From assembly GCA_000002435.2 (NCBI GenBank), contig CM018792.1: a stretch of 64,000 nucleotides of DNA; one strand, given 5' to 3'. Every line of letters starts with the position of its first letter. Within the stretch, counting starts at the first letter, position 1. This stretch comes from Giardia intestinalis (taxonomy: Eukaryota). Positions 1 through 64,000 of the stretch are shown piece after piece. The notes under the pieces are model-generated. The model searched no databases. It saw nothing but the letters and a program-made list of their open reading frames with translations, and was not told where the DNA came from. Both the position numbers and the translations under genes were made by a program.

Positions 1-174
1 GACCTGGAGTCACTGGTGGAGACGGCTAATAAGATCAATTATCTTGCACAGTCCCAACAGCGCTATACAAATGAGCTTAAGAATATGACTGCACAGGTTA
101 ACATGCTCCTTCAACGCATAGATGAGGTTGACGATCGCACTGCCACCGTTACAGCAACTCTTGCGTCGTACTAA
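1..174 (+). CDS. C-terminal 57 codons of an upstream gene of unknown product, coiled-coil-like; partial, enters from the window edge
   Basis: Open frame 1 from base 1 to TAA at 172-174. Convergent with the next gene, 16 nt away. No recognisable domain. Confidence 0.3.
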   Translation, partial: DLESLVETANKINYLAQSQQRYTNELKNMTAQVNMLLQRIDEVDDRTATVTATLASY

Positions 175-190
175 GTGCTTAGCTGTATAT

Positions 191-1366
191 TTACTTCACC
201 TTTACTACCTCAATCGTTGGCAGGGATCCTGCTAGAATGGTGTGCAGTGGAGCGGCCAAATGGGTATCATTTATACATATTAGTGAACCTAGGTACGATA
301 TTCTTACTGATATAGATGGGTCAAAGTCCCAGTCAAGCTGTGGACAGGGAAATTCAATCGTGAATGGGAATTGACCGGAGATGGTCGTCGTATACTCGTA
401 AAGCATTATATAGGGCACGTCCATTCTCCGGGCGTCAACCAGCTTCAGAGATAGCTGTGAGCCATCTGGAATGGAGCACGATGGGTTGTTTGTGCAGACG
501 ATTGTTCCTTTAAGAGTTGGTGGGCGCTTGGGACCCAGATTTGAAAGAACCCGGAGTACAGAGTCGTATTCATCGGTATGAAATCTGTCCGGATTCAGAG
601 GAGTTACCGTGACCCAACCCTTCTCCACGGCATCGAAGTCGGCCTCGATAGTGCTGGGGACCCCCCTGTTGGGTAAAGAATCAGGGTCCAGCTCTCCTCG
701 CATGGTCCAGCTGGAAGACGAGTTTAGAAGATCAATAGGGATACTGTATGCATACTTTACGGAGTAGTACCTGTGCCCTAGTACGGCTGCCTTGCATCCA
801 AGCACCGGAACATGTGGGGCAGGAATATTTACGTTCCAGACCATGCCTAATCGTGTGTAACGCTGTCTTTTGGAGCCGTTTTGCGCCAAGTAAGATATGT
901 ATGCATCCAGAGTCGTCTGCACAGGCTCCTTGCAATTGCTGAGCATGCACATCCCCTCTTCATGGTGATGCAGACAGTCTCCAGGCATGCCTCGGGTGTC
1001 CATGGAATAAGAGATAGCATGATATCCCATGTTTGCAGCCTCAAAGCACGCCCCTACTGTTCCTGAGTGGCAAACGTCACTGCCGCAGTTGGCCCCATTA
1101 TTGATCCCGGCAACAACAAGCTCCACATCCGGATGTAGTTGCAGCCCAAGACGCACGCAATCCACTGGGGAGCCCTCGATAACGTATCCGTGGGCCACAC
1201 GGGAAACATTGAGCTCCTTTATGTAGTGCAGACTTTGGCTTTTTCCTGATTGGTCATGAGCCGGCGCTGCAACGATTACTGTATGTCCACTATCTAACAT
1301 TATTTGTCGTAAAGTAGTCAGCCCTATAAAGTTGTGCCCGTCGTCATTGGTGAGGAGTATACGCAT
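191..1366 (-). CDS. surE: SurE-family 5'/3'-nucleotidase / acid phosphatase (survival protein SurE-like)
   Basis: N-terminus MRILLTNDDG...VIVAAPAHDQSGKSQS...GSPVDCVRLGL...ELVVAGINNGANCGSDVCHSGTVGA matches the SurE signature (MRILLSNDDG, APDRNRSG, GTPTDC, SGIN.G.N.G.DV.YSGTV). ORF track extends to ATG 1420, 18 codons upstream, which would overlap the stop of the upstream gene by 8 nt. ATG 1366 (MRILL) is preferred because SurE proteins begin with this motif. Confidence 0.75.
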   Translation of the reverse strand: MRILLTNDDGHNFIGLTTLRQIMLDSGHTVIVAAPAHDQSGKSQSLHYIKELNVSRVAHGYVIEGSPVDCVRLGLQLHPDVELVVAGINNGANCGSDVCHSGTVGACFEAANMGYHAISYSMDTRGMPGDCLHHHEEGMCMLSNCKEPVQTTLDAYISYLAQNGSKRQRYTRLGMVWNVNIPAPHVPVLGCKAAVLGHRYYSVKYAYSIPIDLLNSSSSWTMRGELDPDSLPNRGVPSTIEADFDAVEKGWVTVTPLNPDRFHTDEYDSVLRVLSNLGPKRPPTLKGTIVCTNNPSCSIPDGSQLSLKLVDARRMDVPYIMLYEYTTTISGQFPFTIEFPCPQLDWDFDPSISVRISYLGSLICINDTHLAAPLHTILAGSLPTIEVVKVK

Positions 1367-1412
1367 CCTGCTTTTGTTGAAATGCAAATTTGTGGAGGAA
1401 GAGGGTATCCTC

Positions 1413-3548
1413 TTACACATAATTTACACAGTCGGCTACTTGGGCGCAGTCTAGGAGCATGTGGGGGTCAGGAATCCTCCTGTTCACCCAGCACTCATAC
1501 CTTCGTAAGGCGCTAGCAACTAGCTCAGGAGAAATACTGTATTCGCTGTTCAGCTTGCGAGCATCAAGGGGCTGATTCCTCCTGGAGCTAGCAGAATAAC
1601 TTCCAATAACCTTGTCGATGCAAGACTGTAAAACAGTATAAACCTCAGCAGATATGTCATTTCTCGCAGCCCCAAAGATAGAGTCAGGGATAGTGAGGAG
1701 GGGAATGCATGCGAAGTCATAGGCATGGTGCCTTTGCAAATAGTAAGAGGCTGCTAACGAATAAGGTTGCAGTAAAACTTGTCTTTCATAGAAGTCTTTG
1801 GGTCCGAAGCCCAGCCCGAGCAAGACGGAGACGACAATGAAAATGAGAACCTCGTTATATCGTGAAGCATAATAGCCCATGGTAAGCTTGATAAAAAGGT
1901 CTGACGGCGGGCTCTCGTCATCGGCCTTTGTAAGCTTAAGATACTGCGATTGAGCAAAAGGAGGCATTTGGAACCCGCTGGGACCCGCATTGGCAACATT
2001 CTGTGCAAGCGGATGCGACTTCCGATCCCTGTCCCTCTCTAGTTGGTCGTCTATGAGTTGCCGTTCAAGGGACGTAAGACACGAGATCCCAGCGTAGTGC
2101 TTCATTAATACCACGGTGAGATCATCAGAGAATTCCTTGTGAAGATTGCACTGTTCGCTCAGCCGCTCAGCGAGATGCAGGGAGTCTCCGACGGTCCCAG
2201 GACACAGATGCAGACCTGCCAGGAGACAGTCCAAAACAGTCGTACAGTACATCCTAAGTGAATGTATCTGCCCACTCATGACGCTGAGTAACAAAAGAGG
2301 ATCTATCCCCACCTCTCTGCACTGTGCACGTAGGGTCCTGACGCTTTCCTGCTGGGCACCGTCACCAGACATGGCTATTTCTCGTATAAGTTTTTCGCAG
2401 TGAGTCTGCGTATTGAGCGAGCAACCTTGAACGATTATCAGAGAGAGACTGGGAATATTCAGGAGTTTAAGAATACTTGCGACCTTCTCGTATTTGCCAG
2501 CTATAAGAAGTAGTGCTAACGAAGCATTAATATCCTGTGGAGACAATTCTTGAAAACTGCCCGTGCTAACCTGATCGGCCACCCTGATTGCATCAGCATA
2601 TTTGGTCAGTGATAATGCAGCTCCCGTAAATAATGCCTGCAGCCCATACTTTCTGGACACCACCTCCTTGGTAGAGTTCCGAAGCCCTTTCCGGGATTGT
2701 CCTGATATTTTTTTATTCCTTAGTAAGCGAGTTGATAGAGCCTCACTGTCTTCCAGCCCACCATGCTGGAGAATATCATCAATATATTCTGTCTCTGTAT
2801 ACACGTGAAGTCCCTCAAAGAGAGGAGCACTCGTTGTTTGTGAGATGACTGCTGGGTTGTTTGCGTAGAGACAGCACATCACATTGACAATGAAGTGTGC
2901 CTTGTGATTGGCACCAGCGGGTTGAATAAGGGCCAGGGCCATAAGCAAATAAAACGCCGTCTTCTCTATGTGGGGTTGTAAAGATTGGTTGGCATCCAAC
3001 TCGTGTCTAATGCCAAGGTTAGACAAAGAAAGGTAGCACAAATTAAATAAGTGGGTAGTAGGAGCACGATCTGGGACGCTCGTATCTGTGTAGGAGTAGG
3101 CACACGGCACGCTAGCCTTGTAGAATTCCCTTAACATCAGTAGATAATACGGTAGATCTGCAGCATTGTAAGGTTGCTCAGTAAGAACATTTCGCTCTCT
3201 CAAAGTTATGGATGTCATGTCACATGTATCGATGCGTTCAAGGCGTATGATAGCCTTGTCAGAGCTTGGTTGCATAGCGTTGCCATCTGATGTGAAAGCG
3301 ATTGGAGCTGCAGTGCTAAGCGTAGATAAGATAAGCGCAGAGTTAGTAACTGCACAGGAACCAATGCTACGAGTCTTAGGCAAAGCGAAGGGAAGTGAGA
3401 TGGGAAGACGTGGACACCCATCAGGAATCATGTAGACAGGCTCAGGCTGCTCCTGTTGGAGATTCTCAGCTAACCCCTCCTCAGCTGGTGAGTGCACCTG
3501 GCTGGCGCCTATCTCATATGCTGAAAGAAGGAGAGTCTTACTTAGCAT
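1413..3548 (-). CDS. hypothetical protein, 711 aa, alpha-helical, no domain recognised
   Basis: Long uninterrupted ORF. Track start 3554 is a TTG. First ATG at 3548 is preceded by an A/T-rich element (AATAGAAGGCTTTTTGTTTTCAACTTTTGGTA on the coding strand). Stop TAA at 1413-1415. Confidence 0.55.
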   Translation of the reverse strand: MLSKTLLLSAYEIGASQVHSPAEEGLAENLQQEQPEPVYMIPDGCPRLPISLPFALPKTRSIGSCAVTNSALILSTLSTAAPIAFTSDGNAMQPSSDKAIIRLERIDTCDMTSITLRERNVLTEQPYNAADLPYYLLMLREFYKASVPCAYSYTDTSVPDRAPTTHLFNLCYLSLSNLGIRHELDANQSLQPHIEKTAFYLLMALALIQPAGANHKAHFIVNVMCCLYANNPAVISQTTSAPLFEGLHVYTETEYIDDILQHGGLEDSEALSTRLLRNKKISGQSRKGLRNSTKEVVSRKYGLQALFTGAALSLTKYADAIRVADQVSTGSFQELSPQDINASLALLLIAGKYEKVASILKLLNIPSLSLIIVQGCSLNTQTHCEKLIREIAMSGDGAQQESVRTLRAQCREVGIDPLLLLSVMSGQIHSLRMYCTTVLDCLLAGLHLCPGTVGDSLHLAERLSEQCNLHKEFSDDLTVVLMKHYAGISCLTSLERQLIDDQLERDRDRKSHPLAQNVANAGPSGFQMPPFAQSQYLKLTKADDESPPSDLFIKLTMGYYASRYNEVLIFIVVSVLLGLGFGPKDFYERQVLLQPYSLAASYYLQRHHAYDFACIPLLTIPDSIFGAARNDISAEVYTVLQSCIDKVIGSYSASSRRNQPLDARKLNSEYSISPELVASALRRYECWVNRRIPDPHMLLDCAQVADCVNYV

Positions 3549-3621
3549 TACCAAAAGTTGAAAACAAAAAGCCTTCTATTTATTGCAATTGCAATCGCAA
3601 TTGCAATTCGTTTTATTTTAT
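3549..3621. promoter_or_regulatory. 73-bp A/T-rich divergent intergenic region serving two head-to-head genes (putative bidirectional promoter)
   Basis: Lies between minus-strand ATG 3548 and plus-strand ATG 3622. A/T-rich (aaaacaaaaa, ttttattttat). Contains the TTGCAA hexamer repeat. Confidence 0.4.
3583..3606. repeat. short tandem hexamer repeat (TTGCAA)x4, one copy TCGCAA
   Basis: ttgcaattgcaatcgcaattgcaa read directly. Sits inside the divergent promoter. The hexamer TTGCAA is itself palindromic. Confidence 0.8.
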
Positions 3622-4797
3622 ATGGCCTGGAAGGCGATAGGCATAGCATCCCTTCTTGGGCTCATAGGAAGCAACTTTGTGAGACATGATGATGCAGCGC
3701 AGAGTCACAATAAGAGACCAAATAGCATAGTTGAGACAGGGCCTAGACCCACAATTCCGCAATCTAAAAGTCCGCGAGATCCGCCAAACACCTCACTTCT
3801 ATTAGTCTCCATTTCCAAGAGTATTACAAGTGATACAGCGCAACAAGACAAGGCCATTCATAGGGACGCGATCAACAGTACCCCACTCATGCATGCAGCG
3901 GCTAAGGGAGATCTGACCAAAATAAGCACATACATGCACATGGTCAGCAGACAGGACAACAGAGGAATGACAGCTCTCATGTATGCGGCATATTATGGTC
4001 ATGTAGAGGCTGTCAAACTGCTTGTGTGGGGCGAAGCAAAGATCCACGATAAAAGGGGGAAAACAGCATTAATGTATGCTGCTCAGCAAGGGTTTGGAGA
4101 ATGCGTTCGCGCCTTGCTTCCGTTTGAAAAGGGAATGGTGGACAAGGATAACTGGAACGCATTAATGTATTCGGCCATGTGTAACGACATGCCGTGCCAA
4201 GATCTAATTGATGCAGAGAGTACTTATCTAACGGGAGACAGCGACAGTATCTTGAAGGTTGGGCTTCTATCCAAGCATAACAAGATAGGAAAGAACGAAA
4301 TACAAAGCGCCAATCTCCCTCTAATTGAGGTCAATATACTGGGGATTACACCGCTAATGGAGGCAGCGACAGTTGGGGACATCCAAGGGGTGAAAGCACA
4401 CATTAAGACATATAGGGGACGGAAGGACCGCTACGGCACAACGGCCCTTATGTATGCAGCAATAGGAAACCACGTTGAGTGCGTTCGGTTGCTACGCACA
4501 TCAGAGCGACGAGAGCAGGACCACGAGGGATTCACGGCTCTCATGAGGGCAGCGATATACGGCAACATAGAGTGCATAGAGCTTCTTGCCGCTGATGAAG
4601 GTGGAATGCTTAACAATATTCAATGGAGTGCGATCGCATACCTTATTCAGAACAATTACTTCGAGGGTCTGCAATACCTTCTCCACCTAGAAGGAAATCT
4701 ACACGAAAAGGAAGAGGTGGGCTATTCCATATTTTCACTGCTGGAGCACTCAGCCAATCCACAAGTTCAGATGCTTCTGCAAGCTACTGAGATCTAG
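3622..4797 (+). CDS. ankyrin-repeat protein (Giardia protein 21.1-like)
   Basis: At least 6 ankyrin repeats with the TALMYAA..GH.E.V.LL pattern (GMTALMYAAYYGHVEAVKLL, GKTALMYAAQQGFGECVRALL, GTTALMYAAIGNHVECVRLL, GFTALMRAAIYGNIECIELL). Track start 3583 is TTG. First ATG at 3622 follows ttcgttttattttat. Confidence 0.8.
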   Translation: MAWKAIGIASLLGLIGSNFVRHDDAAQSHNKRPNSIVETGPRPTIPQSKSPRDPPNTSLLLVSISKSITSDTAQQDKAIHRDAINSTPLMHAAAKGDLTKISTYMHMVSRQDNRGMTALMYAAYYGHVEAVKLLVWGEAKIHDKRGKTALMYAAQQGFGECVRALLPFEKGMVDKDNWNALMYSAMCNDMPCQDLIDAESTYLTGDSDSILKVGLLSKHNKIGKNEIQSANLPLIEVNILGITPLMEAATVGDIQGVKAHIKTYRGRKDRYGTTALMYAAIGNHVECVRLLRTSERREQDHEGFTALMRAAIYGNIECIELLAADEGGMLNNIQWSAIAYLIQNNYFEGLQYLLHLEGNLHEKEEVGYSIFSLLEHSANPQVQMLLQATEI

Positions 4798-4976
4798 GCT
4801 TCTACATATCTAAGAGCTGTCGAGAGCCGTATGCAACCAAGCATGAGATCTAAGCGACTGAAAGGGTCTATAGTCTTTTTTCGTGGTCTATTAAACATTT
4901 GGGGGACGATACACGTCTGTAAGAAAGATAACAAGATAGGAAGTTAGCGCAAATGTACATCGACAGAGCGGGCTTC

Positions 4977-7574
4977 TTAGGAACACTTCTTGTGCGACAG
5001 ACCGTCCTCTGAACGGTAGATGATCGGGTACTTTTTCACAGGCCCGCCAGTAGTGTAGCCCAATGGTATTGGCAGGTAGACATCCAATAGATTATAATAA
5101 AGCAGAAGGATCCATTGATAAATGAGTAAGTGATGATCAAACATCTCAGAGTCGAAAATGAGTTCGTTGAATACTTCCGGAGGCGCAGAAAAGATCCGAA
5201 GAACAGAATAATTCTCAACGCCAAGTTCCTTTTGGCGCTTTACGAGATCTTTCAGTGTAGATATCTTATTTCCATAATTGAATGAGATCACGTACTGAAT
5301 GCCGGGGACATATGTATTAATATCTTCGTCTGGACAAGCGTAGTCCATAGTGAACGCCGTATACTCCTGCTTAAGTTCCTTGTCACTCATCTCCTTCAGT
5401 TTCTTCAGTTCTCCAGCAAATATCTTCTTGAGCTTCTGCACTGCATCAGTACTCTCATCTCTGATCTCCGGAGAAGCAACATCTGTTGACTCCGTTACGG
5501 AAAAGTTGGTAACAGCAAAGCTAGTGGCCAACTCCGAACCTGGGACCCAGACTCCCAGTTCCGATTCGGTGATGAATTCATTGTTCGGTAGTACAGATGG
5601 CTCCGATGATGGCGTTGCCGTGCTGCTTTCGGAGAAACTGGTAAAGATATCGGTAATTCGCGAGAATTCTTCTGTGCTTGATGAGTCATCTAGCTTAACT
5701 AAATTACATTCGATTAATCGCTCTGAAACAGCTTCTATAAGCTCTGTCGGGGCCTTCTCAATGAAATCGGCACCAGTGCGCAAGGAATGGCTGTCTCTGA
5801 CTGGGCAGTATTCGGAGATATCTGCAGATAGTGGGTTTGGTGTAGGCGATACTGGAACCTTGGGGTCATATGCCTTGTAAGAAGATCGAGACAGTATAGC
5901 ATCAGAAGGGTTATGTTCGACGGCTCCAATGGACAAATAATCGCCTGTAGATAGAATGTTACGTGGAAGTTTCTCTGTATTGCGATCTGTGCGGGAGCCT
6001 TTTACATGGACCGGGGTGGGTGTTGCAGACTCTGTAGCGGAAGAACCTGGGGCAGCACACTTAGACGAACCATCATTGTCACTGTCAGTGATCAGTATAG
6101 GCGGTTGATCAAGTCCAGAAACAACGCCGCATGTGACGTGTCTGCTCGTTGGTACTGCAAGGCTGATGTTTGACAAGGATGCGGACGAAGCTTTCTTTTT
6201 CTTCTTTTGGTGCCGTGCATCTGCAAATTCTTTGCGCAAATGCCGTCTCTTCGATATCTCCGAAAGTAGTCCGAGCCTCCTGAATGCGAAAAGAAAGCCT
6301 TTGGTGCTAATTCTGGGCCCGAAGTCGCTTTGCATGCAGATATTGATGAAGCCATAGCTAGATAGAAGGTCGCAGAGGGACTTACTACCACATGGCGGCG
6401 AACAAAACCCTATTACCTTTATACGTTGATATGGGATGTGATAGGACCAAAACCACCCCATCAACATGGAAACAGAACCGCCCAGCGAGTGCCCCGTTAA
6501 TGTAAGATAATAGTTAGGGTATTTTTCCAACGTATCTCGTAGTATCTTGTACGTGTCATGGTAGATGTATGCTGCTGCAGCGTAGATTCCTGCATGCCCG
6601 TAGTACTTTGTAAACTCGGTAATGGGCTTGATAAGCAAATCTTTCGATTTCAGCTTCCTCCGAAGCATTTGATATCGGTTCTTCTTCTCTTCTGTCATAC
6701 CAGGTGTGTATAGAGTCATATTATCTATGATTGGACTGTGTAGAGGTGGGTTATGAAAAGCCTTGTCCTTTCCCGACTTCATATGAGATGTTTTGGAGGC
6801 ACGTGTCTTTGTCGCCCTTTTCGTTTTTTTCAGCATCTGGGACTGTACGTACGTTCGGGGTTGAAGGCTTAATATTCCCTCAACGTTTGTTCGCTGTTGG
6901 ACGGCCGTTTCTGTGTCTATGTTGGTAACAAATTTATCGCGAGAAGATGCCTTGACCAAAAGCTCAAACTTCTCTGGCGGGGCTGTGTACTCGGTACTTA
7001 AACAAAAAATATCAGTTACCATGTCCGCCAGCGAATAGCTGCCTCTAATCGCCACAACTATCTCATACCGCCGATGGTCCAAATATATGGCTGCACATGG
7101 CATGAAATAACGTGCTTTAGTAGTGAAATAGAGGGTGTCGAGAGGCGAAACACCCATTGCTGCAGAAAATGTATTCAATTCAAATGTATTCTTTGCGCAC
7201 TTTCCATTGAGTGTGGGGCCGAACCTGCGGTTCCGGTGCTTGTAGTAGCGAGATGCCTGCTTTCTGATTCGGCTGGCGTTCAGAGTAGGAAGCTTAAAGG
7301 GATCGTGGTTCAGGGTGTACCTTGACTCATAAGAGCCGTAAACAGCGAATGCAGCACGACAATAATGTAGTAGTTCTGCTACAAAGTTAGGGTTAGTAAT
7401 AGAGGGGTAGATAGAGGAGGAGCAAAAGTTGGGATAAGGTTGCACCTTGTCACGCTTCATCTTGTTGATGAGAAAGAGCCTATTTGAGTTCGTCTCGGGG
7501 CTTATGTCTTTGAAGTGCTGAATAAGTAGCCTGACGATCCGAATAGCCTCGCCAACAGAGGTGAGGCAATCCAT
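4977..7574 (-). CDS. class-3 (fungal-type) lipase domain protein with Ser/Thr/Glu-rich C-terminal extension
   Basis: GHSLGG nucleophile-elbow motif (LTLTGHSLGGSVSMLMG). Upstream YEIVVAIRGSYSLADMVTDI is typical of the lipase_3 family. Poly-K tract (HQKKKKKASS), then about 400 aa of low-complexity acidic/Ser-rich sequence. Confidence 0.7.
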   Translation of the reverse strand: MDCLTSVGEAIRIVRLLIQHFKDISPETNSNRLFLINKMKRDKVQPYPNFCSSSIYPSITNPNFVAELLHYCRAAFAVYGSYESRYTLNHDPFKLPTLNASRIRKQASRYYKHRNRRFGPTLNGKCAKNTFELNTFSAAMGVSPLDTLYFTTKARYFMPCAAIYLDHRRYEIVVAIRGSYSLADMVTDIFCLSTEYTAPPEKFELLVKASSRDKFVTNIDTETAVQQRTNVEGILSLQPRTYVQSQMLKKTKRATKTRASKTSHMKSGKDKAFHNPPLHSPIIDNMTLYTPGMTEEKKNRYQMLRRKLKSKDLLIKPITEFTKYYGHAGIYAAAAYIYHDTYKILRDTLEKYPNYYLTLTGHSLGGSVSMLMGWFWSYHIPYQRIKVIGFCSPPCGSKSLCDLLSSYGFINICMQSDFGPRISTKGFLFAFRRLGLLSEISKRRHLRKEFADARHQKKKKKASSASLSNISLAVPTSRHVTCGVVSGLDQPPILITDSDNDGSSKCAAPGSSATESATPTPVHVKGSRTDRNTEKLPRNILSTGDYLSIGAVEHNPSDAILSRSSYKAYDPKVPVSPTPNPLSADISEYCPVRDSHSLRTGADFIEKAPTELIEAVSERLIECNLVKLDDSSSTEEFSRITDIFTSFSESSTATPSSEPSVLPNNEFITESELGVWVPGSELATSFAVTNFSVTESTDVASPEIRDESTDAVQKLKKIFAGELKKLKEMSDKELKQEYTAFTMDYACPDEDINTYVPGIQYVISFNYGNKISTLKDLVKRQKELGVENYSVLRIFSAPPEVFNELIFDSEMFDHHLLIYQWILLLYYNLLDVYLPIPLGYTTGGPVKKYPIIYRSEDGLSHKKCS

Positions 7575-7576
7575 TG

Positions 7577-9313
7577 CTAGTCTATTTTATTGGCCAAAAG
7601 ATTCTTTGAAGATACATCCTCAAAATCAGCGCCCGATACAAATGGGCACATGGTAATGTCTCCTGCATGCACAACACATAGCACCAGGATCTGCGGCGGG
7701 ACATATGCCTGGATGTCCCGTAGGTAGGGAAGTAGTTCTGAACAGGGGATTGGTGCTGGTGTTGCGATACAAAACTTCCTATTCTGAGGCGGAAGCGTCG
7801 ATATCCATAGTAAAAGTTCTCCTAGCGTTGGGGGAGATTTTGCTCCTGAGAGAGTAAAATGCTGAATAGATTTAAAACTATAGAGCGAAAGAACGCCATA
7901 TGCATATTGCGAAATGGCTTCGCTCTTCATTACTTGATACTTGTATATTAACTGGGAGAGAGAAGCCGTCGATTCTTTGAGCGTAGCTATCTGTCTTTCA
8001 CGTAACATATTGAAATACTTTTGTACAGCCTTTCCGGCCGAAGAGGAGCTTAGAGAGCGGGAGAGTATTGAGGAAATATGAATATTTGATAGCTCAAGGC
8101 GCAGGAGGACAAGATGAAGAGCGGCCTCAGCGTCCTCTATGCTACTATGCCCTGCTTCTGCATTAGTCTGTATGTCCTTTAGCAGATAACGTCGTGCTAG
8201 ATCCTGAAGGCGAGGCTTCCGGGTCCCGTGCTGGTAAAGCACACAAGTATCAATTACAAGAGGGTAGATCAATCCCAATGCTCGTAGGTCATTCTCGACC
8301 CCGTGACCAACAATGAACGGAAGAGATACACCACTCAGTGCCGACAAGTCTGTCGAGTGTTGTATCTGCTCAGCATATAGAAGTTCGTGCAGCTCGGATG
8401 GCAGAATGAAGCTCAAAATATGATCTCTTATGATATCCTTTGGGTGCTTTGAACTTGCATTTTCTAATATCTGTGCCGTGATCCCAGAATATTGTGTCTT
8501 GTAATCTACTACTTCTGTATCGCTCGGTAGCTCAACATACGCATCATAGACTAGGGAGAATATGCTCGTTACTGGAGTAGTTGTCCTCGTATTGCATTCA
8601 ACAACAGTCACTCTGGCCAAGTCATTCTCACACACTGACGTATGAATCATCTCGCAGTCAATGGCCAAAAGTACTCCGTTCCAATTATCTGCTAAGTTAT
8701 TAATAATGCACTGGGGAGGCAAGTAGAGGAATGGAGTAAATTGCTCCGACTCCAAAAGTAAATCCTTGATGCTGGTTATCCTTTGCATTCTCAAGCACAT
8801 ATCCTCTTCCAGTATGGTTTCAAAATAGTGAGTATTGGATATTTGGGTTCCGCTTGACAGCGAAACCGAGAATGGGTATTGTGCGTTCAGTATGGGAAAC
8901 ACGTCTGGCTTAGTATCATCGGTAAGCTCCAACTTTAAGAGAAGGACTCCCTTGCAGGAAAACTCGTTGTATAGTTCGAATGCCGTCTTATTTCTAGCAA
9001 GATGCCTAAAGGACACGCACCGCAAGATGGTTTCGCGCACAGCTGCGGGGCTCTTACTCTCACCTCGACCAATAGAGAACTGCGACAGCGGTCTGAGGAC
9101 ATTAGTTTCTTTGTTGTCCTCCGTTCCCTGTCTAGTGGTGGGTCCGCTAAGGCCTTGGACACGTTTGAGAAGACCCTCAAGTCGTGCACGCTTAGACTGA
9201 GAAAGCCGCGCCAAACATGCCTGCAGCTCTGCTACCTGTGCATCGGTGAGTTTTTTCTTTTCTGCGACGCGTATCAACCGTTTTGCCTGCTTGCATGCTA
9301 ACTCTGGGTTCAT
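7577..9313 (-). CDS. Rex1/REXO1-type 3'-5' RNA exonuclease (DEDDh family)
   Basis: C-terminal exonuclease domain LLAIDCEM (Asp-Glu), later VGHGVENDLRAL (His-x4-Asp), typical of REX/RNH70 exonucleases. Start placed at ATG 9313 (MNPELACK...). This ATG lies 17 nt after an AGTAAA polyA motif that follows the upstream DHHC gene stop. Track start 9469 would overlap that gene by 136 nt. Confidence 0.65.
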   Translation of the reverse strand: MNPELACKQAKRLIRVAEKKKLTDAQVAELQACLARLSQSKRARLEGLLKRVQGLSGPTTRQGTEDNKETNVLRPLSQFSIGRGESKSPAAVRETILRCVSFRHLARNKTAFELYNEFSCKGVLLLKLELTDDTKPDVFPILNAQYPFSVSLSSGTQISNTHYFETILEEDMCLRMQRITSIKDLLLESEQFTPFLYLPPQCIINNLADNWNGVLLAIDCEMIHTSVCENDLARVTVVECNTRTTTPVTSIFSLVYDAYVELPSDTEVVDYKTQYSGITAQILENASSKHPKDIIRDHILSFILPSELHELLYAEQIQHSTDLSALSGVSLPFIVGHGVENDLRALGLIYPLVIDTCVLYQHGTRKPRLQDLARRYLLKDIQTNAEAGHSSIEDAEAALHLVLLRLELSNIHISSILSRSLSSSSAGKAVQKYFNMLRERQIATLKESTASLSQLIYKYQVMKSEAISQYAYGVLSLYSFKSIQHFTLSGAKSPPTLGELLLWISTLPPQNRKFCIATPAPIPCSELLPYLRDIQAYVPPQILVLCVVHAGDITMCPFVSGADFEDVSSKNLLANKID

Positions 9314-9326
9314 AATGTAGCAGCAA

Positions 9327-9332
9327 TTTACT
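9327..9332 (-). promoter_or_regulatory. AGTAAA polyadenylation-type motif 1 nt after the DHHC gene stop
   Basis: Minus strand reads TAA A AGTAAA TTGCTGCTACATT ATG. Giardia-type AGTRAAY signal. Confidence 0.4.
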
Positions 9333-9333
9333 T

Positions 9334-10305
9334 TTATAATTGGCTTGTTCCGCAGAGAACTATGGTCCATGCCCAGGCCTGTTGTTCTGCCTGGTCCGGT
9401 GAAAGATAGTAAAGGACGGGCATGTGGCTTCCAAATATAAGCCGACGGAGCCCCGTATGTTTCAGCCATTTCATCCTATCTTTAATAGAACTGTTTATGT
9501 CCTCTACAAGATTGCTGAGAAATTGATCTGCATCCGCAGACTTACTACCATTTATCCCCTTTCCAGACTGTTGATTACGAAGAGTATACAGTCTAGGAGA
9601 TTTGTCTCGGAAAACGTCGTAAAGAGTCCAGCCGCACATGCCTCCAGTGAACGCCCCTCCAAAGAAGGAGCCCAGAAGGCAAGCACCAGCGATAGCCAGC
9701 TCATTAATATTGTTGGCGTGAACCAGGGCGAGAATAGCCAGAGAAAAACACCATACAGAATGGATGCAGAGAACCAACAAAGACACAACGAAAGGCAGCA
9801 TGTTTCGGAGACCGATAGGCAGCCCGACCCACGGACAATAATGATCCAAGGCAACAATGCATTCATCTGTTTCTTCACAATGGTCAGTTTCTGGAGGGAG
9901 CGTTAGGTTGCAGACAGCGCATGTAGATGTCTCAAACACAATTCCAGCGGCTTGGAAAATCACTCCTGTCCGTGCACGCATGGGCGCTTCCGTGCCACTC
10001 TCTGCCTCATCTGACCGGCAGCCACGAGGAAGTCGGCCCGGATCGATAAAAATCAGGCGAAGCCATAGTAGAATCGACAGACCATATGTGAGACTGGTTA
10101 TAGTGTAGCTTATCCACGGGTGTATTGCTCGGGACGTTACTGGGAGGACGTATGCGAACTCTGCCATTGAAAACCCTGTAATTAGCAGTCCAGACAGAAG
10201 CGTACGTCGTAGAGCACGCGGTGATATTGTAACTGCGGGCGGGCCGGGTCGATTGTCACAAAAGGCCCCTCTCTCACGAAGCATTTTACTACCATTCTTT
10301 AACAT
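9334..10305 (-). CDS. DHHC-type zinc-finger palmitoyltransferase with non-canonical DHYC active site
   Basis: Cys-rich domain CAVCNLTLPPETDHCEETDECIVALDHYCPWVGLPIGLRNM fits C-x2-C-x9-HC-x2-C-x4-DHHC-x5-C, with variations DHC and DHYC. Flanked by 4 predicted TM helices. Confidence 0.65.
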   Translation of the reverse strand: MLKNGSKMLRERGAFCDNRPGPPAVTISPRALRRTLLSGLLITGFSMAEFAYVLPVTSRAIHPWISYTITSLTYGLSILLWLRLIFIDPGRLPRGCRSDEAESGTEAPMRARTGVIFQAAGIVFETSTCAVCNLTLPPETDHCEETDECIVALDHYCPWVGLPIGLRNMLPFVVSLLVLCIHSVWCFSLAILALVHANNINELAIAGACLLGSFFGGAFTGGMCGWTLYDVFRDKSPRLYTLRNQQSGKGINGSKSADADQFLSNLVEDINSSIKDRMKWLKHTGLRRLIFGSHMPVLYYLSPDQAEQQAWAWTIVLCGTSQL

Positions 10306-10330
10306 TTAATGGGTGGTAAGTAGGCAGTCG

Positions 10331-10816
10331 TTAGAGCCTATCTGGAACCAAGGTAAGTGTTCCGTCCTTTGAAATGCAATAGTGCCGATTCTTAAATCTA
10401 GGTTCGCAATGAACTTGCTGTACATTAGGAACTACGCAGCATTCTCTAAGGTCCTTAGCGGAAACATTTTGACGGAGAAAGGCTTGCGAGTATGAGCGTA
10501 TGGCTCTTACCGAAGCCGGACGAGCTGCATAGGGAATAGCCTCTATTTCAGCCAGCAAACACTCTTCAAGATCTTCCAGAAGACGTATGGCCGTAATTCT
10601 ATGGCCCCTTCGCAGTTCACTTGTAAGCCTTTGCACATCATAGTCCTTGATATCAGCTGGTTTCAGGCTGCCGCTGAGTGCACCATTGTCAGTGAGAACA
10701 GTTGTCGGCAAGCTCAGCACATCCTTTTCCGTCTTTGCTAGTCGGCATATCCGTGCAATCAAGCGTACATGCCCCTGGTCCGCATAGATCTCGTCGTAGA
10801 AGTGAGAACCAAACAT
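10331..10816 (-). CDS. hypothetical protein, 161 aa
   Basis: ORF with ATG at 10816 (track start 10819 is TTG). ATG preceded by GAATTAAAGTCTTTTG. No domain recognised. Confidence 0.45.
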   Translation of the reverse strand: MFGSHFYDEIYADQGHVRLIARICRLAKTEKDVLSLPTTVLTDNGALSGSLKPADIKDYDVQRLTSELRRGHRITAIRLLEDLEECLLAEIEAIPYAARPASVRAIRSYSQAFLRQNVSAKDLRECCVVPNVQQVHCEPRFKNRHYCISKDGTLTLVPDRL

Positions 10817-10845
10817 CAAAAGACTTTAATTCACATGCTCTAGGG

Positions 10846-11328
10846 TCACAAGTCGTCTATTTCGTCGCTGTCAATGCTGTCTTCTTTGTCGTCAGCCTCC
10901 ACGTTGTCACTATCGGCCTTTCCAGTTCGCTGGGCGTCCTTTTGGTCGACTCTAAACACCTCTACCTCCCTATCCAAGATTTCATCCAAGTCTACAGTTA
11001 TCTCGCCATACTTTTTCAGCTCCTTGACCTCATCAGGCTGATACTTGTGCACAATGTCTGCATCTGTCTCTGTACTAAACTCCCTGAGAGACACCAAAAC
11101 CAAGTCTCCAGCATGCATCATCACTCTGCGCTTCTTAAGAGCCCCACGCAGGTGGCATCGGCGGCGGATCCCATCGAGACAATAGATCGTGTAGTATCCG
11201 CATCCCAGAACCTTAGTGCAGACGCCGTAGACCTCGCTTTCGCCTTTATAAACGAGGTCGCGCGCAAGGCTGTCGGTGTTAGCCTTCTTCTTGTAGGATT
11301 TTCCACCTGTCTTCGGCTTGGCAGGCAT
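10846..11328 (-). CDS. eIF1A: translation initiation factor eIF-1A
   Basis: MPAKPKTGGKSYKKK...LVYKGESEVYGVCTKVLGCGYYTIYCLDGIRRRCHLRGALKKRRVMMHAGDLVLVSLREF matches the eIF1A OB-fold core (RELVFKEDGQEYAQV.KMLGNGR.EA.CFDG.KRLCHIRGKLRKKVW...DIILV.LRDY). Acidic C-terminal tail ending DDL. Confidence 0.9.
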   Translation of the reverse strand: MPAKPKTGGKSYKKKANTDSLARDLVYKGESEVYGVCTKVLGCGYYTIYCLDGIRRRCHLRGALKKRRVMMHAGDLVLVSLREFSTETDADIVHKYQPDEVKELKKYGEITVDLDEILDREVEVFRVDQKDAQRTGKADSDNVEADDKEDSIDSDEIDDL

Positions 11329-11377
11329 TTATTTCAAAAAAGAAGGCACATAGATCTTTAAATCAATTGGTTGCCGA
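11329..11377. promoter_or_regulatory. 49-bp A/T-rich divergent spacer between eIF1A and NAA10 (putative bidirectional promoter)
   Basis: ttatttcaaaaaagaaggcacatagatctttaaatcaattggttgccga. Abuts ATGs on both strands. Confidence 0.4.
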
Positions 11378-12022
11378 ATGTTTTCTATCCGCAGAGCCAC
11401 GTGCGGAGACTTTCTGGAGATCCAGAAATGTAACCTTACATGCCTCCCAGAAAACTACCCGATAAAGTACTTCCTTCAGCACCATCTCAAGTGGCCCCAA
11501 TTGACCTACGTCTGTAGCGTTGCCGGAAAAGTTGTCGGGTACGTCATGGGTAAGATTGATGACGAAGATAACCCAAAGCAGGCTCACGGGCACATAACTT
11601 CTGTGGCGGTGCACCGCGATTACCGTGGAATGGGGATCGCAGAGGCACTAATGCAGCAGGTCCTCCAAGAGATGCGGACGACATATGGTCTTCCATCATG
11701 CAAGCTCAATGTGCGCGTCTCAAACGCGGGTGCTCAGCATGTCTATAAAGACATGTTGGGCTTTGAGCTGGAGCGGCTCGACGAGGGGTACTTCCAAGAT
11801 AAAGAAGACTCCCAGTTTCTCAATTGTGACTTTACGAAGCCCGAGGTGCTCGCTAAGTTACGGCCTATCATTGGGTGTCTGGATGAACTAGACGATTCAG
11901 AGGAGGATATCTCCATTTCGATCAACGGAAAGCCGGTTATTACCAAAGAGTCGTGCAAGATCCAAATAAAGAACCTGTTACAGGATGACCAGCCCTTGTC
12001 CTCGGCAGTTGAGGAGATGTGA
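11378..12022 (+). CDS. NAA10: N-alpha-acetyltransferase catalytic subunit (NatA Naa10/ARD1-like, GNAT fold)
   Basis: CNLTCLPENYPIKYFLQHHLKWPQLTYV...GKVVGYVMGKIDDED...HGHITSVAVHRDYRGMGIAEALM aligns closely with Naa10 ([70 protein letters not shown]). Confidence 0.85.
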   Translation: MFSIRRATCGDFLEIQKCNLTCLPENYPIKYFLQHHLKWPQLTYVCSVAGKVVGYVMGKIDDEDNPKQAHGHITSVAVHRDYRGMGIAEALMQQVLQEMRTTYGLPSCKLNVRVSNAGAQHVYKDMLGFELERLDEGYFQDKEDSQFLNCDFTKPEVLAKLRPIIGCLDELDDSEEDISISINGKPVITKESCKIQIKNLLQDDQPLSSAVEEM

Positions 12023-12053
12023 CTTACTAGTCGGAGCTTGGTTGTAAATTCAC

Positions 12054-14021
12054 TTAAGGCTCCTTGTCATTGACCAGAACCATAAAGGCGTCGAGAAACT
12101 CCTTCGCCGTTTCTGCCGCCTGCTTAAACGTGTCTCCCACGCATTCAACATAGCACTTCACCTTCGGCTCGGTTCCTGAGGGGCGCAGGGTGCAGACAAT
12201 GTTATTGCTGCACCACATGGTGAGCATGGGAGTCTTGCTAAGTGGGAGATTAGGCTTGTTATCAATAGCTGAAGAACGTGTATCCCAGCCTGGCAGCTGA
12301 AGGTCTCTGACGTTCTTAACAGTGAAGCGGCCCACCGTTGTAATGTATCGATTTCCAGAACCGTTAGTAGCCACAAACGAGCCTTGCGCTCTGGGGTCAG
12401 AGATGAGCCTCGCGAAGAGACCGGCAACATCTTGCATGCTGGCAACCGATATGTTGCTGCAGGCCCAGGTGTATGACCCGTAACGGTCAGCAATTTGAAG
12501 AGAGTAATCCCAGAGAAGCATGTTCTCCTTGTCGTACTCTCCCTGATGCTCGTAGAGGTCTATGAGGAGCTCTGTTAGGACGCCTGCTGTGGCTATTCCG
12601 TCCTTATCGGTAACGACGCCGCCCACCGAATAACCTATACTTTCCTCATATGTGAAGCATGGTATGAGGCCACGACTACGTGCACTCTCGCTGAGGGTCC
12701 CGAGCCACTTGAACCCGGTAAGACACTCTTCGTAAACCACGTCCTTGTAGAAGCGACTCATAGCTTCAAGTGCCTTACTGGACACAGTGCTGTTGCTAAT
12801 GTAAAATTGCTGGCCGGGTGTGTAGCCACGCTCCTTGAGGACCTTAATCGTCAGCGGGTTATTGTGAAAGTTCTCCAAGCACCAGTTTGCGAGAATAAGG
12901 CCGATATCATTGCCGTGATAAATCTTCCACCTCTCGTCTAGCGTCGTTGCGTGCGGCTTGACCAGCTCGGCCACCGCAATGCGGTCTGCATCGGGATCTG
13001 TAGCAAGGATGACCTTGATGGGTGCCTGGTCATCTGCAATAGCAAGATTGTGACTGTTCATCTCCTCTGCACGTTGACACAGACGCACCATGTTGTGCCG
13101 CTCCTCTGGATTAGGCTTTGACTCCCCGCCGAAAAGAGGATCTGGCATGCACTCATCCTCGAAGAAGTAAAAACGAGAAAATATCGCATCCTTGGAGAAA
13201 CCGAATAGGCGCTCAAGTGTGTTGATGAGGGGGTCATAACCAACGCCCCACATGGCAGAATAACCTATGCGGAATGTCACCTTAGTATTGCGATTGTACT
13301 GACGGTAGAAGAACTTCATTATCTTCGCTTCCTCGCGATAAGCGTTCATAACTTCACTATCCTCCGTGATCATCGTGAGGAGCCCAGACCTAAGACCCTC
13401 CTTCAAGACATCTCCTGGTACTGCTGTCTCCTCCCAGGGAACCTCGACGTGCTTGCCACCAGAGAGACTGAGCTCATATATGCCTGCGTCATGTGGATCT
13501 ATAATCTGGATCCCGTGCCCAACGCCGTAGACCTTATAACCGTTATCCTTGCTAGGGTTGTGAGATGCCGTGACCATGACACCACATGCACACTTGTAGT
13601 ACTTATTGAGATAGCTCACATAGGGCGTCGGCGCAAATCCATCAAATAAATACACAGGGACATCCCTGGAGAGGAAAGTCGCAGCAGTTATCTCAGCGAA
13701 ATCCTTAGAGTGGAAGCGGGCGTCATATCCAAGCCCAACACCGCGCTTTTTCAACTCTGAGTCCCCATAAATGCGGAGACAATAATAATACATGGCCTGG
13801 GCTGTCTGCGTGACAACGAGCTCGTTGAGCTTTGTAAACCCGGCCCCGTAGGAAGCCCTCAATCCCGCCGTTCCGAATTGTACTCTATTTTCGGGATTAA
13901 AATCCCTGCAGATGCGTTCGTACTCTCCAGAGGCCAGAAGTTTGGATGCCTCCTCACGCGTCTCATTCCAGCGGTCGAGCTGAAGCCACTTGTCGATAAG
14001 ATCTCTTGCTCTCTCCTCCAT
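12054..14021 (-). CDS. phosphoglucomutase/phosphomannomutase-family protein (alpha-D-phosphohexomutase, PGM2-like)
   Basis: Active-site loop GVMVTASHNPSKDNGYKVY (TASHNP phosphoserine motif). GTAGLRASYG substrate loop. Metal-binding DPDADR (DxDxDR). Confidence 0.85.
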   Translation of the reverse strand: MEERARDLIDKWLQLDRWNETREEASKLLASGEYERICRDFNPENRVQFGTAGLRASYGAGFTKLNELVVTQTAQAMYYYCLRIYGDSELKKRGVGLGYDARFHSKDFAEITAATFLSRDVPVYLFDGFAPTPYVSYLNKYYKCACGVMVTASHNPSKDNGYKVYGVGHGIQIIDPHDAGIYELSLSGGKHVEVPWEETAVPGDVLKEGLRSGLLTMITEDSEVMNAYREEAKIMKFFYRQYNRNTKVTFRIGYSAMWGVGYDPLINTLERLFGFSKDAIFSRFYFFEDECMPDPLFGGESKPNPEERHNMVRLCQRAEEMNSHNLAIADDQAPIKVILATDPDADRIAVAELVKPHATTLDERWKIYHGNDIGLILANWCLENFHNNPLTIKVLKERGYTPGQQFYISNSTVSSKALEAMSRFYKDVVYEECLTGFKWLGTLSESARSRGLIPCFTYEESIGYSVGGVVTDKDGIATAGVLTELLIDLYEHQGEYDKENMLLWDYSLQIADRYGSYTWACSNISVASMQDVAGLFARLISDPRAQGSFVATNGSGNRYITTVGRFTVKNVRDLQLPGWDTRSSAIDNKPNLPLSKTPMLTMWCSNNIVCTLRPSGTEPKVKCYVECVGDTFKQAAETAKEFLDAFMVLVNDKEP

Positions 14022-14083
14022 CTACCTACAGTCTGGGCAGGGTTTTTTAAATCTGTGCTCCAGTAATTTTATTTTGAAGGCGT
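14022..14083. promoter_or_regulatory. 62-bp divergent spacer between the phosphohexomutase and Dus genes (putative bidirectional promoter)
   Basis: ctacctacagtctgggcagggttttttaaatctgtgctccagtaattttattttgaaggcgt. A/T-rich run directly upstream of ATG 14084. Confidence 0.4.
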
Positions 14084-15304
14084 ATGGACTACCGTGAATG
14101 GGTCAACAAGGGGGTCCCGCCTTGTAAAAACTGTCCACTCGAGAGTGTACAGGAACTCCCCGCAGACTTTCCTTTTTTCTCTGTCTCGGCCTTCAACGAT
14201 GCAGTCATCCAGCTTCGGTCCAGATTAGCGGAGACGCGATATTTTTCTGCTCCTATGACCCATGCATCTGGGGCCGCCTTTCGCCAGCTAATTCAGGGCC
14301 ATATGGCCGAGGAGAATGAACGGACGAAGTATACCGGCTTCACACAGATGTATACGGCCGATGCGCTGCTTCATAATTCTCCTCTTCGAGATGCCGTGCT
14401 GTCTACTGCAGCTCCAGGGGAGAAGATTATCCTACAGCTCTGTGGAAACAACCCATCTACCTTTCGTGCCGCTGCAGAACTCCTTCACGACTCCCCCATT
14501 GCTTCTCAACTTGTTGCACTGGACATCAACCTAGGCTGTCCCGCCTCGTGTGCTTCAAGCAAGGGCTATGGCTTTTACGTAGCTCAGAATTGGCCTCTTG
14601 TGCATCAGATAATTTCAGAGACGTCGTCAGCACGCCTATTCCCAGTCACTTGCAAGATTCGGCCGCTGAACTCTATAGAAAAGACCATAGATTACATGGT
14701 GCTCCTAGTAATGTCTGGTGCTTCTGGCATCACAATCCATATGCGCCATACGACTCGGCAAGGTAAGCACGCCCAGGCTGTACGACCTGCCTACCAAGAG
14801 TTTGAAGAGCTTGTTCGCGCATTCAGACAACGATTAGACACACTCTTCACTGGCCTGGGTGGATCTGAAACTGCACAAGAGAACCCACATGTCTACCCCG
14901 TTATAATTCTGAATGGCGGCATCAAGAACAGACAAGAAGCAGACCATTTACTAGCCACTTATCCTGCAGACGGCGTCATGCTGGGTGTTGGTCTGCTTAA
15001 GAATCCCGCCTGTCTTTTGAAAAATGCCCCCCAAATACCTGGGAAAAACAGGATTGCATTTTGGGTCAATGAGGCCCTGAAATACCTAGATCTTTGCGAA
15101 AGCTTGTCCCAGGAGAGCATAGGTCAAGAAAACCCACTGAAGGTTACCCCCATGGCAAGCCACAAAGAAATAATTGGGCACACCATGCGGCTTATGCAGA
15201 ATGTGTCTGCAAAACGCTTCAATGAACCGATCAATAGAGCAAAAAGTATCGCAGAGTTGAGGGAGTTTCTCACCAAGGTGTTGTGCGCTCAAGCATCCGA
15301 TTGA
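14084..15304 (+). CDS. tRNA-dihydrouridine synthase (Dus family, FMN TIM-barrel)
   Basis: APMTHASGAAFRQL, ILQLCGNNPSTFRAAAEL, LDINLGCPASCASSKGYGFYV, PVTCKIR, IILNGGIKNRQEADHLLATYPADGVMLGVGLLKNPACL follow the Dus pattern (APM..vtd.pFR.L, vQl.G.dP, iDiN.GCP......G.G..L, PVtvKiR, NGdI....a......gaDGVM.GRG.l.nP). Confidence 0.7.
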   Translation: MDYREWVNKGVPPCKNCPLESVQELPADFPFFSVSAFNDAVIQLRSRLAETRYFSAPMTHASGAAFRQLIQGHMAEENERTKYTGFTQMYTADALLHNSPLRDAVLSTAAPGEKIILQLCGNNPSTFRAAAELLHDSPIASQLVALDINLGCPASCASSKGYGFYVAQNWPLVHQIISETSSARLFPVTCKIRPLNSIEKTIDYMVLLVMSGASGITIHMRHTTRQGKHAQAVRPAYQEFEELVRAFRQRLDTLFTGLGGSETAQENPHVYPVIILNGGIKNRQEADHLLATYPADGVMLGVGLLKNPACLLKNAPQIPGKNRIAFWVNEALKYLDLCESLSQESIGQENPLKVTPMASHKEIIGHTMRLMQNVSAKRFNEPINRAKSIAELREFLTKVLCAQASD

Positions 15305-16296
15305 TTGTATTGGGGTCTATTCCCAAGGGCATCCTTATTCTTGTTGAAACGACTTCCGCCTCGGTTGTTTCTCGTAACGGGTCTAGCAGGACGGATAGGT
15401 TTGTGGTCCTTTAAAAGAGAAATGGAGAATAGCTGCTTATACCGTGCTCGAAGCTGGCACATCAGGACTTCAATGTACTCCGCCAGCGAATCAGGCATGT
15501 CGCCACTGGCATTCTTTGAGGCGCTTTTGAGGGCAGATCTGTCGACTGTGTTGAGTATATATGCATACATTAGCGCGCATTTGTTCTTCATCACGTCTAT
15601 GGCTCGATTGGACCGTTTTGTGGGGTCTGCTGGCAATATGATTTTAATTCCGGGAATCTCTGCATAGATCAGCAAGAAGCGAAAAGTGGCTATGACAGCA
15701 TGTGCCACAGAACACCGTGAGTGGGCGTGGAACAATGTAAAGCATGAGAAGAGCTCTTTTGGTGGGATCCCACTTGTCTTTCTTCCGGGTTCCTCGCTAT
15801 CTTCTAGAAGCAGAAAAAGCGCCCAGAGGGAGGGACAATTATAATAAGCGCACTGTGTGTCCTCCTTCTTGTTTGCATGCATGATGACGGAAGTGGCTGT
15901 AAGAGGTGGAAGGATAGGCATAAGGGCGGCATAGATGCCTGCAAATTCTCCACCATTCCAGCTTTCAGTGACTAAATAATTATACTTGGCAAGCAGATCG
16001 GCTATTCTAATGATGTCCTTCTTTTCTAACTCTTGGTTCACAGAGTCTTTATCAAACGCCTCCACCAGCACCTTTAGTTTTGCCGCAAAGACGGGGGTCA
16101 GCTGGTGAGTAGCATATTGCGGGTGGAGGCTGTGAACCAGTGTGCCTACCGAATCGAGGCCTTGAAGCCCCAGAGCAATCAGGACTGCCGACAATTCCTC
16201 AAGAGCCGCCACTGGCGCAATGGACACGCTCGGGCGACCATCTTCTACTGTCTGTAACGCGGCGATATCACTTTGGACATCTAGGGGCTCTGGCAT
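15289..16296 (-). CDS. hypothetical protein, about 335 aa, helical, C-terminal Arg/Gly/Asn-rich tail
   Basis: Start placed at ATG 16296 (MPEPLDV...), immediately preceded by AAAAGTTTATTAATTACT. Track start 16326 is also ATG but would overlap the divergent gene. 3' end overlaps the Dus gene by 16 nt. Confidence 0.5.
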   Translation of the reverse strand: MPEPLDVQSDIAALQTVEDGRPSVSIAPVAALEELSAVLIALGLQGLDSVGTLVHSLHPQYATHQLTPVFAAKLKVLVEAFDKDSVNQELEKKDIIRIADLLAKYNYLVTESWNGGEFAGIYAALMPILPPLTATSVIMHANKKEDTQCAYYNCPSLWALFLLLEDSEEPGRKTSGIPPKELFSCFTLFHAHSRCSVAHAVIATFRFLLIYAEIPGIKIILPADPTKRSNRAIDVMKNKCALMYAYILNTVDRSALKSASKNASGDMPDSLAEYIEVLMCQLRARYKQLFSISLLKDHKPIRPARPVTRNNRGGSRFNKNKDALGNRPQYNQSDA

Positions 16297-16324
16297 AGTA
16301 ATTAATAAACTTTTACTTCTGCCC
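16297..16324. promoter_or_regulatory. 28-bp A/T-rich bidirectional promoter candidate, adjacent to a CCATGG site
   Basis: agtaattaataaacttttacttctgccc lies between minus ATG 16296 and plus ATG 16325. CCATGG at 16323-16328 contains an ATG on both strands. Confidence 0.4.
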
Positions 16325-17416
16325 ATGGCTCTTGATCCCTATGGCGATCGGTGGTACAGGGATTTCACCGTACGAATACTCCCAGTTGAGTGGAAGGTTG
16401 CAAAGCAATCCAAGCAGAAGGGATTCGTAGAGCCTTTGGGTGTCGCGGCCCTGTGCTTTACCGAGGTAGCGACTGGAGAGACATTCAAGCTCTTTGAGTT
16501 TACTCTGGTCAGTTACACCAAGAAAGAGATCAACGTCTCTGGAATATCAGACTCTGGCATTCAGATAACCGTATCCATTTTTGCACGATCCCAGAACTAT
16601 AGCCAGCTGCTGGTTCTCCTAGAATGTCTCCAGTCTCGCGACAGTGATGCTTACTCAGCAGAGAGGATTCCTCCCGCGACGCTAGCCACCGACTCAACCC
16701 CAAGCAAATTCTTGAGCCACTACTTGACTAAAGCTGCTGCCGCTCTCGATACCCGGCCCTCTTGTGGTATTCCTGAGATCGAGCGTGACCGCTTTCTTGC
16801 CGTCATGCGACTCATTATTCGCAGGTGCAGTGCAACCAGCAATAAGCCACCAGATACAGCTATTGAGGCCGACGCAGAAGCCGGGGATGTAATGCTACTG
16901 CCTTCTAGAATAGAAGCCCACAGGAGACTGTTGGTTGAGATGGGAATATGCAACGATCTTTCTAATTCAGAGATGTCCCACATGCAGAAGCTGCAGGTTG
17001 GACTGCCTGATGTGGACCGAGAAGAAATACTGCTAGAGCTTGGAAAGGCGTATAAGCCTGCATATTTGCTCCCGAAAACAACGAAAACCAGTCATAGAGA
17101 CGAGCGCTATACTCAGCAATTAGAAGAAGTTATCAGGAATGCAGAGTCTCTTTGTAATGAGATAGACAACCAAGATAATAGTAACGGGACGGCGTGTGAG
17201 GTAGTGCGTAGCAACGCACGCCCCTGCGGCATGATAAACCTTTCAGATATGAGCGCGGTACACAGCGCTCGAGACCGTGACCACGATCCGGTAGGAGACA
17301 GGGCTGCCCTAGGTAGCAACCATGTGCCAGGTTCTGCAAAATTCATTAGGCGGCCAGTTATATCCACATTCAATGCGACAGTTGAAGAGATACCAGACCT
17401 GACTACTCCTCTTTAA
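16325..17416 (+). CDS. hypothetical protein, about 363 aa
   Basis: ORF in track from 16220. ATG 16325 (MALDPYGDRWYRD...) chosen because it directly follows the A/T-rich element. No domain recognised. 3' end overlaps the next gene by 14 nt. Confidence 0.5.
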   Translation: MALDPYGDRWYRDFTVRILPVEWKVAKQSKQKGFVEPLGVAALCFTEVATGETFKLFEFTLVSYTKKEINVSGISDSGIQITVSIFARSQNYSQLLVLLECLQSRDSDAYSAERIPPATLATDSTPSKFLSHYLTKAAAALDTRPSCGIPEIERDRFLAVMRLIIRRCSATSNKPPDTAIEADAEAGDVMLLPSRIEAHRRLLVEMGICNDLSNSEMSHMQKLQVGLPDVDREEILLELGKAYKPAYLLPKTTKTSHRDERYTQQLEEVIRNAESLCNEIDNQDNSNGTACEVVRSNARPCGMINLSDMSAVHSARDRDHDPVGDRAALGSNHVPGSAKFIRRPVISTFNATVEEIPDLTTPL

Positions 17417-19607
17417 GCATCATAGGCTCCACACAGAGGATGCCCTTAGATATGTACCCTAGCATATCCTTGATAACGGGCCTCTTTAAGAAGTCTGCAA
17501 GGACAGAGCCCGTCACATTATCTTTAGCGACAATCCACACAACAAACTCCCCCAGCTTGTCATAGTAGAGGCGAGCTTCGTCCATGTGGCCTGAATTAGC
17601 ATATAGAGAACCCATTCTAAACATGAGCTCACAGTATTTAAGGCAGCATTGATTTGTCACAGTAGTTTCTATACTGCGTAAGGACATGAATCTATCTATT
17701 TTAATTCCATTAGTTTCTATTCCGTCTGTAAATTGTTCTTCAAGCTGGGCCATTCTCTTGGAATATCGACCGTTAGCATCATAGTTGTTCAGCTGTCCGT
17801 TGTTGATGAACTCTAGGGTGTCCAGGAGGTGCTGCTCTGTGTCTGCGCAAGCGTCTGTGCACACATCCTGAGCAGCGGGAAACTCGACAAGAGAAAGAGG
17901 TGCGTCTCGGGATATTTCAGTCCACCTGCTACAATAGACACCCTTTAGAGCACTGAGTAAGCACGTGCACTCCGAATGCAGCTGATATAAAACGGTTCCG
18001 TCGTCCTCAGAGAACTGCACGCTTTCAGTTGTGCCTTGACTGGATTGAAACAGGCCCTTCGCCTGGGCATAGATTGAGACGGCTTCTGCAGCCTTCAACG
18101 CCACAGTGTACTGCTCAAACATGAAGAATCGGCGAATCAGAAAGGCGTGCACAGAGTAGACAAGCAAGTGCCCGAGGGGCATGCGACCAGATATGGCTAT
18201 CTGGGAGCATCCTAACAACCGAAGGGGATGGATAGTGGTCTCATTAGCAAGCTGATTTAATCGCTTAATTGCAGTAAGTCGTAAATCCTTCACCAGTTGC
18301 GCGAGCTGAATGCTATTGATGACTTCATGGCTTGCAGTTGCCTCGAGAGCCATTACACAGAGATCAATTGCAGTAGAGTGGGAGTCATCCAGCAGGGCAA
18401 CGAAGCTCGCCAGGAGGTCCACAGACTCTGCAGGAGCTAAGTGAGCAGAGATAAGCAGGACGAGGGACGATGCACGAATGACGTCACTACTGATAGGCCC
18501 CGATGTGTTAACTATTCGTTCGTTATTACACAGCTTGAGAGCAAATTGACCGTACCATCCCACAACGGAGCGGAGCTTGGTGATGCACTCTGCTCCACTA
18601 GATGACCGGACGTACATGCCAGGCGTGCCTCGGTTGGCAATAGAGTTCAAGACGGCTATCAAGCTAGCAAGGACGTGCAAGGCAAGGAGACATAGGTTAC
18701 TCAGGGCAATAAAGTCTGCAGGAGAAGCTGCACCGTCACGGATAGAGACACAACGGTTCGAGAGATGTGCAGCCAGACCAAGGAAGTCGCAGGAGGCTAT
18801 TAGACGCTCTTCTTCGGGCAAGTGTCTGAGCAGTTCGGCCAGCTGAGAGTCTGCCTTCTGATTGAGCTGTGGATCTTCACCTCCCTCACAAGCAGCCAAA
18901 ATGAAATTCATGAGTGAGGCCCGGGACTCGGCCCACAGAGCGCTCTCAGGACTCTTGGTCTTACGCATACTTAAGTAATAGGACGGGTTCCCACTTAGTA
19001 GCCCAAAAATTGCACGCTCGTTCATGGGTGTCCGGCTGTCATTGGAGTAAGCCTGTGCCTTCTTCATCCACTCAACAAAGGATAGGTTACCGGCGATCCC
19101 AACATATTTCCGCGACGAGGCTCCGGCAGCGTCGCCTACAAAAACGTGGGATACTATGGCTCCTGCTAACATAGTGGCTTGAAGGCCGTACCCATGCTTC
19201 TCTAGCAAATCTACTGCCTCCTCAGCCTGACCTGCGCGGAGGTACTCAAGAACGTTGTCGTAGATCCCTGCGGTAGGTTCAATGGTAGGAACATATGTTT
19301 GTTCGAGCCACGTGACTATATTTTTGATCAAGCGGGCAGACTTGGAGCGAGTAAGAAAACTGCTTACAAGGGCATGCTGGTCCACTTTCGGAGCAGACCA
19401 ACCAGACCGAGCTCTTATGTCTCCTGTTATGATTTCGCTGGAAGTTGCTGAGGCAGATGACACCACATTCGGATGCTGGCTCGGATACAATAGCACATCC
19501 TCAAAGACAGCATCGACTAGCTGTGTCAGTTGAGGGTCACACTCACGGAGAGCGTCACCGGCATTGCAGTTCCGCCGCAATCGGTGGAGAAAAGCCCCAT
19601 TAAACAT
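17403..19607 (-). CDS. hypothetical protein, 734 aa, alpha-solenoid-like
   Basis: Long ORF with ATG at 19607. Helical repeat-like composition. No catalytic motif recognised. Confidence 0.55.
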   Translation of the reverse strand: MFNGAFLHRLRRNCNAGDALRECDPQLTQLVDAVFEDVLLYPSQHPNVVSSASATSSEIITGDIRARSGWSAPKVDQHALVSSFLTRSKSARLIKNIVTWLEQTYVPTIEPTAGIYDNVLEYLRAGQAEEAVDLLEKHGYGLQATMLAGAIVSHVFVGDAAGASSRKYVGIAGNLSFVEWMKKAQAYSNDSRTPMNERAIFGLLSGNPSYYLSMRKTKSPESALWAESRASLMNFILAACEGGEDPQLNQKADSQLAELLRHLPEEERLIASCDFLGLAAHLSNRCVSIRDGAASPADFIALSNLCLLALHVLASLIAVLNSIANRGTPGMYVRSSSGAECITKLRSVVGWYGQFALKLCNNERIVNTSGPISSDVIRASSLVLLISAHLAPAESVDLLASFVALLDDSHSTAIDLCVMALEATASHEVINSIQLAQLVKDLRLTAIKRLNQLANETTIHPLRLLGCSQIAISGRMPLGHLLVYSVHAFLIRRFFMFEQYTVALKAAEAVSIYAQAKGLFQSSQGTTESVQFSEDDGTVLYQLHSECTCLLSALKGVYCSRWTEISRDAPLSLVEFPAAQDVCTDACADTEQHLLDTLEFINNGQLNNYDANGRYSKRMAQLEEQFTDGIETNGIKIDRFMSLRSIETTVTNQCCLKYCELMFRMGSLYANSGHMDEARLYYDKLGEFVVWIVAKDNVTGSVLADFLKRPVIKDMLGYISKGILCVEPMMLKEE

Positions 19608-19683
19608 CTTATATTAAGCGATAAATTTGCCGGATCCGTCAAAGAAATTATAAAATTCAAAATTCAACGAAAAATAGTTCAAA
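19608..19683. promoter_or_regulatory. 76-bp A/T-rich divergent spacer (putative bidirectional promoter)
   Basis: cttatattaagcgataaatttgccggatccgtcaaagaaattataaaattcaaaattcaacgaaaaatagttcaaa. Lies between minus ATG 19607 and plus ATG 19684. Confidence 0.4.
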
Positions 19684-21678
19684 ATGTCTTCCTTCTTCTG
19701 GACCATGTTTTACTCCCCAGACCAAGGTAATGAGTTTGAAGAGTACATACAAAACGATAATCTGGAGGCTATTCTTCTCCATGAAAAGCTGCAGAACGAG
19801 CTTCAGCAAACTTCGAATGCCCTTCATGCGTATCTCTCAAAAATTGATACCATTTCCAAGCTCATTGCGTATGCCTACGACCCGGATGAGAGCAAGAAAA
19901 ACCTCTCTTCTGCTGCTAACGACGTCTTCGTTGCCGATATCTCCATACTCCTGGACGCCATCACGTCTAATGTTTCGCTAATGAATAGTCTCTTTATGGC
20001 TCTCAGACCGTACAATGTAGAGCTTGGTCGCTACCTCACCACGGAGGAGCTGGAGGCTACAATGGTAGAGGAGGTCCCAGCTGGGAGCAACAACGGCGTA
20101 GGAACCGGGCAGAAGGGGCTTCCGGCGAAATATCTGCAACGGCGCATACCCCTGCATGTTGCTGAAAACTTCTGCCGCTTGATAATCATGCTCGTCCGCT
20201 CCCCTGTTCGGTTAAAGAAGTTGCAGCAGCACATTCTTTCGAACACATACATTCTCACCCTGTTCTGTCAGGTAATCTGCTCTGCGCCCTCTACAGAGGC
20301 CATTCATTACTTGATAGTCGGAAAGGACAGAGCCAGCGAGTCTGTACACCTTCAGACGGAAATAGTGCTTCAGAGCGGCATAATTCAGTCCATGTTTATG
20401 CTGTTCCTTTCCAATGCCCCCTTCGACTCTCTCATGCACGCATCATTCATTATTTGCTCCCTGTTGGCTAACGGCTGCACAAGCCCCGTGAGAAATCTTA
20501 TTCTGGAGAATCTTCCAGAGCTCGTCAAGAATACGCTCAATCCGCGATCTCATCCTGGCACTGTGCGCACTCTTCTCCAGATCACCGTCTCGGGCTTTCG
20601 TGAGGCGATACGCTTTGGCATACTTTCAGAGAAAGAGGAAGAGAGCCGCTATTACGCCAACGTAGTTGACAATCTGATCAAGGCCTGCATCCCCGGCTTC
20701 ACGGAAATTCTCTCACTTCAGCCCTCTATCTCAAAGCCTCCCCCGGGCTCTCCTCCTCACATGCTATTCCAGGTGCCCCTTGTTACCCAAGAGGCGACCA
20801 ACGCAGGGATGGCGATTCTCTTGAAGCAACACGTTATTAGCGCGCTTGCTGAACTTCTGCGTCTCAGCGAGATCAACAAAGAGTCCATCAAGGAGAAGGA
20901 GGAGCGCACGCTCCAGACCACGTTTAGGCCTGATGTGGCGGTTGAGTTCATTGAGGAGTACTACAAAGCAAAGGCTCGTGGGGATGGCAGCGCTAAGCCC
21001 TTACTCCCCTTCACAATAGGCCTTTCATACATCTTTCAGGATGTCTATACGCATCTGACAGCGACGTGCAAGTACAATTTTACCTCGAATGTCGCCCAGG
21101 TTTGCATGGAGGCCAACAAAGCCATATCTGGTGGCAACGCAGCGATGAAGAAGACTATAGGTATTCAACACACACTGGGACCGGATGGAGAGATTATCTA
21201 TGGGTCGAGTGCGTACCTGACTCTTCTGCTCTTAGAGAGCGGGATCCCGTCTATGGCGATGAGGGAGATGCTAGCGTCTCCCGAGCAGGCCGTTGTCCAC
21301 CACCCTTGCAGTGTTGTGGCCACTCAGGTCCTTGAGTTCCTCGACTTCGCCCCGAAGATCTCGCTCTACCTCTTTGACGCCAAGTTCTTCAGCGATTGCA
21401 AGCAGGCGCTGGTAAATGAGGACTCAATGCCAGATGCGAGTCAGGAGAGGATAACTGCTGCATGTCAAGCAAGGCTTATGAAGCAGACCCGACGAACATC
21501 ACTCGATGCACACGTGGCTGCCATTTTGAGCCAACTGGGGCGTGCAGCCTACGGGTTTAAGGTCGTGGACACAACAATTCCTCCATTCCAAGAGCTCAAG
21601 TCTATCGTGGATAGTAATGCAGATGCCAAGTTCCTAGCGTCTATTCTCGAAGTTAAGGAGTTCTTGAATTTCCATTAA
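19684..21678 (+). CDS. SAPS-domain protein (SIT4/PP6 phosphatase regulatory subunit-like)
   Basis: N-terminus FFWTMFYSP...NLEAILLHEKLQNELQQ...LIAYAY.DPDESKKNLSSAANDVFVADISILLDAI...LMNSLFMAL follows the SAPS N-terminal pattern (MFWKF...sL.ELLDEEDVLQECK...kLlDFL....ee.lrYkYPnvACEILTsDV.qI.dal...LLnrLfgFL). The remainder is ARM/HEAT-like. Confidence 0.55.
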   Translation: MSSFFWTMFYSPDQGNEFEEYIQNDNLEAILLHEKLQNELQQTSNALHAYLSKIDTISKLIAYAYDPDESKKNLSSAANDVFVADISILLDAITSNVSLMNSLFMALRPYNVELGRYLTTEELEATMVEEVPAGSNNGVGTGQKGLPAKYLQRRIPLHVAENFCRLIIMLVRSPVRLKKLQQHILSNTYILTLFCQVICSAPSTEAIHYLIVGKDRASESVHLQTEIVLQSGIIQSMFMLFLSNAPFDSLMHASFIICSLLANGCTSPVRNLILENLPELVKNTLNPRSHPGTVRTLLQITVSGFREAIRFGILSEKEEESRYYANVVDNLIKACIPGFTEILSLQPSISKPPPGSPPHMLFQVPLVTQEATNAGMAILLKQHVISALAELLRLSEINKESIKEKEERTLQTTFRPDVAVEFIEEYYKAKARGDGSAKPLLPFTIGLSYIFQDVYTHLTATCKYNFTSNVAQVCMEANKAISGGNAAMKKTIGIQHTLGPDGEIIYGSSAYLTLLLLESGIPSMAMREMLASPEQAVVHHPCSVVATQVLEFLDFAPKISLYLFDAKFFSDCKQALVNEDSMPDASQERITAACQARLMKQTRRTSLDAHVAAILSQLGRAAYGFKVVDTTIPPFQELKSIVDSNADAKFLASILEVKEFLNFH

Positions 21679-22406
21679 ACCCTTTCGGCCTCAGTGTCAC
21701 GTGGCGGCTTAGTAAATTACAGATGTACCGAGCTTCTGTTAGAGGCTGGGCTCTTCTTGTTTGTACGGAGTGCTGAGAGGTGGGAGGCTGGTCTAGTGGT
21801 CAGACAAGTCTAGCCAGCAAGTAGAGGTCTTTCCCAGACAATTTCTTGACTGGTTTGACGCCTCTATCCAGACTTCTATCTAAGCTTGCGTTGATGGATG
21901 GGCATCTATCATCGGACCCAAAGGTGTTTGGTTGTATTCCTTCCATGTCAAGCCTATGATTTACAAATCCCAGCCAATCTAGGTAGAAGAGTTCGTGCTT
22001 TCTGTGATACGAGCCTGACTCTATGTTGTAGTTTTGACGGAGTGCATACCGCGTCCGCACATCGCGGCTCACCATCTCAATGCAACTCTAGGGCATACAA
22101 TAGTAGCATATGCGTGTGTTTGCTTTGAGACAAAAATCATGATCTATTGATAGAAGTGTAGCGAGGTGTCCAGCCGGGTAGACGTTTGTCATCAGACACT
22201 GGTTGTCCTGTCCCTTGCCGTTCAACTGCAACGCACAGGGTCTACATGCCACAATTGCCTCATATAGTCAAGGACGCAAAGCTTGCGGCTAGCAATGAGC
22301 GAATGCGTAACATCTGAATAACGTATTATTCTAGGAGCCTTGATGGTTAGAAGCTATGCACTGCTTCAAGATAACACTCCGCCTCCGACGTTGCATACTC
22401 TGATGA

Positions 22407-23021
22407 CTAGGACAAACTTCGGAGCAGCTCGAGCTTGCTCCTCCAAAAGTCACGCTCCCGGGGAGCCGTGAAGACAATGTGTGCCACGCTCTCACCGGCC
22501 CTGAGAGTGAGCTCAGTTTCCTCTGTGCACGAAATGGCCAATATGTCACGCAGAGGTATCGCCCCCTTGAGGGATGTCCGCTCACAATCAACCCATAGTA
22601 GGATATGACCCTCGTCCATGTCTTCATGTACCCAGAAGTGTCGAGGGGCGAGCGTGGAGCCGCTCCCGCGAAAGTATGCGTCAAATCCCAAGCGGACAAG
22701 GATCTGGAATCGCTCCAATGGCTCCACGTTCTCAATAGCTTCCGATGCAGCTTGTGTATGTGTGGTAGCATCCGGAAGTTCTATCTCCGGTGGAACATGC
22801 TCGACTGACTCTGTAGTGCAGGGACCTGGTATCTGGACTTTCATTATCGGCCTCAGGTAGCCATCAAATGTGACCCTCCGTTGAGATCGCGTTTGCTTTG
22901 CACTTCTATGAACGGACCCAGATAGCTTACTTGGCCCCAGGCCCTCGGTTTCCTGGCCGAGGCTAGATGGGAGCTCACAATACCCGCTACTGCTCATAGA
23001 GTCACTCACCGGGTCCCGCAT
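22407..23021 (-). CDS. hypothetical protein with C-terminal PH-like domain
   Basis: C-terminal 110 aa (RHFWVHEDMDEGHILLWVD...KGAIPLRDILAI...LTLRAGESVAHIVFTAPRERDFWRSKLELL) has the PH-domain pattern, including the terminal Trp-containing helix. Confidence 0.45.
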   Translation of the reverse strand: MRDPVSDSMSSSGYCELPSSLGQETEGLGPSKLSGSVHRSAKQTRSQRRVTFDGYLRPIMKVQIPGPCTTESVEHVPPEIELPDATTHTQAASEAIENVEPLERFQILVRLGFDAYFRGSGSTLAPRHFWVHEDMDEGHILLWVDCERTSLKGAIPLRDILAISCTEETELTLRAGESVAHIVFTAPRERDFWRSKLELLRSLS

Positions 23022-23379
23022 TCAATCTTTCACGTCAAGAATCCTTTTTTGGTTCACAAAGTTACTCTCGGTGTCACCAAGATACGCCTATCAACTATTA
23101 CTCGCGTAAATCAGGTAGAATGAGGAGGTAGCCAGTGCTTCCCTAAGGTCCTTCGTAGTGAATGTGGGTCAAGAGATCTCCACGACAACCCTTCCCTACA
23201 ATCCTGATGCGTAGCACCCCTCCACCTGCAGTATATGTGAACCAGAAGGGCGCAGTGGCCAATCTGACCTTTTCGCTGAGGCAATCTGGACAGACGCTTA
23301 TTGAAAGTAACCAGCCTTCAGACGCAGGACACAAGGCAAGTGTTTGCTTCCTTATACATTCACTTAGCATACTGAAGCA

Positions 23380-23802
23380 CTAGAGATCACTGAGCTCATC
23401 AAAGTTGATGTCCACGTTATCTGTACCTCGTGCCATTCGCTCCTCAAGCAGCCGCCTCCGCCGGGCCTCTTTGGCAGGATCTCGTGTATCGCGTATCGCA
23501 TCTGCTTCGTCGTAGCCGTCCATCAGCTCAACCTTAACCGTCATCTTCGCCTCGGAATCCCCTGTGTCCGCTTCTAGGTACCACTGGTTGTCGCAGCGAG
23601 GACAGAAGCCGTCGGCCTGAGGATCAAATTTCGTCACATCTATGCGAAAGACCTTCTTACACTTTTTGCAGACCAGGATGAGCTCGATGTCCTTCTCTAT
23701 CTCATGGTCCGACTGCTCCCGGTGGCACTCTGCACAATCAAACCATCGCTTACAGCACTTGGCCAGAATCTGTGTCTGGACGTTCTTCACGTGCTTGCAC
23801 AT
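23380..23802 (-). CDS. CHY-type zinc-finger protein (zf-CHY, Hot13/RCHY1-like small protein)
   Basis: MCKHVKNVQTQILAKCCKRWFDCAECHREQSDHEIEKD....VCKKCKKVF.....DGFCPRCDN reproduces the CHY zinc-finger Cys/His ligand spacing (C.H......CC....C..CH....H......C..C........C..C). Confidence 0.7.
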   Translation of the reverse strand: MCKHVKNVQTQILAKCCKRWFDCAECHREQSDHEIEKDIELILVCKKCKKVFRIDVTKFDPQADGFCPRCDNQWYLEADTGDSEAKMTVKVELMDGYDEADAIRDTRDPAKEARRRRLLEERMARGTDNVDINFDELSDL

Positions 23803-23907
23803 CTATTCAACTTCGGATTTCCTACCGAAAGCCCGATAGTTCATTGCAAAACACCATTGTAAAAGATATTTTACGTGAAAATTGCAGACATAAGCAAAGG
23901 TACTCCA

Positions 23908-24162
23908 ATGCAGACAGACAACGTCCAGGTCCTCGGAGGCGAGCAGATGCAGGACATAGAGGCAGATGACATTCGAATGAAGGTAGCACCAGTGAACGAG
24001 GCACGCCAAGCGCAGCTACCCAACATCCAGATGGCATCTGAGCAGTTGCAGACGTCGATTGGCAAGGTATCAATAGCATATCTTTCTAAGTTTGTGGTCC
24101 CCTACGCAGACGCATATGAAAAGATGCAACCGTGGACGTCCAAAGACATCGCTCTTATGTGA
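23908..24162 (+). CDS. small hypothetical protein, 84 aa
   Basis: First ATG of the track ORF (which starts at a GTG at 23875). ATG preceded by A/T-rich aaaagatattttacgtgaaaattgcagacataagcaaagg. No domain recognised. Confidence 0.3.
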   Translation: MQTDNVQVLGGEQMQDIEADDIRMKVAPVNEARQAQLPNIQMASEQLQTSIGKVSIAYLSKFVVPYADAYEKMQPWTSKDIALM

Positions 24163-24226
24163 ATTTTTGTCTATAAGTTTGTTACCGGCGCAGGTAAGCA
24201 ACCAGCGAGAGCTGAGAATAATTAAA

Positions 24227-25336
24227 ATGGAGACGCTATCATTGGGAATGCACTGGTCACACACCAGCTATGCAGATGATTGCTTTCTGGGCACCATTGA
24301 TGAATCTCTGTTAAGTCCTAAACCTGCACTACATCAACCACTGTATGCGCTGCAGGGACAAGAGGATAGTGATCAGCTTCTGGGTGTCCGCAACTCAAGC
24401 GCTTCCCACAGAATAGCAGATGGGCCGATTGCACAAACTCACAAAAAAATGTCACAGCATCGGCTGCTGCTCTTCCTCCGCTTTCTGGATAGCTTTGTAA
24501 GCGACTTTGTTAGCCAGGCAAATAAGATCGCAGACTATCACAACAACTTGATCTTTCGCAGAATTCGAAAGGACCTCTTTCTATCCCTTAGAGAACACTT
24601 TAACTATCGAATGGCCCCCAACCCATATTCTAGTGACATTGTGTTCACCGCCTTTTTCCTTTTTAACGTGCTCGTGCAGTCAGTTCAAAAGCAAAATTGG
24701 AACCCCATTACGCTTCCAGACCACCTTACCGAGATTTTTAGCCAGCGAGACTCAATGAAAAGACTCATTGTGCTGTGTGTGAAACAGTATCATGAGGTCG
24801 GCCGAACACCCAAAAGTAAGCAGCTGGGTGTGCCCCCGAATCGCTATTACCGTTGTCTGCAACCCTTCTTTAAGAATGATACCTTTATCGTTTCACTTGT
24901 TCATACAATTCAAGATCGCATAACCATGGCCATTCAGACTGTTACACGATACATTGAGCAACGTAAGGCACAGTTCAGCGAGCAGAAACGTGCTACTAGT
25001 CGGCGTGTAGTCAGGAAGGTTTCCAAAGAAAATACTAGAACATCTAGAGACATGTCCAACACAGCAAAGGCTGGAGAGACTGATGCGCCCCCTAGTGTGT
25101 CCAAAAATGTGCGTAGTACTGATGTTCATTCCACAAGTGTTGGCGAGTTTACTCCCTCGGGAACCCAGGAGCTTTCAGAAACCTCCACAAGAATCGAAGA
25201 AGGTTCGTATCCGTTCAACGCATCTCAGGACCAAGTGGATCAGTGGCTAACTGACTATCTTCAGCACACAAATAGCGGGTTCTACGTTGGAGAAGACTTC
25301 AATCTGGATGACCCCTGCTTCCTGCCTATCAATTAA
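24227..25336 (+). CDS. hypothetical protein, 369 aa
   Basis: Track ORF starts at TTG 24092 and overlaps the preceding small ORF. ATG 24227 (METLSLGMHW...) directly follows GAGAATAATTAAA. No domain recognised. Confidence 0.5.
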   Translation: METLSLGMHWSHTSYADDCFLGTIDESLLSPKPALHQPLYALQGQEDSDQLLGVRNSSASHRIADGPIAQTHKKMSQHRLLLFLRFLDSFVSDFVSQANKIADYHNNLIFRRIRKDLFLSLREHFNYRMAPNPYSSDIVFTAFFLFNVLVQSVQKQNWNPITLPDHLTEIFSQRDSMKRLIVLCVKQYHEVGRTPKSKQLGVPPNRYYRCLQPFFKNDTFIVSLVHTIQDRITMAIQTVTRYIEQRKAQFSEQKRATSRRVVRKVSKENTRTSRDMSNTAKAGETDAPPSVSKNVRSTDVHSTSVGEFTPSGTQELSETSTRIEEGSYPFNASQDQVDQWLTDYLQHTNSGFYVGEDFNLDDPCFLPIN

Positions 25337-25345
25337 AATTCTTTG

Positions 25346-27499
25346 ATGAATCCCGAGATCTTGGAGGTCTTGGGAGGCTCAAAGGGGAAGCGTTCGTCAC
25401 TTCCAGGGCTTCGTCGCGGCAAGGCGGTTGGTGCAGCGACATCCGTTCCCGTGTGGCCCATCGTTTTTGTCTCTCCTCAATTTATTGATCAGGCGCCGTC
25501 CACTATTTGCCGACTCAACTTTTACGCAAAAAAGGACCTACCGCAGCGATATGATCACATTGTCGAACTGAGAGGCGCGCCTATTGCATCTGGAACGTAC
25601 GACGTGCCGGAGACCTCTCCCTATCTTGAAGACTTCTCCAGCGCAACCCGGATAGATGTAGCTGAATATTTATCACTAGGATCTGTATGCCCCTTAGATG
25701 AGGTTACAGTAACTGGTCTTGGCGGTTGCTCAGGGATGCGGAACAGGCTAATTGCGCGTCTCCACCAACTACTAAATGGGGCGATTATCACTCCGCGGAC
25801 AAGGCTTATCATTCGTATTGCTGGACACACCTACCACATTGCGTTTACTTTTCCGCCTGGTGTAGATGTCGAGGACGTCTGCCTCTATGCTATCACCTCA
25901 ACCACAACTCTATTCACAGATGCACTCTCTATACAACGGCACACAATAGGTCCACAGGGGGCTGAGTCAGACGCTGCTACTTCATATTTCCGTACAGCAC
26001 CACCAAAGGTTCACGAGGTGTTTTCTTTGATCAGAGCTCGCCTCAGTAATCCTCGCTCATTAGGAATCGTCAGTGCCTTGCTCTATGGCCTCCCTGGGAA
26101 TGGCAAATCCATGTTTGCAAATGCAGCTGTTTCTCGGCTGAACCATCTAGCCATTCGCACAAACCTCGTTACTCTCGATTTGGCCACGGCCGTTGAGTAC
26201 CTAGATACGCACGTGCTTTCCTCGCAATTAGATCGGCCTTCGTACCCGGCAGTACTTCTATTCATTGATGAAATTGATAGCGAACAAGCAGAGCATGCTT
26301 TTACAAACTTCCACACACGAATAAAGCTTCTTCGGGAAGGTCCTTACCGCATTTTTATCCTCGCTGCAACCAATAGGTTGGCAAGCCTCCCGTTGAGTGT
26401 CGTTACATGTTCATTTTCTCTATCTGTTGAGTTTCGCGCACCTGAGTATGCACAGCGGTTGGAACTTCTCAGAAGCAATTATTTGTCTATTGCAGATATG
26501 CTACACAAGCAATGGGCGTTGGAAACGGTTGAGGATAATGCGGATCCACCTCCTTGCTTAGACACGGGACCTACGTCCATCGAAGTTCTGGCTGAGCGGT
26601 TCGAAGGCCTCTCCTACGCCGACATAGCCTTTATTTTTGTCCAACTGCGTCACCACATTTTATCCGATAAGGCTACCAATCTTAGCGTGAGTGAGATCCA
26701 GGATAAACTAATTCAACTCGCTGGTGCCGCAAGGCCGTCGTCCCTCCTTTCCTTTGACATTGTACAGATTCACGAAGCACAGATTGGTGGGCTTGACGAC
26801 GAACTGGATGCTATCAGAAAGATGATGTCTTCCCCCTTCACAAACTCCTTACTGATCTATGGTGAACCTGGCTGCGGAAAGTCTCAGATCGGTAGATACC
26901 TTTCCTCCGTTCTCCACTATCCGCTGCTCTCGATTGCTAGCACACAGTTAATCGGCAGCTATGTAGGAGAGACAGAGAAGGCAATCGAGCGTGTTTTTCG
27001 AATAGCACGGGCTTCTCAACCCGTGATCATCTTCTGGGATGAGATAGATGCCGTCTTTCCGACGAACTCTTTTTATAAGTACATGGATCGCGCAATCACC
27101 ACCTTCTCCAGTTGCATTGATGATATCGTAGGAACTAAGGTCTTTTTAATTGCGGCTACTAATAAGCCCGCATCTATCCACAGTGACGCTCTTTCTCGAT
27201 TCTCCCACAAGTTCGAGATTACACGGCCAGCTACACGCGATCAGGCGCTTTCAATCTTTACTGCCTGCTTGGGAGGACTGCCACTGACGTCTGAACTGAG
27301 AGAAACCCTACCTCTATATGCGGAAAAGATGATAGGCTTTACAGGAGCCGAGATAGCTGCGGTCGTCAATCTAGCATCCCTTAATGCTATTGCTCGTTGT
27401 GTAGATGCGCAGCAGCGCCACTTTGATGACCCTGCGGAGGCAGAGACACTATCAGCGGCGGACTTCCTGGCAGCGTTAAACATAAAGGCCGTTCACTGA
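25346..27499 (+). CDS. type-II AAA+ ATPase with two AAA domains (NVL/AFG2/Pex1-6-like; subfamily unresolved)
   Basis: Two Walker A motifs (LYGLPGNGKS and IYGEPGCGKS). Two Walker B motifs (LLFIDEID and IIFWDEIDAV). Typical C-terminal AAA helices (TGAEIAAVVNLASLNAIAR). Start is ATG 25346, only 9 nt after the upstream stop. Confidence 0.75.
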   Translation: MNPEILEVLGGSKGKRSSLPGLRRGKAVGAATSVPVWPIVFVSPQFIDQAPSTICRLNFYAKKDLPQRYDHIVELRGAPIASGTYDVPETSPYLEDFSSATRIDVAEYLSLGSVCPLDEVTVTGLGGCSGMRNRLIARLHQLLNGAIITPRTRLIIRIAGHTYHIAFTFPPGVDVEDVCLYAITSTTTLFTDALSIQRHTIGPQGAESDAATSYFRTAPPKVHEVFSLIRARLSNPRSLGIVSALLYGLPGNGKSMFANAAVSRLNHLAIRTNLVTLDLATAVEYLDTHVLSSQLDRPSYPAVLLFIDEIDSEQAEHAFTNFHTRIKLLREGPYRIFILAATNRLASLPLSVVTCSFSLSVEFRAPEYAQRLELLRSNYLSIADMLHKQWALETVEDNADPPPCLDTGPTSIEVLAERFEGLSYADIAFIFVQLRHHILSDKATNLSVSEIQDKLIQLAGAARPSSLLSFDIVQIHEAQIGGLDDELDAIRKMMSSPFTNSLLIYGEPGCGKSQIGRYLSSVLHYPLLSIASTQLIGSYVGETEKAIERVFRIARASQPVIIFWDEIDAVFPTNSFYKYMDRAITTFSSCIDDIVGTKVFLIAATNKPASIHSDALSRFSHKFEITRPATRDQALSIFTACLGGLPLTSELRETLPLYAEKMIGFTGAEIAAVVNLASLNAIARCVDAQQRHFDDPAEAETLSAADFLAALNIKAVH
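27491..27497 (-). promoter_or_regulatory. AGTGAAC polyA-type motif (AGTRAAY) 16-22 nt after the dynein stop, overlapping the stop codon of the convergent AAA gene
   Basis: Plus strand gttcacTGA. Minus strand AGTGAAC. Confidence 0.3.
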
Positions 27500-27512
27500 G
27501 GCTCGTTCAGAG

Positions 27513-30500
27513 CTAATCACCAAGATTAAGGAGTATTGCTGTTCCACGCTTGACCCATTTTGCAGGCTTATCATAGCCACTGTGGAGCCAGATATTGATA
27601 ACGAACGATGGCTGCTCACGTGATCCTGTGCGAACAGGATAGTAGTAGCACGGGCATTCATAGAATACCTGCTGGAACTTCGCCGTTTTCTTCTTCGCCT
27701 CTTGGGGCTTGAACCGGATTATTGGGAGCGTTAGATAGAGATCCATCAGGCGAGGCTCTTTTAAGTAGCCTACGTCTAAGTCCCAGTTTGCGCCCTCAAG
27801 ATAGAAGTCATGGGCATAGAACCCATCTCCAAAAGCAGGCACGCTTCTATCGTCGATGTCGCGAAGAGGGTCAAGGTACCTCGTGACTTGGAAGCCCCAT
27901 TCGAGTTGATCGATAGCTATGTTCATTCTACGTGATGCCTGCTGCTGCAACGCGGTTAGGAAGGCGGTGGGCAAACTCAGTCCACCAAGCCAGTAACTCT
28001 TTAGTGAGCCGACGTTCGCCCACTTCTGTAGTTGCTCCACCCGCTTGATGAAATCGCGTGACCATGGCGCTAGAGACTTCGTGCTCTTGTAAATGATCCC
28101 CCAGGATGCAGGAACCTTACCGACTTGCAAGTCGTTGAGCACCTCATCAAGATACGCCGACATCATCGTCAGCCCCCTGATACCTCTTTGGAGAGTCGTG
28201 AGGTCGTCACTGATAATGTTCCTGAGCCGCATGTGGCGTTCAGATTCCTGTAGCAGGACTGCCTTCAGCGGTGCAGTTTGATCATTGATGTCTGTTATTG
28301 GGGGAGGGAGGTTGGTTATTGGGGCCGGCAGACTGTGAATGATGTCCTGGGCTAGCTTGATCATACGCTCGTCTCTCGCTGACAAACCAGTGCTTTCTTT
28401 CTTCTTTTTCTTGGTTCCATCCTCGTCGCCGTCGCCGTCGTCTGCTACCTTTTTGGCCTTCTTCTCTTTCTCCTTCTTCTTATCATCCACTTCGCCAGAA
28501 GAGCTGCCGTCGATGGACTGAATCGTTAGCAAAGTCTCGACAAGGGTTAGAGACTCCACCTTCCGAGAAGCGACCTCTGAGTTACTATGTTGCCCGAAAA
28601 CAGCGGGAAGATCAACCTGGGGTAACGTGGTGATATAGTCTCGATACTCCTGCAGGCTTCCTCGTTGCGGAATGACATACTCTGAAAGCGGGGGCGCGAG
28701 CAGATATCCGTCTCGCTTGATTGCAGTCTGGCAAAACACATGGTCTATGTAGACGTTGAGAACGCGCCTATCGAGATCGTCTATGACTCGCCCTCCATAG
28801 ATAATGGAAGCGACAAGGTACTTCAAGGCGTTCCACGGAATAGTATCATACAGCTGGAGATACATGGACAAAACCTCGACAGCAGTCTCGTAATCGGATT
28901 GCGTGAACTGGTATTGGATGTTATATCCTAAACTGCCAAACTTACGACGTTCGACGAGGAGCGTGTGGTAGAACGAGATGCCGAAAAGCAGCTTCCTATA
29001 GGCGTCATCCTTCTCGTCGGGTGTCATGGAAAACATGTTTTCTTGCTCCTCTTGAGGCACATGGTACGAGTCACGGACTTGTAGTCGTTCGAGAATCGGC
29101 TTATCAATGTACGTATATAGTTGTTGAAGATTGGCACGGACACCAGAGGGCGCCTCTGTCGTGATCTTTATGCTAGTCTGAAGGACACTTATAGGGAATA
29201 CGTTGGTGGGGTCTGATGAAATCCAAAGCCTGAAGTCTTTGTGCGGCGCTGAATGGGGTATATCTTCCACTAGCTGCTCCAGGACGGAGAAGAAACTCGG
29301 AGTTAGGTGCACATTGGCAAGTAACACCCAACGGCCCTCTTTCATGGACCGCTGGACGGCCTTCACTGCAACCTCTTGCTGGCCTTGGCCCAAAGAGATC
29401 TGATCAAGTTTATCTGCGCGGCCGCATGACTTGGCAAACGCCAAGAGCTGAGAGGTGGGATCAGCGCCTTGGGAAAGGATAAATAACAGAGGAATCTGGG
29501 GGGAAGAATCTGTCAATGCCAATCCCAAGTCAAATGGCGGTGGATTAGTGTATTGAGCCCCGATACTGTTTGCAACAAAAGTATAGATCGCGTTGATAAG
29601 GCGATCAGGTCTGAAGCAGCGCAGCACAAGCATCTTCTGGAGCTCGTTTAGCTGAGTGTCCCATTCGCCAACAAGAGGCGCCTTTTCAGGCGTATCGTGG
29701 ACGTAGTAGTTAGTGTACCAGTCTTTCAGGCGCTGCTCAATGCTGGGAAGAAGGTTGCTGAAGGCAGGCATCTTATCAAGAATACAAAGGCTGTCCCACA
29801 TTGCGCCGCTAATCCAAGTGGGATCGGGGTTCGGCGGCTGCTGAGACTTGTCGAACACCTGGCCGCCCTTGAGCAGAAAGGCATACTCACTCATATTTAT
29901 CCTGCCATAACTTTCCAGGATCTTCACGCACATATGCAGAGACAAGAGAATCTTGTGCCGAGTAAACAGACCACGGCAGCAGTACTTATAAACCGCGTAA
30001 GTGTGGTAGTCGTTGAGGAGTCTAATTCGGGCGCTAACGTCCTCATGCTTCTGGCTGTTATTGATGCTGTTAATAAAGAGCTTCATGTATGCCTCCAAGC
30101 TAAATTGGTACATAGGATCTACTGAGCCCAGATCTTCGAGAACAAAGTACAGCAGCGATGCCCTCTCGCTGACAGGCTGATAAGCCCGCCGTGCCATATC
30201 AATCTTTTTCTCAGTGATCGCAGAGGTTTCAAGCTGCTTTGTAATCTCTGCAGACGTGACTTTGGAATTTTCAAGAGTGGCAATAAGCTCCTCGTCGTCG
30301 AGAAGACTGCCAGACGATGTAGCCAGGAGACGCAATATCTCATCTTCCAGAAACTGCAACTTCACCCGCATATTGGCTGTGTTGAGAACGATCTTATTTT
30401 TAGATTCCTCTAAATCTGGGCGTTCCTTTGAAACGACTGCTCCCAGCAGCTGGTCTGTTAGACCCTCCTTGATAATCGTGAAGTTGATGATACAGGCCTT

Positions 30501-33500
30501 TGCAAAGACCTCTGGTGTGTACAGAGGATTGGGGAGGCGTGTCGAAACAAATATCCGGAAGTTATCATTCCACTCTACCTCTTTATCGCGGATCTTTATG
30601 AACCGCCTACCTTGTTTCTTGATAATGTCCTTCCGTATAATGACGTCCAAGGACGGATCAATTTGCTCCCCGACGTCTTCAAGCAACACGGGTGTCCCGT
30701 ACTGTATGCACATTTCAATTTGTTTCACTGCGTCTGCATCCTTTGCATTTATGATCTTGAGGTTCTCATCTGGGTTGCTGGACTGCTTCGGTGGCTTCTT
30801 TGATTGCTGAGTACCTACCTCAAGCTTGAGCGTTCCGCCCTCACTTTCTTCGCTCTGCTGTACATTCCCTACGTCTGTCTTGCTGTACTCAGGAGCCTCA
30901 AAGAAGAGCCTCTTAATCCATCTGGTTGCTTGGCGCTGAGGATCTATGATAAGTGGCGTTCTGTTGCTCGTCGTAATAAGTATCCCGTTCTCTGCGCTGA
31001 AGTTATCCTTTGGAAGGCCAAGCAAGCTCCATTGATAGATGAGGGCCTGCCCGGCTAAGAACTCCGAGACGCTGTACTTTTCAGGGTCTGTGCACGGAAT
31101 CATCCACACATTGACAGCGTTGACCCACTCGGTCAGAACATATGAGCGGAACCGCCCAGTGAGTCCGCCAGCGTAAGATATGAAGGCAGCCGCTGTCAAG
31201 CAGTCTCCGGGCAGCGATGACAGATTGTAGGTTAGTGTCTGGATCTTCTTCGTCCACCGCTCCTTTTCGCCTCCAAGACCACTTATAAGCTTTTCGGCGC
31301 GGTTGAGCTTTAGGGCAAGTTCCTCGGCAAGCCTTCGAAGCCGGTCGCGTTCAGCAACCGCAGAGGCATGCTCACTCTTGAGTTTTTCGACGGCGGCAGC
31401 AATGCGAGCAAGCTCATCTTGCGCTGCCTGAAGTGCACGCTCCTTTTCGGCCAACTTATTCTTGGCGTCCTCCAAGGCGTCTTGTTTTGGTTTAACAACT
31501 TTGTAGACGCATGCGTACTCATAAACAGCACGAACCCATAGACAAAGGGACTTCCCAGCCACAGAAACACGCCCGATTGCGTCGACAGTGTAGTTCTTGT
31601 CCATGTAGTACCGCTTAACCTTCTTGAGCATCGTCTCAGGGATATTGTTAACATCATAGTTAATCAGCTTCTCCAAAAACTGACCTTCTCCCATAACTAT
31701 TTTAGCAGACTTATAGTCTGTATCGCGATTAAGAAGCGTCATAACACCGGCCAGAACCAGTTTAACAAGCTCTGGAGGCTGTGTAAACGAGCGAATTTCG
31801 TAGATATCCTTAGAGTCAAGACTCTCCAAGGCCTTCTGAGCAGCCTCCAGGGCAGGAGTCGCCTCGTCTAGGTCCTTCTGGGCCTCTTTCATCTGTCCCA
31901 TAAGGACCTCCTTTTCTTTCATAAGCTTCTCCGAGTCGATCTGGATTAGCCTCTGTTTCTCATCTATCTCACGCTGCTGAACAGCTATATTCGCAAGCAG
32001 ATTCTCACAGTTCTCCTGAGACTCCAGAACAACCACTTTCGTCGTTTCCAACTCCTTCCGCATCTCCTCGACAGTCTCGCGCGTCTCCATGAGCTTATTG
32101 ATACCGCCCTTAAGTTTGTTTATATCATTGGTAATCTTGTGGCGCTGCTGAAGAAGGATATCTCTATATAATCGGACAAGGGACAGGTATCCTGCTGGAG
32201 TAACGTGGACCTTGCGTTTAGAAGCCAGCTCCATTTCCAGGGCTGTCTTGTGGGATACGTCGTGTGCCGTAACAAAGGCTTTCGCCAGCTTCCTGCGGAG
32301 CGACATGCGTGTCGGGTCTGTAGTGTCTGACTCGTCTCTGCTGCTGTTTTGAGAACTTCCTCCTCGCGCAGTAGTTGCAGGTGGCTGAGCCTTTTCTTCA
32401 ACGATATTTCCATTCTCATCGATCTCCAATACGCGCTGCATGTTCTCAAATTCATCCAATTCCTTGAAATCTGAGAGGAAGTAGAGCGCGACTTCCTCTA
32501 ACGCCGAAGTGGGCCAGTCTCCGAAAAGATCGAGGGTACACGAGCCAACCAATGACGGAAACATGCGCAGACGGCGCCGAAACACCTCTCCTGATGGTGA
32601 GAAAGCTAAAACTATGTGAAGGTTGACCTTCGATCTCTGCAGGAGCATCTGATAACAATTCTCCATTGTCTCGCTCATGCCATACTGCTTGCATACAGGA
32701 GACAAAGCGTCGCGTATCTGGCTCATTTCGTCTTGCGTAAACAGACCAGGTATCTCTCCAGAAGACAATATTGAATTGACATCCTCTAGAAACGCCTCGT
32801 CGGCGATTTGCTGGTCGGAAAGGAGGAAGCACACTGCTTGGTTATCAACGCCGGCCATGAGAAAGAGCTTCTTCATATCTTCGCGGAATTGGGCAACCCC
32901 GTAGTTCTTTGCTAGGTCTATAGAAAAGACAGTTTGCCGCTGGAGATGCGCTGCAAGCCGTGTCATACTACTGCGTCCTGATCCACCTGATCCAATCAGC
33001 AGTGCGTGACCAGACGGAGAGGAGAGAATTCTGGCAATCCGACAGCAATGATCAATCGCGTCATTGAAGAGAACAAGATTCATGGATGCTGCACCGGAGT
33101 TGTTGTATTCTCTGAGCTTTTCCTCCATGAAGGTCTTGAGCATCTTCTTGCTGGTTATCTCCTGGAAGACGCCTACTTCTGTGTCAGGATCCTGATTGTT
33201 AGGAATTGTCGAGATCCACTTTGTCTCCAAGAAGTCTACAAATAGCGGAGGCTGCTTTTCATAGAACACACGGCTGAGGGTTGTATTGAAATGGTTTCCG
33301 AGCTTTGAGCTGAGCAGGTCAAAGAACCAGGGGCGGTCCGTTTCAACCAGCCGGTCGTGATAAACGCGGAGGCACTCGTGTGTCCAAAGCCGAACAATGG
33401 AGTCCTGCGTTGTTTGCTGCTGCGGGTCGGCCTTCATAAGGCTCAAGAAGAACTTGGACAAGTCACGTAAATTGAACACGTAATGCGGCTTCAGTGGTGT

Positions 33501-36500
33501 CGGCAGAAGAGAAGAAGAGACCTGAGCGTAGATCTCTATGCCAGACGTCACTAGGGTATCAACCATCTGCCTTATTTGCTCGTCAAAGCCAAGTGCAAAA
33601 TGGGCGTTCAGGAGGGTGTGGAAGATGCCCTTCAGGACATTTTCACTGGGTGAATCTATTCCAAAGATGCTAAACAAGGAGAGGTTACGCGCACAGATGG
33701 GGTTCCGCCCGCCACCGGGGACAGCCATAGCAGGTACAATATCCACGTCTAGAATAGAGGACAAATAGTACTTATCCTTCTTCTGTCTGTACATTGTCCC
33801 GCGATCCATAACCTGACGCATAAACTCCAGAGGCGGCTGGGAACCGAATGCATCGCGCTGTGGAAGGTTATAGTCATCGAAGAAGGCCAAAAGCCGCTTA
33901 CCACCGACCGGTCCCATGGAGGTCGTCGAGCGCGGCTGCAATCGAGATTCCAAGACAGCCTGAAGGCGCTGCGGAGATGTTTGCGCAGAAAGACCTAGCG
34001 ACACTATGTTGTACTTTCCAATATTTCCACCAACAAACATCTTCTCCAGATTTGTGGCCCCATCGCAGGCTACTTGGAGAGTGGAATAGTACTCATAGGC
34101 AGAGTTTGTGATCAGGCCCTGCTCGAGTGCGGGAATGATGATGTTTTTAAAGATAGACGTCTTCCCAGTTCCGCTGACTCCATAGAGCATTACCCCGTAC
34201 GAAGTGGTGTAGCTATTGGCAGGCCCGACTGTGTGGTAGTTCCTGATCTCGATAGACTCTATCGCTGCGTGAAGGATTGCTGTTTTAACCACGTATTCGG
34301 TGCGGAGAGTATCCACCGTGGGAACAAGAGTTGAGTACAGGGGAATGGCTGGATTGGGTCGCCACCCTCTCGGCAAGACCTCGTTCCAGTGTACCCAGCT
34401 GCGACGGCCGTGGTCCACCTTATAATCCCAAACGGTGTCTGCCACTGGAAGAGCACCCTCAACTTCACGGATAATCAAGTCGAAGTGTTGTCTGCCGTCC
34501 GAATCCAGACTGCCACCGAACGCCCAGACCAGTGAGAAGACGATATACATTTCAACAACGCGTTGTACCATCCCATCATTATCAAAAATGTCAATCCACA
34601 CACCATTATGGGGCTGCGCAAGGGCCTCAAACATGTTGAAGAATGTCCGCATCATGGAGTATACAGAATAGTCGATGGACTGGGTCAGGATGCCTTGCTC
34701 TTTTGCATCGAACACCTTATTAAATAGCTTCATTCCATAACCCTCCAGAGTATCTATTATCAACTGGTTAGTCTCCGCTGGTACATCATGCTTTATGAGC
34801 TCCTTATAGTTGGAACTATCGCCCTCGTTTTCCTTGACCTTGGCTATTGCTCGCTCCAAATTAAACTGAAACGTCCCATAGCGCTCTCTAACCAGCTCAT
34901 TCCTTGTCCTCGAGCGATAAAACTTGTCTATTCCGTGCCTATAGAGCCATCTCCACTCTATGTCCGAGAGATCACAGTAAATCATTCCTGCACGGGAGAC
35001 AGTAGCAGGAGAGGCTTGTGAGAGATCATTTGCCTCAAACAAGAAGTTGACGGCCTTAGGGAACGAGATACGCTCACCGTTGACAAGTGTTAGTATCTTT
35101 GAATCGTCAAGCACTGAGTTGAGGGACTCTATCCACAGTGTGTCCACAGGGCCATCGAAAAGCGTAGTGTAGTAGGTCTTATTGTTGGGATCATTACCCA
35201 GTGCTGAGCTGCTGCGGATACAATTGGAGACAACGCCATCAACCCATTCTTGGGTCGCCATGTCAAACGCCCCATACAGCTGGTTGATGTTGAGGGCTTT
35301 GGGATTTATGTAGTCTATCACAACGTCGTAGGCGTCATCGTATGGGGTGCGGACCTTCTCATCATAGACTGGCTCCACCAACACGTCACCGACGGTGGTG
35401 TCCTTCTGATCTCGTGCGGGAGTAAAGGCATACGCACCTGTGTTAGAGTCATATTTGTAGACATCCTTCATGTAATGGATACATTTAGCTAGGTAAACTG
35501 TTTCTTGTATATGCTTAGACGTTCCTGTTTCGTCTTTGTACAACTTTTGCAGAAGGTAAAGGTATGGGGAGACAGCCTTGAATGGAATTTCCTGTGAGTC
35601 GACGACGTGTTTGATCATTATGCAATAGGGGTTCTTAAGAAAGGCCTTGGCCTGTACAGCCCCCTTGGGCTGAGTTGCTTCAAGATACTCTGTATATGCT
35701 TTCTTAGCGCGAGCGCGAGCAGCCGCAAGCACCTCGTAACAGGTTGTTTTGCCGGAGCCAGAATTCCCAATGACCATAACTCCGTGCCGGGACTCTTGTG
35801 TTTCTAGAAACTGGAAGATCTTGTCGCGCTGCTTAGTGTTGATATGAATGTTCCGTACTGCCATCTCGATATCCACGCCTGCTTCCACAAGCCCGTACGA
35901 AACGTCCTGCAGCTCTACACCCGGAAAGAGATCGCTAATTAGGCCTGTGAATAGAAGTGTGTCCTGGCGAACAAGTTTCGGCTCCGTGCTGTACTTGAGG
36001 CTCCTCATCATGATCATATCCTCCGGATACTCTGGATGGCTGCGCTTCAACATGCCTGCGGTCAGAAGAACCGCCTTCATTGCGCGCAGACCGAAGTCAT
36101 AGTGGCCTTGCTTGGAAAGCTGAAGGTTAGAAAGTTCAAATAGAGTCTTTGCCTTCATTCCTAAGGACTTGGCTGTGGCGAAGCCCTCGGAAAGGATCAT
36201 GATTTCACAAATGAGTTGCATCTGTGGCACACACATTGAAATGGGGCGGAAAAGGGCCTTGAGGTTGTCAGGCAGCTCCGAGCGGCCGGCATAGCCTGGA
36301 TTCATGGTTATGAAAACGCCGCACGTGCGCTTTAAACTGATTTCACGTCCCTCAAAAACAAATCTAGACGCATTTTTAGAGATAGCTGCAAGGATGGTTC
36401 CGACTTGCTGTGCAACAACTGAGAGAACATCGACGTAGAGACGATTGAACTCGTCAAAGCAGCTCCAGGCGCCTGTCTGGCAAAGACCCGAAAACATCCG

Positions 36501-39500
36501 ACCCAAAGACTTGTAGTCCAGACCCTCGGAGCAGTTGAAGATGAGACATTGGATGCTTATGGCCTTGGCAAGGTCCTTCGTGGTCTCGGTTTTTCCAGTA
36601 CCAGCAGGTCCTTGTGGCGCACCGCCCTTACGCAACTGTAGAGCAGAGGTCAGAGTAACGTAGCACCGATCTGTCAGAGGTGTGCAAACAAGTCGGCCAG
36701 TGTTTGCCAGGTACTCGTACTGATAGGCAAGAATTGATGTGGTTTGGCGAATGACTATACACATAGTCATGTCCTCGCGCTTCTCCTCCTTCTTTTTTTT
36801 CTTGTTGCTCGGCTGGTCAAAGTCACTGCCCACCAACTCCAGGTAATACTTTAGTTGGCTGAACCACTCAAAGCATTGGTCGTTGTAAACCTTAGCATGG
36901 TAGAGCTCTTCTATTATGTCACGATTATGGACTTCTAGGGTAATGTGGGAACGCACCTTGTTCTGAATAAGGGAGCCCTGGAAGTTGCATGGGTACGGCG
37001 CTGCTTGTGGCACTACAAACTCCGACCGTTGCTTGCGGACGATTTCAGTTAGCTTGCTGAGGAAGATCATAGAGCGTTTGCGGGAGTTTTTAAGGTTACG
37101 CCGAACAGTGTCAAGGCAGTCCTGGAACCCAGGTGTTTGCATGAGTTGTTGCATAAGAAAGGCCTCGTCATCCAATTCTTCCTGAGGCTCCTCTGCTGCT
37201 GTCTCGTCTCCACCATCAAGGCCATCCTCTCCAGGTCTGTCGAAAGTATCTTTTTTATTCCTCAATGTGGGAGCTTCTAGCTTGGTTTTGTCAAGGAACT
37301 TTGCCCCGCTAGAGAGTGCGTGTGCAACGTGCTGCGTCCATCTGATCTGGTTGCTTGCTATAGTAAGTTGACCCGGCCACTTTCCAAGCAATATCTCTAA
37401 CGGCAGCTTTCCGTTGACCATGTCCAAGAGGCAACGCGGCGCCATGTCTTTTAGAGTTGCGCGCATACAATCTTCCACCTGTCCGAGCCAGACTTCAACG
37501 GGAACTCCTGTGCAGATGATATTTCGAAGAAATGGCACCAACTCTCCGCAGTCCCCCCTCATGCCCGAAGCAATAACGACAGTATTTGGCTTAAGCTGGC
37601 TGACGTCGGTGTACTGACTGATATTTGTCCCAGCTTTGTCTGTGACGTCAAGAGACTTCATTGCATCAAAGCACTTGCGTATGTGTGGCTGCACAGCAAG
37701 TGGATTCTTCGACTGAGCCAAAATCTCAAGCAACTCGTCGTTGGAAAGGAAGTAGAACCGTGGGAAGGAAACGCGCTTTCGCTCAAGATAATCCTCCAAC
37801 CTCTTTTGGATCTGATCGAGCGTCTGAGAAATCTCTAGCATTGATTTAATAATCACAGAGGATCGTCGTAGATTAATCTTAGAGCCGATATTTGTTTGCA
37901 GCAGCTCTAGAATATCGAAACAAACGAGGACCCGTTTCTCACGGTGAATGCGTGTCATGGACTTCTTCCAAAGTTCATTGGCCTCGTCGAAAAGCTGGGA
38001 CTCTGCCGGAAGCTGCTTACGGATATCATCAGAGGCGGCAAAAATGGTCTCCAAGTACATCCAGGCACGCTGAGAGTTCAGGATAATCTCGATTCCTTCA
38101 GAGACCTGGGAGAGCACCGCGTCCCACGTGTCCAGCTCCTGCTCAAATGCCCGTGCATACTTGGATCCCTTCATTGTTGATATGGACAAGGAGTGCTCCT
38201 CTAAGTTTGCAAAAAGGTCCTCCAGGCCCTTCAAAATGTAATAGGTGGGTTTGTTTCGTACATCCCCGCCGTACGACTTGCTCTGATACGTTGCAACATT
38301 AAGCTCAAGCATGTGCCACTTCTTGACGATGTCACGCATTCCCTCTTCAATGAAGAGCTCCTGCGTGGCGCCGCTAGATATCGCAGCAATGGATTCAGCG
38401 TGCACCATGAGTCCGGAACTTATGATAAAATGTAGAGTGAAGTGCATCGAGTCCGGATCAATGATGACTTTGTCGTAGGCTTCATTGTTCACGGCAGAGG
38501 AGGAAAGCCCAGCCGATGTTGTGGAAGAATCAAGGTTGACCCCGCTTGAGACAAGGTTAGATAGTTTGGCAATTGGCTCTCCTCCTGAGGCAGGTCCCAG
38601 AATATTGGGAGTGTCTTTCGGGATCAGCAGGTAGATGCCAGTTATTTCTGAGATCTGTGCCCAATGGCGCGGACGCATAGCGGTGTTTTTGAGGTCCTGG
38701 CTAACAGCGGGAACAGGTCGGTACTCCTCAAGCTGCAGAGCAAGAGTCTTCGAAACAGGAAATGCTTTTGTATCGTTGGGAAGCTTTCTTACCGAGATTT
38801 GGTTTTTCTTAATTTCAGCATCGAGCTGCTCGTGATCAATGTGGCGCATCTGAGTTCGCTTCACGCTGCTGTAGTAATTGTTCCAAGCGGAAGCAATAGA
38901 CCATATGCTCTTGAGCTGCTTGATCATTCCTTGTATTATGCTCAGCTCTTTTACGTCCTTGAATTCAGCTTGGAAAATCCTCAACCCATGCTCAACCTGT
39001 TCTTTCAGCTGGAGCAAGTCGTCATACTTGTTCTCAAAGCGATGAAGTATCCGCTCCGCCTGCTGTATGTCCTCGGCCGTCAGAGCAACACCCTCGATTG
39101 CCTTGGTTACAACATTGGGAGAATATGGTCCTTCGCTCTGGACTAACGTCTTCAGATCCATACACGCTTGGGTGAGATTGGCCTGGTCTCTCGTAACCTG
39201 GTCTCTGAATTTGGTTCGTTCCACAGCCACCTTCAATTGCGCAGAGTCGATGGCGCCCTTCGCCTTTGTAATAAGATCTGTAAGACCGTTTAAGATAACA
39301 AGCTTATCTGCAGACACGTTCGCTTCTAAGGTCATAAGCAGTTGGAACTTCTGCCCTATAGGTTGGCAGCGCTCATTAATGCTGCCAATAAGTACCTTTG
39401 CACTGTCTAGGTTTGTAATCTGACGCTGGAGGTCATCCAGGTCGCGAGACTCTTTGTCCAAGAGCAGGATCATCTCGTTAAGATCGTTAGTGACCAATTT

Positions 39501-42500
39501 GAGCTCGGAAAACGCCTTCTCTTGGAGAACGTCAATAAGATAACTCTGGAAGTCGGCGCTCTTGCGCGCAAGTTCTGTCTTGAGATTGGTACAGTCAAGC
39601 TGGATGACAGACAAGTGTATGTGTGACTCCTCTTGCTGCAGGTCAGCTTCTAAGCGCTGGAAGCTTTTGAGCGTATCTTCATAGACAGACAGAGGCTGCG
39701 ATAAGAGGTTATGGCGTATTTCGTACCCTCGCATATCCTCCAGCCAAAGCTCGGAATAGCGAGCAAAGTTCCCGGCGTAGGTTGTCGCTTGCTTGCAAAC
39801 CGCATCTAAGCTATAGCGTATCCAGGCTATGGCATGCCCCAGTGCATTGGTGTTGATTCCCTTGGCCTGCTGGTCTGTAGCCTCATCGGGACAGCTGCTG
39901 GGCGAATAGACTGTGACGGTATTAGCTGGCTGATCCAAAATGTTAATTGCAAATCTAAAGAGATCTAGATACGGAATTCGAACCTTGTATTCTGGCATCT
40001 TCAGAGACGCCCATTCATCTATGTCCGCACGCAGCACGGCTATCTCAGCAGGAGATGTTTGCAGGCCCTCTCTCTCCCGCTGATCTATCTTCTCCTGAAA
40101 GATACGTTCTGCCTCTGCAATCCGCATTTCCCGCAAACGGCGCTCCTTCGCTGAAAGGGATATGTGGAAGCGTTCTATACGTTCAACGATACCCAGAATG
40201 GCGGATCTCAGGACAGTGACAACAGCGCCATTCAGCTCGTCAACAGATGGGCTAATAATGGGATGCTTAGTGAGAACCAAGAAGAGTTTAAAGATCGGGA
40301 TGGCCTCTGGCTTATAGGCAGACATGTCTAACGGCCTGGAACGACGTCCAGTCATGATGAAGGCCAGCTCCTCAAAGCTCTGGACAAAAAGAGCGAGCAG
40401 CGACACCTCAATCCGGGATTCTATTTGAGAAACAAACTGGATCCACTCTGCTTGTACTGAAGGGCCATCTTTCCGGAAGATATTATAGCAGCTTACAAGA
40501 GAATCTTCCGCTAGGTTAAGGGTCTCAAAGAATTGGCGTGTGGCTGAATCCAAAGTAACACGTTGGTTAGACACAAATTCAGAAAGCTGAAGTGGCCCAC
40601 TAGTGGACGATCTCTCACCAAGTTGGGCGTCGTCGTCATCTGCAAGGCTTTGCTCCATCGATTGGGCATGGCTCAAGGAACTGGATGACGATGTATCCGC
40701 GCAAAGCTTGCAATTGATGAGAGAAATGGAGCTTAGAGACCTGATGCAGTCCTCGATAGTCTTCCGTTTGTTGTGGAATAGGCACGTCAGTGCAAACGCT
40801 TCAATAGCCAGCTTTCGCGCCTTCATAATGAACTGGAGAAGACCACGGGTATTCCAGCCTATTTTTGTCCACGCATCCGAGAGATAGTTAGACAGCTCGG
40901 AGAGGCGCGAGCGGAACAAAAGGATCTCATCAGGCGCTAGGTTATCCACAACACGATTGACCTCAGAGACACAGAGAGATACAAGCTCCTTTTTCTGATG
41001 GAGCGCAGTTCGGCGCGAGTACAGTTGCTTGGCGTTTTCAGGGATGTCGTATCCTAACTTGCTCCAGTACATGACTTCCTGCAAGCAGTTCTTGATAGAG
41101 ACAGGGTACTGAAGGCTAACCCGATTCAGAAGAAGGATTGTGTTCGTCGTCTCCTCGTGGGGCTCGTCCTTTGCTTGGGGTGCTTTCTTAGCTTTGTCAC
41201 TTGATGTCCCCATGTCCAGGGCGTTAAGTGCCGAGTCGACGTTTAGTTTTTCCTTAAGAGCATCTGGAATGGGCGTGAGAGCCATGATCGGCTTCTCTAG
41301 CTCTGCCTCGAAATTGTACGACTTGATGCTCGAAACCCATTCGCGGAAGTTTCTGTCTATGTAGCTTTCAAAAAGAGCTTTAGTTTTGGCGTAAATCTCA
41401 ATGGCCTCGCGTTCGTCGCGGGAGTAGTTGACTAATAGTTCGACTGCCTGCCTGCTATCATTGGTTCCAACACCAGATGCCGCGGCTGCAGCATTCCTCC
41501 GCTCCCTGTTTAGGAGTTCTGAGGCAACTTGGCGAGCACCTGGGGAAAGCCATATGACAAGGGCATCCCAGTCACGCTCCAAAGCGCTGAGTAACCGTTT
41601 AATATTCACCGAATTCATAGCGATGCGCGGCTGGAATGAAGCAAATGTCAACACCGTAGAGTGTGCCACCGTCGTCGCCATACTGGCCGAGGCCTGGTCA
41701 ACGTCCAGTTTGCGCTCGGGTTGAGCATGCTCGTCTGTGCCACTGAGTGCCACCTTTGCTGATGCCTTTGCAGTTCCAGAATTAGCTCCACTGACAGCCT
41801 TCGTCGACCTGGCTTTTGTCCCCAGTGGGGCTTTTGCAGCTGCCAGCTTGGTAGTCCTTTTAGTGTCCCTAGCCTCTGACGGTTTGCTTTCAACATTGGT
41901 AGTGTTAGACGCTGTCCTTAAAAGCTCAAACTGGCTTTTTATCTGTCCTGCCTTCTCAATGAAAAGGCGCACAGTATCGAGAGTTTTCTTTTCCACAGAG
42001 CGTCTGAACGCTGGGCGACTAGATAAATGGCTAAACGCCTCAAGGATAGCGCAGGTTTCAACAACGGAGTGGCTAGATTGGGAAAAGTTTGTTGAGATAA
42101 TGTTCTCAGTGAAGATAGTGAGCGCCTTGATCCCCTGACGGTAGGCTGCGACAGACTCGTGCCACGAGTTTGATCGCACGTCAAAGTGATTGTATGGAAC
42201 ACGAGAAAGAAGGGCGAGATGGCGTAAGAATGTGCGCTGAATCTCCCTAAAGGACCGCCGGATCATTTGGCCTAAACTTCCTCCAAATTTAGGAAGAAGA
42301 TACTCAGCAGAGTTAATGTCTGCAAGTGATGCCGTGTTAAGGTTATCGTAAGGTGGCTTTCCAATCTGAGAGAGGAGACTCATGTCGACTGTCAATCCAT
42401 TAGGAAGCTCTATTGTTTCTGTTTTAGGTGTGGCAGAGAACGTGTTCTCCTTAATATGTTGCTTCCCATTTTGCTCTGCACCCGCATTGGAATTAGTGTG

Positions 42501-44246
42501 GCGCTGTAAGAATCCATCCTTCGAGGCAATTAACGTGTCTGCACGAGAAAACTGGAGCCTATCCTGACATATTTCGCACAGGTCAATGCATCTCTGGCCA
42601 AACGCCTCTGCAGAGGAGACCACTGAAGAATCGAAGGACCACTCCATGAACGGCTGGTCAGGTCTTTGTTTCCGCAGAAGCAGGCAATAGACCGTTTTGT
42701 GATACTGTGGAGGAATATGGTTAAGTGCAGCAGGGTTATCGTAGCTATCCTCTGTCCCTTCGCCTTCTTCAGTTCTCTCATCGGGCTCGGGAACTGGCTC
42801 CGGCTCAGGAGGAGGCAGCGCGCCCATCTGTGCCTCTGCCTCAATGGCTGCCTTTTTGGCCGTTTCTATTTCTGTAACAAGGTCCTCGTGCTCCTTTGTA
42901 TTGTCACACGCCTGCTTATATAGCAATATCCACGAATTGATGATTGCATTGCATCCAATAAGATCGTGAATAGACCGGAGACTGTCCCCGACAAAGATAT
43001 CATACAGGCTAACCATGGATACCAGGCTATTAACCACAAGCGACGAGACACGCCGCAACAGCCCAGACAAGTTAGCCACGTTAGAATAGTATGCTGACTG
43101 GGCACTTATTAGCTTTATTTGGCAGAGAAGATCCGGAAGAACTGATGCGATATCGTTTAGATCTTTTGTGGTCATCAGGGATCTACAGGCGCCCTCAATA
43201 GTCCCCAAAAACTTTAGGTTTGACATGCTTTCATTTGTGCGCTCCTTGATAACTGCAGCAAGCTCGTCGAAGGTGTCAGCGTACTGTGAGTGTGCCAGCT
43301 TCAAGGTCTCAATTACATTACACAGCGCCCTTGAGCGTAGCTGGTCCAGAACCGCTGTGAGGTCTGCAGCCCTAGTCTTCCAGTAACACAGCTCGTCCAG
43401 AGGGTCCTGCAAGCGAGGAAACGGGTGATACTTCGTTGCACAGGCATTGAGCCCTCGTGCTGCCTTTTTGCTAAACTGAGTGATGGGCCGAGATGCATCA
43501 TCAGTCTTTGGAGCCGTCCCTGGCGTTATTGCTTGTTGAGCAGTCATTGAGGTCCGTGCCATGGAGTGCACACCCGAAAGCAGCTCTTTGATTTGGCGTG
43601 TCCAATGGACAACGAGAGATTCTAACCGAGGTATGAGCTCTTTGTTGCGCGAGCCCTCTACTGGGTCTAGATCCTCAAAGCTAGGGATATACAGAACGGT
43701 TCTCCCCTTTGCAAGATAAGTCGTCTCAGTCAAGCTGGCCATATACCGCTCAATTTGGCTTAGAAAGTCGTCTCTAACACTAGATGGCCAAGTGTTGAAG
43801 GAACGAATCCAGGGAGAGTAAACAGAATTCATGGCATTCAGTAAGGACTCTGTGACGCAAGGAGACACCGTCCCCATCTGAATGTGATTTCTCCAGTCGG
43901 TGAAGTCGGCCGGCATTGTTTCAAGTCGGACGAAGTAGTAGATACTGAAGGCTAGCGTCGGCTGAGAAGTGTCCGACTTTGCCGCTGAAAAGTCTGTTGT
44001 ATTGGATAGAGAGTGAACAACCTCGAGTTTGTGTAGTTTCTCATTGAACCATAAAAAGAGTGAGCAGTGAGCGGAGTCTGTCGGATTGGTAAACTCTAAA
44101 AACAGCTCGTGGTATGGATCCATGTCCGTGAGCTCGATCCTATAGCCCCCGGAGGCACGCATGATATCGAGAATGAAATACAAGAACTCCTGGTCGACCG
44201 GCACCAAGTTTGTGCCCTCGACGCCACCACTCATGACCGAGTCCAT
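27513..44246 (-). CDS. dynein heavy chain, 5577 aa, single uninterrupted ORF
   Basis: AAA1 P-loop GPAGTGKTETTKDLAKA with CFDEFNR. AAA2 GNSGSGKTT. AAA3 GVSGTGKTS. AAA4 LLIGSGGSGRSSMTRLAAH. Long coiled-coil stalk region. Conserved C-terminal domain. N-terminal tail of about 2500 aa. Lys-rich insertions (NKKKKKEEK; KKEKEKKAKK...KKKKK). Confidence 0.95.
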   Translation of the reverse strand: MDSVMSGGVEGTNLVPVDQEFLYFILDIMRASGGYRIELTDMDPYHELFLEFTNPTDSAHCSLFLWFNEKLHKLEVVHSLSNTTDFSAAKSDTSQPTLAFSIYYFVRLETMPADFTDWRNHIQMGTVSPCVTESLLNAMNSVYSPWIRSFNTWPSSVRDDFLSQIERYMASLTETTYLAKGRTVLYIPSFEDLDPVEGSRNKELIPRLESLVVHWTRQIKELLSGVHSMARTSMTAQQAITPGTAPKTDDASRPITQFSKKAARGLNACATKYHPFPRLQDPLDELCYWKTRAADLTAVLDQLRSRALCNVIETLKLAHSQYADTFDELAAVIKERTNESMSNLKFLGTIEGACRSLMTTKDLNDIASVLPDLLCQIKLISAQSAYYSNVANLSGLLRRVSSLVVNSLVSMVSLYDIFVGDSLRSIHDLIGCNAIINSWILLYKQACDNTKEHEDLVTEIETAKKAAIEAEAQMGALPPPEPEPVPEPDERTEEGEGTEDSYDNPAALNHIPPQYHKTVYCLLLRKQRPDQPFMEWSFDSSVVSSAEAFGQRCIDLCEICQDRLQFSRADTLIASKDGFLQRHTNSNAGAEQNGKQHIKENTFSATPKTETIELPNGLTVDMSLLSQIGKPPYDNLNTASLADINSAEYLLPKFGGSLGQMIRRSFREIQRTFLRHLALLSRVPYNHFDVRSNSWHESVAAYRQGIKALTIFTENIISTNFSQSSHSVVETCAILEAFSHLSSRPAFRRSVEKKTLDTVRLFIEKAGQIKSQFELLRTASNTTNVESKPSEARDTKRTTKLAAAKAPLGTKARSTKAVSGANSGTAKASAKVALSGTDEHAQPERKLDVDQASASMATTVAHSTVLTFASFQPRIAMNSVNIKRLLSALERDWDALVIWLSPGARQVASELLNRERRNAAAAASGVGTNDSRQAVELLVNYSRDEREAIEIYAKTKALFESYIDRNFREWVSSIKSYNFEAELEKPIMALTPIPDALKEKLNVDSALNALDMGTSSDKAKKAPQAKDEPHEETTNTILLLNRVSLQYPVSIKNCLQEVMYWSKLGYDIPENAKQLYSRRTALHQKKELVSLCVSEVNRVVDNLAPDEILLFRSRLSELSNYLSDAWTKIGWNTRGLLQFIMKARKLAIEAFALTCLFHNKRKTIEDCIRSLSSISLINCKLCADTSSSSSLSHAQSMEQSLADDDDAQLGERSSTSGPLQLSEFVSNQRVTLDSATRQFFETLNLAEDSLVSCYNIFRKDGPSVQAEWIQFVSQIESRIEVSLLALFVQSFEELAFIMTGRRSRPLDMSAYKPEAIPIFKLFLVLTKHPIISPSVDELNGAVVTVLRSAILGIVERIERFHISLSAKERRLREMRIAEAERIFQEKIDQREREGLQTSPAEIAVLRADIDEWASLKMPEYKVRIPYLDLFRFAINILDQPANTVTVYSPSSCPDEATDQQAKGINTNALGHAIAWIRYSLDAVCKQATTYAGNFARYSELWLEDMRGYEIRHNLLSQPLSVYEDTLKSFQRLEADLQQEESHIHLSVIQLDCTNLKTELARKSADFQSYLIDVLQEKAFSELKLVTNDLNEMILLLDKESRDLDDLQRQITNLDSAKVLIGSINERCQPIGQKFQLLMTLEANVSADKLVILNGLTDLITKAKGAIDSAQLKVAVERTKFRDQVTRDQANLTQACMDLKTLVQSEGPYSPNVVTKAIEGVALTAEDIQQAERILHRFENKYDDLLQLKEQVEHGLRIFQAEFKDVKELSIIQGMIKQLKSIWSIASAWNNYYSSVKRTQMRHIDHEQLDAEIKKNQISVRKLPNDTKAFPVSKTLALQLEEYRPVPAVSQDLKNTAMRPRHWAQISEITGIYLLIPKDTPNILGPASGGEPIAKLSNLVSSGVNLDSSTTSAGLSSSAVNNEAYDKVIIDPDSMHFTLHFIISSGLMVHAESIAAISSGATQELFIEEGMRDIVKKWHMLELNVATYQSKSYGGDVRNKPTYYILKGLEDLFANLEEHSLSISTMKGSKYARAFEQELDTWDAVLSQVSEGIEIILNSQRAWMYLETIFAASDDIRKQLPAESQLFDEANELWKKSMTRIHREKRVLVCFDILELLQTNIGSKINLRRSSVIIKSMLEISQTLDQIQKRLEDYLERKRVSFPRFYFLSNDELLEILAQSKNPLAVQPHIRKCFDAMKSLDVTDKAGTNISQYTDVSQLKPNTVVIASGMRGDCGELVPFLRNIICTGVPVEVWLGQVEDCMRATLKDMAPRCLLDMVNGKLPLEILLGKWPGQLTIASNQIRWTQHVAHALSSGAKFLDKTKLEAPTLRNKKDTFDRPGEDGLDGGDETAAEEPQEELDDEAFLMQQLMQTPGFQDCLDTVRRNLKNSRKRSMIFLSKLTEIVRKQRSEFVVPQAAPYPCNFQGSLIQNKVRSHITLEVHNRDIIEELYHAKVYNDQCFEWFSQLKYYLELVGSDFDQPSNKKKKKEEKREDMTMCIVIRQTTSILAYQYEYLANTGRLVCTPLTDRCYVTLTSALQLRKGGAPQGPAGTGKTETTKDLAKAISIQCLIFNCSEGLDYKSLGRMFSGLCQTGAWSCFDEFNRLYVDVLSVVAQQVGTILAAISKNASRFVFEGREISLKRTCGVFITMNPGYAGRSELPDNLKALFRPISMCVPQMQLICEIMILSEGFATAKSLGMKAKTLFELSNLQLSKQGHYDFGLRAMKAVLLTAGMLKRSHPEYPEDMIMMRSLKYSTEPKLVRQDTLLFTGLISDLFPGVELQDVSYGLVEAGVDIEMAVRNIHINTKQRDKIFQFLETQESRHGVMVIGNSGSGKTTCYEVLAAARARAKKAYTEYLEATQPKGAVQAKAFLKNPYCIMIKHVVDSQEIPFKAVSPYLYLLQKLYKDETGTSKHIQETVYLAKCIHYMKDVYKYDSNTGAYAFTPARDQKDTTVGDVLVEPVYDEKVRTPYDDAYDVVIDYINPKALNINQLYGAFDMATQEWVDGVVSNCIRSSSALGNDPNNKTYYTTLFDGPVDTLWIESLNSVLDDSKILTLVNGERISFPKAVNFLFEANDLSQASPATVSRAGMIYCDLSDIEWRWLYRHGIDKFYRSRTRNELVRERYGTFQFNLERAIAKVKENEGDSSNYKELIKHDVPAETNQLIIDTLEGYGMKLFNKVFDAKEQGILTQSIDYSVYSMMRTFFNMFEALAQPHNGVWIDIFDNDGMVQRVVEMYIVFSLVWAFGGSLDSDGRQHFDLIIREVEGALPVADTVWDYKVDHGRRSWVHWNEVLPRGWRPNPAIPLYSTLVPTVDTLRTEYVVKTAILHAAIESIEIRNYHTVGPANSYTTSYGVMLYGVSGTGKTSIFKNIIIPALEQGLITNSAYEYYSTLQVACDGATNLEKMFVGGNIGKYNIVSLGLSAQTSPQRLQAVLESRLQPRSTTSMGPVGGKRLLAFFDDYNLPQRDAFGSQPPLEFMRQVMDRGTMYRQKKDKYYLSSILDVDIVPAMAVPGGGRNPICARNLSLFSIFGIDSPSENVLKGIFHTLLNAHFALGFDEQIRQMVDTLVTSGIEIYAQVSSSLLPTPLKPHYVFNLRDLSKFFLSLMKADPQQQTTQDSIVRLWTHECLRVYHDRLVETDRPWFFDLLSSKLGNHFNTTLSRVFYEKQPPLFVDFLETKWISTIPNNQDPDTEVGVFQEITSKKMLKTFMEEKLREYNNSGAASMNLVLFNDAIDHCCRIARILSSPSGHALLIGSGGSGRSSMTRLAAHLQRQTVFSIDLAKNYGVAQFREDMKKLFLMAGVDNQAVCFLLSDQQIADEAFLEDVNSILSSGEIPGLFTQDEMSQIRDALSPVCKQYGMSETMENCYQMLLQRSKVNLHIVLAFSPSGEVFRRRLRMFPSLVGSCTLDLFGDWPTSALEEVALYFLSDFKELDEFENMQRVLEIDENGNIVEEKAQPPATTARGGSSQNSSRDESDTTDPTRMSLRRKLAKAFVTAHDVSHKTALEMELASKRKVHVTPAGYLSLVRLYRDILLQQRHKITNDINKLKGGINKLMETRETVEEMRKELETTKVVVLESQENCENLLANIAVQQREIDEKQRLIQIDSEKLMKEKEVLMGQMKEAQKDLDEATPALEAAQKALESLDSKDIYEIRSFTQPPELVKLVLAGVMTLLNRDTDYKSAKIVMGEGQFLEKLINYDVNNIPETMLKKVKRYYMDKNYTVDAIGRVSVAGKSLCLWVRAVYEYACVYKVVKPKQDALEDAKNKLAEKERALQAAQDELARIAAAVEKLKSEHASAVAERDRLRRLAEELALKLNRAEKLISGLGGEKERWTKKIQTLTYNLSSLPGDCLTAAAFISYAGGLTGRFRSYVLTEWVNAVNVWMIPCTDPEKYSVSEFLAGQALIYQWSLLGLPKDNFSAENGILITTSNRTPLIIDPQRQATRWIKRLFFEAPEYSKTDVGNVQQSEESEGGTLKLEVGTQQSKKPPKQSSNPDENLKIINAKDADAVKQIEMCIQYGTPVLLEDVGEQIDPSLDVIIRKDIIKKQGRRFIKIRDKEVEWNDNFRIFVSTRLPNPLYTPEVFAKACIINFTIIKEGLTDQLLGAVVSKERPDLEESKNKIVLNTANMRVKLQFLEDEILRLLATSSGSLLDDEELIATLENSKVTSAEITKQLETSAITEKKIDMARRAYQPVSERASLLYFVLEDLGSVDPMYQFSLEAYMKLFINSINNSQKHEDVSARIRLLNDYHTYAVYKYCCRGLFTRHKILLSLHMCVKILESYGRINMSEYAFLLKGGQVFDKSQQPPNPDPTWISGAMWDSLCILDKMPAFSNLLPSIEQRLKDWYTNYYVHDTPEKAPLVGEWDTQLNELQKMLVLRCFRPDRLINAIYTFVANSIGAQYTNPPPFDLGLALTDSSPQIPLLFILSQGADPTSQLLAFAKSCGRADKLDQISLGQGQQEVAVKAVQRSMKEGRWVLLANVHLTPSFFSVLEQLVEDIPHSAPHKDFRLWISSDPTNVFPISVLQTSIKITTEAPSGVRANLQQLYTYIDKPILERLQVRDSYHVPQEEQENMFSMTPDEKDDAYRKLLFGISFYHTLLVERRKFGSLGYNIQYQFTQSDYETAVEVLSMYLQLYDTIPWNALKYLVASIIYGGRVIDDLDRRVLNVYIDHVFCQTAIKRDGYLLAPPLSEYVIPQRGSLQEYRDYITTLPQVDLPAVFGQHSNSEVASRKVESLTLVETLLTIQSIDGSSSGEVDDKKKEKEKKAKKVADDGDGDEDGTKKKKKESTGLSARDERMIKLAQDIIHSLPAPITNLPPPITDINDQTAPLKAVLLQESERHMRLRNIISDDLTTLQRGIRGLTMMSAYLDEVLNDLQVGKVPASWGIIYKSTKSLAPWSRDFIKRVEQLQKWANVGSLKSYWLGGLSLPTAFLTALQQQASRRMNIAIDQLEWGFQVTRYLDPLRDIDDRSVPAFGDGFYAHDFYLEGANWDLDVGYLKEPRLMDLYLTLPIIRFKPQEAKKKTAKFQQVFYECPCYYYPVRTGSREQPSFVINIWLHSGYDKPAKWVKRGTAILLNLGD

Positions 44247-44363
44247 TTTTTACTTTCAATATTTACTTTCCACTTCCAGCACTTGGGCTTCATGGTAAAC
44301 CCAGAGCTGCCATGAGAAAATATTTACCAACAGGATATAGTGATCAGCAAGAGAGGTTGTCCA

Positions 44364-44702
44364 TCAAAGGGTCTCTGGCCAAGGCCGGAGAATACAGGGC
44401 GTGCTCACGGTAAGGACCTCACATATCAAGTAGGTACCGGACCTGGCTATCGTGTGCAGTGCAGTTCCTGGAGAGACCCCTGCGTCCTTATACCGGATTA
44501 CTCCATATGTGGCGTCTAAACGTAGCCCATCATCGACACAGAGTACCCTGAGGGCTATGGATGACTCTGAGACATGGATTGCTTGGGCAAGAACCCTGTC
44601 ACCAGAGCGTACGACTTGCAAACGCTTATGCGTGGGCCCGTGAGGCTCGGTTATGCCTTCATTGAAGCCTTTACGCAAGCAGCCCTCCACAGCGCTATTC
44701 AT
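44364..44702 (-). CDS. small hypothetical protein, about 112 aa
   Basis: Track ORF begins at a GTG (44762). In-frame ATGs at 44750 and 44702. ATG 44702 is preceded by CTCTTTCATAAA. No domain recognised. Start uncertain. Confidence 0.35.
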   Translation of the reverse strand: MNSAVEGCLRKGFNEGITEPHGPTHKRLQVVRSGDRVLAQAIHVSESSIALRVLCVDDGLRLDATYGVIRYKDAGVSPGTALHTIARSGTYLICEVLTVSTPCILRPWPETL

Positions 44703-44789
44703 TTTATGAAAGAGACTTAGAAGAGGCGGTCCAAGCGTCTGCCCTGGCATGGCAGCCCTCACCGGCCCAGGAAGAGAGCTTGCAAAGGT

Positions 44790-45671
44790 TTACTTAAAGA
44801 TTGTGCTCAGGACGGAGATGACAATGATAGCAATGACTGCTATTATGACGCCCCAGATGATAAGGCACTTCTTCGAGCATTTGTGGTGCTTCTCTGCCTT
44901 TTTGAGATGTTCCACGCCAGCCTCCACGTCGTCATCCGCGGCTTTCACATTGGCCTCGATCCGGTTGATCGTCTCCTGGTTCGCATGCACCTCCTCTGCC
45001 ATTAGGCCCATCATGGCCAGTACCTCTGCTACATCGCGGTGGATATTCTGGATCAGCTCTCCTTCACGCTCGTCCACGAGCTCCATCTCCTGAAGCTCTT
45101 GGCGGAGCATCTGCTCCTCGGCCTTCTCATTCTCTGCCTCGCCTGCGGGTCTCTGTGCGTCATACTGGGCGGCGCGGATTTTGTTTCCGATGTTATCCAA
45201 GAGATGGGTAAGCTTCTTCATAATGCTGTCCAGCTGGGTCTCCTTGTTAGCCACGGTCTGCTGGTAGGATCTCTTCTTCCCAGCAATGATTACTGACTGG
45301 GCATCGTCTAGAGCCCCTTTGCGCTGGAGCGCTGCCTGCTGTTTCCCAAGATCTTTAATCGACTCTGTAACCTCTCTGAGCATTCTGCCCTTTATCTCCG
45401 CGACCTTACCATTTATCGTGTTCTTAAATTCTTTCAGCTCTACTTCGGTGTTGATAGACTCTGCCTTGCGTGTCGCTTCTGACAGGGAAACGATTGCATC
45501 GTCAACCCGCTTAATGGCGCTATTAATGGCCTCGTAGGCAGTGAGTATTTCCTTAGGGACAGGACTCGTTCCGGAACTAGTGGCCGTTTTGCCTGTAGCG
45601 GGCTTTTCAACCGGCAGGAGACTCTGACTGTCGTTGGGTTCGTCTATAAAGTCGTCATACATGTTCTCCAT
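44790..45671 (-). CDS. syntaxin-type Qa-SNARE (t-SNARE) with C-terminal transmembrane anchor
   Basis: SNARE motif ...REGELIQNIHRDVAEVLAMMGLMAEEVHANQETINRIEANV... with central Gln. Followed by KCSKKCLIIWGVIIAVIAIIVISVLSTIFK TM helix at the extreme C-terminus. N-terminal Habc-like helices. Confidence 0.8.
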   Translation of the reverse strand: MENMYDDFIDEPNDSQSLLPVEKPATGKTATSSGTSPVPKEILTAYEAINSAIKRVDDAIVSLSEATRKAESINTEVELKEFKNTINGKVAEIKGRMLREVTESIKDLGKQQAALQRKGALDDAQSVIIAGKKRSYQQTVANKETQLDSIMKKLTHLLDNIGNKIRAAQYDAQRPAGEAENEKAEEQMLRQELQEMELVDEREGELIQNIHRDVAEVLAMMGLMAEEVHANQETINRIEANVKAADDDVEAGVEHLKKAEKHHKCSKKCLIIWGVIIAVIAIIVISVLSTIFK

Positions 45672-46032
45672 CGGTGAGCAATGCCAATTACCGTTTCAAA
45701 GATTTACTTTTTAGTCTAACTTTTTTCAAATTTGCTACTAACTTTTACTCTCTCCAAGCAGTTGCACTTACACAGCGCGTCAGTTGGTGCCCATTTTCTT
45801 GTATCTGGTTGCTACCTTCAACATTCTCTAAGCCTTACTAAACCTCCTGAGAACTATGATGGAGCACATACAACGCTCAATGCTATTCTCTGTGTGCTGT
45901 TCCGCAATTAGTATATCTCAGTTCAGAACAAAGTAGTTCACAACCTACTCTCTTGTAAGGCATGTTCATGACCAAAATTGTGCATGAGTGAACCTTAAGA
46001 TAAATCATCTGCTTGGTTTAACGGTGGACACC

Positions 46033-48603
46033 ATGTTTCCAGGGGCGCTCAGTTCTTTGTCGGTAGACTTCGAAACTGCAGAAACAGAATTCGAGACCAA
46101 ACTGGAGCAATTTGTGATGGGACTCAATAGAGATACAGCGGACCTTCAGCAAGCATCATTCCTTGTAAGGGCGTCAGGCTACGAACATAAGTTGCCAGTG
46201 GTGTTTTCGCGAAAAGTATATGCACTAGCATTACAATTGAAAGAGAAGAATCTTGGCAACGCTAGGGAAATTATTCTCCAGTTTCTCAAGAATGTGGTTA
46301 TCTCCTCCACTTATATTCCGCGCCTGGAGCATGCTGCGCTTGGTTACCTGGAAAGGTGCATCAGCTCCTTCGGAATTTATGTTTACTCCGCTAAAGAAGC
46401 TATCGTGCAGCTACTCGTCGATGTGCTTTTGGGTGTCTATAATCTACCAGGAAAGGCTCCACACGACTTACTGATTCATAAGATACCCCACAAAGTAGCA
46501 TGGGGAATCGTCGGGGCTATCTCCATGGTGTCATTCGAGACCGACGATGACATGTCTGCACTTGCCACCGGCATCCGATTGTCGCTGCAGGCGTACAAGA
46601 AGGATACCCCACTGACTAAGACCCGGCTCAACCAGCTGGTTATGTTATTCCGCGTTTCACTTGAGGTTGAGAACTTGTTTAAAATACAATCTTCTCTCTA
46701 TTGTTCTCCCACGATATTTTCACAGGTGTATGGAGATATTTTCTTTTCTGCTCAGAAGGACCCACTGGTACGCTTGGTGCAGGATGACGTCACAGCAATC
46801 CAGGGATACGTAGAGCTCTTAGTGATTCCATCTACCAACATCGCCCATCTTGTGCATCTGTGTCGCGAGATCTCTTTGGCCTCAGTATCTGATGAGGACC
46901 TTCCTAGCCTAGTGCGTGATCGAGACACTAACCAGGAGCTGGGATGCACAACGATTGCTACTCTATGCGCATTTTACAAGCAGGTCATTTTCTCCGGGCA
47001 TCAGGTGGGCAAGGAGATTCTAGAAAACATCCGGATTGCTGCCAATAAGCAGCTAGCAAAGGGCCCTCTGTACGAGTTTCTTTCTCCGGTGGCTGACATT
47101 CGTTCCATCTTGCCTTTTCTCTTCTTGAATCATCCACCTACCTTTTTGATTGACATGATAGAACTTTCGCTTTCGTTGACATATAGGAATATACTACGTG
47201 TTCTACGTGACCCACTGTCTGACCAAAACGAAGTTGATGACGCAGAAACTTCTGCAGGACAGCTGATCGGTTTTCTAGTGCAGGCAATCATTCAGCTTGG
47301 AGGATCCTTTGTTATCGAGTGTGCTGAAGCCAAGCAGTTGGCAGAACGTTGTCTCGAGAGGGTAGGCAGGGTTCTAGCTATTATCTTTGATCAGTGGCAG
47401 AGACACAAGGAGTCTGAGGCCCCAGTGAAGACGCACGCGTTGCAAACACTGCACAGACAGGCAGATATGATTGCTTTTATGTTAGGAACTGAGATTGATC
47501 TCTTGGAAGCCCTAAAGCTTCTCTGCAAGGGCAATATGTTGGCGACTGATAAGCTTCTGCAGTGTATTCAAGAGCTGAGGCTTTGCTATCGAGCCATGAT
47601 AGATGACAACAGCACAAGTGATACACCTCTTTCCCTTGTCTGTCCATACGTAACACTGGTTAGACATAGGAGTGAGTCGAGTACGGGGGCTTTCCCCATG
47701 ATCCGCTACGAGCTGCTCACATCAAATGTAATGCTCTGCATCAGCACACTCTATACCGCACGCCTGGAGGAAGTTTTCAGAGGAAGAAACATACTTATCG
47801 ATACAGGCTCCAGGGTGATATTCGAGTACGCTCTGAACTCCTTCAGCGTCAACATCAGCACATATACCATTGTGATGCTTCTTCTCCTGTTCCTTCAGTC
47901 GGCTGACTTTGCGCCTCCCTTGCGGTTTAACAAGTTCGTGAGCAAGTTCTTTACATCATTTGCCATGGAAAGTACCCTTAGCTCGCGCGTACTTATTACC
48001 AGATTGATTTTGGGATTGGTATTTGATGTGCCGTTTATTTGCTTAAGCAAGACCGGCCATTCTGTCTCAGCTAAGCAAGTGGACTACACAGACGGCTTCA
48101 TCACCTCCTTCACAGACATATCTGGGATCTTGAATTGTAGCACAATATCAGAGATTGGTATAAGAGGAGATTCTATCGATCGTTTAGCAACCCTATTCGT
48201 TTATGCCAATCCTTACGTTACAGATGTGCTTACGGTTCTTATTGAGCAAGGCTTTGATCTCTATGACCCTGAGAGGCACCTGATCAATATGCATTTCCCT
48301 GAATATATCTTTCAGTCTGACCCTCGCTCACCGCCAGGCGTCCCGTCACAGTGCAACAGTGATTCCTTTGCTGATGTCCACACTCCTCAAAGTCGAAAGT
48401 ACATCGCTCAACACCATCTTTCTCTAAAGGCGGCAATAGCTCAATGTGTCAAAAGATCCAAGAGTTCACTTTTAAAAATACACAGCGAAATAAGTAGGAA
48501 GTGGTCAATAGAATTGGATACTCTAAAGATTATTCTTGGGGAGCTAGTGGACACTGGGGTCCTTGAGATTGATGAGCAAGGTTTGTATACATTTGAGATA
48601 TAA
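46033..48603 (+). CDS. hypothetical protein, 856 aa
   Basis: Track ORF starts at GTG 45988. First ATG at 46033. Long helical protein. No domain recognised. Confidence 0.5.
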   Translation: MFPGALSSLSVDFETAETEFETKLEQFVMGLNRDTADLQQASFLVRASGYEHKLPVVFSRKVYALALQLKEKNLGNAREIILQFLKNVVISSTYIPRLEHAALGYLERCISSFGIYVYSAKEAIVQLLVDVLLGVYNLPGKAPHDLLIHKIPHKVAWGIVGAISMVSFETDDDMSALATGIRLSLQAYKKDTPLTKTRLNQLVMLFRVSLEVENLFKIQSSLYCSPTIFSQVYGDIFFSAQKDPLVRLVQDDVTAIQGYVELLVIPSTNIAHLVHLCREISLASVSDEDLPSLVRDRDTNQELGCTTIATLCAFYKQVIFSGHQVGKEILENIRIAANKQLAKGPLYEFLSPVADIRSILPFLFLNHPPTFLIDMIELSLSLTYRNILRVLRDPLSDQNEVDDAETSAGQLIGFLVQAIIQLGGSFVIECAEAKQLAERCLERVGRVLAIIFDQWQRHKESEAPVKTHALQTLHRQADMIAFMLGTEIDLLEALKLLCKGNMLATDKLLQCIQELRLCYRAMIDDNSTSDTPLSLVCPYVTLVRHRSESSTGAFPMIRYELLTSNVMLCISTLYTARLEEVFRGRNILIDTGSRVIFEYALNSFSVNISTYTIVMLLLLFLQSADFAPPLRFNKFVSKFFTSFAMESTLSSRVLITRLILGLVFDVPFICLSKTGHSVSAKQVDYTDGFITSFTDISGILNCSTISEIGIRGDSIDRLATLFVYANPYVTDVLTVLIEQGFDLYDPERHLINMHFPEYIFQSDPRSPPGVPSQCNSDSFADVHTPQSRKYIAQHHLSLKAAIAQCVKRSKSSLLKIHSEISRKWSIELDTLKIILGELVDTGVLEIDEQGLYTFEI

Positions 48604-48701
48604 TTGTCCGCGGAATCTATCTTGACGTACTAGCCACATTTCGCCGACACTGGACAGGGAAACCTTTTAGAACCTTTTGACAAAAGGTAGCCAACAGATG
48701 C

Positions 48702-49349
48702 TCATAGAACAGCACATAGTCTGCAGTTTGTCTTCTTGGCTTCTTTGAGAAACATTTTGGACGCTGCAGACAGGTCATCGGACTTCTTCATGACCTCATC
48801 AAGACTCCTCCCACGCTCAACAATCTTCTCTAGATTTGCATACGCCATGTCTCGCACTTCATCGATATCTTTGGCCAGCTTAGAAAGCTGATCGTTCTCT
48901 TCTGGCCTCTGAGCTCTCTTTAAAAGAGGAACTAAGTCTACAAGACCACCATCCTCTTTTGGCCCTACAGCATCTTTGGAGACATTGAGCTTGTTGGGCG
49001 GTAAATTCATCGCTAGAGAAAGCATCTCCTTAAGGTAATGGTTTGCGAAGCGGATGGCATACGAAGTATTGGCTACTAGGATTGCAGTTGTACCGCTTGA
49101 ATTCTTAAGTCCATAGACGCAGTACGCAAAGTCATTGTTTGCTGACGCCTTTATCATGTTCCCAGGCTGCAGAGCAAGGGCGACGGACCGAGCTGAGAAA
49201 CGCATGATCTCTTTGGCAGATCCCCGGGTCACCAAAGAGAGAGACGAGACGTCGTGTGCGGCTGCAACTATGGCAACGGTTTTCTCCTCCCCATTGACAG
49301 GAGGCAGGTCCTGGATCAGGGCCACGTACATGACCGGAGAAGAGGTCAT
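48702..49349 (-). CDS. YKT6: Ykt6-like longin R-SNARE (no TM, C-terminal CaaX-like CAVL)
   Basis: Longin domain VMYVALIQD...KTVAIVAAAHDVSSLSLVTRGSAKEIMRFSAR matches Ykt6 (lyalsilyk..kvvllkaayDVSSFSFFqRssvqEFMtFtsq). R-SNARE motif DEVRDMAYANLEKIVERGRSLDEVMKKSDDLSAASKMFLKEAKK. Ends NCRLCAVL. Start set at second ATG 49349. Track start 49367 would overlap the Rpt4 ATG. Confidence 0.7.
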   Translation of the reverse strand: MTSSPVMYVALIQDLPPVNGEEKTVAIVAAAHDVSSLSLVTRGSAKEIMRFSARSVALALQPGNMIKASANNDFAYCVYGLKNSSGTTAILVANTSYAIRFANHYLKEMLSLAMNLPPNKLNVSKDAVGPKEDGGLVDLVPLLKRAQRPEENDQLSKLAKDIDEVRDMAYANLEKIVERGRSLDEVMKKSDDLSAASKMFLKEAKKTNCRLCAVL

Positions 49350-49357
49350 TTTTAAAA
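49350..49357. promoter_or_regulatory. 8-bp palindromic spacer TTTTAAAA between the divergent Ykt6 and Rpt4 start codons (minimal bidirectional initiator candidate)
   Basis: ggtCAT TTTTAAAA ATGccc. Minus ATG at 49347-49349. Plus ATG at 49358-49360. Confidence 0.35.
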
Positions 49358-50563
49358 ATGCCCCCATCGCAAGCGAAGCTGCAGGAGTATCGTAACGTTG
49401 TGAGGGAGCACAACAAAATAGACGCCGACCTGAAGGCTATACGGGCCAAGGAAAAGGAGATAACGCAGACCCTTGAGGACAGCAACGAGCTGCTGTTGAG
49501 TCTGCATGCATACGGTGAACAGCTGGCCACTGTCATCCAGGTTATCGACGCAGATAACATCTTAATTAGGCTCCTCTCTGGGCCCCGCTATTTGGTCAAC
49601 AGGCGGTCTGGAATTAATCCTCGCTACATTAAGTCAGGGACCCGTGTCTCTGTGTCTCTCTCAACCTACTCCATAATGCACATCCTCCCACCTCAGATGG
49701 ACGAGTCTATCTATTCCATGTCGGACGCAGGGACAACCGGTGTGTCACCAGAGGATGCAGTTACCTATGCTGACATCGGCGGTTTACACGATGAAATTAA
49801 ACTGATTAAGGAGAGCATAGAGCTGCCACTCCGCAACCCAGACATCTTTAAACGCGTAGGCATTAAGCCCCCCAAGTCCATTCTCCTCTATGGAGCCCCG
49901 GGAACTGGCAAAAGCCTTATCTGTAAGTGCCTAGCCAACTCCTTGGGAATTTCTTACATCAAGTGTGTCGGCTCACAGCTTATTAGAAAGTACATCGGAG
50001 AGTCTGCGAGATTGGTGAGAGACCTTTTTGCATATGCCAAACTCAAGAAACCATGCCTTCTAATGATTGACGAAGTTGACGCCATTGCGACCAAGCGCTC
50101 AGATGACGGAACTCATAACGACCGTGAGGTCGACCGCGCACTCCTCCAGCTCCTGACTGAGATAGATGGGTTCACGGGCCTAGATGAGAGCATAAAAATA
50201 GTCTTTTGCACTAACAGGCCAGAGGCTCTCGACCCCGCGCTAATGCGCCCTGGAAGATGCGACGTGAAAATAGAAATAAGACTTCCAGATCCCACAGGCC
50301 GATACGAAATACTCAAGATCCACAGCAAGGGGCTTTCTCTTGGGGAGGACGTGGACTTCGCTGGGATCGTAAAGTCGACGGATGGGTTTAACGGTGCAGA
50401 TCTGCGAAATGTGATAACAGAGGCAGGGCTCGGTGCTCTCAGGGCAGAGCGGGGCGAGATACATCAAGAGGATCTGCTTGCAGCTGTGGCAGTCATACGC
50501 AGTAATAAGTCTATAGAATCCGAGACACATTCTTACACCCTGAAGGGTCACAATAGTAAATAA
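49358..50563 (+). CDS. RPT4: 26S proteasome regulatory subunit ATPase Rpt4 (PSMC6/S10b-like)
   Basis: N-terminal coiled coil. [76 protein letters not shown] and [17 protein letters not shown] align closely with Rpt4 ([83 protein letters not shown]). Confidence 0.9.
   Translation: [401 protein letters not shown]
50555..50561 (+). promoter_or_regulatory. AGTAAAT polyadenylation motif overlapping the Rpt4 stop codon (AGTAAATAA)
   Basis: caatAGTAAATAAcgcc. The motif's last T is the first base of the stop codon TAA (50561-50563). Confidence 0.45.
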
Positions 50564-50586
50564 CGCCGCCATTCTATGCTTGTGTC

Positions 50587-53217
50587 TTAGGCGAGGTCAG
50601 CGATTATTCCATTCAGTTCAGAGATGCACAGTTTGGCGTTTGCTAGGACTTGTAGCCCCGTTGCATATTGAGAAAGAAAGGCTTCTATCACTGATCTACA
50701 TGCTGCCAGCTCGCTTGCACTTGCTATTACTTTAATGGAATCCAACAGGGGATAGCCCCTACCCTCTTTAAAAGGTGTGTAGGGCCGAATGAGCACACGG
50801 CACGCAAAGATGATTCCATGCAAACTATTGAGAGTTATGGATCGCACAGACTCCAGTTCAGTGAAGAGGCATGACAGGGCGCTGGATCCCGTGCCGAAAA
50901 TGGGCGATGTGGCCCGTGCAGCTGAAACACGAAGGTGAATATTTGGAGAAGAAAGACATGTAATGACTGTGGATAGTACGTGTGGGTGAGAGGATCGCAA
51001 AAAGGAGGCCGTTGTGTGTGAAGGAGCACAGCTAGCAAGAATTTGAAGAAGGGCGAAGAGCCCAGGATCTGACCTCACTATGTATGTACTGCTACGGAAT
51101 ACTCTGCTAAGAAAGAGATCCTCGATGTGGTACCGCTTCTGGTGTTTCGATGTTTGCCTGGCAACCCTCGTTGCGAGTCCCATCAGTGCAGAGAATGCCG
51201 CGCATCTAAATAAGTAGTGCTTAGATCCATATCTTTCTAACAGCACAATTACTTCCCCTGCTATTCTAGAGAAAATTCTGAACTCAAATGGCGTAGTGGC
51301 CTCCAACAACAATACGTGGAGAACAAGCATGGAGTGAAGCCCAGACCGAAGATCTGATTCATGTCCTAATAGCCTGAGAGTGGCCAGGTTCCGCAAGAGA
51401 GCGTTGAGAATACTACCTACCGATTTGTTCAAATACAGATACCAATCTTCCTGGAGCAAGTTGGGTCCTTGTCCACGAAGCGCACGTTGTCTATGTCCCT
51501 TATCCTCTCTGGTAGCTACAGGGTCATTCGGTGATTTGGAGGCAAAGCTGTTGTCGACGCTATCTGGAGCAAGGGTGCTCTGCGCAAGAAACTCGTAAGC
51601 TATTATATCGTTGGAGGCATACTTTTGCTGAAGTTGTGAGACAATACCGTTAACATAGCTCAAAATAAGTGATGGTAGAGAGCCTCCGCCGCGGGAAATA
51701 GGTACCTGTTGGCTTCCTATCAAGCTGAGAAGAGTTCTGTTGATAGCGGTTAGAACAATACGAGATGATTCCGCTTCTTGGTGGTTGCATGGGTGTCTAG
51801 CCAAATGTGCAATTAGGCTTTGAAATGATGTCCTGCACGAACCGATAACTTCTTTGTGGAATATTGGTGCAAGGGTACATACCATTGTGGTGATGTCTTT
51901 AGTGAGCATGTGTGTCTTAACTAGGCTCAACGATTGACTGCTTATCAGCTGAGAGGTACTCCAAAAGAGCTCAGCAGAGGAGATGACAAAGGACCAGGAT
52001 GCAATGTGGTAGATGTCTCGGCTGGAAATAAATCCATGCTCACTGAAAACTCCAGCACACAGATCGCTATATAAGTTGGTAGTTGTATCCTCTGGCTCGC
52101 TGACGTGTATCTTGCCCGATGACAAATCAACGTGTTCCTCTGTATTCACGTATCTAAAGATGTGTGGATTGTCTGTCATTCCGCGGATGGCCATCTGAAC
52201 ATAATATGTAAATCTGGAAGATAGTTGGCGACAGTCTCGTAGATATTTCTGAATGAAGCACGGAATGCTAGGCTTGGTGTGCGGCACATCAGCATGAGGA
52301 GAGGTTAGGCTCGAAAGTTCCTTCATGTAAAATAGCATGCTGAGAACCATGACTTCTATCAGCAGCATGCAGTCAGTGAGGCACCTTATTGTTTCTTTGT
52401 TAACGAGCTCAGCGGGGCCTCGTGAAAGAGACTGAAGAAAGTTATCCAAACTGGTCGAGTCCAGGACAGACGTTAGAGAATAAAAGACTGATGCTCCTAA
52501 TGGGAGCTCCTCCGCTACCGCCAGTACAAGAAATAGTGTACTGGCAAAGGATTTGATTGAGCTTTGAGAAGAGGGGAGCAGCTCAACATATTGTGATGTA
52601 AGCTTTGCTTGGACTTCGTGAAGCACTGAATTATCGCGCTGGCTTGTGGAGAACGAGATGCGGATAAAGTCAAACAGCACGGGCAATAGTGCCACATGCG
52701 CTGAGGCTTTAGAGAGAATCGTCAACTCTAGCATAAGATCAAGAGAGGAAATGGGCAAGGAAACGCCTGCGTGCTTAATGTTCTCCACGACTGCGTGTAA
52801 TACCTTGAGCCCAAAGACAGGAAGAGTCTTAGAACTAAAGTCGTATCTATGAATAATCTCTGTCACTGTCCGTTCAAAGAGGGTCACAAGGGTGGCTTGA
52901 AGCAGCTGTTTCTCCATGCCAATCTTGAAAATCAGGCTACCCAATTTGCTTTCATCTTCAGAGGATAGTGTTGAGACAGTCTGCTTTAGATGAAGCGATC
53001 GAAGCTTATTGTGAAGCGTGGCGATTCTATACGCTACTAACTTGGTCCCTAAGGAGGCAATAAGCTGTGCTTCAGCTTGTTGGCCACGGGGGCAAGAAAC
53101 CAGCGTACTAAGAAGGATGAGCTTATCTGCAACTTCAGGGGTGTACTCTCTGTTACAATATTTACATGAGCCTATTGCAGCAGGGCTTAAGCCCCACAGC
53201 ACATCCCGGTTCAGCAT
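50587..53217 (-). CDS. hypothetical protein, 876 aa, HEAT/ARM-like helical
   Basis: Long ORF with ATG at 53217. No catalytic motif recognised. Confidence 0.5.
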   Translation of the reverse strand: MLNRDVLWGLSPAAIGSCKYCNREYTPEVADKLILLSTLVSCPRGQQAEAQLIASLGTKLVAYRIATLHNKLRSLHLKQTVSTLSSEDESKLGSLIFKIGMEKQLLQATLVTLFERTVTEIIHRYDFSSKTLPVFGLKVLHAVVENIKHAGVSLPISSLDLMLELTILSKASAHVALLPVLFDFIRISFSTSQRDNSVLHEVQAKLTSQYVELLPSSQSSIKSFASTLFLVLAVAEELPLGASVFYSLTSVLDSTSLDNFLQSLSRGPAELVNKETIRCLTDCMLLIEVMVLSMLFYMKELSSLTSPHADVPHTKPSIPCFIQKYLRDCRQLSSRFTYYVQMAIRGMTDNPHIFRYVNTEEHVDLSSGKIHVSEPEDTTTNLYSDLCAGVFSEHGFISSRDIYHIASWSFVISSAELFWSTSQLISSQSLSLVKTHMLTKDITTMVCTLAPIFHKEVIGSCRTSFQSLIAHLARHPCNHQEAESSRIVLTAINRTLLSLIGSQQVPISRGGGSLPSLILSYVNGIVSQLQQKYASNDIIAYEFLAQSTLAPDSVDNSFASKSPNDPVATREDKGHRQRALRGQGPNLLQEDWYLYLNKSVGSILNALLRNLATLRLLGHESDLRSGLHSMLVLHVLLLEATTPFEFRIFSRIAGEVIVLLERYGSKHYLFRCAAFSALMGLATRVARQTSKHQKRYHIEDLFLSRVFRSSTYIVRSDPGLFALLQILASCAPSHTTASFLRSSHPHVLSTVITCLSSPNIHLRVSAARATSPIFGTGSSALSCLFTELESVRSITLNSLHGIIFACRVLIRPYTPFKEGRGYPLLDSIKVIASASELAACRSVIEAFLSQYATGLQVLANAKLCISELNGIIADLA

Positions 53218-53266
53218 GATTATTTACTTTTCCCGGCACGTTTCTCTTAACACGTCTCTTAGCGCA

Positions 53267-54805
53267 CTAGTTTCTCCACACGCGCACTGTTCGGTCTTTG
53301 CTCCCGCTTATGGCGATGTCTCCGTCGAGGGCCCAATCAATTGCATAGACCTCATCCTCATGGCCGGGTAGGTCCCGGAGCATTGTGCGCTTGGACAGGG
53401 AGTAGAGCTTGCAAGTGCTGTCCTTTCCGCAGCTGATGAGGAACCGGCTGTCAGAGCTAAAGCTAACCCTGTAGCACTGATTGACATGATTTCGAAAGAT
53501 ACTAATGTGCTTGCCAGTAACTCCATCCCAGAGGCGCACCGTTCGATCAAAGGATGCACTTGCTATATATTGTCCATTTGGGCTGAAACAGACATGATTC
53601 ACTGGCTTTGCATGGCCAGTCAGTCGCGTAAGAGGCTTGCAGCTTAGTGCAATAAAGTGTCTATCTGTGCCATCTGCTCTGTCAAGAATTGCCCTTCGAG
53701 CATCATCCAAAAGAATAGCTAGATCATAGAGATTAATGGTCTGGTCATCTGAGCACGTGAGGACCATCTCCCGCTGCGTAAGCATTTGCTTGTAGTAAGC
53801 CGGCCCCATTACGAGACAGATACGAGGCCCATAGCGCTGCAGATAGTCTGTGTTTAGCGCCAGGCTGTTAACCCAATGACCATGGTTCTTCAAGACAGCT
53901 AGACAACAATACTGCGCTTGTAATGAAGAGGAGTCGGTCTTTACCAAGGGGTGTTTGACGTAGGGCGTGGAATAGAGATATGTCTGCGTGTCCTCGCTGC
54001 TTACTAGCAAATAGTTGTCACGCGTCCATCGAACATCTGTAACGCACTTGGTTCCAGAGTGTACCACATGTTCCACAACTCCCGCGTCAGTGTTCCACAC
54101 CCGCACGGTTCCATCCTTTGACCCCGTTGCAAGCCGCAGTGAGGTGTTCGTGGAGATCAGATCACTCATCTTGGAATTCTTCGGAATGTTCTCGACGGGT
54201 AGTAAAGGAAGCGGCTGCCAAGCTAAGCTGCTGATGAACCTCTTGTGACCAATCAGCGCGCGTGAATGGAGTGCCCGGTTTGTCACCGGGTCCCAAATCC
54301 GAAGTTCCCCATCGACACCAGCAGAGGCCAATCGAGTGGCGCACGGGGAATATGCAACCCTAAGCACCCAATTCTTGTGTCCTCGTAGCACGTGTTTGCA
54401 TGTAAGGGTCAGCGAGTCCCATATCCGAATGGTCGTATCTCCACTAGCACTGGCGAATGTTAGACCATCAGGATTGAAGGAAACGTCAAGAACGCCTTCT
54501 GTGTGTCCTTCTAGAGTAGCGACCGATCGTGATACAGGTTTTACAGCAAAGAGAGCCAGTGGCCGGCACGTGATTATTACTGTCGTTTCCGTGGATACAG
54601 CGGCAGCCTCAATAGCTTGCTTGAGGGATCCACGCACCTCAGTTGTACCTATAAAGAAGGAGTACTTGATGGGGACATCGTCCGGATCGGTTGCTCGAAA
54701 AGTCCGCAGAACTTCTTGCAGGTCTGCCCCTGTTGTATCCTCGGGGATTTCCAATGTCTCTGCCAAGGCGTCTCCTGTGTCTGTGACAAGCTGAGCTATA
54801 ATCAT
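53267..54805 (-). CDS. NLE1: Notchless / Rsa4-like WD40 protein (ribosome large-subunit biogenesis)
   Basis: N-terminal Nle domain (IPEDTTGADLQEVLRTFRATDPDDVPIKYSFFIGTTEVRGSL...VIITCRPLALFAVKPVSRSVATLEGH) followed by WD repeats. GHTEGVLDVSFNPDGLTFASASGDTTIRIWDS...CKHVLRGHKNWVLRVAYSPCATRLASAGVDGELRIWDP aligns with Notchless (GHSEAVISVAFSPTGKYLASGSGDTTVRFWDL...CKGHRHWVLSISWSPDGKKLASGCKNGQILLWDP). Track start 54811 is TTG. ATG at 54805. Confidence 0.85.
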   Translation of the reverse strand: MIIAQLVTDTGDALAETLEIPEDTTGADLQEVLRTFRATDPDDVPIKYSFFIGTTEVRGSLKQAIEAAAVSTETTVIITCRPLALFAVKPVSRSVATLEGHTEGVLDVSFNPDGLTFASASGDTTIRIWDSLTLTCKHVLRGHKNWVLRVAYSPCATRLASAGVDGELRIWDPVTNRALHSRALIGHKRFISSLAWQPLPLLPVENIPKNSKMSDLISTNTSLRLATGSKDGTVRVWNTDAGVVEHVVHSGTKCVTDVRWTRDNYLLVSSEDTQTYLYSTPYVKHPLVKTDSSSLQAQYCCLAVLKNHGHWVNSLALNTDYLQRYGPRICLVMGPAYYKQMLTQREMVLTCSDDQTINLYDLAILLDDARRAILDRADGTDRHFIALSCKPLTRLTGHAKPVNHVCFSPNGQYIASASFDRTVRLWDGVTGKHISIFRNHVNQCYRVSFSSDSRFLISCGKDSTCKLYSLSKRTMLRDLPGHEDEVYAIDWALDGDIAISGSKDRTVRVWRN

Positions 54806-55357
54806 ATGCAATTAATTTAAAGCAGGGGTTCCTACCCGTCAGCCAATCTCGACAGCTGTGTATGAAAATTGTCTCCTCATGAATTTAGACTGAATTGTGA
54901 AAGAGTGGACCATGCAAAATACTGTGGTTGGGGCTTTTTGAAGAAGTTGGCACACAAAAAGCGAGACAATCCCCCGTACTTTCTTCCAGTTTGCCTCTAT
55001 ACAAGCTTTCTCGCTTGTCCTTGTTATGAACTACGGTACAAGAAGCGGGGATTACCTTGCAGACACCGGCCATTGGGAGTAGGCAGTGTTAAGAGTGAAA
55101 TGATCACAACGATAATCTGCTTCCACCGTTGAGCAAGTGGGTAATGCACATCTTTGCATAGTTTCCGGTTCCTGGATCAATGCAGCTGTAAACAGGTCAG
55201 TGGGATAGGCCAATGACTTGTCGGCTTGTGGAAAGTATTGATCATACTTGAAAAGCAGAGGAACCATATTACCATCTACCAGTAGGTGCAGTACATGCGC
55301 TGACAACTCAACCAAATCTGGGCAAAGGTCCGAGCCAAAAGAGGTTTAAAACTAAAG

Positions 55358-56257
55358 ATGTTTGCTATTCTTCTAGTGCTGGGGATCTCTTTGTACATTT
55401 TCTCCCGCCACAGAGGAAGAGGGCTTCTACGCAGATATCCGGGCCGCTATGCAATCGTCCTGGGTGCCACAGGCGGTCTTGGAACGTCATTTTGCAAGCG
55501 TCTCCTAGACGAGGGATACTCCCTCATCGTATCTGGCAGGTCTCTTCAGTCTATCAGTGGCTTGAAAAGCCGACTCGACGTGCCTGATAATAAGCTTGTT
55601 CCTTTTCCGTACGATGCAAGTTCTGCCACGATTGGGGATTTTTCTACAAAGCTTAATGAGTTGCTGACTATTCATGCCATCGATCAAGATGACATTGCCG
55701 TGGTCGTCATGGCTGCTGGATTTGGGGAGTACTCCTCTTTCGAGGACACGACCCTCGAGCACAAGTTATCTTTGCTCAATTGCGATTTTGTCTTTCCGGT
55801 TGAAGTCTCAGACTACTTTTACAAACAGTTCTGCGCTAGGAATAAAAAGCCCCGTGACCGCACTGCACTGATCTACATCTCATCCTGTCTCGCTGTGCAC
55901 CCTGGCCCCAACTTTGCTCTCTATCACGCCTCGAAGGCCGGTGTCTCTGCCTTGGCATCGTCCCTCTACATGGAGGCAGCAAGGCACCGCATTGATGTTC
56001 TAGCGGTACACCCAGGGACAATCAAGGACTCTAACTTCTTCCAGAGGCCAGAAATGCACTTCGGCGACCTTCCTCGCACGCGAAAACTCGGTCACACTAA
56101 GCTTTTATCACTCACCACGAAGCAAATTGTTGACGAGACCTTTAAGTACTTAGGTCTATGTGCCCATCTTCATGTTGGCTTGACGTCCTGCATGACAGTT
56201 GCTCTCTACTCCTTGGTACCGCGTTCCATCATATGTTGGCTTATCAGACATAAATAG
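55358..56257 (+). CDS. short-chain dehydrogenase/reductase (3-ketoacyl-CoA reductase / 17beta-HSD12-like, N-terminal membrane anchor)
   Basis: N-terminal hydrophobic helix MFAILLVLGISLYIFS. Cofactor motif AIVLGATGGLGTSFCKRL (TGxxxGxG). Catalytic YHASKAG (YxxxK). Upstream SS for the Ser of the triad. Confidence 0.8.
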   Translation: MFAILLVLGISLYIFSRHRGRGLLRRYPGRYAIVLGATGGLGTSFCKRLLDEGYSLIVSGRSLQSISGLKSRLDVPDNKLVPFPYDASSATIGDFSTKLNELLTIHAIDQDDIAVVVMAAGFGEYSSFEDTTLEHKLSLLNCDFVFPVEVSDYFYKQFCARNKKPRDRTALIYISSCLAVHPGPNFALYHASKAGVSALASSLYMEAARHRIDVLAVHPGTIKDSNFFQRPEMHFGDLPRTRKLGHTKLLSLTTKQIVDETFKYLGLCAHLHVGLTSCMTVALYSLVPRSIICWLIRHK

Positions 56258-56325
56258 AGTTTACTACATTTACTGGTATTCACTAACGCGCAAAGCTACG
56301 TCTCACAAGGCTTGACGTGGCACTA

Positions 56326-57411
56326 TCATGCATATGGCCCGGAGCTGTATGAGTCTGCTTCTGTGAAGAGATGCGATACTTCGTTTTTATCTAGCGTACC
56401 CATACCATGATGAGCTGCCACGGGGTCTGACGTCCTGTAGAGTAAGTTAATAATAGTGCAGGAGGAGCAGTGGAGAGCGAAAAACCCAACTATCCCAAGC
56501 GTCACTGCAATTAGTATCACTTCCCATCGCAACAGTGACCCCTCAGAGGTCAGATTGAGAGACAGCATGACTCCATTATCAAACTGATTGGCTGCTATTG
56601 AATCCTTAAATAGAATAAAAGAAGCATCAGCATTGTTACTTTCGTCCTCGTCTGAGCTTAGGTCTTGGAGGGTCAAAGACACAGGCGCTCTGATCCGTTT
56701 GTTATCCGCACACAGAGTCTCCACAGTGGCAAGGAGAGAGCAGCCTGCAGACTTTATCGTTGGGATGTTAGTTATATCTACGGTCACTGATCGCGTTGCC
56801 GACGATAGCACAACCCCAGAATAGGCAGAGTAGTCCACATAGATCGAGCCTGACACAGGAATTTGCTGCTCTAACGCCAGGTCGCCGCTTGGAGACAGCC
56901 CCCGGAGAACAATCTCCTCAGAACCTACGTTAGTAAATCCCAATAGAATAGCTTCGGTACTATCGTATCCGTCAATCTGTGTGCCACGTGTACTGTGGAG
57001 TATGTACTCCAGCACTCGAGGATCCTCCCAGAAATCGATTTCATACTGGGCTTGTCGCCGGCCAGAAAAGCGCATTGTCCTGGGGGCGTCAAGAATAGCG
57101 TCAGAAAAATTACACCGGTAAACACTATAGCATACTGTGTGGCGCGTAACACCGTGGCAATTCACCTCGTAATACAGAGGTGCGTTGGGCGAAACGGAAT
57201 CTGACTCAGGTGGGATGCTAGAAGAATCGAGGTAAGAAAAGGTATGGTCTGATGGAAGAAGGTGACGGTGTCGTGTGAAAGCAAATCTCGTCTGGTGTGT
57301 CTTGGAGAGAGTGCCACCAACGACTCCTCCTATTAGTAGACCCAGAAGAATAGGTCCAACAAAAAATGTAAGCAGGGTCTGTATCTTGATGAGAGTAGGG
57401 TGACAGCTCAT
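56326..57411 (-). CDS. hypothetical membrane protein (N-terminal and C-terminal hydrophobic helices, large intervening domain)
   Basis: N-terminal LLTFFVGPILLGLLIGGVVGG. C-terminal VILIAVTLGIVGFFALHCSSCTII. Track start 57417 is TTG. ATG at 57411. Confidence 0.45.
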   Translation of the reverse strand: MSCHPTLIKIQTLLTFFVGPILLGLLIGGVVGGTLSKTHQTRFAFTRHRHLLPSDHTFSYLDSSSIPPESDSVSPNAPLYYEVNCHGVTRHTVCYSVYRCNFSDAILDAPRTMRFSGRRQAQYEIDFWEDPRVLEYILHSTRGTQIDGYDSTEAILLGFTNVGSEEIVLRGLSPSGDLALEQQIPVSGSIYVDYSAYSGVVLSSATRSVTVDITNIPTIKSAGCSLLATVETLCADNKRIRAPVSLTLQDLSSDEDESNNADASFILFKDSIAANQFDNGVMLSLNLTSEGSLLRWEVILIAVTLGIVGFFALHCSSCTIINLLYRTSDPVAAHHGMGTLDKNEVSHLFTEADSYSSGPYA

Positions 57412-57450
57412 GCTCAAGTGAGGAGGGTGTTTTTTGTTACCTTAACGGAT

Positions 57451-57723
57451 TTAAGTTGCATTGGCGCTTTGTGAAGAGCATGACAGGGTATAAACGGCGG
57501 GGGACTGAATTTTCCGCAGGGTAAGGTATATTAATAAGCATCCAAAAAGCTCCAGCACAGTGATCGAGCTTATGAATAGAAGCACAAGGACGCAGATCAG
57601 ATCGATTCGAGACATGAAAGAAGAAAGGCCGTAGTATGCTCCGATCAGTACAGCCGCAGTAAGCGCTAGAGGCAAGACGGCGAGGCACGTCAAACTAACT
57701 AGCCATACACCCCTCGAGTTCAT
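57451..57723 (-). CDS. small hypothetical membrane protein, 90 aa, two hydrophobic segments
   Basis: First ATG (57723) of the track ORF (TTG start at 57747). Preceded by GATAAAACAAAA. Sequence has two hydrophobic segments (LVSLTCLAVLPLALTAAVLIGAYYG and LICVLVLLFISSITVLELFGCLLIYL). Confidence 0.3.
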   Translation of the reverse strand: MNSRGVWLVSLTCLAVLPLALTAAVLIGAYYGLSSFMSRIDLICVLVLLFISSITVLELFGCLLIYLTLRKIQSPAVYTLSCSSQSANAT

Positions 57724-57895
57724 TTTTGTTTTATCGCTCTTTGCCAAGACCTCTCCGTTTGCTTCCGGAAGACATGGGAGCAGCTTACAGGCTTTGTCTA
57801 CAGCTGTACGATGCGTGGCACTTCAGAGGCGCGCGGATCAAGTAAAAAATCAAAAAGTGGATTCTGACGCCCTTCTCTTCGTGGGTTGCTGAGAC

Positions 57896-59785
57896 ATGCC
57901 GCGATTGCCCAGACCTCCACCAAATCCCAACGCAACGCTGAGCAAGACTACGCCACAAGAGAGCGTTTTACTGCCAGGGTATAAGACCCCAAGAGTTAAC
58001 GAAACTAGCCAACCACTCACCGCAGCAGATCCGAATACGGAGCTCCCAGCCATAGGAAACACCGCCGCATCCCTGCAGGCTGCTCGAGCTCAAGTGCCGG
58101 CCAGTGCCGTCGAAAAGGAATTCATATACAATCTTCAACAGCAGGTCTATTTCTTGGAGCTCCAGTCAAAGCTGCTCCGCGACAAACTCGTTGACGCAGG
58201 GCCAAAACTAAAGTCACGCTCAGTAGAGGCAAACCCTGCATTTGACAAGTCTCTTGATGCAGCTCTTCCTCTTCAGGAATACATAGAAGGCTTACGTAAC
58301 GCTTATTCAGAGTTGGAGTCTAAGTATCAAGCAGATTCCAAGGAGTTGAAAAGTAAGTATGAGGCTGCACAGCATGATCTAGCCGCTGCCACCGCTGAAA
58401 TTGCTTATTTGAAGAAGAAGACGGAAGACTTCCCGAAGGAGTTAGCACGAGCATCTAACCAGATGGTTGCACAACTTCAAAAGCTAAATGAGGAGCGTGA
58501 GGCATTGGATGCCCAGTTGAAGGAGGCGAACCTTGACATAGATCATCTCCGTGATGAACTCGCAGTGACCAAGTCTCAGCTTGAGCTGCGGACAGCAGAG
58601 CTTGCAGATACCTGTCGGGAAAAGCAGATTCTGGAGCAGCAGGTCCATGACGTAGAGCGTAACTTTCTTTCTGCTTCTAAAGCTGAAGAGCGAGAGCGAT
58701 GTCTTGCTGAAGCACTTGCAGATCTGAAGAAGCTCAAGGCAGACATGGGCTACCTCCAAACGGAGCTTAACGATACACGAGCGTCTGAGAAAAAGGCATC
58801 AGATATGCGCTGGGAAATGGATCGAACAATCGAGGAGCACAAACTAACAATCAGCGAGCTTAATTCCTCTGTTAAGCATCTACGGGAAGAAAATAAGCTA
58901 CTTTCTAATTCTTTATCAGAGGCTCGGAGAAAGCTTGAGGAGCTCGCCACTAAGGAATCCCTCAGTCGAAAGAAGTATGATGAGTTGAATAACGAATCCA
59001 CAGACCTCTTGCGGGATGCACGGACCCAGGCAGAGCTGCATAAGCGACAGATAGGTGAGGCAGAGTCTCGAAGGAAATTCTACGAGGCACAGAATCTTGA
59101 CCTGCTGAGAGATAAAGAGTACCTGGAGAAGACTAATGACTCAATCAAGAGCATGCAAGAACTTCTGTCTCGCAAGCTAGATGAGTGCCGAGCAGAGCTG
59201 GCTGCCTCACAGGAAGCAGCTCACACACACGCAGCGTCCCTCAAGACCCTGGAGCAGAGGCTGGCTATGGCATTGGAGGAGAACCAGATGAGCGCAAACC
59301 AGATAGACGGATTCAAGCGGATCATTGAGCGGAGCTGTGCCGAACTAGATCTCAAGGATAGGGAGATAGATGCTTACAAGGCTTTAGTTTCTATAGACCC
59401 AGAAGAATTTATGCGACTTCAGCAAACAAACCATGAGTTGGCCCTCAAGCTCAACGGCTTCAACACAAGGTTCTCCAGGCTGGGGAGCGATGCCAGGGAA
59501 TTCATTCAAAGCGGCTGGAAGCTGTCACGGAACCAAGAGCTGGCCAAGGCCAGCGCCGGCTTCCATGAGATAGAGCCAGGACCGGACTCTTGCTCCCCAG
59601 ACAGCTTTGACGCCCGGGCAGCAAGTGAAAAGATGCGGACGGACAAAGATAGACAAGGAAGACGCACCGAACTCTCTATGGGTGATCAGATGCGTCAGCT
59701 TGCGGCAGACATGCTTCAAGAAACCCGAGGACAGCTGGGCTTCAACAGCGAAAACGACCAGAATGTCGAAGACTTTCGCAAGTAA
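57896..59785 (+). CDS. coiled-coil protein, 629 aa (Pro-rich N-terminus, then long heptad-repeat region)
   Basis: Extended Glu/Leu/Lys-rich heptad-like sequence (LQQQVYFLELQSKLLRDKL...). Stop overlapped by an AGTAAAT motif. Confidence 0.6.
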   Translation: MPRLPRPPPNPNATLSKTTPQESVLLPGYKTPRVNETSQPLTAADPNTELPAIGNTAASLQAARAQVPASAVEKEFIYNLQQQVYFLELQSKLLRDKLVDAGPKLKSRSVEANPAFDKSLDAALPLQEYIEGLRNAYSELESKYQADSKELKSKYEAAQHDLAAATAEIAYLKKKTEDFPKELARASNQMVAQLQKLNEEREALDAQLKEANLDIDHLRDELAVTKSQLELRTAELADTCREKQILEQQVHDVERNFLSASKAEERERCLAEALADLKKLKADMGYLQTELNDTRASEKKASDMRWEMDRTIEEHKLTISELNSSVKHLREENKLLSNSLSEARRKLEELATKESLSRKKYDELNNESTDLLRDARTQAELHKRQIGEAESRRKFYEAQNLDLLRDKEYLEKTNDSIKSMQELLSRKLDECRAELAASQEAAHTHAASLKTLEQRLAMALEENQMSANQIDGFKRIIERSCAELDLKDREIDAYKALVSIDPEEFMRLQQTNHELALKLNGFNTRFSRLGSDAREFIQSGWKLSRNQELAKASAGFHEIEPGPDSCSPDSFDARAASEKMRTDKDRQGRRTELSMGDQMRQLAADMLQETRGQLGFNSENDQNVEDFRK

Positions 59786-59787
59786 AT
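59781..59787 (+). promoter_or_regulatory. AGTAAAT polyadenylation motif overlapping the stop codon of the coiled-coil gene
   Basis: cgcaAGTAAATtca. TAA is at 59783-59785. Confidence 0.45.
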
Positions 59788-59811
59788 TCACTCGTTACTG
59801 GCTCTGTCAGC

Positions 59812-60519
59812 TCATCCAATGTGAGACCCGTCAGGAACCTCGACGAAAACAGGGCCGTACTCGTCAGCCACAAGTGTTAAGTCACCTAGCATGACAATAT
59901 TATCCTTAGAGGTAAGGTGCTCGGCCATACGGCTGAAGTTCTTCTTGGGGTCTGTAGCAGGGGCTGGTGCGAGAGGCCTTGGGTCCTTATCTGTGTAGCC
60001 TGAAGGCACTATTCGAGTCCCTGGCGGCGCTGTCTGAGGCGGAAGGCATAGCTTGACAAGTTCCTTCTCGTCTTCCGTGCCGCATGATCCGCAAAAGAGC
60101 ATGGCGTTCGAGACGATGGCACCTCCTGCCATAGGCCGGGGCTTCAAGTTCAAGATTGTCATGATTCGCTTGCCGACGAGCTCCTCTGGAGTGTAGTATT
60201 TGGCGATTCCTGCAGCAAACTCACGCGTTTCACCACCCCCGATATCAATGGTCAGGACTAGAAGCTTCTCAGAGTAGTCTGGAATTGCACACGTGAGGAT
60301 TTGAGACACACGAATGTCACACTTTTCAAAGGCCGCAACAGACGGTGGCAGCTCTGCTGCAGGTGGCTCAGACGGGGCTGCGCCCTTCTTCTTCCCCTCT
60401 CCTTTCTTCTTGGTCACTGGGGCAGAAGCCTCTCCCAGGTGAGCCCCGAGCTTATCGATAAGGGACTCCACCGCCAAGATATCGCTGCTCAGGGGTCCTG
60501 TCTGGCCAGACTCTGCCAT
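59812..60519 (-). CDS. tRNA-binding protein (Arc1p / AIMP1 / EMAP-II-type Myf domain)
   Basis: FEKCDIRVSQILTCAIPDYSEKLLVLTIDIGGGETREFAAGIAKYYTPEELVGKRIMTILNLKPRPMAGGAIVSNAMLFCGS matches the tRNA_bind OB-fold (ldlRVGkIle...hPdADKLyvckVDvG...R.IvSGla.yy..eeLvGr.vvvl.NLKP.klrGv.S.GMlL.as). Lys-rich linker upstream. Confidence 0.75.
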   Translation of the reverse strand: MAESGQTGPLSSDILAVESLIDKLGAHLGEASAPVTKKKGEGKKKGAAPSEPPAAELPPSVAAFEKCDIRVSQILTCAIPDYSEKLLVLTIDIGGGETREFAAGIAKYYTPEELVGKRIMTILNLKPRPMAGGAIVSNAMLFCGSCGTEDEKELVKLCLPPQTAPPGTRIVPSGYTDKDPRPLAPAPATDPKKNFSRMAEHLTSKDNIVMLGDLTLVADEYGPVFVEVPDGSHIG

Positions 60520-60639
60520 GGCAATCAGTAATCTAAACTATATCGTATAATTTTACGCCTGCTTAATTTTATTCGTGCCAAGCGGCTAATGAATATTGAA
60601 TTGTAATTCCACTTCCGCAATTTCGTGTTGAGTAAAGGG
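60520..60639. promoter_or_regulatory. 120-bp A/T-rich divergent spacer (putative bidirectional promoter)
   Basis: Between minus ATG 60519 and plus ATG 60640. Sequence includes ctaaactatatcgtataattttacgcctgcttaattttattcg. Confidence 0.35.
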
Positions 60640-62082
60640 ATGACAGCCGTTGAATACAAGGAGAAACTCTGCGAAACCGTCCTCTACTACAAGAATAAGA
60701 ACTTCAAGCTTGTCTTTTACAACGACAAGTGCACCAAGTTTGATCTCTACGATGCTATTGGCCGCAAGAGCTACACTTACGAATTCAAGGACACGATCTT
60801 CAACGGGATCTACGCGTTTCCAGGCCCCTGCGGAACGTATTTCGTAACACGCAACTCTTACCTCTTTGTCCTCAAGTATCCGGCTTGCCGTGGATTCAAA
60901 CCAATCCTTCTCGACAACACGATCATCCGCATCCGTAACCCCGAGAAGAATGTGGAGTCTGTCTTCTACTACGGTGACCACAGCTTCGCGTATGTCCGCA
61001 AGGTCTTCAACGCGAAGTCCAATATGCACCACTATGTCTGCTTCCACTGCAACCACAACACACTCGTCAGGTCCATCGCTAAGTCCACCCCAGAGAAGGA
61101 GGACAGGCTAGGGAAGCTCCAGTCCCTCTACTCGAACGAGCACGTGCTCTGCATCACGTCTCTCAAGAAGGCCGAGACGAAGCTTACCCGTGTCACCTTC
61201 CACGTTGACCCCGTCAAGCCCTATCGCTCGTGGTATCTTGCAAATCTTAGCAGTCTTCCTATGGCTTTCAGCGCCAAGAAGAACGCGGCAGATGGCTCTG
61301 ATCCCGTGCTTATGGAGTCTGAGAAGGAACTTGTTATAATTCAACCAGGGACGAGCATCTGCTGGAGGATGACCAAAGAGTCGGGTGGTGTCTCATCGGT
61401 CAACGAGGACAATAGCATAGATATGAGAAAGATCGAGCTCCCTAATGAGACTCATAAGAAGGTTGCTGAAAAGCACTTAGTAGCGAACTTCTCGCATGAG
61501 AATGCCCTCTACATGACAGACAACGAAGGATCTGTGTATAAACTCGACCTGAAGACCCTAAGCATTGAACCAGTCGGTGAGAACGAGGATGTCTCTTCGA
61601 TGGAGTATGTCTCTAAACTTCGCTCCTCCGTCTTTACTAATGATAGAGCGGAAGCGATGCAGCAGTCTGCCGTCGTCTCCTCGCTCACTTCTATCCTTGA
61701 TACCCAGGCGATGTCTGCCAGTAGGTCAAGTTCTACACAACAACCTGTCCTTCGCAAGGTTGAGATGGATGTTGGGACGACGCAGGACGAGCAGCTAAAG
61801 CACCTTGAGGCTGAGCCCAAGGCACCCAAGTCGATCTCTATCACCATAAAGAAGGGATCTAAGGAGCAGCCGCAACCAGCCGAAGAGGTCCTACAACCAT
61901 TAGCTACCGAAAACCAGACAGACGCTGCTGCCCTCATGATTGGGGCGGTCTCTGCTGCTGGCCTAGAAACCACCCCCGCTGTCGCGGCGGAGGAATCTTC
62001 TGCTAAGAGCGACGATGCCCCAGTTGCCTGCGACGCAGCTGCACTCTTGATCGGCGTTGTAGCGTCTGCGGGTCTCGAGTAA
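60640..62082 (+). CDS. hypothetical protein, 480 aa, with duplicated 15-aa Ala/Gly-rich C-terminal motif
   Basis: Track start 60625 is GTG. ATG at 60640. C-terminus contains AAALMIGAVSAAGLE (61924..61968) and AAALLIGVVASAGLE (62035..62079). AGTAAAT overlaps the stop (62078-62084). Confidence 0.5.
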   Translation: MTAVEYKEKLCETVLYYKNKNFKLVFYNDKCTKFDLYDAIGRKSYTYEFKDTIFNGIYAFPGPCGTYFVTRNSYLFVLKYPACRGFKPILLDNTIIRIRNPEKNVESVFYYGDHSFAYVRKVFNAKSNMHHYVCFHCNHNTLVRSIAKSTPEKEDRLGKLQSLYSNEHVLCITSLKKAETKLTRVTFHVDPVKPYRSWYLANLSSLPMAFSAKKNAADGSDPVLMESEKELVIIQPGTSICWRMTKESGGVSSVNEDNSIDMRKIELPNETHKKVAEKHLVANFSHENALYMTDNEGSVYKLDLKTLSIEPVGENEDVSSMEYVSKLRSSVFTNDRAEAMQQSAVVSSLTSILDTQAMSASRSSSTQQPVLRKVEMDVGTTQDEQLKHLEAEPKAPKSISITIKKGSKEQPQPAEEVLQPLATENQTDAAALMIGAVSAAGLETTPAVAAEESSAKSDDAPVACDAAALLIGVVASAGLE

Positions 62083-62102
62083 ATGAGGACTTGCAAAAAT
62101 AA

Positions 62103-63122
62103 ATGGCCGTCGTCACCTTCGGGGCGCTCCTCTCTCAGGCCTTGAACTGCTACTTCTACTGCCCCATCCATTGCTATCACAATCCTCTTGGCCACTTTGA
62201 GCCTCTCTTCAATGACATCGAGGCGGTTCCAGAGCTTAAGCGAACATTCTTCCTGGCACTAACCGAAGATCCCAATTACAGTGAAAAGTCTCTTGATCAA
62301 ATCAGGGCAAACTATAAAGCCAAGGTAAAGCGGATCATGGCGCTTCAAATGATTAAGAAGGCACTCTTACAGACCAACAAGTCACAGTACGTTCTCACTG
62401 CGGACGTGTACGCAGACTTTTTTGTAATACCCGATAACTGCCGATTCTTCATCAAAGAGACAAAGCAAGATGACAGCTTTCTTCGGTATTCAGACGAGTT
62501 CGAGGAAAAAGTTAATCTATTTCTTATCAAGACTGTTCAAGCCTATGCCCTTCAGCAATATGATCAGCTCGTTGCCCTCAGTAAGCGGTACGAAGACGCA
62601 CTTCCCATTGAGGACCCATTTGCAATATGTCTACGAGAGGCTGTTTCAGCTCCACCCGGAGCTGCACATGCACCTCTTGTGCGGTCCCATACCATCGCCG
62701 TGGAGGACGCTGAGATCCGTACCTTGTTGACTATGGACCCCAGCAAGCTTCTAGGGAACGAAACTGTCAGAAAGACTCTTGCAGAAGCTAAGGAAAGCAC
62801 AAAGGCCTTCTATCCGCTAACACAGACCTACCGTGAACCCAGTGACTATCATCTATTTCTGTTATCAAGCGCTCTCCATAGCATGCCGAGTGATAGCTAC
62901 AAAAGCCTTATTACTCATGCTTCTGAGTTTATGACGAAGAAGGCGGTTAAGTGCAACTCTTCTAGCCTAGATTTAGCCGCCCTTCCTTATCGTAATCTCT
63001 GGCTCTTCTTCACAAAGTCACTAGACTATGCGAAAAATCCGTATATTTTAGACATTGTAGCTGCTGTAGACAAGCATAATGAACGGCCATCCTCCGCATT
63101 AAAAAACCCTACTAGGACATAG
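62103..63122 (+). CDS. hypothetical protein, 339 aa
   Basis: ORF with ATG 62103, 20 nt after the preceding stop. No domain recognised. Confidence 0.5.
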   Translation: MAVVTFGALLSQALNCYFYCPIHCYHNPLGHFEPLFNDIEAVPELKRTFFLALTEDPNYSEKSLDQIRANYKAKVKRIMALQMIKKALLQTNKSQYVLTADVYADFFVIPDNCRFFIKETKQDDSFLRYSDEFEEKVNLFLIKTVQAYALQQYDQLVALSKRYEDALPIEDPFAICLREAVSAPPGAAHAPLVRSHTIAVEDAEIRTLLTMDPSKLLGNETVRKTLAEAKESTKAFYPLTQTYREPSDYHLFLLSSALHSMPSDSYKSLITHASEFMTKKAVKCNSSSLDLAALPYRNLWLFFTKSLDYAKNPYILDIVAAVDKHNERPSSALKNPTRT

Positions 63123-63139
63123 CCAACTCACGGCACAGC

Positions 63140-64000
63140 ATGCCAGATAGTAAGGTCAAGCTCAGGCATAGCTTTAAGACAGTATTTGCTTATGAGAGTA
63201 TTTCGTTGAAGCGTGATCCGGTTATTCTTGCTGTTGTACTTCTTACTCCCGCACTGATGGCTTTGGTTTTACATTGGCTTCTGTTTTACATTTTGAACGC
63301 CAATCTTATAGCAAGTGAGGTTGCTCTTCCGGTCTACCTTCCTCTAGAAAAGCTCAACCTTTCGCTGGAACGGTTTCGGTTGGGTGCGTCTTACACAGCC
63401 CCCGTTCTCTTCTATTATTCTCCTGCTACAGAGAAAGCGGAACGTTTGGCTTTTGAGATTATTGATTCTATTTCTACCTACAACAGAGGCCTTTTGGCGA
63501 GGCGAAGCATCAAGGATACAGCAGGTTTCTATTCCACCCTGACCGAGGCACACTACCCTATGTTCTACAGGGCGTTCGACAGCCCAGAAGAGATGAGCAA
63601 GTACTTTTCAGTGCCAATCTTTCATTCGACAAACTGTAGCTATAGGAGCTACGATGCTACAACGCTAGAGGATCTTATTGCTCAGCACGCTGCTCTTAAT
63701 TGTACAGGGACAATGATAGTGACCCCAGACACATACGCTAGATACAATCTCACAGAAGAATATGTTCAGGAGCATCCAGCCGAGCTGTTCCAGCCTGCCC
63801 TCTTTGCGCTAGACTTCTCTGAGATAGATGCGGGTGGAAATGTTATTATTTACTATAATAGTACGCTATTTTCTCAGTTAAAAGATCCTCTTACAAAATA
63901 CCTAGCAAAAGACTTTTACTCTACCACAGGAACAGTGTTTTACTTGGCTGTCCAGCGCGCAGTCTACGTCCTTAACGTCTATGGAGACATGGGACTGCGC
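63140..64000 (+). CDS. 5' part of a large membrane protein, possibly an ABCA-type ABC transporter (TM1 plus start of the large exocytoplasmic domain); partial, runs off the window end
   Basis: Open frame from ATG 63140 to base 64000 without stop (not in ORF track because incomplete). In-frame TAG at 63113-63115. Hydrophobic helix ILAVVLLTPALMALVLHWLLFYIL follows a short basic N-terminus, as in ABCA proteins. ...GTVFYLAVQRAVYVL resembles the ABCA ...GGFAYLQDVVEQAIIRVL segment. Confidence 0.35.
   Translation, partial: MPDSKVKLRHSFKTVFAYESISLKRDPVILAVVLLTPALMALVLHWLLFYILNANLIASEVALPVYLPLEKLNLSLERFRLGASYTAPVLFYYSPATEKAERLAFEIIDSISTYNRGLLARRSIKDTAGFYSTLTEAHYPMFYRAFDSPEEMSKYFSVPIFHSTNCSYRSYDATTLEDLIAQHAALNCTGTMIVTPDTYARYNLTEEYVQEHPAELFQPALFALDFSEIDAGGNVIIYYNSTLFSQLKDPLTKYLAKDFYSTTGTVFYLAVQRAVYVLNVYGDMGLR

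What the first reader, a model, noticed from the sequence alone, without database searches (positions are those of the whole stretch)
7572..7579. Tandem same-strand genes separated by only 2 nt (exonuclease stop to lipase start)
On the minus strand the exonuclease ORF ends TAG at 7577-7579. The lipase ORF begins ATG at 7572-7574 (TAG CA ATG). A similar 9-nt gap separates the 369-aa hypothetical gene and the AAA gene (25337-25345). With no room for a promoter or polyA signal, three models remain. The downstream gene is transcribed from a promoter inside the upstream coding region, the pair is co-transcribed, or the downstream gene starts at a later ATG.
Basis: seen in the sequence. Interest (0 to 1): 0.5.

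Follow-up and report, generated by a model that had tools for sequence, protein, structure and literature searches.

The report
Giardia promoter inside neighbouring gene's end
Two Giardia genes really do sit 2 bases apart, and the most likely reason is ordinary for this very compact parasite genome: the downstream lipase gene's short A/T-rich start signal lies inside the last codons of the upstream exonuclease gene.

Summary
The window is Giardia intestinalis WB. The second junction is also exact: TAA 25334-25336, a 9-nt gap, ATG 25346.

Lipase residues 1-38 are conserved as far as G. muris, and variable sites in codons 2-38 fall 4/1/28 by codon position.

The embedded-promoter model is best supported. 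Matches to the published Giardia transcription-start consensus lie 14 nt (CCAATAAAATA) and 11 nt (CAATTAAAATT, containing the TAA stop) before the two ATGs.

The last 14 exonuclease codons evolve like a DNA signal, not like protein (4/3/4). In two divergent lineages the same sequence is a non-coding 39-44-nt spacer.

Co-transcription cannot be excluded as a by-product. It is unlikely to be how lipase is made, because Giardia translation is cap-dependent and uses the first AUG.

No canonical AGTRAA poly(A) signal follows the exonuclease stop, so its mRNA probably ends inside the lipase gene.

None of this is unusual for Giardia: median spacer is 81 bp, and tandem gaps in this window have a median of 22 nt. 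Interest is low. No transcript data could be consulted.

The parts
7577..9313 (-). RNA exonuclease (DEDDh, RNase_T) CDS, 578-aa model; the longer 630-aa ORF runs to 9469
   Evidence: Pfam PF00929. Identical to XP_001708376.2 (578 aa) and .1 (630 aa). The N-terminus MNPE(L/F)ACK is shared by the G. intestinalis lineages.
7580..7621 (-). Last 14 codons of the exonuclease (EDVSSKNLLANKID), read here as the translated core-promoter region of the lipase gene
   Evidence: Variable sites by codon position are 4/3/4 here, against 86/50/265 in the 450 codons upstream. Ten of 14 third positions are invariant, against 185/450 upstream (Fisher p=0.03). The homologous sequence is a non-coding spacer in L004/L005, and the G. 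muris protein ends before it.
7583..7593 (-). A/T-rich initiator-like element CCAATAAAATA; predicted transcription start at A7588, giving a 14-nt leader with no AUG before 7574
   Evidence: Matches the TSS-seq consensus variants AAAATAAAAT(G) (PMC3792122 Table 3). PWM score 4.3, within the top 5% of control windows. CAATAAAA is conserved in assemblages A, E and B, with TTTAAAAAA in L004/L005. Leader sequence checked.
7586..7591 (-). AATAAA hexamer inside the initiator-like element; possible minor-type poly(A) signal for the exonuclease
   Evidence: AAUAAA is used by about 5% of Giardia genes, with cleavage typically 13-15 nt from the first A (PMC9014877). That would place cleavage at 7578-7576. 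Its function is inferred only.
7577..7579 (-). Exonuclease stop codon TAG
   Evidence: A TAR at -5 to -3 of the lipase ATG is present in all 7 lineages, including the two where it is not the exonuclease stop.
7575..7576 (-). 2-nt spacer (CA)
4977..7574 (-). Class-3 lipase (sn-1 diacylglycerol lipase-like) CDS, 865 aa, starting at the first ATG (7574-7572)
   Evidence: Pfam PF01764. Identical to XP_001708377.1. M1 D2 L4 T5 S6 are invariant to G. muris. Variable sites in codons 2-38 fall 4/1/28 by codon position.
24227..25336 (+). Giardia-specific hypothetical protein CDS (369-aa model; the ORF's first ATG is at 24116)
   Evidence: ATG 24227 is preceded by gagaataattaaa.
25330..25340 (+). Initiator-like element CAATTAAAATT that contains the upstream TAA stop (25334-25336); predicted start at A25335, giving an 11-nt leader
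   Evidence: PWM score 11.5, within the top 0.4% of control windows. GCCTATCAATTAAA is invariant in four lineages, including third codon positions.
25346..27499 (+). AAA+ ATPase (annotated CDC48) CDS, 717 aa
   Evidence: Pfam PF00004 and PF17862. Identical to XP_001708360.1.
9327..9332 (-). Canonical AGTAAA poly(A) signal of the DHHC gene, one base after its stop, inside the 20-nt spacer before the exonuclease ATG 9313. Included as a comparison junction in the same gene run.

Best explanation
The window is Giardia intestinalis WB. Each gene of the pair is probably transcribed on its own.

The lipase core promoter is the short A/T-rich initiator typical of Giardia, CCAATAAAATA at 7593-7583. It lies within the last codons of the exonuclease ORF. 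RNA polymerase II is predicted to start at about A7588. That would give a capped mRNA with a 14-nt leader whose first AUG is the lipase start at 7574.

The same design holds at the second junction. There the initiator CAATTAAAATT contains the upstream TAA stop and predicts an 11-nt leader.

The exonuclease mRNA has no canonical AGTRAA signal. Its 3' end is therefore expected to form at a weak or non-canonical site at or beyond its stop, so its 3' UTR overlaps the lipase 5' coding region.

In evolutionary terms, the 2-nt gap in assemblages A, E and B arose because the exonuclease lost its earlier stop. It now reads through the former 39-44-nt promoter spacer until the conserved TAR at -5 of the lipase ATG. 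In G. muris a 2-nt gap exists without that tail, so it arose separately.

Shown here: the anatomy, the conservation and the codon-position patterns. Inferred: the transcription start, separate transcription of the two genes and the exonuclease 3' end.
For: - Identity of the window and genes.
- The first ATG is used. Residues 1-38 are conserved to G. muris. Codons 2-38 vary 4/1/28 by codon position, like codons 40-76 at 6/3/33.
- Initiator-like elements sit at -14 and -11. They match the published TSS consensus and score in the top 5% and top 0.4% of control windows. Gene starts in this window are enriched for such elements: 8/33 score >=6, against 3% of controls.
- The element is conserved whether coded or not.
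- The exonuclease tail shows no third-position excess (4/3/4, against 86/50/265 upstream) and has excess invariant third positions (p=0.03).
- The tail is absent from L004, L005 and G. muris proteins.
- At junction 2, 14 consecutive bases are invariant around the stop.
- Published Giardia biology fits. A whole promoter fits in a 30-bp tandem spacer with a 3-nt leader (PMC1885649). 31.5% of TSS regions lie within 40 nt of start codons (PMC3792122). Translation is cap-dependent with first-AUG choice and 0-12-nt leaders.
- Median 3' UTR is 59-80 nt against a median spacer of 81 bp, and 31% of poly(A) clusters lie in sense inside ORFs.
- Gap lengths of 2, 39 and 44 nt keep no constant frame relation, so a fusion protein is excluded.
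- No RNA family hit and no unusual RNA structure at the junction.
Against: - No transcript data for these genes could be consulted. The start at 7588 is a prediction.
- The lipase initiator match is only moderate (score 4.3, about the 95th percentile). An element upstream of the internal Met39 scores similarly (5.0), so the motif score alone does not discriminate between the two ATGs.
- The codon-position test on the tail rests on 14 codons and three lineages (p=0.03-0.05).
- The PWM was built from only the 17 most frequent published variants.
- There is no AGTRAA on this strand from the exonuclease stop through the whole lipase gene, in any of the seven lineages. Long read-through exonuclease-lipase transcripts are therefore possible.
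Confidence: 0.75

Rival explanations
1. The pair is one transcription unit. A bicistronic exonuclease-lipase mRNA is made, and lipase is translated from it by termination-reinitiation across the 2-nt gap or by internal entry.
For: No canonical AGTRAA poly(A) signal lies between the exonuclease stop and the end of the lipase gene in any lineage. The stop and start are 2 nt apart in five of seven lineages. G. muris has many 1-to-few-nt overlaps such as ATGA. Franzen et al. considered read-through from upstream ORFs as one source of sense poly(A) sites inside ORFs.
Against: Giardia initiation is cap/eIF4E-dependent and follows the first-AUG rule with 0-12-nt leaders. The lipase AUG would lie more than 1.7 kb from the cap, after a 578-codon ORF. 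The 39- and 44-nt gaps in L004/L005 break any tight stop-start coupling, yet the lipase start region is unchanged. An initiator-like element sits in the usual position. RNA structure at the junction is not unusual (z = -0.9). AGTRAA absence over 2.6 kb is expected by chance about 28% of the time (my estimate from base frequencies), and the motif is depleted in ORFs anyway.
Confidence: 0.05
2. The lipase really starts at a downstream in-frame ATG (Met39, 7460-7458), and the first 38 codons are 5' leader or spacer.
For: An A-rich element (AACTCAAATAG) about 26 nt before Met39 scores 5.0 with the initiator matrix, as high as the element before Met1. Start codons are often mis-set in Giardia annotations. 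For example, the neighbouring exonuclease was revised from 630 to 578 aa.
Against: Residues 1-38 align without gaps in all seven lineages, with M1, D2, L4, T5, S6, A10, R12, F21, K22, E27, T28, N31, R32 and L33 invariant to G. muris. Variable sites in codons 2-38 fall 4/1/28 by codon position, the signature of purifying selection on this reading frame. In G. muris the sequence before Met39 is not A/T-rich. A 114-nt leader would be atypical for Giardia.
Confidence: 0.04
3. The conserved A/T-rich block is dual-purpose. It is the lipase initiator and, through its AATAAA, also the poly(A) signal of the exonuclease. This would give an exonuclease mRNA cleaved at or within its own stop codon, with an essentially zero-length 3' UTR. 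This adds to the best explanation rather than replacing it.
For: AATAAA lies at 7591-7586. The usual 13-15-nt signal-to-cleavage distance puts cleavage at 7578-7576, at TAG/CA. AATAAA is present within 15 nt of the lipase ATG in five of seven lineages, and overlaps the stop in both G. muris-type sequences (gaAATAAAg). Elsewhere in the window AGTAAA signals sit inside the A/T-rich patch just before the next ATG, at 9332, at +38 after the stop of 53267-54805, and at the stop of 60640-62082. Dual use of stop codons as poly(A) signals is documented in diplomonads.
Against: AAUAAA accounts for only about 5% of Giardia sites. L004/L005 lack the hexamer. The A-richness is fully explained by initiator function. 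About 47% of Giardia poly(A) sites have no recognisable signal, so none is required.
Confidence: 0.15

Closest known systems
Giardia lamblia core promoter: A/T-rich initiator at the transcription start, a few to about 20 nt before the ATG, with very short tandem spacers (Holberton & Marshall 1995; Yee et al. 2000; Elmendorf et al. 2001; Teodorovic et al. 2007, PMC1885649; Tolba et al. 2013, PMC3792122)
   Same: The element has the same sequence type (AAAATAAAAT / AAATTAAAAT variants). It is in the same position relative to the ATG, with predicted leaders of 11-14 nt. It sits in the same head-to-tail context; a 30-bp spacer has been shown to hold a complete promoter.
   Different: Here the element is not in a spacer. 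It is translated as the C-terminal tail of the upstream protein (junction 1) or contains the upstream stop codon (junction 2). No paper in the searched library describes this explicitly for Giardia, although it follows from the known gene density.
Overlapping transcription in compacted eukaryotic genomes: microsporidia and nucleomorphs (Williams et al. 2005 PNAS; Corradi et al. 2008; Peyretaillade et al. 2009).
   Same: Extreme gene density forces start and end signals into neighbouring genes. Transcripts of adjacent same-strand genes overlap. The shared signals may help keep gene pairs adjacent.
   Different: In microsporidia, multi-gene transcripts were shown experimentally. Here the overlap is only inferred. 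Giardia signals differ: an A/T-rich initiator and AGURAA.
Dual-use stop codon/poly(A) signals in diplomonads: AG-UAA-A / AG-UGA-A (Bilodeau et al. 2022, PMC9014877; Xu et al. 2014, 2020)
   Same: It follows the same economy principle, with one short A-rich sequence serving two gene-expression steps at a gene boundary.
   Different: Neither junction has the AG-URA-A arrangement; they read GAC-TAG-CA and AAT-TAA-AA. The dual use proposed here is between a stop codon or C-terminal codons and the next gene's initiator.
Kinetoplastid or nematode polycistronic units resolved by trans-splicing
   Same: Same-strand genes with minimal spacing.
   Different: Giardia mRNAs are individually capped with very short leaders. 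No spliced-leader system is known, and each downstream gene here has its own initiator-like element.

Membership tests
Giardia A/T-rich initiator (core promoter) upstream of lipase and of the AAA ATPase gene | 11-nt A/T-rich consensus centred on an A, as found at TSS-seq peaks | tested here: met
   CCAATAAAATA scores 4.3 (top 5% of control windows). CAATTAAAATT scores 11.5 (top 0.4%). The matrix was built from PMC3792122 Table 3. The lipase match is moderate.
Giardia A/T-rich initiator (core promoter) upstream of lipase and of the AAA ATPase gene | Located so that the leader is about 0-20 nt and the first AUG is the start codon | tested here: met
   Predicted leaders are 14 and 11 nt, and there is no AUG in AAAATAGACTAGCA. 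Published leader range.
Giardia A/T-rich initiator (core promoter) upstream of lipase and of the AAA ATPase gene | Transcripts actually start inside the element | not testable with these tools
Per-gene tables are not in the held supplements.
Giardia A/T-rich initiator (core promoter) upstream of lipase and of the AAA ATPase gene | Second A/T-rich (TATA-like) patch about 30 bp upstream | tested here: inconclusive
   aaagaatctttt lies 20-32 nt before the lipase ATG. It was not scored, and no accepted matrix exists.
Giardia A/T-rich initiator (core promoter) upstream of lipase and of the AAA ATPase gene | Conserved as a DNA element independent of coding | tested here: met
   It is conserved in lineages where it is non-coding. 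Codon-position pattern is 4/3/4 against 86/50/265. A 14-nt block is invariant at junction 2.
Polycistronic (operon-like) transcription unit | Downstream gene lacks its own start signal | tested here: not met
   Initiator-like elements are present at both junctions.
Polycistronic (operon-like) transcription unit | Bicistronic RNA exists and is the template for the downstream protein | not testable with these tools
   No transcript data. Argued against from cap-dependent first-AUG initiation.
Polycistronic (operon-like) transcription unit | Tight stop-start spacing conserved, as needed for coupling | tested here: not met
   Gaps are 2, 2, 2, 39, 44, 2 and 2 nt.
Mis-annotated start codon | Region between the first and the true ATG shows no protein-level constraint | tested here: not met
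   Variable sites fall 4/1/28 by codon position in codons 2-38. Fourteen residues are invariant to G. muris.
Dual stop codon/poly(A) signal (AG-URA-A) | AG immediately before a UAA/UGA stop, followed by A | tested here: not met
   The junctions read GAC TAG CA and AAT TAA AA.
Read-through or frameshift fusion protein | Constant frame relation between the two ORFs across lineages | tested here: not met
   Gap lengths modulo 3 are 2, 0 and 2.

The most novel reading that the evidence does not exclude
The A/T-rich block at the junction may be a bifunctional boundary element. It would start lipase transcription and also, as AAUAAA, direct cleavage of the exonuclease mRNA at its own stop codon. That would give a 3' UTR of zero length, or a stop completed by the poly(A) tail. 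Alternatively the exonuclease has no terminator of its own and is made as a transcript that shares its 3' end with the lipase mRNA, as in herpesvirus-type nested transcripts. Either would mean that some Giardia gene pairs share one boundary signal, and this could explain why the pair stays adjacent from G. intestinalis to G. muris while the flanking genes differ.
Probability: 0.12. Interest if true: 0.45.

Novelty: already known. Interest (0 to 1): 0.15.

Why it matters
The main value is for annotation. The first ATG of the lipase and the 2-nt gap are correct, and no exotic expression mechanism is needed.

The junction also shows how genome compaction proceeds. A stop-codon loss lets an upstream ORF absorb the neighbour's promoter, so 14 codons are constrained as DNA signal rather than as protein.

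Such junctions were deliberately left out of the published 3'-end maps, which discarded poly(A) sites overlapping the next gene (PMC9014877). How upstream genes in these pairs end their mRNAs is therefore a small, answerable gap.

Tried and rejected
- **Direct transcript evidence.** I looked in the supplements of PMC3792122, PMC9014877, PMC3610916 and PMC8700996. The stored tables are cut or keyed by GL50803 numbers. I could not obtain the locus tags for XP_001708376/7, so nothing was retrieved.
- **Literature on long-read or polycistronic Giardia transcripts**, and on promoters inside upstream ORFs, returned nothing relevant.
- **The initiator matrix** could not separate Met1 from Met39 of the lipase (4.3 against 5.0). 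The start-codon question was settled by conservation instead.
- **Canonical poly(A) signal search.** None was found downstream of the exonuclease stop in any lineage. This is uninformative alone, because it is expected by chance about 28% of the time and about 40-47% of sites lack the motif.
- **Rfam scan** of the whole window gave 0 hits. **RNA folding** of the junction was not unusual (z = -0.9). There is no evidence for an IRES or a reinitiation structure.
- **Fusion by frameshift or read-through** was rejected because the frame relation is not conserved.
- **The bacterial promoter/terminator scanner** was not used because it does not apply to Giardia.

Full report
**What the window is.** The ORFs are long, intron-free and densely packed on both strands at about 49% G+C. 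Pfam finds eukaryotic domains: DHHC palmitoyltransferase, class-3 lipase, RNase_T exonuclease, AAA ATPase and a 5577-aa dynein heavy chain. Exact look-ups identify the lipase (4977-7574, minus) as XP_001708377.1 and the AAA protein (25346-27499) as XP_001708360.1. The exonuclease (7577-9469) is XP_001708376.1, since revised to a 578-aa model. All belong to Giardia intestinalis WB, ATCC 50803.

**The observation.** It is exact. The minus strand reads ...CCAATAAAATAGAC TAG CA ATG GAT TGC..., with TAG at 7579-7577, CA at 7576-7575 and ATG at 7574-7572. The second junction reads ...CCTATCAAT TAA aattctttg ATG AAT..., with a 9-nt spacer at 25337-25345. The '369 aa' model of the upstream gene starts at ATG 24227, which is itself preceded by gagaataattaaa.

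**How unusual it is.** It is not unusual for this organism. Taking first-ATG ORFs of at least 120 aa, and correcting the exonuclease start, gives 10 head-to-tail pairs in the window. Their gaps are about -8, 2, 9, 20, 20, 25, 29, 39, 49 and 117 nt. Published values are a median intergenic distance of 81 bp in G. intestinalis and 37 bp in G. muris. In G. muris 9.5% of genes overlap a neighbour (PMC7641422).

**Is the first ATG the real lipase start?** Yes. A protein search found orthologues in six other Giardia lineages:
- assemblage E (P15);
- assemblage B (the cluster includes GS protein GL50581_3648);
- two more divergent unnamed lineages from runs ERR3333383 and ERR3333379, which I suspect are dog assemblages C/D (not verified);
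- G. muris;
- a G. muris-like lineage.

All align from residue 1 without gaps, and M1, D2, L4, T5, S6, A10, R12, F21, K22, E27, T28, N31, R32 and L33 are invariant. Among the five G. intestinalis-complex lineages, variable sites in codons 2-38 fall 4/1/28 by codon position. This matches codons 40-76 (6/3/33). WB against P15 shows 6 synonymous and 0 replacement codon differences there. The segment is therefore translated in this frame, and the 'later ATG' model is rejected.

**The junction in other lineages.** I fetched the orthologous loci.
- The exonuclease-lipase pair is adjacent and on the same strand in all of them.
- The G. muris upstream gene is a true orthologue (36% identity, E = 2e-84), even though the next gene upstream differs: an ankyrin protein instead of DHHC.
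- The gap is 2 nt in A, E, B, G. muris and the muris-like lineage, and 39 and 44 nt in L004 and L005.
- In the DNA alignment, TAR-NN-ATG is invariant in all seven. An A/T-rich block lies immediately 5' of it: CAATAAAA in A/E/B, TTTAAAAAA in L004/L005 and AGAAATAAA in G. muris.

The exonuclease protein alignment explains the gap differences. The conserved protein ends at ...ITMCPFVSG(A/T)N in L004/L005, and the G. muris protein ends at the aligned position. A, E and B carry 14 further residues (EDVSSKNLLANKID in WB). These are encoded by sequence homologous to the L004/L005 spacer.

The 2-nt gap of WB therefore arises because the ORF runs through the former spacer to the conserved TAR. With G. 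muris as outgroup this reads most simply as a stop-codon loss, which is an inference. The G. muris 2-nt gap arose separately.

**That tail behaves as a DNA signal, not as protein.** Among A, E and B its 14 codons show variable sites 4/3/4 by codon position. The 450 codons upstream show 86/50/265, and every 14-codon block before the tail has a third-position excess. Ten of 14 third positions are invariant, against 185/450 upstream (Fisher p = 0.03). The third-position share of changes differs with p = 0.054. The sample is small, but it agrees with the conservation seen in lineages where the sequence is non-coding.

**What the signal is.** Tolba et al. mapped Giardia transcription starts genome-wide. 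They found an 11-nt A/T-rich consensus centred on the initiating A, with frequent variants such as AAAATAAAATG and AAATTAAAATG (PMC3792122). I built a weight matrix from their 17 listed variants.
- CCAATAAAATA (7593-7583) scores 4.3. About 5% of random 32-nt search windows or internal in-frame ATGs reach this.
- CAATTAAAATT (25330-25340) scores 11.5, reached by about 0.4%.
- Predicted starts are A7588 (14-nt leader) and A25335, the middle base of the TAA stop (11-nt leader).
- Gene starts in the window are enriched for such elements: 8/33 score >=6, against 3% of controls.
- The score alone does not discriminate Met1 from Met39 of the lipase (5.0), which is why the conservation evidence matters.

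At junction 2 the block GCCTATCAATTAAA is invariant in four lineages, including third positions, and the gap is 8-9 nt.

**Fit with published promoter work.** Giardia promoters need only an initiator-like A/T patch at the start site and a second patch about 30 bp upstream. A 30-bp tandem spacer was shown by 5' RACE to hold a working promoter giving a 3-nt leader (PMC1885649). In TSS-seq, 31.5% of start regions lie within 40 nt of a start codon.

**Co-transcription.** It cannot be excluded as a by-product. The only AGTRAA on the minus strand between 9600 and 4800 is the DHHC gene's signal at 9332. None of the seven lineages has AGTRAA between the exonuclease stop and the lipase stop. This is weak evidence, for four reasons:
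- absence over 2.6 kb is expected about 28% of the time (my estimate);
- AGUAAA is depleted in ORFs;
- only 60% of validated sites carry AGURAA;
- 47% of poly(A) sites, and 85% of those lying in sense inside ORFs, have no recognisable signal.

Median 3' UTRs of 59-80 nt against a median spacer of 81 bp mean that upstream transcripts commonly end inside the next gene. Franzen et al. found 31% of poly(A) clusters in sense inside ORFs and named upstream read-through as one explanation. The same window shows this directly. The AGTAAA after ORF 10331-10816 lies 15 nt inside the first-ATG model of the DHHC ORF. The AGTAAA after 53267-54805 sits 6 nt before the next ATG.

As a route to lipase protein, a bicistronic RNA is unlikely. 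Giardia initiation is cap/eIF4E-dependent, follows the first-AUG rule and uses 0-12-nt leaders (Li & Wang 2004, as summarised in PMC4949329). The 39-44-nt gaps in two lineages break any coupling. The junction RNA has no unusual structure (z = -0.9) and there are no Rfam hits. A fusion protein is excluded by the inconsistent frame relation (gaps 2, 39 and 44).

**One open point.** The A/T block contains AATAAA (7591-7586). AAUAAA is a minor Giardia poly(A) signal, used by about 5% of genes, with cleavage usually 13-15 nt from its first A. That would fall on TAG/CA. AATAAA also overlaps the stop in both G. muris-type sequences. The block might therefore serve both genes. I rate this at about 0.15, and it needs 3'-end data. 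Bilodeau et al. discarded poly(A) sites that overlapped the following gene, so published maps would not show it.

**Verdict.** The arrangement is the normal compact Giardia gene boundary, with the downstream initiator inside or against the upstream ORF's end. The genes and starts are already annotated this way in RefSeq. The only modestly new detail is that the WB exonuclease tail is a translated promoter spacer. Interest is low.

Noticed in passing
window 9313-9469 (minus): The 630-aa exonuclease ORF overlaps the 3' end of the DHHC gene (9334-10305). The 578-aa model starting at ATG 9313 removes the overlap. Its start MNPE(L/F)ACK is shared by the G. intestinalis lineages. The 20-nt spacer reads TAA-a-AGTAAA-ttgctgctacatt-ATG. 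The DHHC poly(A) signal and the likely exonuclease initiator are therefore the same A/T patch, and the expected cleavage site (about 9319-9317) lies just before the next ATG.
   Followed up: partly
window 10285-10290 (minus), inside the DHHC ORF 9334-10305: The only AGTAAA after the stop of ORF 10331-10816 lies in codons 6-7 of the first-ATG DHHC model (ATG TTA AAG AAT GGT AGT AAA ATG). The next ATG (codon 8) is directly preceded by tAGTAAAATG, which resembles the start-site consensus. The DHHC gene may therefore start at Met8. Gene callers disagree on its length: 277, 323 and 327 aa in different loci.
   Followed up: no
window 27492-27515: The convergent AAA ATPase (stop 27497-27499) and dynein heavy chain (stop 27513-27515) are 13 nt apart. 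The dynein AGTGAA poly(A) signal (27497-27492, minus) lies antisense within the last codons of the AAA gene, so the two 3' UTRs must overlap. This fits the 81% of tail-to-tail pairs reported to overlap (PMC3610916).
   Followed up: no
window 49358-49367: The divergent genes 48702-49367 (minus) and 49358-50563 (plus) overlap by 10 nt at their 5' ends if first ATGs are used. The plus gene has a near-perfect initiator (TTTTTAAAAAT, score 12.5). The minus gene's first ATG has none (score -5.1), so its start is probably further in.
   Followed up: no
window 1413-1420 (minus): The SurE-like gene (191-1420) and the upstream 711-aa gene (1413-3548) overlap by 8 nt (aattATGTGTAAg) if the first ATG is used. 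The P15 annotation uses a later start, with a 47-nt gap in L002.
   Followed up: no
L001:6286-6289 and L006:5348-5358: In G. muris the lipase stop overlaps the start of the next same-strand gene (ATGA, 4 nt). In the muris-like lineage the overlap is 11 nt. In G. intestinalis the gene downstream of the lipase is instead a convergent ankyrin gene, so only the exonuclease-lipase adjacency is shared between the species.
   Followed up: partly
L004, L005, L011, L012 (runs ERR3333379/82/83) and L006 (SRR30592944): Logan assemblies hold Giardia lineages with no named protein in the collection. Two are more divergent from WB than assemblage B (lipase 75-79% identical). One is a G. muris-like lineage distinct from the reference strain.
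   Followed up: no
window about 5400-6200 (minus), lipase residues about 455-720: The central Ser/Thr/Pro-rich third of the lipase is poorly conserved among assemblages and is largely deleted in G. muris. The N-terminal region, the GHSLGG catalytic core and the C-terminal 130 residues are conserved.
   Followed up: no
window 1-64000: No Rfam family reaches its gathering score anywhere in the 64 kb.
   Followed up: yes

Follow-up and report, generated by a model that had tools for sequence, protein, structure and literature searches.

A 28-bp A/T-rich spacer as a candidate two-way promoter between divergent Giardia genes annotated as overlapping in 2007

Do two divergent genes of Giardia intestinalis overlap head to head, or do they stand on either side of a very small promoter that serves both? 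The question is raised by a 64,000-nt stretch of the genome of G. intestinalis WB (ATCC 50803), referred to here as the window, in which a mechanical list of open reading frames places 15289..16326 on the minus strand and 16220..17416 on the plus strand, with an overlap of 107 nt. A first-pass annotation had put the overlap at about this length and drawn attention to three features: a CCATGG palindrome (16323-16328) that carries an ATG on each strand (the complement of 16324-16326 on the minus strand, 16325-16327 on the plus); an alternative minus-strand ATG (the complement of 16294-16296); and a 28-bp A/T-rich element, AGTAATTAATAAACTTTTACTTCTGCCC (16297-16324), adjoining both this alternative ATG and the ATG at 16325. 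Its simplest model was a shared bidirectional promoter with starts at 16296 (minus) and 16325 (plus); its alternative was that the ATGs physically overlap. Re-reading of positions 15900-16800 found all of these coordinates to be right.

The proteins of the locus were matched by exact-sequence look-up, which identifies the minus-strand gene as GL50803_8704 and the plus-strand gene as GL50803_14762, both annotated as ‘hypothetical protein’. The current products are of 335 aa (15289..16296, minus strand; KAE8303526.1 / XP_001708368.2), starting at the complement of 16294-16296, and of 363 aa (16325..17416, plus strand; KAE8303527.1 / XP_001708367.2), starting at 16325; 28 bp lie between the two starts. 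The longer forms, 345 aa (XP_001708368.1, minus) and 398 aa (XP_001708367.1, plus), are the models of 2007, in which the same two ATGs are M11 and M36, respectively. Since current RefSeq/GenBank records hold the short forms and those of 2007 the long ones, the reference annotation already embodies the simplest model outlined above: the 107-nt overlap is an artefact of longest-ORF calling that has been corrected. Both extensions were dropped in the curated re-annotation of Xu et al. 2020, in which 626 WB start codons were moved, guided by orthologue alignments and an A-rich start motif (PMC7000408). A literature search by locus tag found no paper naming either gene. The neighborhood is compact: from 14084 to 19607 there are four tightly packed genes, and the 28-bp spacer is the sole non-coding DNA.

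Homology searches returned orthologues only from within G. duodenalis, namely from P15 and from Logan assemblies. The comparison set comprised five Giardia lineages – WB, P15 (assemblage E), L002/L003, L004 and L005 – with loci L001-L005 including four Logan contigs. L004 (run SRR21529631, sequenced in work on human isolates of assemblages A and B) is probably assemblage B, to judge from its minus-gene call of 343 aa, the same length as GS GL50581_3656 (1032 nt). Gene order is kept in all loci (PGM, Dus, 8704, 14762 and a Nup84/Nup100-like gene), and in P15 and the four Logan contigs the divergent pair flanks one short spacer, as it does in WB. Of particular interest is the point at which protein conservation begins: in the orthologue alignments it opens exactly at M36 of the plus ORF (MALDPYGDRWYRDFT...) and exactly at M11 of the minus ORF (MPEPLDVQ.D...). 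In every BLASTP match the aligned part amounts to 91% of the 398-aa query or 97% of the 345-aa one, only the extensions falling outside it. The starts at 16296 (minus) and 16325 (plus) are those of both the current annotation and the onset of conservation.

Because the orthologue proteins were the output of gene callers, the locus DNA was compared directly, by walking in frame upstream of the conserved ATGs in each lineage. The plus extension (35 codons, 16220..16324) shows no conservation as coding sequence: in P15 the frame is closed by a stop 16 codons upstream of the conserved ATG, and the sole upstream ATG, nine codons upstream, differs from that of WB; in L002/L003, L004 and L005 there is no in-frame upstream ATG before a stop. 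The minus extension (10 codons, 16297..16326) fares similarly. Only WB, DH and P15 retain it; L002/L003 lack an upstream ATG, and in L004 and L005 the ATGs are placed elsewhere and encode unrelated residues. Conservation of the N-terminal extensions was the check that the first-pass annotation had set for its model, and in distant lineages neither extension is kept as an ATG-initiated ORF.

These observations bear directly on true head-to-head coding overlap, in which translation would begin at 16220 (plus) and/or 16326 (minus), adding 35 and 10 aa, with the ATGs overlapping in CCATGG. Neither long ORF is interrupted in WB or the DH isolate, both were annotated in this form in 2007, and P15 retains CCATGG together with an open 10-codon minus extension; against this stand the stop in P15 and the missing or misplaced ATGs of the other lineages. 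Composition points the same way, with the 30 nt upstream of 16220 (40% A+T) and of 16326 being coding-like (40–43% A+T) and devoid of any initiator-like match. Giardia leaders, moreover, are typically 1-14 nt in length and its ribosomes do not scan (PMC3610916), and curators have removed both extensions. We regard coding overlap as scarcely credible.

The palindrome itself has a simpler explanation. It is present in WB and P15; in the DNA alignment its place is taken by TTATGG in L002/L003/L004 and by ATATGG in L005, so that it is unconserved beyond assemblages A and E. Given that any CATG puts an ATG on both strands and that, apart from WB, only P15, its closest relative in the set, has the site, we consider CCATGG a coincidence and reject it as a meaningful dual-start signal. 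With neither the extensions nor the palindrome conserved, the alternative of physically overlapping ATGs is disfavoured.

What, then, of the spacer? Its A+T content is 20/28 (71%), compared with about 51% across the window. For the 30 nt upstream of each conserved start, 16325 (plus) and 16296 (minus), the figure is 73%, and no more than 0.9% of the 2148 window ATGs match or exceed it. The A/T-richness of the spacer is thus above chance. The combination of A/T-richness with a match to the Giardia initiator consensus (described below) was also applied to other genes as a check of the method: in five other ORFs of the window (surE, an exonuclease, a DHHC palmitoyltransferase, GL50803_0013776 and R-SNARE 2) it chose an internal ATG, and in 5/5 this was the current RefSeq start.

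The length of the spacer varies among lineages, from 28 bp in WB and P15 and 30 bp in L004 to 49-50 bp in L002/L003/L005, where the plus ATG is set off from the A/T block by an insertion of ∼21 nt. The spacer contains a conserved core, AATAAACTT (AATAAAYTT, 16304..16312), of which AATAAA (16304-16309) and TT (16311-16312) are invariant in five lineages. Four-fold synonymous sites of the two genes provide a neutral yardstick: in the same five lineages 20/139 (14.4%) are invariant, and pairwise identity at such sites is 44-64%. On this basis the probability of six invariant columns in a row is 0.144^6 = 9e-6 at a given position and about 2e-4 for the 28 bp as a whole, figures to be read with the caveat that alignment optimisation of A/T-rich sequence can affect them. 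Judged by this alignment, the AATAAA[C/T]TT core is under constraint, evidently of purifying selection. Its distance to the minus ATG is fixed in all lineages; that to the plus ATG is variable, ranging from 18 to 43 nt.

Other identities for the element were considered. As a dispersed repeat the 13-mer AATAAACTTTTAC has one exact copy in the window, at this locus; allowing up to two mismatches there are four copies where 1.2 are expected, none of them at gene starts. With copy number near chance, a dispersed-repeat identity was rejected. A scan for bacterial sigma-70 promoters and terminators, irrelevant in a eukaryote, returned nothing.

Giardia promoters are short and AT-rich, with an initiator at the transcription start site (TSS), and fire bidirectionally (PMC1885649); they are mostly TATA-less, the A/T-rich initiator containing the start site. 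To score the spacer we derived an approximate position weight matrix (PWM) from Table 3 of Tolba et al. 2013 (PMC3792122), using just the 17 commonest TSS-consensus variants. The best plus-strand match is TAATTAATAAA (16299..16309, central A at 16304), with a PWM score of 7.7, at the 99.95th percentile of window positions; its equivalent recurs in every orthologue. It predicts a start for the plus gene near 16304 and a 5′UTR of about 21 nt. On the minus strand the matches are weaker: TAATTACTATG (16304-16294) and AGTTTATTAAT (16311-16301), together spanning 16294..16311, score 2.2 and 2.4 (near the 99.55th percentile), and 13% of the ATGs in the window have an upstream match at least as good. 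They would place starts of the minus gene near 16299 and 16306, giving a 5′UTR of 3-10 nt. The consensus match is thus strong on the plus strand and weak on the minus strand. In L005 the equivalent of the minus-strand match, AATTTATTAAT, scores 7.1, and a further strong initiator-like sequence, TATTTAAATATG (PWM 9.0), abuts the plus ATG.

No second TATA-like A/T-rich element was seen ∼30 bp upstream of either predicted start. At that distance the flanks are the CDS of the partner gene, and G+C is about 0.5–0.6 outside 16280-16339. The missing element is not strictly disqualifying, since it is variable and most Giardia promoters are described in the literature as TATA-less. The immediate context of the plus ATG is C/G-rich (CTGCCC).

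Together these analyses support the view of the first-pass annotation that the 28-bp element is a promoter between divergent genes; that it is shared and bidirectional is suggested by its sequence, its conservation and the Giardia literature. As a whole we think it very probable that GL50803_8704 and GL50803_14762 are head-to-head genes with starts at 16296 and 16325, that their overlap is a longest-ORF artefact, and that the spacer, a putative core promoter and initiator region for both genes, is an A/T-rich promoter of the initiator type firing both ways. The conserved A/T-rich block (16299-16316, with its core AATAAAYTT) would be the initiator of a minimal Pol II promoter of the mostly TATA-less kind. 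Transcription would begin within 16299-16316 on both strands and run outward, and the 5′UTRs would be very short: some 3-18 nt in the minus transcript and some 16-21 nt in the plus transcript. Should transcripts start there, each mRNA would have a conserved ATG, 16296 (minus) or 16325 (plus), as its first AUG. For Giardia, the 16-21 nt predicted for the plus gene would make a comparatively long 5′UTR. These start sites are predictions, and the two directions may use one pre-initiation site or two overlapping ones.

The real promoters could instead lie within the coding sequence of the partner gene and produce longer 5′UTRs, the A/T block being kept for another reason, such as an A-rich translation-start context or a leader element. 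Enrichment in A to about 13 nt before start codons is general in Giardia (PMC7641422, PMC7000408), a few of its genes have 5′UTRs of 150-400 nt (PMC3792122), and the core keeps a constant distance from the minus ATG but a variable one from the plus ATG, all of which would be in keeping with such a role. However, the first AUG in WB would then be the unconserved 16220 or 16326, a poor fit with ribosomes that do not scan (PMC3610916), and the flanking coding DNA is without A/T-rich or initiator-like signal. Nor is there any sign of promoter elements in the four-fold sites of the partners’ first codons: 2/8 and 0/2 sites of the first 30 codons are invariant as against 11/71 and 7/58 in later codons, so that, on what are admittedly tiny counts, these codons are no more conserved than the remainder. 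On these small numbers we rejected promoter elements in the first codons, and we consider promoters within the partner genes improbable.

A different matter is whether the spacer holds one initiator or two. The same start codons could be served by two independent unidirectional initiators, packed together or partly overlapping in the A/T block, each with its own initiation complex. Tolba et al. argue that much ‘bidirectional’ Giardia transcription comes from closely spaced unidirectional initiators, and among the cases revealed by TSS-seq are some in which two sites are nearby or overlap (PMC3792122). The best PWM matches here differ by strand (16299-16309 on the plus; 16311-16301 and 16304-16294 on the minus), and the longer spacers of L002/L003/L005, together with the separate TATTTAAATATG at the plus ATG of L005, indicate that the two functions are physically separable. 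On the other hand, WB, P15 and L004 have a single A/T-rich block in 28-30 bp, within which the matches on the two strands mostly overlap, and single A/T-rich elements are able to drive both directions, as found by 5′RACE and dual-reporter assays (Teodorovic, Walls & Elmendorf 2007, PMC1885649). Two packed initiators are in our view a serious contender, at somewhat below an even chance.

The strictest form of sharing would be that the invariant 9-bp AATAAAYTT core is a single, truly shared initiator, from which mRNAs of opposite strands start within a few nt of each other, their 5′ ends overlapping or abutting. TSS-seq has identified cases of adjacent genes separated by a symmetrical consensus in which a single nucleotide is the start for both directions (PMC3792122). 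For this locus we put the idea forward tentatively, and think it rather unlikely; if true, the core would be among the smallest complete bidirectional Pol II promoters serving two protein-coding genes.

A Pfam scan at E<=1 placed neither of the two uncharacterised proteins in a family. A HMMER profile of the plus protein, run against 1.84 billion representatives, found only its own cluster and no homologue outside G. duodenalis; for the minus protein, word-indexed searches gave no homologue outside that species either, and an alignment-query search recovered the same five clusters of G. duodenalis. The alignment-query search found no G. muris orthologue of the minus protein, for which reason the spacer comparison has no deeper outgroup. 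AlphaFold2 models built on five-sequence alignments had mean pLDDT values of 35.9 and 37.6, too poor for fold searches. In an expression table covering four isolates, GL50803_8704 is expressed at FPKM 53.75 in WB, 157.67 in AS175, 31.69 in P15 and 48.14 in GS; its WB coordinates there cover 1008 nt, which is 335 codons plus a stop. The portion of the table that was covered has no entry for GL50803_14762.

The locus leaves current understanding of Giardia promoters unchanged. AT-rich initiators, bidirectional promoters and re-annotated starts have all been described in this organism, the architecture is ordinary, and the specific case had already been corrected in the reference annotation. It nonetheless carries a caution: longest-ORF calls in Giardia routinely over-extend N-termini and so create false head-to-head overlaps, as they probably do in other compact protist genomes, the real Giardia start being the ATG that follows an A/T-rich initiator. 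It also shows how little DNA a Giardia promoter needs, and offers a convenient, natural and minimal substrate for the question of one initiator serving two genes.

As an instance of 2007 over-extension in WB, the locus follows the pattern reported by Xu et al. 2020 (PMC7000408): both starts have shifted downstream (345 to 335 aa and 398 to 363 aa), and both new starts come after an A-rich motif and agree with the orthologues. Nothing substantive sets it apart from other cases, except that here two over-extensions face each other, giving the appearance of a head-to-head overlap.

With the AT-rich initiator (Inr) core promoters of alpha2-tubulin, GDH and cytoskeleton genes the spacer shares a short A/T-rich stretch directly before the ATG, a very short implied leader and a whole promoter of <=50 bp. 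In contrast to those promoters, 28 bp must suffice here for two genes, a separate TATA-like element ∼30 bp upstream is lacking, a pyrimidine-rich CTTTTACTTCTGCCC separates the plus ATG from the A/T block, and the start sites are predicted ones. Measured against the 11-nt TSS consensus (Tolba et al. 2013, PMC3792122), TAATTAATAAA resembles AAATTAAAAAT and AAAATAAAAAT. The closest parallels in arrangement are the bidirectional promoters of Giardia (PMC1885649) and the ran/phd pair, whose genes are transcribed outward from a 153-bp intergenic region: in each case head-to-head coding genes surround one short A/T-rich region expected to fire both ways. The median intergenic distance in WB is 81 bp (PMC7641422). 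At this locus, where bidirectional firing is a prediction from the sequence, the two genes are separated by about one-fifth of the ran/phd distance.

The 28-bp A/T-rich spacer (16297-16324) that separates the start codons of the head-to-head genes GL50803_8704 (15289-16296, minus strand) and GL50803_14762 (16325-17416, plus strand) lies in very compact surroundings. At its 3′-end GL50803_8704 shares a 16-nt tail-to-tail coding overlap (15289-15304) with the Dus gene (14084-15304, plus strand), while the 3′-end of GL50803_14762 overlaps that of a Nup84/Nup100-like gene (17403-19607, minus strand) by 14 nt (17403-17416). As a consequence of these two overlaps the spacer is the sole non-coding DNA across 14084-19607. 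The mapped 3′UTR of GL50803_8704 is 350 nt in length and thus extends into Dus. In the five syntenic orthologue loci (L001-L005: P15 and four Logan contigs) the overlap of GL50803_14762 with the Nup84/Nup100-like gene is 14 nt in every instance; that between Dus and GL50803_8704 is 16 nt in L001, L002, L003 and L005, and 25 nt in L004, whose assembly splits the Dus gene. The 734-aa product of the Nup84/Nup100-like gene (4094-6298 in L001) carries a precomputed, predicted Pfam match to the nuclear-pore scaffold family PF04121 (Nup84_Nup100).

The spacer itself varies among lineages. In L002 and L003 (2952-3000) and in L005 (2951-3000), ∼21 nt have been inserted on the plus-gene side of the conserved A/T core, before the ATG of that gene: the distance from core to plus-strand ATG grows from ∼20 nt to ∼40 nt, and the distance from core to minus-strand ATG remains constant. 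L005 has gained, at the plus-strand ATG, a strong and separate initiator-like sequence (TATTTAAATATG) that is absent from L002 and L003. On the plus strand, 13 of the 15 positions in the right-hand half (CTTTTACTTCTGCCC, 16310-16324) are pyrimidines, and our own tally over the orthologous spacers puts the corresponding segments at 65-78% pyrimidine. This composition may be relevant to a preference reported for Giardia TBP in 2025, which favours flexible, CT-rich single-stranded DNA above A/T-rich initiators (PMC12209930).

The two genes look like orphans restricted to G. duodenalis. Neither protein has a match in Pfam. No homologue in G. muris or elsewhere was found for the plus-strand protein (HMMER, 1.84 billion representatives) or, by word-indexed search, for the minus-strand protein. 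The latter is strongly conserved inside the species complex, with a mean column identity of 79%. AlphaFold2 confidence is very low for both.

Over-extension of longest ORFs affects at least seven of the ∼31 gene-like ORFs in the window. Beyond the pair itself, five genes have a protein in current RefSeq that is shorter than the longest ORF: surE (191-1420; 391 aa annotated, longest ORF 409 aa), an exonuclease (7577-9469; 578 versus 630 aa), a DHHC palmitoyltransferase (9334-10305; 316 versus 323 aa), GL50803_13776 (24116-25336; 369 versus 406 aa) and R-SNARE 2 (48702-49367; 215 versus 221 aa). In all five an A/T-rich, initiator-like motif precedes the annotated start ATG. An initiator-like AAAGTAAAAAA also stands five nt upstream of the first ATG of a single, uninterrupted 5577-aa ORF (27513-44246, minus strand).

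R-SNARE 2 belongs to a second head-to-head pair, with 26S protease regulatory subunit 7. The longest ORFs (48702-49367, minus strand; 49358-50563, plus strand) overlap by 10 nt. The current RefSeq starts, 49349 for R-SNARE 2 (215 aa) and 49358 for the protease subunit (401 aa), leave merely 8 bp (TTTTAAAA) between the two start codons. Here lies a perfect 14-bp palindrome (CATTTTTAAAAATG, 49347-49360), and in the WB window a rough initiator matrix built from the 17 most frequent TSS-consensus variants of PMC3792122 scores 12.4 on plus and minus strand alike. Compared with GL50803_8704 and GL50803_14762, this second pair presents the same phenomenon in more extreme form.

Follow-up and report, generated by a model that had tools for sequence, protein, structure and literature searches.

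The window, a stretch of 64,000 nucleotides of Giardia intestinalis DNA (contig CM018792.1 of assembly GCA_000002435.2), carries on its minus strand a dynein heavy chain coding sequence (27513..44246) of 5577 codons followed by a TAG stop. The encoded protein is identical to XP_001708358.1, "Dynein heavy chain", of Giardia lamblia ATCC 50803 (Giardia intestinalis WB). Translation from the ATG start, checked against the list of open reading frames, encounters no internal stop, and with 3 stop codons among the 64 the chance of a frame of 5577 codons staying open is about e^-268. An earlier note on this DNA, made from the letters alone, had described one continuous 5577-aa dynein heavy chain ORF, which is borne out by the uninterrupted frame and by the full set of domains recognized by Pfam; Giardia, which it had guessed as the source, is correct, and the strand had been left unmentioned there. 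The first ATG (M1, 44244..44246, minus strand) is preceded one codon upstream by an in-frame TAA and lies in an A-rich context (gtaaaaaATG), as is typical of Giardia initiators. A second ATG (M5, 44232-44234, minus strand) is the start chosen in the newer 5573-aa RefSeq model. On reading the sequence past the stop codon we found, at a distance of 15 nt, the heptamer AGTGAAC (27491..27497, minus strand), which fits the Giardia polyadenylation signal consensus AGTRAAY. The same heptamer overlaps the TGA stop of a convergent plus-strand gene ending at 27499. The gene is already annotated as "Dynein heavy chain" in RefSeq and GiardiaDB and Giardia heavy chains are included in two published dynein phylogenies; a literature search by accession and candidate IDs returned no paper on this particular gene.

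The protein features the complete architecture of the dynein heavy chain superfamily, with a linker, six AAA+ modules, a stalk carrying the microtubule-binding domain and a C-terminal domain. The Pfam families DHC_N1, DHC_N2, AAA_6, AAA_5, AAA_7, AAA_8, MT, AAA_9, Dynein_heavy (D6), AAA_lid_11 and Dynein_C are all recognized far above their cut-offs, those from DHC_N2 through Dynein_C in canonical order with E-values of 5.5e-17 to 3.3e-144. All features are encoded on the minus strand. The tail (38457..44246, aa 1-1930), in which DHC_N1 homology begins at aa 207, is followed by the linker (37440..38456, aa 1931-2269, Pfam DHC_N2) and by AAA1 (35745..36725, aa 2508-2834, Pfam AAA_6). AAA1 is the main hydrolytic site and, with an intact Walker A motif (GPAGTGKT, aa 2546) and Walker B motif (CFDEFNR, aa 2596), is predicted to be catalytically competent. 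Every motif quoted in the earlier note was found in the translation: GPAGTGKTETTKDLAKA at aa 2546 in AAA1 together with the CFDEFNR motif, GNSGSGKTT at aa 2827 in AAA2, GVSGTGKTS at aa 3356 in AAA3 and LLIGSGGSGRSS at aa 3749 in AAA4, as well as the low-complexity motifs NKKKKKEEK (aa 2481), KKEKEKKAKK (aa 5257) and DGDGDEDG (aa 5270). The Pfam match of AAA3 (AAA_7; 33648..34019, aa 3410-3533) lies downstream of its P-loop (GVSGTGKT, aa 3356), and AAA4 (AAA_8; 32157..33083, aa 3722-4030) has a P-loop GSGGSGRS at about aa 3752 and contains an insertion at aa 3921-3979. The coiled-coil stalk with the microtubule-binding domain (Pfam MT; 31131..32117, aa 4044-4372) sits between AAA4 and AAA5, as in canonical heavy chains. 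AAA5 (AAA_9; 30243..31034, aa 4405-4668) and AAA6 (Dynein_heavy D6 and AAA_lid_11; 28581..29501, aa 4916-5222) contain insertions at aa 4448-4495 and aa 5055-5076, respectively, and a Lys/Asp-rich insertion (aa 5261-5292) precedes the C-terminal domain (Dynein_C; 27528..28400, aa 5283-5573).

A frame of this length might stem from collapsed paralogs or from two adjacent genes fused by a sequencing error, and the unusual length, though nothing else, speaks for such an origin. Full-length copies of 5573-5577 aa however recur across independently assembled genomes of four named isolates from assemblages A, B and E, amongst them P15 (EFO63728.1, 5577 aa), GS (EES99125.1, 5574 aa) and DH (ESU38703.1, 5577 aa), as well as a 5573-aa copy on a 2.76 Mb contig of the chromosome-scale WB assembly. 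Many Logan assemblies also carry the full-length ORF, on contigs of up to 2.76 Mb. Indels between the assemblages are nearly absent, the domains follow one another as in one canonical heavy chain, and no direct or tandem repeats were found within the 16.7 kb of the ORF. As the full-length copies occur in independent assemblies of all three assemblages, the ORF is neither an assembly artefact nor a pair of genes, and we regard an artefactual origin as next to impossible. Together with the lack of repeats, these copies exclude both a separate N-terminal gene and collapsed paralogs, the two conditions under which the earlier note would have withdrawn its reading.

In order to place the protein within the dynein heavy chain family, its motor and its tail were compared separately with chains of known structure. 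Both point to IAD-1beta, the class that comprises DNAH2 and Chlamydomonas DHC10 and that is seldom duplicated and, as a rule, found wherever there are cilia (PMC5100056, PMC2239267). In Kollmar's nomenclature the class goes by the further name DHC6. Among the 60 motor matches listed by phmmer against the PDB, DNAH2 (2335 and 2319 bits), Chlamydomonas 1-beta (2261 bits) and two trypanosomatid chains (2083 and 2041 bits) score above all chains of other classes (1877 bits at most), and for the tail the 1-beta and DNAH2 chains reach 499, 494 and 489 bits compared to 204 bits for I1 1-alpha. The top five matches are thus the same set for motor and tail, they represent three eukaryotic supergroups, and their margin over the next class exceeds 160 bits for the motor and 100 bits for the tail. 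No Giardia chain is among the PDB matches listed. Both the motor and the class-specific tail are accordingly those of IAD-1beta, an assignment that was made against relatives outside Giardia, the similarity searches having returned no Giardia paralogs.

A neighbor-joining tree of the motor agrees with this placement, with the DNAH2 sequences as nearest neighbors and a clade bootstrap of 91/100 in what is a simple tree, sparsely sampled for the other classes by labelled sequences and rooted on one labelled cytoplasmic sequence. Within the IAD-1beta clade the Giardia chain is basal and sits on a long branch, and the clade without the protein P0171 has a support of 67/100; this could be taken to mean that the chain belongs elsewhere, to I1 1-alpha, a single-headed inner arm dynein, an outer arm dynein, IFT dynein or cytoplasmic dynein. 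Against such a placement stand the five best PDB matches of both motor and tail, and also the fact that the tail, the region that sets which complex a heavy chain joins and that harbors heavy-chain dimerization and IC/LC binding, fits 1-beta from aa 93 on. The chain does not belong to cytoplasmic dynein 1 or IFT dynein 2: cytoplasmic chains score about 121-123 bits with the tail query, by way of the shared linker only, they are missing among the 60 motor matches listed, and the tree places the labelled cytoplasmic outgroup far off. Membership in another class is therefore, in our estimation, highly unlikely. The earlier note had considered the class not decidable by eye, which may hold for inspection by eye; with the best motor and tail scores and the clade in the tree, however, the chain is readily placed, and the class is decidable as IAD-1beta. 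Very probably, then, the ORF is the Giardia intestinalis ortholog of the 1-beta heavy chain of the two-headed inner-arm dynein I1/f, encoded by a single intact gene, with an excess of about 1,150 residues made up of dispersed insertions.

The closest characterized counterparts are Chlamydomonas DHC10 (PDB 8glv chain Co) and human/mammalian DNAH2 (8j07 k9, 9fqr D0), which give the best tail and motor scores, share the domain order and have tails that are co-linear with that of the Giardia chain from the N-terminus on. Direct sequence comparison shows the same Walker A and B motifs in AAA1 and an AAA4 P-loop of the G-x-G-G-S-G-R type. Within the alignable blocks, about 24-39% of the tail residues and about 32-42% of those in the AAA2 segment are identical. 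The Giardia chain differs in being 1,064-1,153 residues longer (5577 aa compared to 4513, 4427 and 4424 aa) and in carrying about 30 lineage-specific insertions. Two trypanosomatid chains from axoneme structures, 9e5c 5j (4674 aa) and 9y6s 7I (4755 aa), both entered under the title 'Dynein heavy chain, putative', rank fourth and fifth for motor and tail, above every other class, and are likely to be the IAD-1beta orthologs of another excavate lineage, judging from their sequence scores. The Giardia chain exceeds them by 800-900 aa, and they are themselves somewhat longer than the animal orthologs. At the sites examined, a protein of similar length, P0092 (4665 aa), is free of the Giardia insertions. 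Among named relatives, the closest one found is a fragment from Kipferlia bialata (P0251, 622 aa) with 41% identity over the linker, as would suit a fornicate related to the diplomonads.

The AAA1 P-loop of the Giardia chain lies at aa 2546, compared to aa 1734-2066 in full-length relatives of the same class, so that the earlier note was roughly right in giving about 1900 for canonical heavy chains. It had attributed the difference to some 600 extra N-terminal residues, either a tail extension or a fused domain, an attribution for which the position of the P-loop is the argument and which does not hold up on alignment. The N-terminus is co-linear with those of the relatives: aa 133 of the Giardia chain pairs with aa 129 of Chlamydomonas 1-beta and aa 100 with aa 133 of DNAH2, and the conserved blocks of the tail (aa 93-232, 281-455, 646-779 and 1045-1300) follow one another as in the I1 1-beta/DNAH2 tails. 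The offset of the P-loop builds up stepwise at no fewer than 8 internal sites, and the motor past the P-loop is likewise longer than in the relatives, by about 310-445 aa. A Pfam scan of aa 1-2800 (E ≤ 0.01) found no domain other than those of dynein families, and the candidate of a fused tail domain was dropped. An extension or fusion at the N-terminus is thus very improbable. The excess is instead distributed over about 30 internal insertions, contributing about 495 aa in the tail and about 492 aa, half of it, in the motor; the roughly 1,150 extra residues are there because about 30 insertions of 10-120 residues arose in the Giardia lineage. On these alignments, the insertions are acquisitions of the Giardia lineage, and there is neither an N-terminal extension nor a fused foreign domain.

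The insertions can be followed along the minus strand from the N-terminus. One in the tail covers 38 aa (43404..43517, aa 244-281), where a gap of 49-55 aa in Giardia compares to one of 4-10 aa in the relatives. It is followed by an acidic and Pro-rich insertion of about 85 aa (42642..42896, aa 451-535), by one of about 80 aa (42300..42539, aa 570-649) and by the largest expansion of the tail, of about 150 aa (41451..41915, aa 778-932), which includes a low-complexity stretch rich in Ser, Thr, Ala and Lys (aa 778-866) and whose residues 801-925 are covered by none of the 147 re-aligned tail matches. A further 56 aa are inserted directly before the linker (38460..38627, aa 1874-1929), and an acidic insertion occupies part of the interval between linker and AAA1 (37104..37301, aa 2316-2381). 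In AAA2, 117 aa (35340..35690, aa 2853-2969) separate the helix after Walker A (GNSGSGKT, aa 2827) from the next strand; this segment is missing from all 15 aligned dyneins, which were drawn from matches of several classes. In the AlphaFold2 model it has pLDDT values of 32-52 compared to 80-90 for the AAA2 core, values that do not distinguish a folded from a disordered segment, since the underlying alignment consists of one sequence at this insertion. Most of the insertions are polar or of low complexity and probably form surface loops.

Since few, short introns exist in Giardia, we considered whether some of the insertions might be unrecognized in-frame introns that are spliced from the mRNA. 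A look-alike of the conserved 3' intron motif does occur within one of them (34229-34239, in the insertion at aa 3325-3346), though it is mismatched at the R of CTRAC, the element that we take to be the branch-point region, and reading about 200 nt further upstream, to 34440, revealed no GTATGT 5' splice site. A search for the 3' motif gave no significant hit in the ORF, as matches occur at chance level (2 found, 2.2 expected). In addition, all insertions are open and in frame, with amino-acid sequence and length conserved between assemblages, and the transcriptome-wide splice survey of WB, in the part consulted, names a dynein light chain and no heavy-chain cis-intron (PMC10711314). Intronic origin of any of the insertions thus appears very doubtful, and translated insertions remain the preferred reading. 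The earlier note's statement that at least two Giardia heavy chains are split among loci and joined by trans-splicing has support in the literature, for two chains other than this one (PMC5100056, PMC10711314). These are the outer-arm chains GilDHC3 and GilDHC4, which belong to the same genome, protein superfamily and organelle as the 5577-aa chain and are encoded at two and four separate loci and trans-spliced or assembled post-translationally (PMC5100056, PMC10711314). In contrast, the chain described here is encoded by one continuous ORF and is not a split gene. As we have seen no report of split heavy chains beyond these two, the unsplit gene is probably the norm in Giardia.

Homologs of the insertions were sought in large sequence collections. 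A HMMER search with aa 1-1200 against 1.84 billion representatives gave 1045 matches, and of the 147 that were re-aligned nearly none extends over the segments inserted in the tail; a word-indexed search with the AAA2 insertion returned only a Giardia fragment of 100% identity. The Kipferlia fragment, which spans one insertion site only, lacks the insertion before the linker, with 1 aa at this position compared to 57 aa in Giardia. With a view to dating the insertions, orthologs from the diplomonads G. muris and Spironucleus were sought as well; similarity searches returned none, nor did they ever return Giardia's own cluster, which is in the collection, so that G. muris may sit hidden in the same 50% cluster. 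A comparison of assemblages A and B gives an identity of 96.7% for the core and of 85.0% for the insertions, with 6 gap positions among 987 residues, and insertion length is retained throughout assemblages A, B and E, at about 85% identity. The insertions are therefore translated and tolerated, and may be functional; candidates for such a contribution include the 117-aa AAA2 insertion, the Ser/Thr/Lys-rich 150-aa tail expansion and the charged insertions near AAA1 and the C-terminal domain. That the Giardia-specific insertions as such are functional additions, for example docking or phospho-regulatory surfaces, rather than neutral loop expansions seems unlikely to us.

The axonemal position and the partners of the 5577-aa chain are inferred from orthology only. 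As in other members of the family, the tail would associate with the 1-alpha heavy chain as well as the complex of IC140/IC138 intermediate chains and light chains, and it would be anchored to the A-tubule where each 96-nm repeat of the axoneme has its proximal end. Hydrolysis of ATP in AAA1 would swing the linker while the stalk binds the neighboring B-tubule, and the resulting regulated microtubule sliding would shape the waveform of Giardia's eight flagella. The I1-beta ortholog might have acquired a non-axonemal role, additional or different, in which the insertions would serve as new interaction surfaces. An argument for such a role is that Giardia has no cytoplasmic dynein 1 (PMC5100056), and it has a parallel in Ostreococcus, which keeps IAD-1alpha and IAD-1beta without an axoneme, read as a second function of the complex (PMC2239267); the retention of the insertions across assemblages would also be in line with it. 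Insertions of this kind are, however, compatible with neutral expansion of surface loops, and the chain has retained every core feature of an axonemal I1 heavy chain in motor and tail, so that we consider a non-axonemal role improbable and favor an axonemal I1/f heavy chain.

The gene and its kind are both known, and the locus has little import beyond annotation. Its generic annotation can be sharpened to that of an I1/f 1-beta (DNAH2-type) inner-arm heavy chain, and the impression of a long N-terminal tail goes back to lineage-specific insertions dispersed along the chain, of which half lie within the motor ring. The insertions themselves are a minor detail, apparently undescribed so far, and their list names segments to seek as extra densities in the 96-nm repeat of Giardia. 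If they are functional, they could adapt I1 dynein to four differently beating flagellar pairs and to their long cytoplasmic axoneme segments, or could even permit a non-axonemal task in a cell without cytoplasmic dynein 1. Should some of them be functional, the chain would illustrate, on a modest scale, how a deeply conserved motor can be tuned within one lineage.

The dynein gene occupies positions 27513-44246 of the minus strand (a strand left out of the earlier note) and appears in a mechanical ORF list as a single open frame of 5577 aa with an ATG start and zero internal stops in its translation. A motif search of the translation located GPAGTGKTETTKDLAKA of AAA1 at aa 2546 and CFDEFNR, also of AAA1, at aa 2596, followed by GNSGSGKTT of AAA2 (aa 2827), GVSGTGKTS of AAA3 (aa 3356) and LLIGSGGSGRSS of AAA4 (aa 3749), as well as Lys-rich and Asp/Gly-rich runs at aa 2481 and 5257-5283. 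The Pfam scan returned a complete heavy chain architecture, with DHC_N1 from aa 207 and DHC_N2 at aa 1931-2269, downstream of which follow in order AAA_6, AAA_5, AAA_7, AAA_8, the MT stalk, AAA_9, D6, AAA_lid_11 and Dynein_C. The single giant ORF described in the earlier note, with all the motifs quoted there, is thus borne out. By exact-sequence look-up the protein is XP_001708358.1, "Dynein heavy chain [Giardia lamblia ATCC 50803]", and the ORFs around it likewise belong to Giardia WB (Qa-SNARE 1, GL50803_17255 and tRNA-dihydrouridine synthase 1). The gene is already annotated in public databases, and the Giardia dyneins have been classified previously.

All PDB chains, among them complete sets for human and Chlamydomonas axonemal dyneins and chains from two trypanosomatid axoneme structures, were searched with the motor (aa 2401-5577) as query. 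The motor scored highest against two chains of DNAH2 (2335 and 2319 bits) and the Chlamydomonas "Dynein-1-beta heavy chain, flagellar inner arm I1 complex" (2261 bits); next came a pair from trypanosomatids, labelled simply "Dynein heavy chain, putative" (2083 and 2041 bits); the top chain of any other class reached 1877 bits, DNAH10 (I1 alpha) 1720-1700 bits and the outer-arm chains about 1500 bits. The tail (aa 1-2500 as query) separates the classes better than the motor, with 499, 494 and 489 bits for 1-beta/DNAH2, 315 and 308 for the trypanosomatid chains and 204 for I1 1-alpha. In a neighbour-joining tree of 33 sequences over 2431 well-occupied motor columns, the Giardia dynein branches basally within the DNAH2/1-beta clade, and, measured by distance, its closest neighbours are without exception DNAH2; bootstrap support for the clade is 91/100 with Giardia and one protist protein (P0171) included and 67/100 without the latter. 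Taken together, motor scores, tail scores and tree identify the gene, at the level of sequence, as the IAD-1beta heavy chain, the equivalent of DNAH2 and Chlamydomonas DHC10. IAD-1beta corresponds to class DHC6 of Kollmar 2016 (PMC5100056).

The extra length does not form the N-terminal extension proposed earlier, as the N-terminus is co-linear with both references: Giardia aa 133-229 align with aa 129-225 of Chlamydomonas 1-beta and aa 100-229 with aa 133-263 of DNAH2. When the protein was aligned by MAFFT with nine orthologues of the DNAH2/1-beta type, runs of 10 aa or more present in Giardia alone added up to 987 residues, 495 in the tail (aa 244-281, 451-535, 570-649, 778-866, 897-932, 1181-1221, 1366-1435 and 1874-1929) and 492 in the motor (aa 2316-2381, 2409-2424, 2479-2494, 2851-2979 in AAA2, 3105-3157, 3325-3346, 3379-3407, 3921-3979, 4448-4495, 5055-5076 and 5261-5292). 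The same length steps appear in block-wise HMMER alignments against eight relatives, where, for example, gaps of 49-55, 72-82 and 57-63 aa in Giardia face 4-10, 0-7 and 1-7 aa, respectively; the exception at the last site is a 4665-aa relative (P0092), with 138 aa against 74. The P-loop of AAA1 is found at aa 2546 in Giardia and at 1734-2066 in full-length relatives, and 3031 residues follow it in Giardia compared with 2586-2721 in these relatives, so that the Giardia tail-plus-linker is about 480-810 aa and the motor about 310-445 aa longer. The biggest motor insertion measures exactly 117 aa (2853-2969). It separates the helix after the Walker A of AAA2 from the strand that comes next, and at this site none of the 15 aligned dyneins, taken from hits of several classes, has any residue.

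Full-length copies in the 90%-identity cluster come from isolate P15 (5577 aa), GS (5574 aa), DH (5577 aa), the more recent WB assembly at chromosome scale (5573 aa; contig of 2.76 Mb) and many independent Logan assemblies. Indels are nearly absent between Giardia assemblages, and no tandem or direct repeats were found in the 16.7-kb ORF. Together these observations exclude both scenarios that the earlier note had raised against its own reading, a separate N-terminal gene and collapsed paralogues.

Polar and charged residues are enriched in most insertions, while hydrophobic content is ordinary in that of AAA2 and in a few more. No relative of the insertions was detected: with aa 1-1200 as query, HMMER run without filters against 1.84 billion representative proteins gave 1045 hits, and coverage among the 147 of them that were re-aligned was about zero over aa 233-280, 451-530, 576-648 and 776-1040; for the AAA2 insertion, the sole match of a word-indexed search was a 100%-identical Giardia fragment. 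Among the matches, the nearest named relative comes from the fornicate Kipferlia bialata; this fragment of 622 aa, with 41% identity, has 1 residue opposite the 57-residue Giardia gap that contains the 56-aa pre-linker insertion. A EukProt tail fragment (P0089), whose gene-naming style is that of the Kipferlia entry, lacks the tail insertions as well. The insertions are therefore younger than the split from Kipferlia-like fornicates, at least the pre-linker one, which is testable with a named sequence. The similarity searches missed the Giardia cluster itself (39 members in the collection) and other Giardia and diplomonad dyneins, so missing G. muris or Spironucleus matches are no sign of missing orthologues. 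Identity between assemblages A and B amounts to 96.7% for the core and 85.0% for the insertions, whose 987 residues contain 6 gap positions; the insertions thus change about four times faster than the core and, judged from this comparison, are clearly translated and length-constrained. Their being introns was considered and rejected: the Giardia 3' motif CTRACACACAG occurs at chance level (2 matches, 2.2 expected), its sole in-ORF match, CTACCACACAG at 34229-34239 (-) within the insertion at aa 3325-3346, has one mismatch, in the CTRAC element, and GTATGT is absent from the roughly 200 nt read upstream. AlphaFold2 modelling of aa 2790-3200 gave pLDDT 80-90 for the AAA2 core and 32-52 for the insertion, which a single sequence covered.

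The gene boundaries are ordinary and Giardia-style. An in-frame TAA stands one codon 5' of the ATG in an A-rich context, which is typical of Giardia initiators, and AGTGAAC, which fits the Giardia polyadenylation consensus AGTRAAY, lies at 27491-27497 (-), 15 nt past the TAG stop. The sole annotation uncertainty is the start codon (44232-44246, minus strand), with M1 giving the 5577 aa of the older model and the present ORF and M5 the 5573 aa of the newer RefSeq XP_001708358.2. One Logan assembly, from a Giardia that is more divergent (P0055), keeps the frame open for another 27 codons upstream (5604 aa), where WB has the TAA before M1. A convergent AAA-family ATPase gene (25343-27499, plus strand; Pfam AAA, E 5.6e-34) has its TGA stop at 27497-27499, with only 13 nt separating it from that of the dynein. 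The dynein AGTGAAC overlaps this TGA, and the 3' ends of both genes must therefore overlap as antisense transcripts.

Among the other ORFs, a 734-aa frame at 17403-19607 (-) matches nucleoporin Nup84/Nup107 (PF04121, E 1.9e-12, aa 116-242) and is a possible scaffold nucleoporin; few recognisable nuclear-pore components are known in Giardia. Pfam assignments with no obvious tie to the dynein gene comprise a WD40 beta-propeller protein (53267-54811), a phosphoglucomutase/phosphomannomutase (12054-14021), a class-3 lipase domain protein (4977-7574), a protein with Trm732-type C-terminal TPR repeats (50587-53217) and an RNase T-type exonuclease (7577-9469), all on the minus strand. ORFs at 45988-48603 (+, 871 aa), 57896-59785 (+, 629 aa) and 1413-3554 (-, 713 aa) matched no Pfam family at E <= 1e-4 and are probably Giardia-specific hypothetical proteins. 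Two antisense ORFs inside the dynein coding sequence, 30214-30810 (+, 198 aa) and 38664-39146 (+, 160 aa), are most likely chance frames.

The overall interpretation of the earlier note holds in part. Its contrast with split heavy chains is factually right, in that the outer-arm genes GilDHC3 and GilDHC4 are divided over two and four loci and trans-spliced (PMC5100056, PMC10711314), unlike the present single ORF; its N-terminal extension does not stand. In the literature examined these two are the only heavy chains reported as split, so a single-ORF heavy chain in Giardia is unremarkable. The gene is the already known I1/f 1-beta dynein heavy chain of Giardia, made larger by internal insertions specific to its lineage. 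No paper on the gene itself and no description of distributed insertions as the account of its size were found in the literature; this account is a minor descriptive point.

The protein carries, as read from its sequence, all elements of a working dynein motor plus a 1-beta-type tail. By analogy with I1/f dynein of Chlamydomonas and mammals, where it is well studied, the tail would dimerise with the 1-alpha heavy chain and bind the complex of IC140/IC138 and light chains, and the whole assembly would dock on the A-tubule, proximally in every 96-nm repeat; turnover of ATP at AAA1 would swing the linker while the stalk microtubule-binding domain engages the adjacent B-tubule, and the chief role would be that of a waveform regulator. 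The insertions are most likely surface loops and disordered linkers. As phosphorylated, isoform-specific disordered loops are reported in other axonemal heavy chains (bioRxiv 10.1101/2025.03.10.642390), a regulatory role for some of them is conceivable. Cytoplasmic dynein 1 is absent from Giardia (PMC5100056), and Ostreococcus, an alga without flagella, keeps the I1 pair (PMC2239267); the insertions could therefore also, though with low probability, support an additional role for this dynein.

Follow-up and report, generated by a model that had tools for sequence, protein, structure and literature searches.

Two divergently oriented genes meet head to head within the 64-kb stretch of Giardia intestinalis DNA analysed here (the window, with a G+C content of about 49%). 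Over the 1,850 bp around the site, WB-like contigs of assemblage A Giardia duodenalis show 0 mismatches. The plus-strand gene (49358-50563) encodes Rpt4/PSMC6, a proteasome AAA-ATPase of 401 aa recognized by Pfam and PDB matches and by its orthologues. Its ORF carries the AAA, AAA_lid_3 and proteasomal OB domains, and its best full-length PDB matches are PSMC6/RPT4 chains (residues 3-389 against 4-383, 7.7e-107), which are the top-scoring among proteasomal chains; the named database matches are to Rpt4/10B/T4. In RefSeq the gene goes by the less apt name of "26S protease regulatory subunit 7". The minus-strand gene (48702-49349) encodes a protein of 215 aa which, judged by its Synaptobrevin domain, its PDB match and a conserved initial methionine, is a prenylated R-SNARE of the Ykt6 type. 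YKT6 is its best match among solved structures (residues 19-214, 1.9e-17), the Synaptobrevin domain spans residues 157-218 in the numbering of a 221-aa ORF, and the C-terminus is CRLCAVL (a CAVL box), without a hydrophobic tail or anchor. The protein thus appears to combine the longin and R-SNARE regions, the missing transmembrane anchor and the C-terminal cysteine lipidation motif that define Ykt6. RefSeq lists this gene as "R-SNARE 2". Both gene names agree with those given in the original prediction, a reading of this DNA made from its letters alone.

For comparison we used six Giardia lineages, namely assemblage A (L011-L013), assemblage E strain P15 (L010), a lineage that is 89% identical (L001), assemblage B (L002 and L009), G. 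muris (L004) and a G. muris-like genome (L003), together with a distant relative (L005). The Ykt6/Rpt4 pair (gene records KAE8303539 and KAE8303540) is syntenic and head to head in 6 of the 6 Giardia lineages sampled and in L005. The locus therefore consists of two real divergent genes with a single intergenic region, the arrangement that a shared promoter calls for.

Start codons of the two genes

The lineage comparison fixes the start codons at 49349 on the minus strand and 49358 on the plus strand. Rpt4 orthologues are 401 aa long with an MPPS N-terminus in the six sequenced Giardia lineages compared, human PSMC6 residue 4 aligns with Rpt4 residue 3, and since the next methionine lies more than 100 residues downstream, 49358 must be the start. 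That Rpt4 might really begin at a downstream ATG had been named beforehand as an outcome that would overturn the prediction; the MPPS start shared by six lineages and the PSMC6 alignment rule it out. On the other strand, the methionine at 49349 is the only one conserved across all seven lineages including L005, whose Ykt6 N-terminus is MAEAFPVLSAALL, with no other methionine nearby. The alignment of N-termini across lineages accordingly settles the Ykt6 start on the predicted ATG at 49349-49347. After the (M), the N-terminal peptide of the 215-aa model reads TSSPVMYVALIQ; TSSPVMYVALIQDLPPVNGEEK. Codons 2-6 vary among the four duodenalis lineages as coding sequence does, with 1/0/5 changes at codon positions 1/2/3, the same pattern as the 30/16/145 of the gene body (P = 0.018), and they contain no indels, though the adjoining spacer ranges from 8 to 17 bp.

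An upstream in-frame ATG (49365-49367, minus strand) served as the start of the older 221-aa Ykt6 model. The original prediction had offered it as an alternative start that would make the two coding regions overlap head to head by 10 nt; the ATG is there and the overlap would follow from it, but its use as a start has to be dismissed. It is the reverse complement of the CAT within Rpt4 codons 3-4 (CCA TCG), that is, a by-product of Rpt4 coding sequence, and it is not conserved: it is missing in assemblage B, where these codons read CCT TCA, and a different spacer length breaks its register in G. muris. RefSeq has also cut the model from 221 to 215 aa, dropping the upstream ATG (XP_001708353.2).

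The opposite error would be to miss a Ykt6 start inside the present model. Translation from the internal methionine at 49329-49331 (minus strand; residue 7 of the 215-aa protein) would widen the spacer to 26 bp and give a leader of about 22 nt from the same initiator, and the CAT-TTTTAAAA-ATG sequence described below would no longer run from start to start. Gene callers have picked this methionine in metagenomes, where assemblage B Ykt6 is given as 209 aa, and in the alignment with rat YKT6, residue 19 of the 215-aa model pairs with rat residue 12, which puts the animal protein's own methionine close to this one. Nevertheless, the residue is Leu in G. muris, in the muris-like lineage (L003) and in L005, which has no alternative methionine until far downstream; the five codons before it show third-position variation only and no indels; and a transcript begun in the spacer would meet the AUG at 49349 first. 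We thus consider an internal start very unlikely. As the upstream ATG is spurious and the methionine at 49349 is conserved, 8 bp is the true start-to-start distance.

Sequence and evolution of the spacer

The sequence at 49347-49360 reads CAT (49347-49349), TTTTAAAA (49350-49357), ATG (49358-49360), exactly as originally described, and, as the orthologous spacers confirm, TTTTAAAA is the complete non-coding spacer between both start codons. In assemblage A the 14-mer is a perfect palindrome. At its centre lies a 12-nt pure A/T palindrome, ATTTTTAAAAAT (49348-49359), which is initiator-like, identical on both strands and takes in one base of each start codon; with the T of CAT added on one side and the A of ATG on the other, the spacer becomes T5A5.

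The 8-mer itself is not significantly enriched in the 64-kb window, where it occurs twice against 0.92 expected, a count reached by 27 of 100 shuffles. The case for the site is therefore built on position and conservation. As to position, short A/T-rich sequences in the window tend to lie where genes begin. TTTAAA is non-coding in 5 of its 15 occurrences, compared with 7.8% of the window that is non-coding (P = 0.004), and all five lie at most 25 nt from a predicted start codon. Among pure A/T runs of at least 9 nt, 12 of 47 sit 0-45 nt upstream of a start codon (P about 6e-10). The Ykt6/Rpt4 spacer is also the shortest among the 11 divergent pairs of the window with credible start calls, the next being 49 bp long.

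As to conservation, assemblage E and L001 have an 8-bp spacer, TTTAAAAA, assemblage B a spacer of 12 bp, TTTAAGAAAAAA, G. muris one of 15 bp, TCCTCTCTTTTAAAA, and the muris-like L003 one of 17 bp, CACCCTCTTTTAAGAAA. Its A/T character persists in the different Giardia lineages. A TTTTAA core (counting the T of CAT where needed) is invariant from assemblages A, E and B to G. muris, and its distance to the Rpt4 ATG is always 2-7 nt. Across the four duodenalis lineages, variation is confined to 1 of the 8 aligned spacer columns but affects 74% of the synonymous sites in the two genes (P about 5e-4), a figure that is approximate owing to the insertion in assemblage B. By contrast, a second copy of TTTTAAAA in the window, which lies inside a coding sequence at 48470 and serves as a control, has not been kept in assemblage E, assemblage B or L001. 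The spacer thus appears, on sequence comparison, to be under purifying selection. In L005 the pair is separated by a GC-rich spacer of 185 bp and each gene has an A-rich leader of its own, which suggests that two initiators merged as the genome was compacted.

The symmetry of the site is a different matter. A perfect 14-nt palindrome, such as the one found in assemblage A, could be read as a symmetric site for a dimeric regulator, or as a cruciform or hairpin, that co-regulates both genes. The symmetry is nonetheless broken in every other lineage, the predicted DNA hairpin or cruciform at the palindrome (-2.9 kcal/mol, z = -0.64) is no better than that of shuffled sequence, and Giardia initiators in general take the form of a T-run meeting an A-run. 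Such a role for the palindrome is, in our opinion, extremely improbable. The palindrome is the geometric outcome of two A-rich leaders abutting under genome compaction and not a selected symmetric site; the emphasis initially placed on it was right in that the symmetry is real, and misplaced in that it is perfect only in assemblage A and so is not a conserved feature.

Match to the Giardia initiator and predicted transcription starts

Transcription start site sequencing (TSS-seq) of strain WB defined an A/T-rich consensus from -5 to +5 whose central A is the dominant start (Tolba et al. 2013, PMC3792122), the most frequent variants being ATTTTAAAATG, ATTTTAAAAAT, AATTTAAAATG, CTTTTAAAAAT and TTTTTAAAATG. 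The same study describes the consensus as somewhat symmetrical and reports that transcription can proceed both ways from one nucleotide lying between adjacent genes. It also reports that certain symmetrical consensus sites fire in one direction only, so symmetry is no guarantee of bidirectional use. Giardia promoters have independently been described as inherently bidirectional, with mapped 5' UTRs of about 3 nt (Teodorovic et al. 2007, PMC1885649), and leaders of a single nucleotide are translated (cited in PMC3792122). Giardia TBP shows no preferential binding to A/T-rich initiators in vitro (PMC12209930).

At the Ykt6/Rpt4 site the 11-mer TTTTTAAAAAT is present on both strands, at 49349-49359 on the plus strand and 49358-49348 on the minus strand, and differs only at position 1 from the variants ATTTTAAAAAT, CTTTTAAAAAT and AATTTAAAAAT (PMC3792122, Table 3). 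The T-run followed by an A-run with a central A is found on both strands (compare TTTTTAAAAAT with ATTTTAAAAAT, CTTTTAAAAAT and TTTTTAAAATG), and the element, which would be expected 0-20 nt upstream of a start codon, abuts both of the validated ones. The proposed link to the A/T-rich initiators of Giardia is therefore well founded, on each strand. Following the published rule that the start is the central A of the -5 to +5 consensus, i.e., the first A after the T-run (PMC3792122), the major start of Rpt4 is predicted at 49354 on the plus strand and that of Ykt6 at the mirror position, 49353 on the minus strand. Each transcript would have the leader AAAA, which at 4 nt falls within the 0-5 nt originally predicted. 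It had also been stated that transcription of each gene has to begin inside, or run across, the opening codons of the other. This does not hold, as the 8-bp spacer has room for both predicted starts, on adjacent base pairs, and neither transcript has to overlap the other or enter the codons of the neighbour.

The reads of the TSS-seq study are deposited (DDBJ DRA001089; PMC3792122); its supplements contain primers and summary statistics only, and we did not find per-gene TSS or 5' UTR values in them. Franzen 2013 and Bilodeau 2022 deal with 3' ends in their main texts, where we found no 5'-end values either.

Flanking coding sequence

The DNA upstream of each predicted start is, unavoidably, the coding sequence of the other gene. 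We found no second A/T-rich (TATA-like) patch within about 60 nt on either side of the spacer. The proportion of synonymous sites that vary in the first 10, 20 and 30 codons is 6/6, 9/10 and 12/16 in Ykt6 (0.72 in the rest of the gene) and 6/8, 11/15 and 17/24 in Rpt4 (0.74 in the rest), so that no extra synonymous constraint was seen in the first 30 codons of either gene, at the low power afforded by four lineages and 10-24 informative codons; a test of this kind could miss a short or purely compositional upstream element in the neighbouring coding sequence. As far as four lineages have the power to show, the A/T junction is the only conserved element at the locus that does not code for protein.

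These observations bear on the possibility that one or both genes start inside the coding sequence of the neighbour, at a weaker A/T patch, giving overlapping divergent transcripts with leaders of tens of nucleotides. In that case the role of the spacer would be that of an A-rich translation context only, and a patch such as ACAAAATAGA, near 49411-49420, might serve Ykt6; the 10-nt window at 49414 is 70% A/T. Giardia does initiate promiscuously from loose A/T patches and a minority of its genes have long 5' UTRs (PMC1885649, PMC3792122), with 38.8% of the transcription regions in the TSS-seq study lying more than 100 nt upstream of the ATG (PMC3792122). However, the region has no pure A/T run other than the spacer, nothing else in it is conserved more than coding would require, no synonymous-site constraint was seen at the candidate upstream positions, and short leaders are reported to be the norm and to be needed for efficient translation (PMC1885649). 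Moreover, a Ykt6 transcript starting beyond 49367 would place the upstream AUG first, which is in frame in assemblages A and E and absent in B, and the upstream AUGs of G. muris are different again; Ykt6 products would then be inconsistent across lineages. We regard overlapping transcripts as unlikely at this locus, and initiation within the spacer is the reading that we develop below.

Discussion

Our analysis points to T5A5, the 8-bp spacer with its flanking T and A, as a single A/T-rich initiator common to two divergent housekeeping genes. We think it probable, though by some distance not assured, that this proposal is correct in full, its start-site model included. We infer that one element serves both directions, and the start positions are extrapolated from the genome-wide consensus. 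RNA polymerase II would start at the first A past the T-run on each strand, and the two resulting mRNAs would not overlap, or barely so, with leaders of about 4 nt (in a range of about 1-5). Giardia ribosomes would be expected to translate them, as is known for such short-leader mRNAs, and the region upstream of each start would apparently operate without a sequence-specific promoter element.

A stronger version of the proposal would have the TTTTAA junction, within its 8-12 bp, as the sole sequence-specific cis element needed for both genes, a minimal bidirectional Pol II promoter with nothing hidden in the neighbouring coding sequences. This we put forward tentatively, as a possibility that we would not at present bet on. 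If true, few complete promoters known from eukaryotic protein-coding genes would be as small, and the junction would be a test case for how the pre-initiation complex of Giardia is positioned.

The site resembles the Giardia initiators mapped by TSS-seq, and those of the GDH and alpha2-tubulin promoter studies cited there (PMC3792122), in its symmetric T-run and A-run abutting the ATG, in its near-exact match to the commonest variants and in its distance of 0-5 nt from the start codon. It differs from them in that one copy fills the whole gap between two conserved protein-coding genes, which leaves no room for any other non-coding element, and in that the use of its start sites is predicted. 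The ran/phd head-to-head pair, with its bidirectional intergenic region of 153 bp, and the other promoters studied by Teodorovic et al. (PMC1885649) likewise have one short intergenic region for divergent genes and A/T-rich start sites. In those promoters, though, two A/T-rich elements about 30 bp apart swap the TATA-like and initiator roles, whereas here there is a single element. The difference can also be seen within the window, where other divergent pairs, with spacers of 49 bp and 62 bp, have two A/T elements each.

However extreme, the arrangement is one to be expected within a class already described in print and involves no new mechanism, and the locus leaves the current picture of Giardia transcription unchanged. 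It lies at the compact extreme of a genome known for its compactness. Taken over all intergenic regions, the published median is 81 bp for G. intestinalis and 37 bp for G. muris, 9.5% of whose genes overlap (Xu et al. 2020, PMC7641422); in the literature searched we found such median intergenic sizes only, and no statistics on how far apart head-to-head genes lie across the Giardia genome. Throughout the genus it is normal for neighbouring genes to be separated by very little or to overlap, and an A-rich initiator stands before most start codons (PMC7641422). The Ykt6/Rpt4 locus reverses the genome-wide trend, since its spacer is shorter in G. duodenalis (8-12 bp) than in G. muris (15 bp).

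The interest of the locus lies rather in its being a natural experiment, in which 8 bp are all the non-coding DNA available to two conserved and presumably essential genes, and in which relatives supply natural variants of the spacer (asymmetric, or longer by 4, 7 and 9 bp). Three questions could be put to it: whether the Giardia initiator by itself suffices for transcription, whether a single element really fires both ways from adjacent base pairs, and how short a leader can be and still be translated.

The current reference annotation already implies the Ykt6/Rpt4 arrangement. The start-codon correction also applies to strains DH and P15, whose deposited 221-aa Ykt6 models run into Rpt4 and ought to be shortened to 215 aa.

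Age and layout of the Ykt6/Rpt4 spacer

The head-to-head arrangement of Ykt6 and Rpt4 is retained in a more distant relative (L005, run SRR31929897), in which Rpt4 is 57% identical and the two genes are separated by a GC-rich spacer of 185 bp (2816-3000). The two genes were therefore paired before the DNA between them was compacted. Elsewhere in the window, short divergent spacers of 49 bp (11329-11377) and 62 bp (14022-14083) each carry two separate A/T-rich elements, one near each start codon, and have the usual two-initiator layout. Unlike them, the spacer at 49350 holds a single shared element.

The only further copy of the 8-bp spacer sequence, TTTTAAAA, in the window lies at 48470-48477, within the coding sequence of the plus-strand gene 46033-48603 (…SLLKIH…). 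It is not kept in the orthologues from assemblage E, assemblage B or the 89% identical lineage L001. This is probably a chance copy, though it could act as a cryptic start of sterile transcripts.

Gene models and annotation

The deposited Ykt6 proteins of strains DH (ESU38699.1) and P15 (EFO63724.1) retain the 221-aa model, in which the initial six codons run across the spacer and into Rpt4 (49350-49367 in the window, 1501-1518 in the P15 locus, L010). A 209-aa model is found for assemblage B in metagenome gene calls. Of the three lengths, 215 aa alone is consistent from one lineage to the next. Longest-ORF gene models elsewhere in the window overlap by 136 nt (9334-9469) and 107 nt (16220-16326), and, as in the 221-aa Ykt6 model, these are probably starts placed too far upstream rather than true overlaps.

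The product of 49358-50563 is named '26S protease regulatory subunit 7' in both RefSeq and GenBank, which is the name of Rpt1/PSMC2. Because its best full-length protein matches are to Rpt4/PSMC6/10B, the database name is probably wrong. At the other end of the gene, the stop codon of the convergent minus-strand neighbour (50587-53217) is only 23 bp from that of Rpt4, so that the 3' ends of the two genes probably overlap. The final two codons of Rpt4, AGT AAA, followed by the stop TAA (50555-50563), match the Giardia poly(A) signal AGURAA. Elsewhere, a single unbroken minus-strand ORF of 5,577 codons (27513-44246; 16.7 kb) occupies a quarter of the window.
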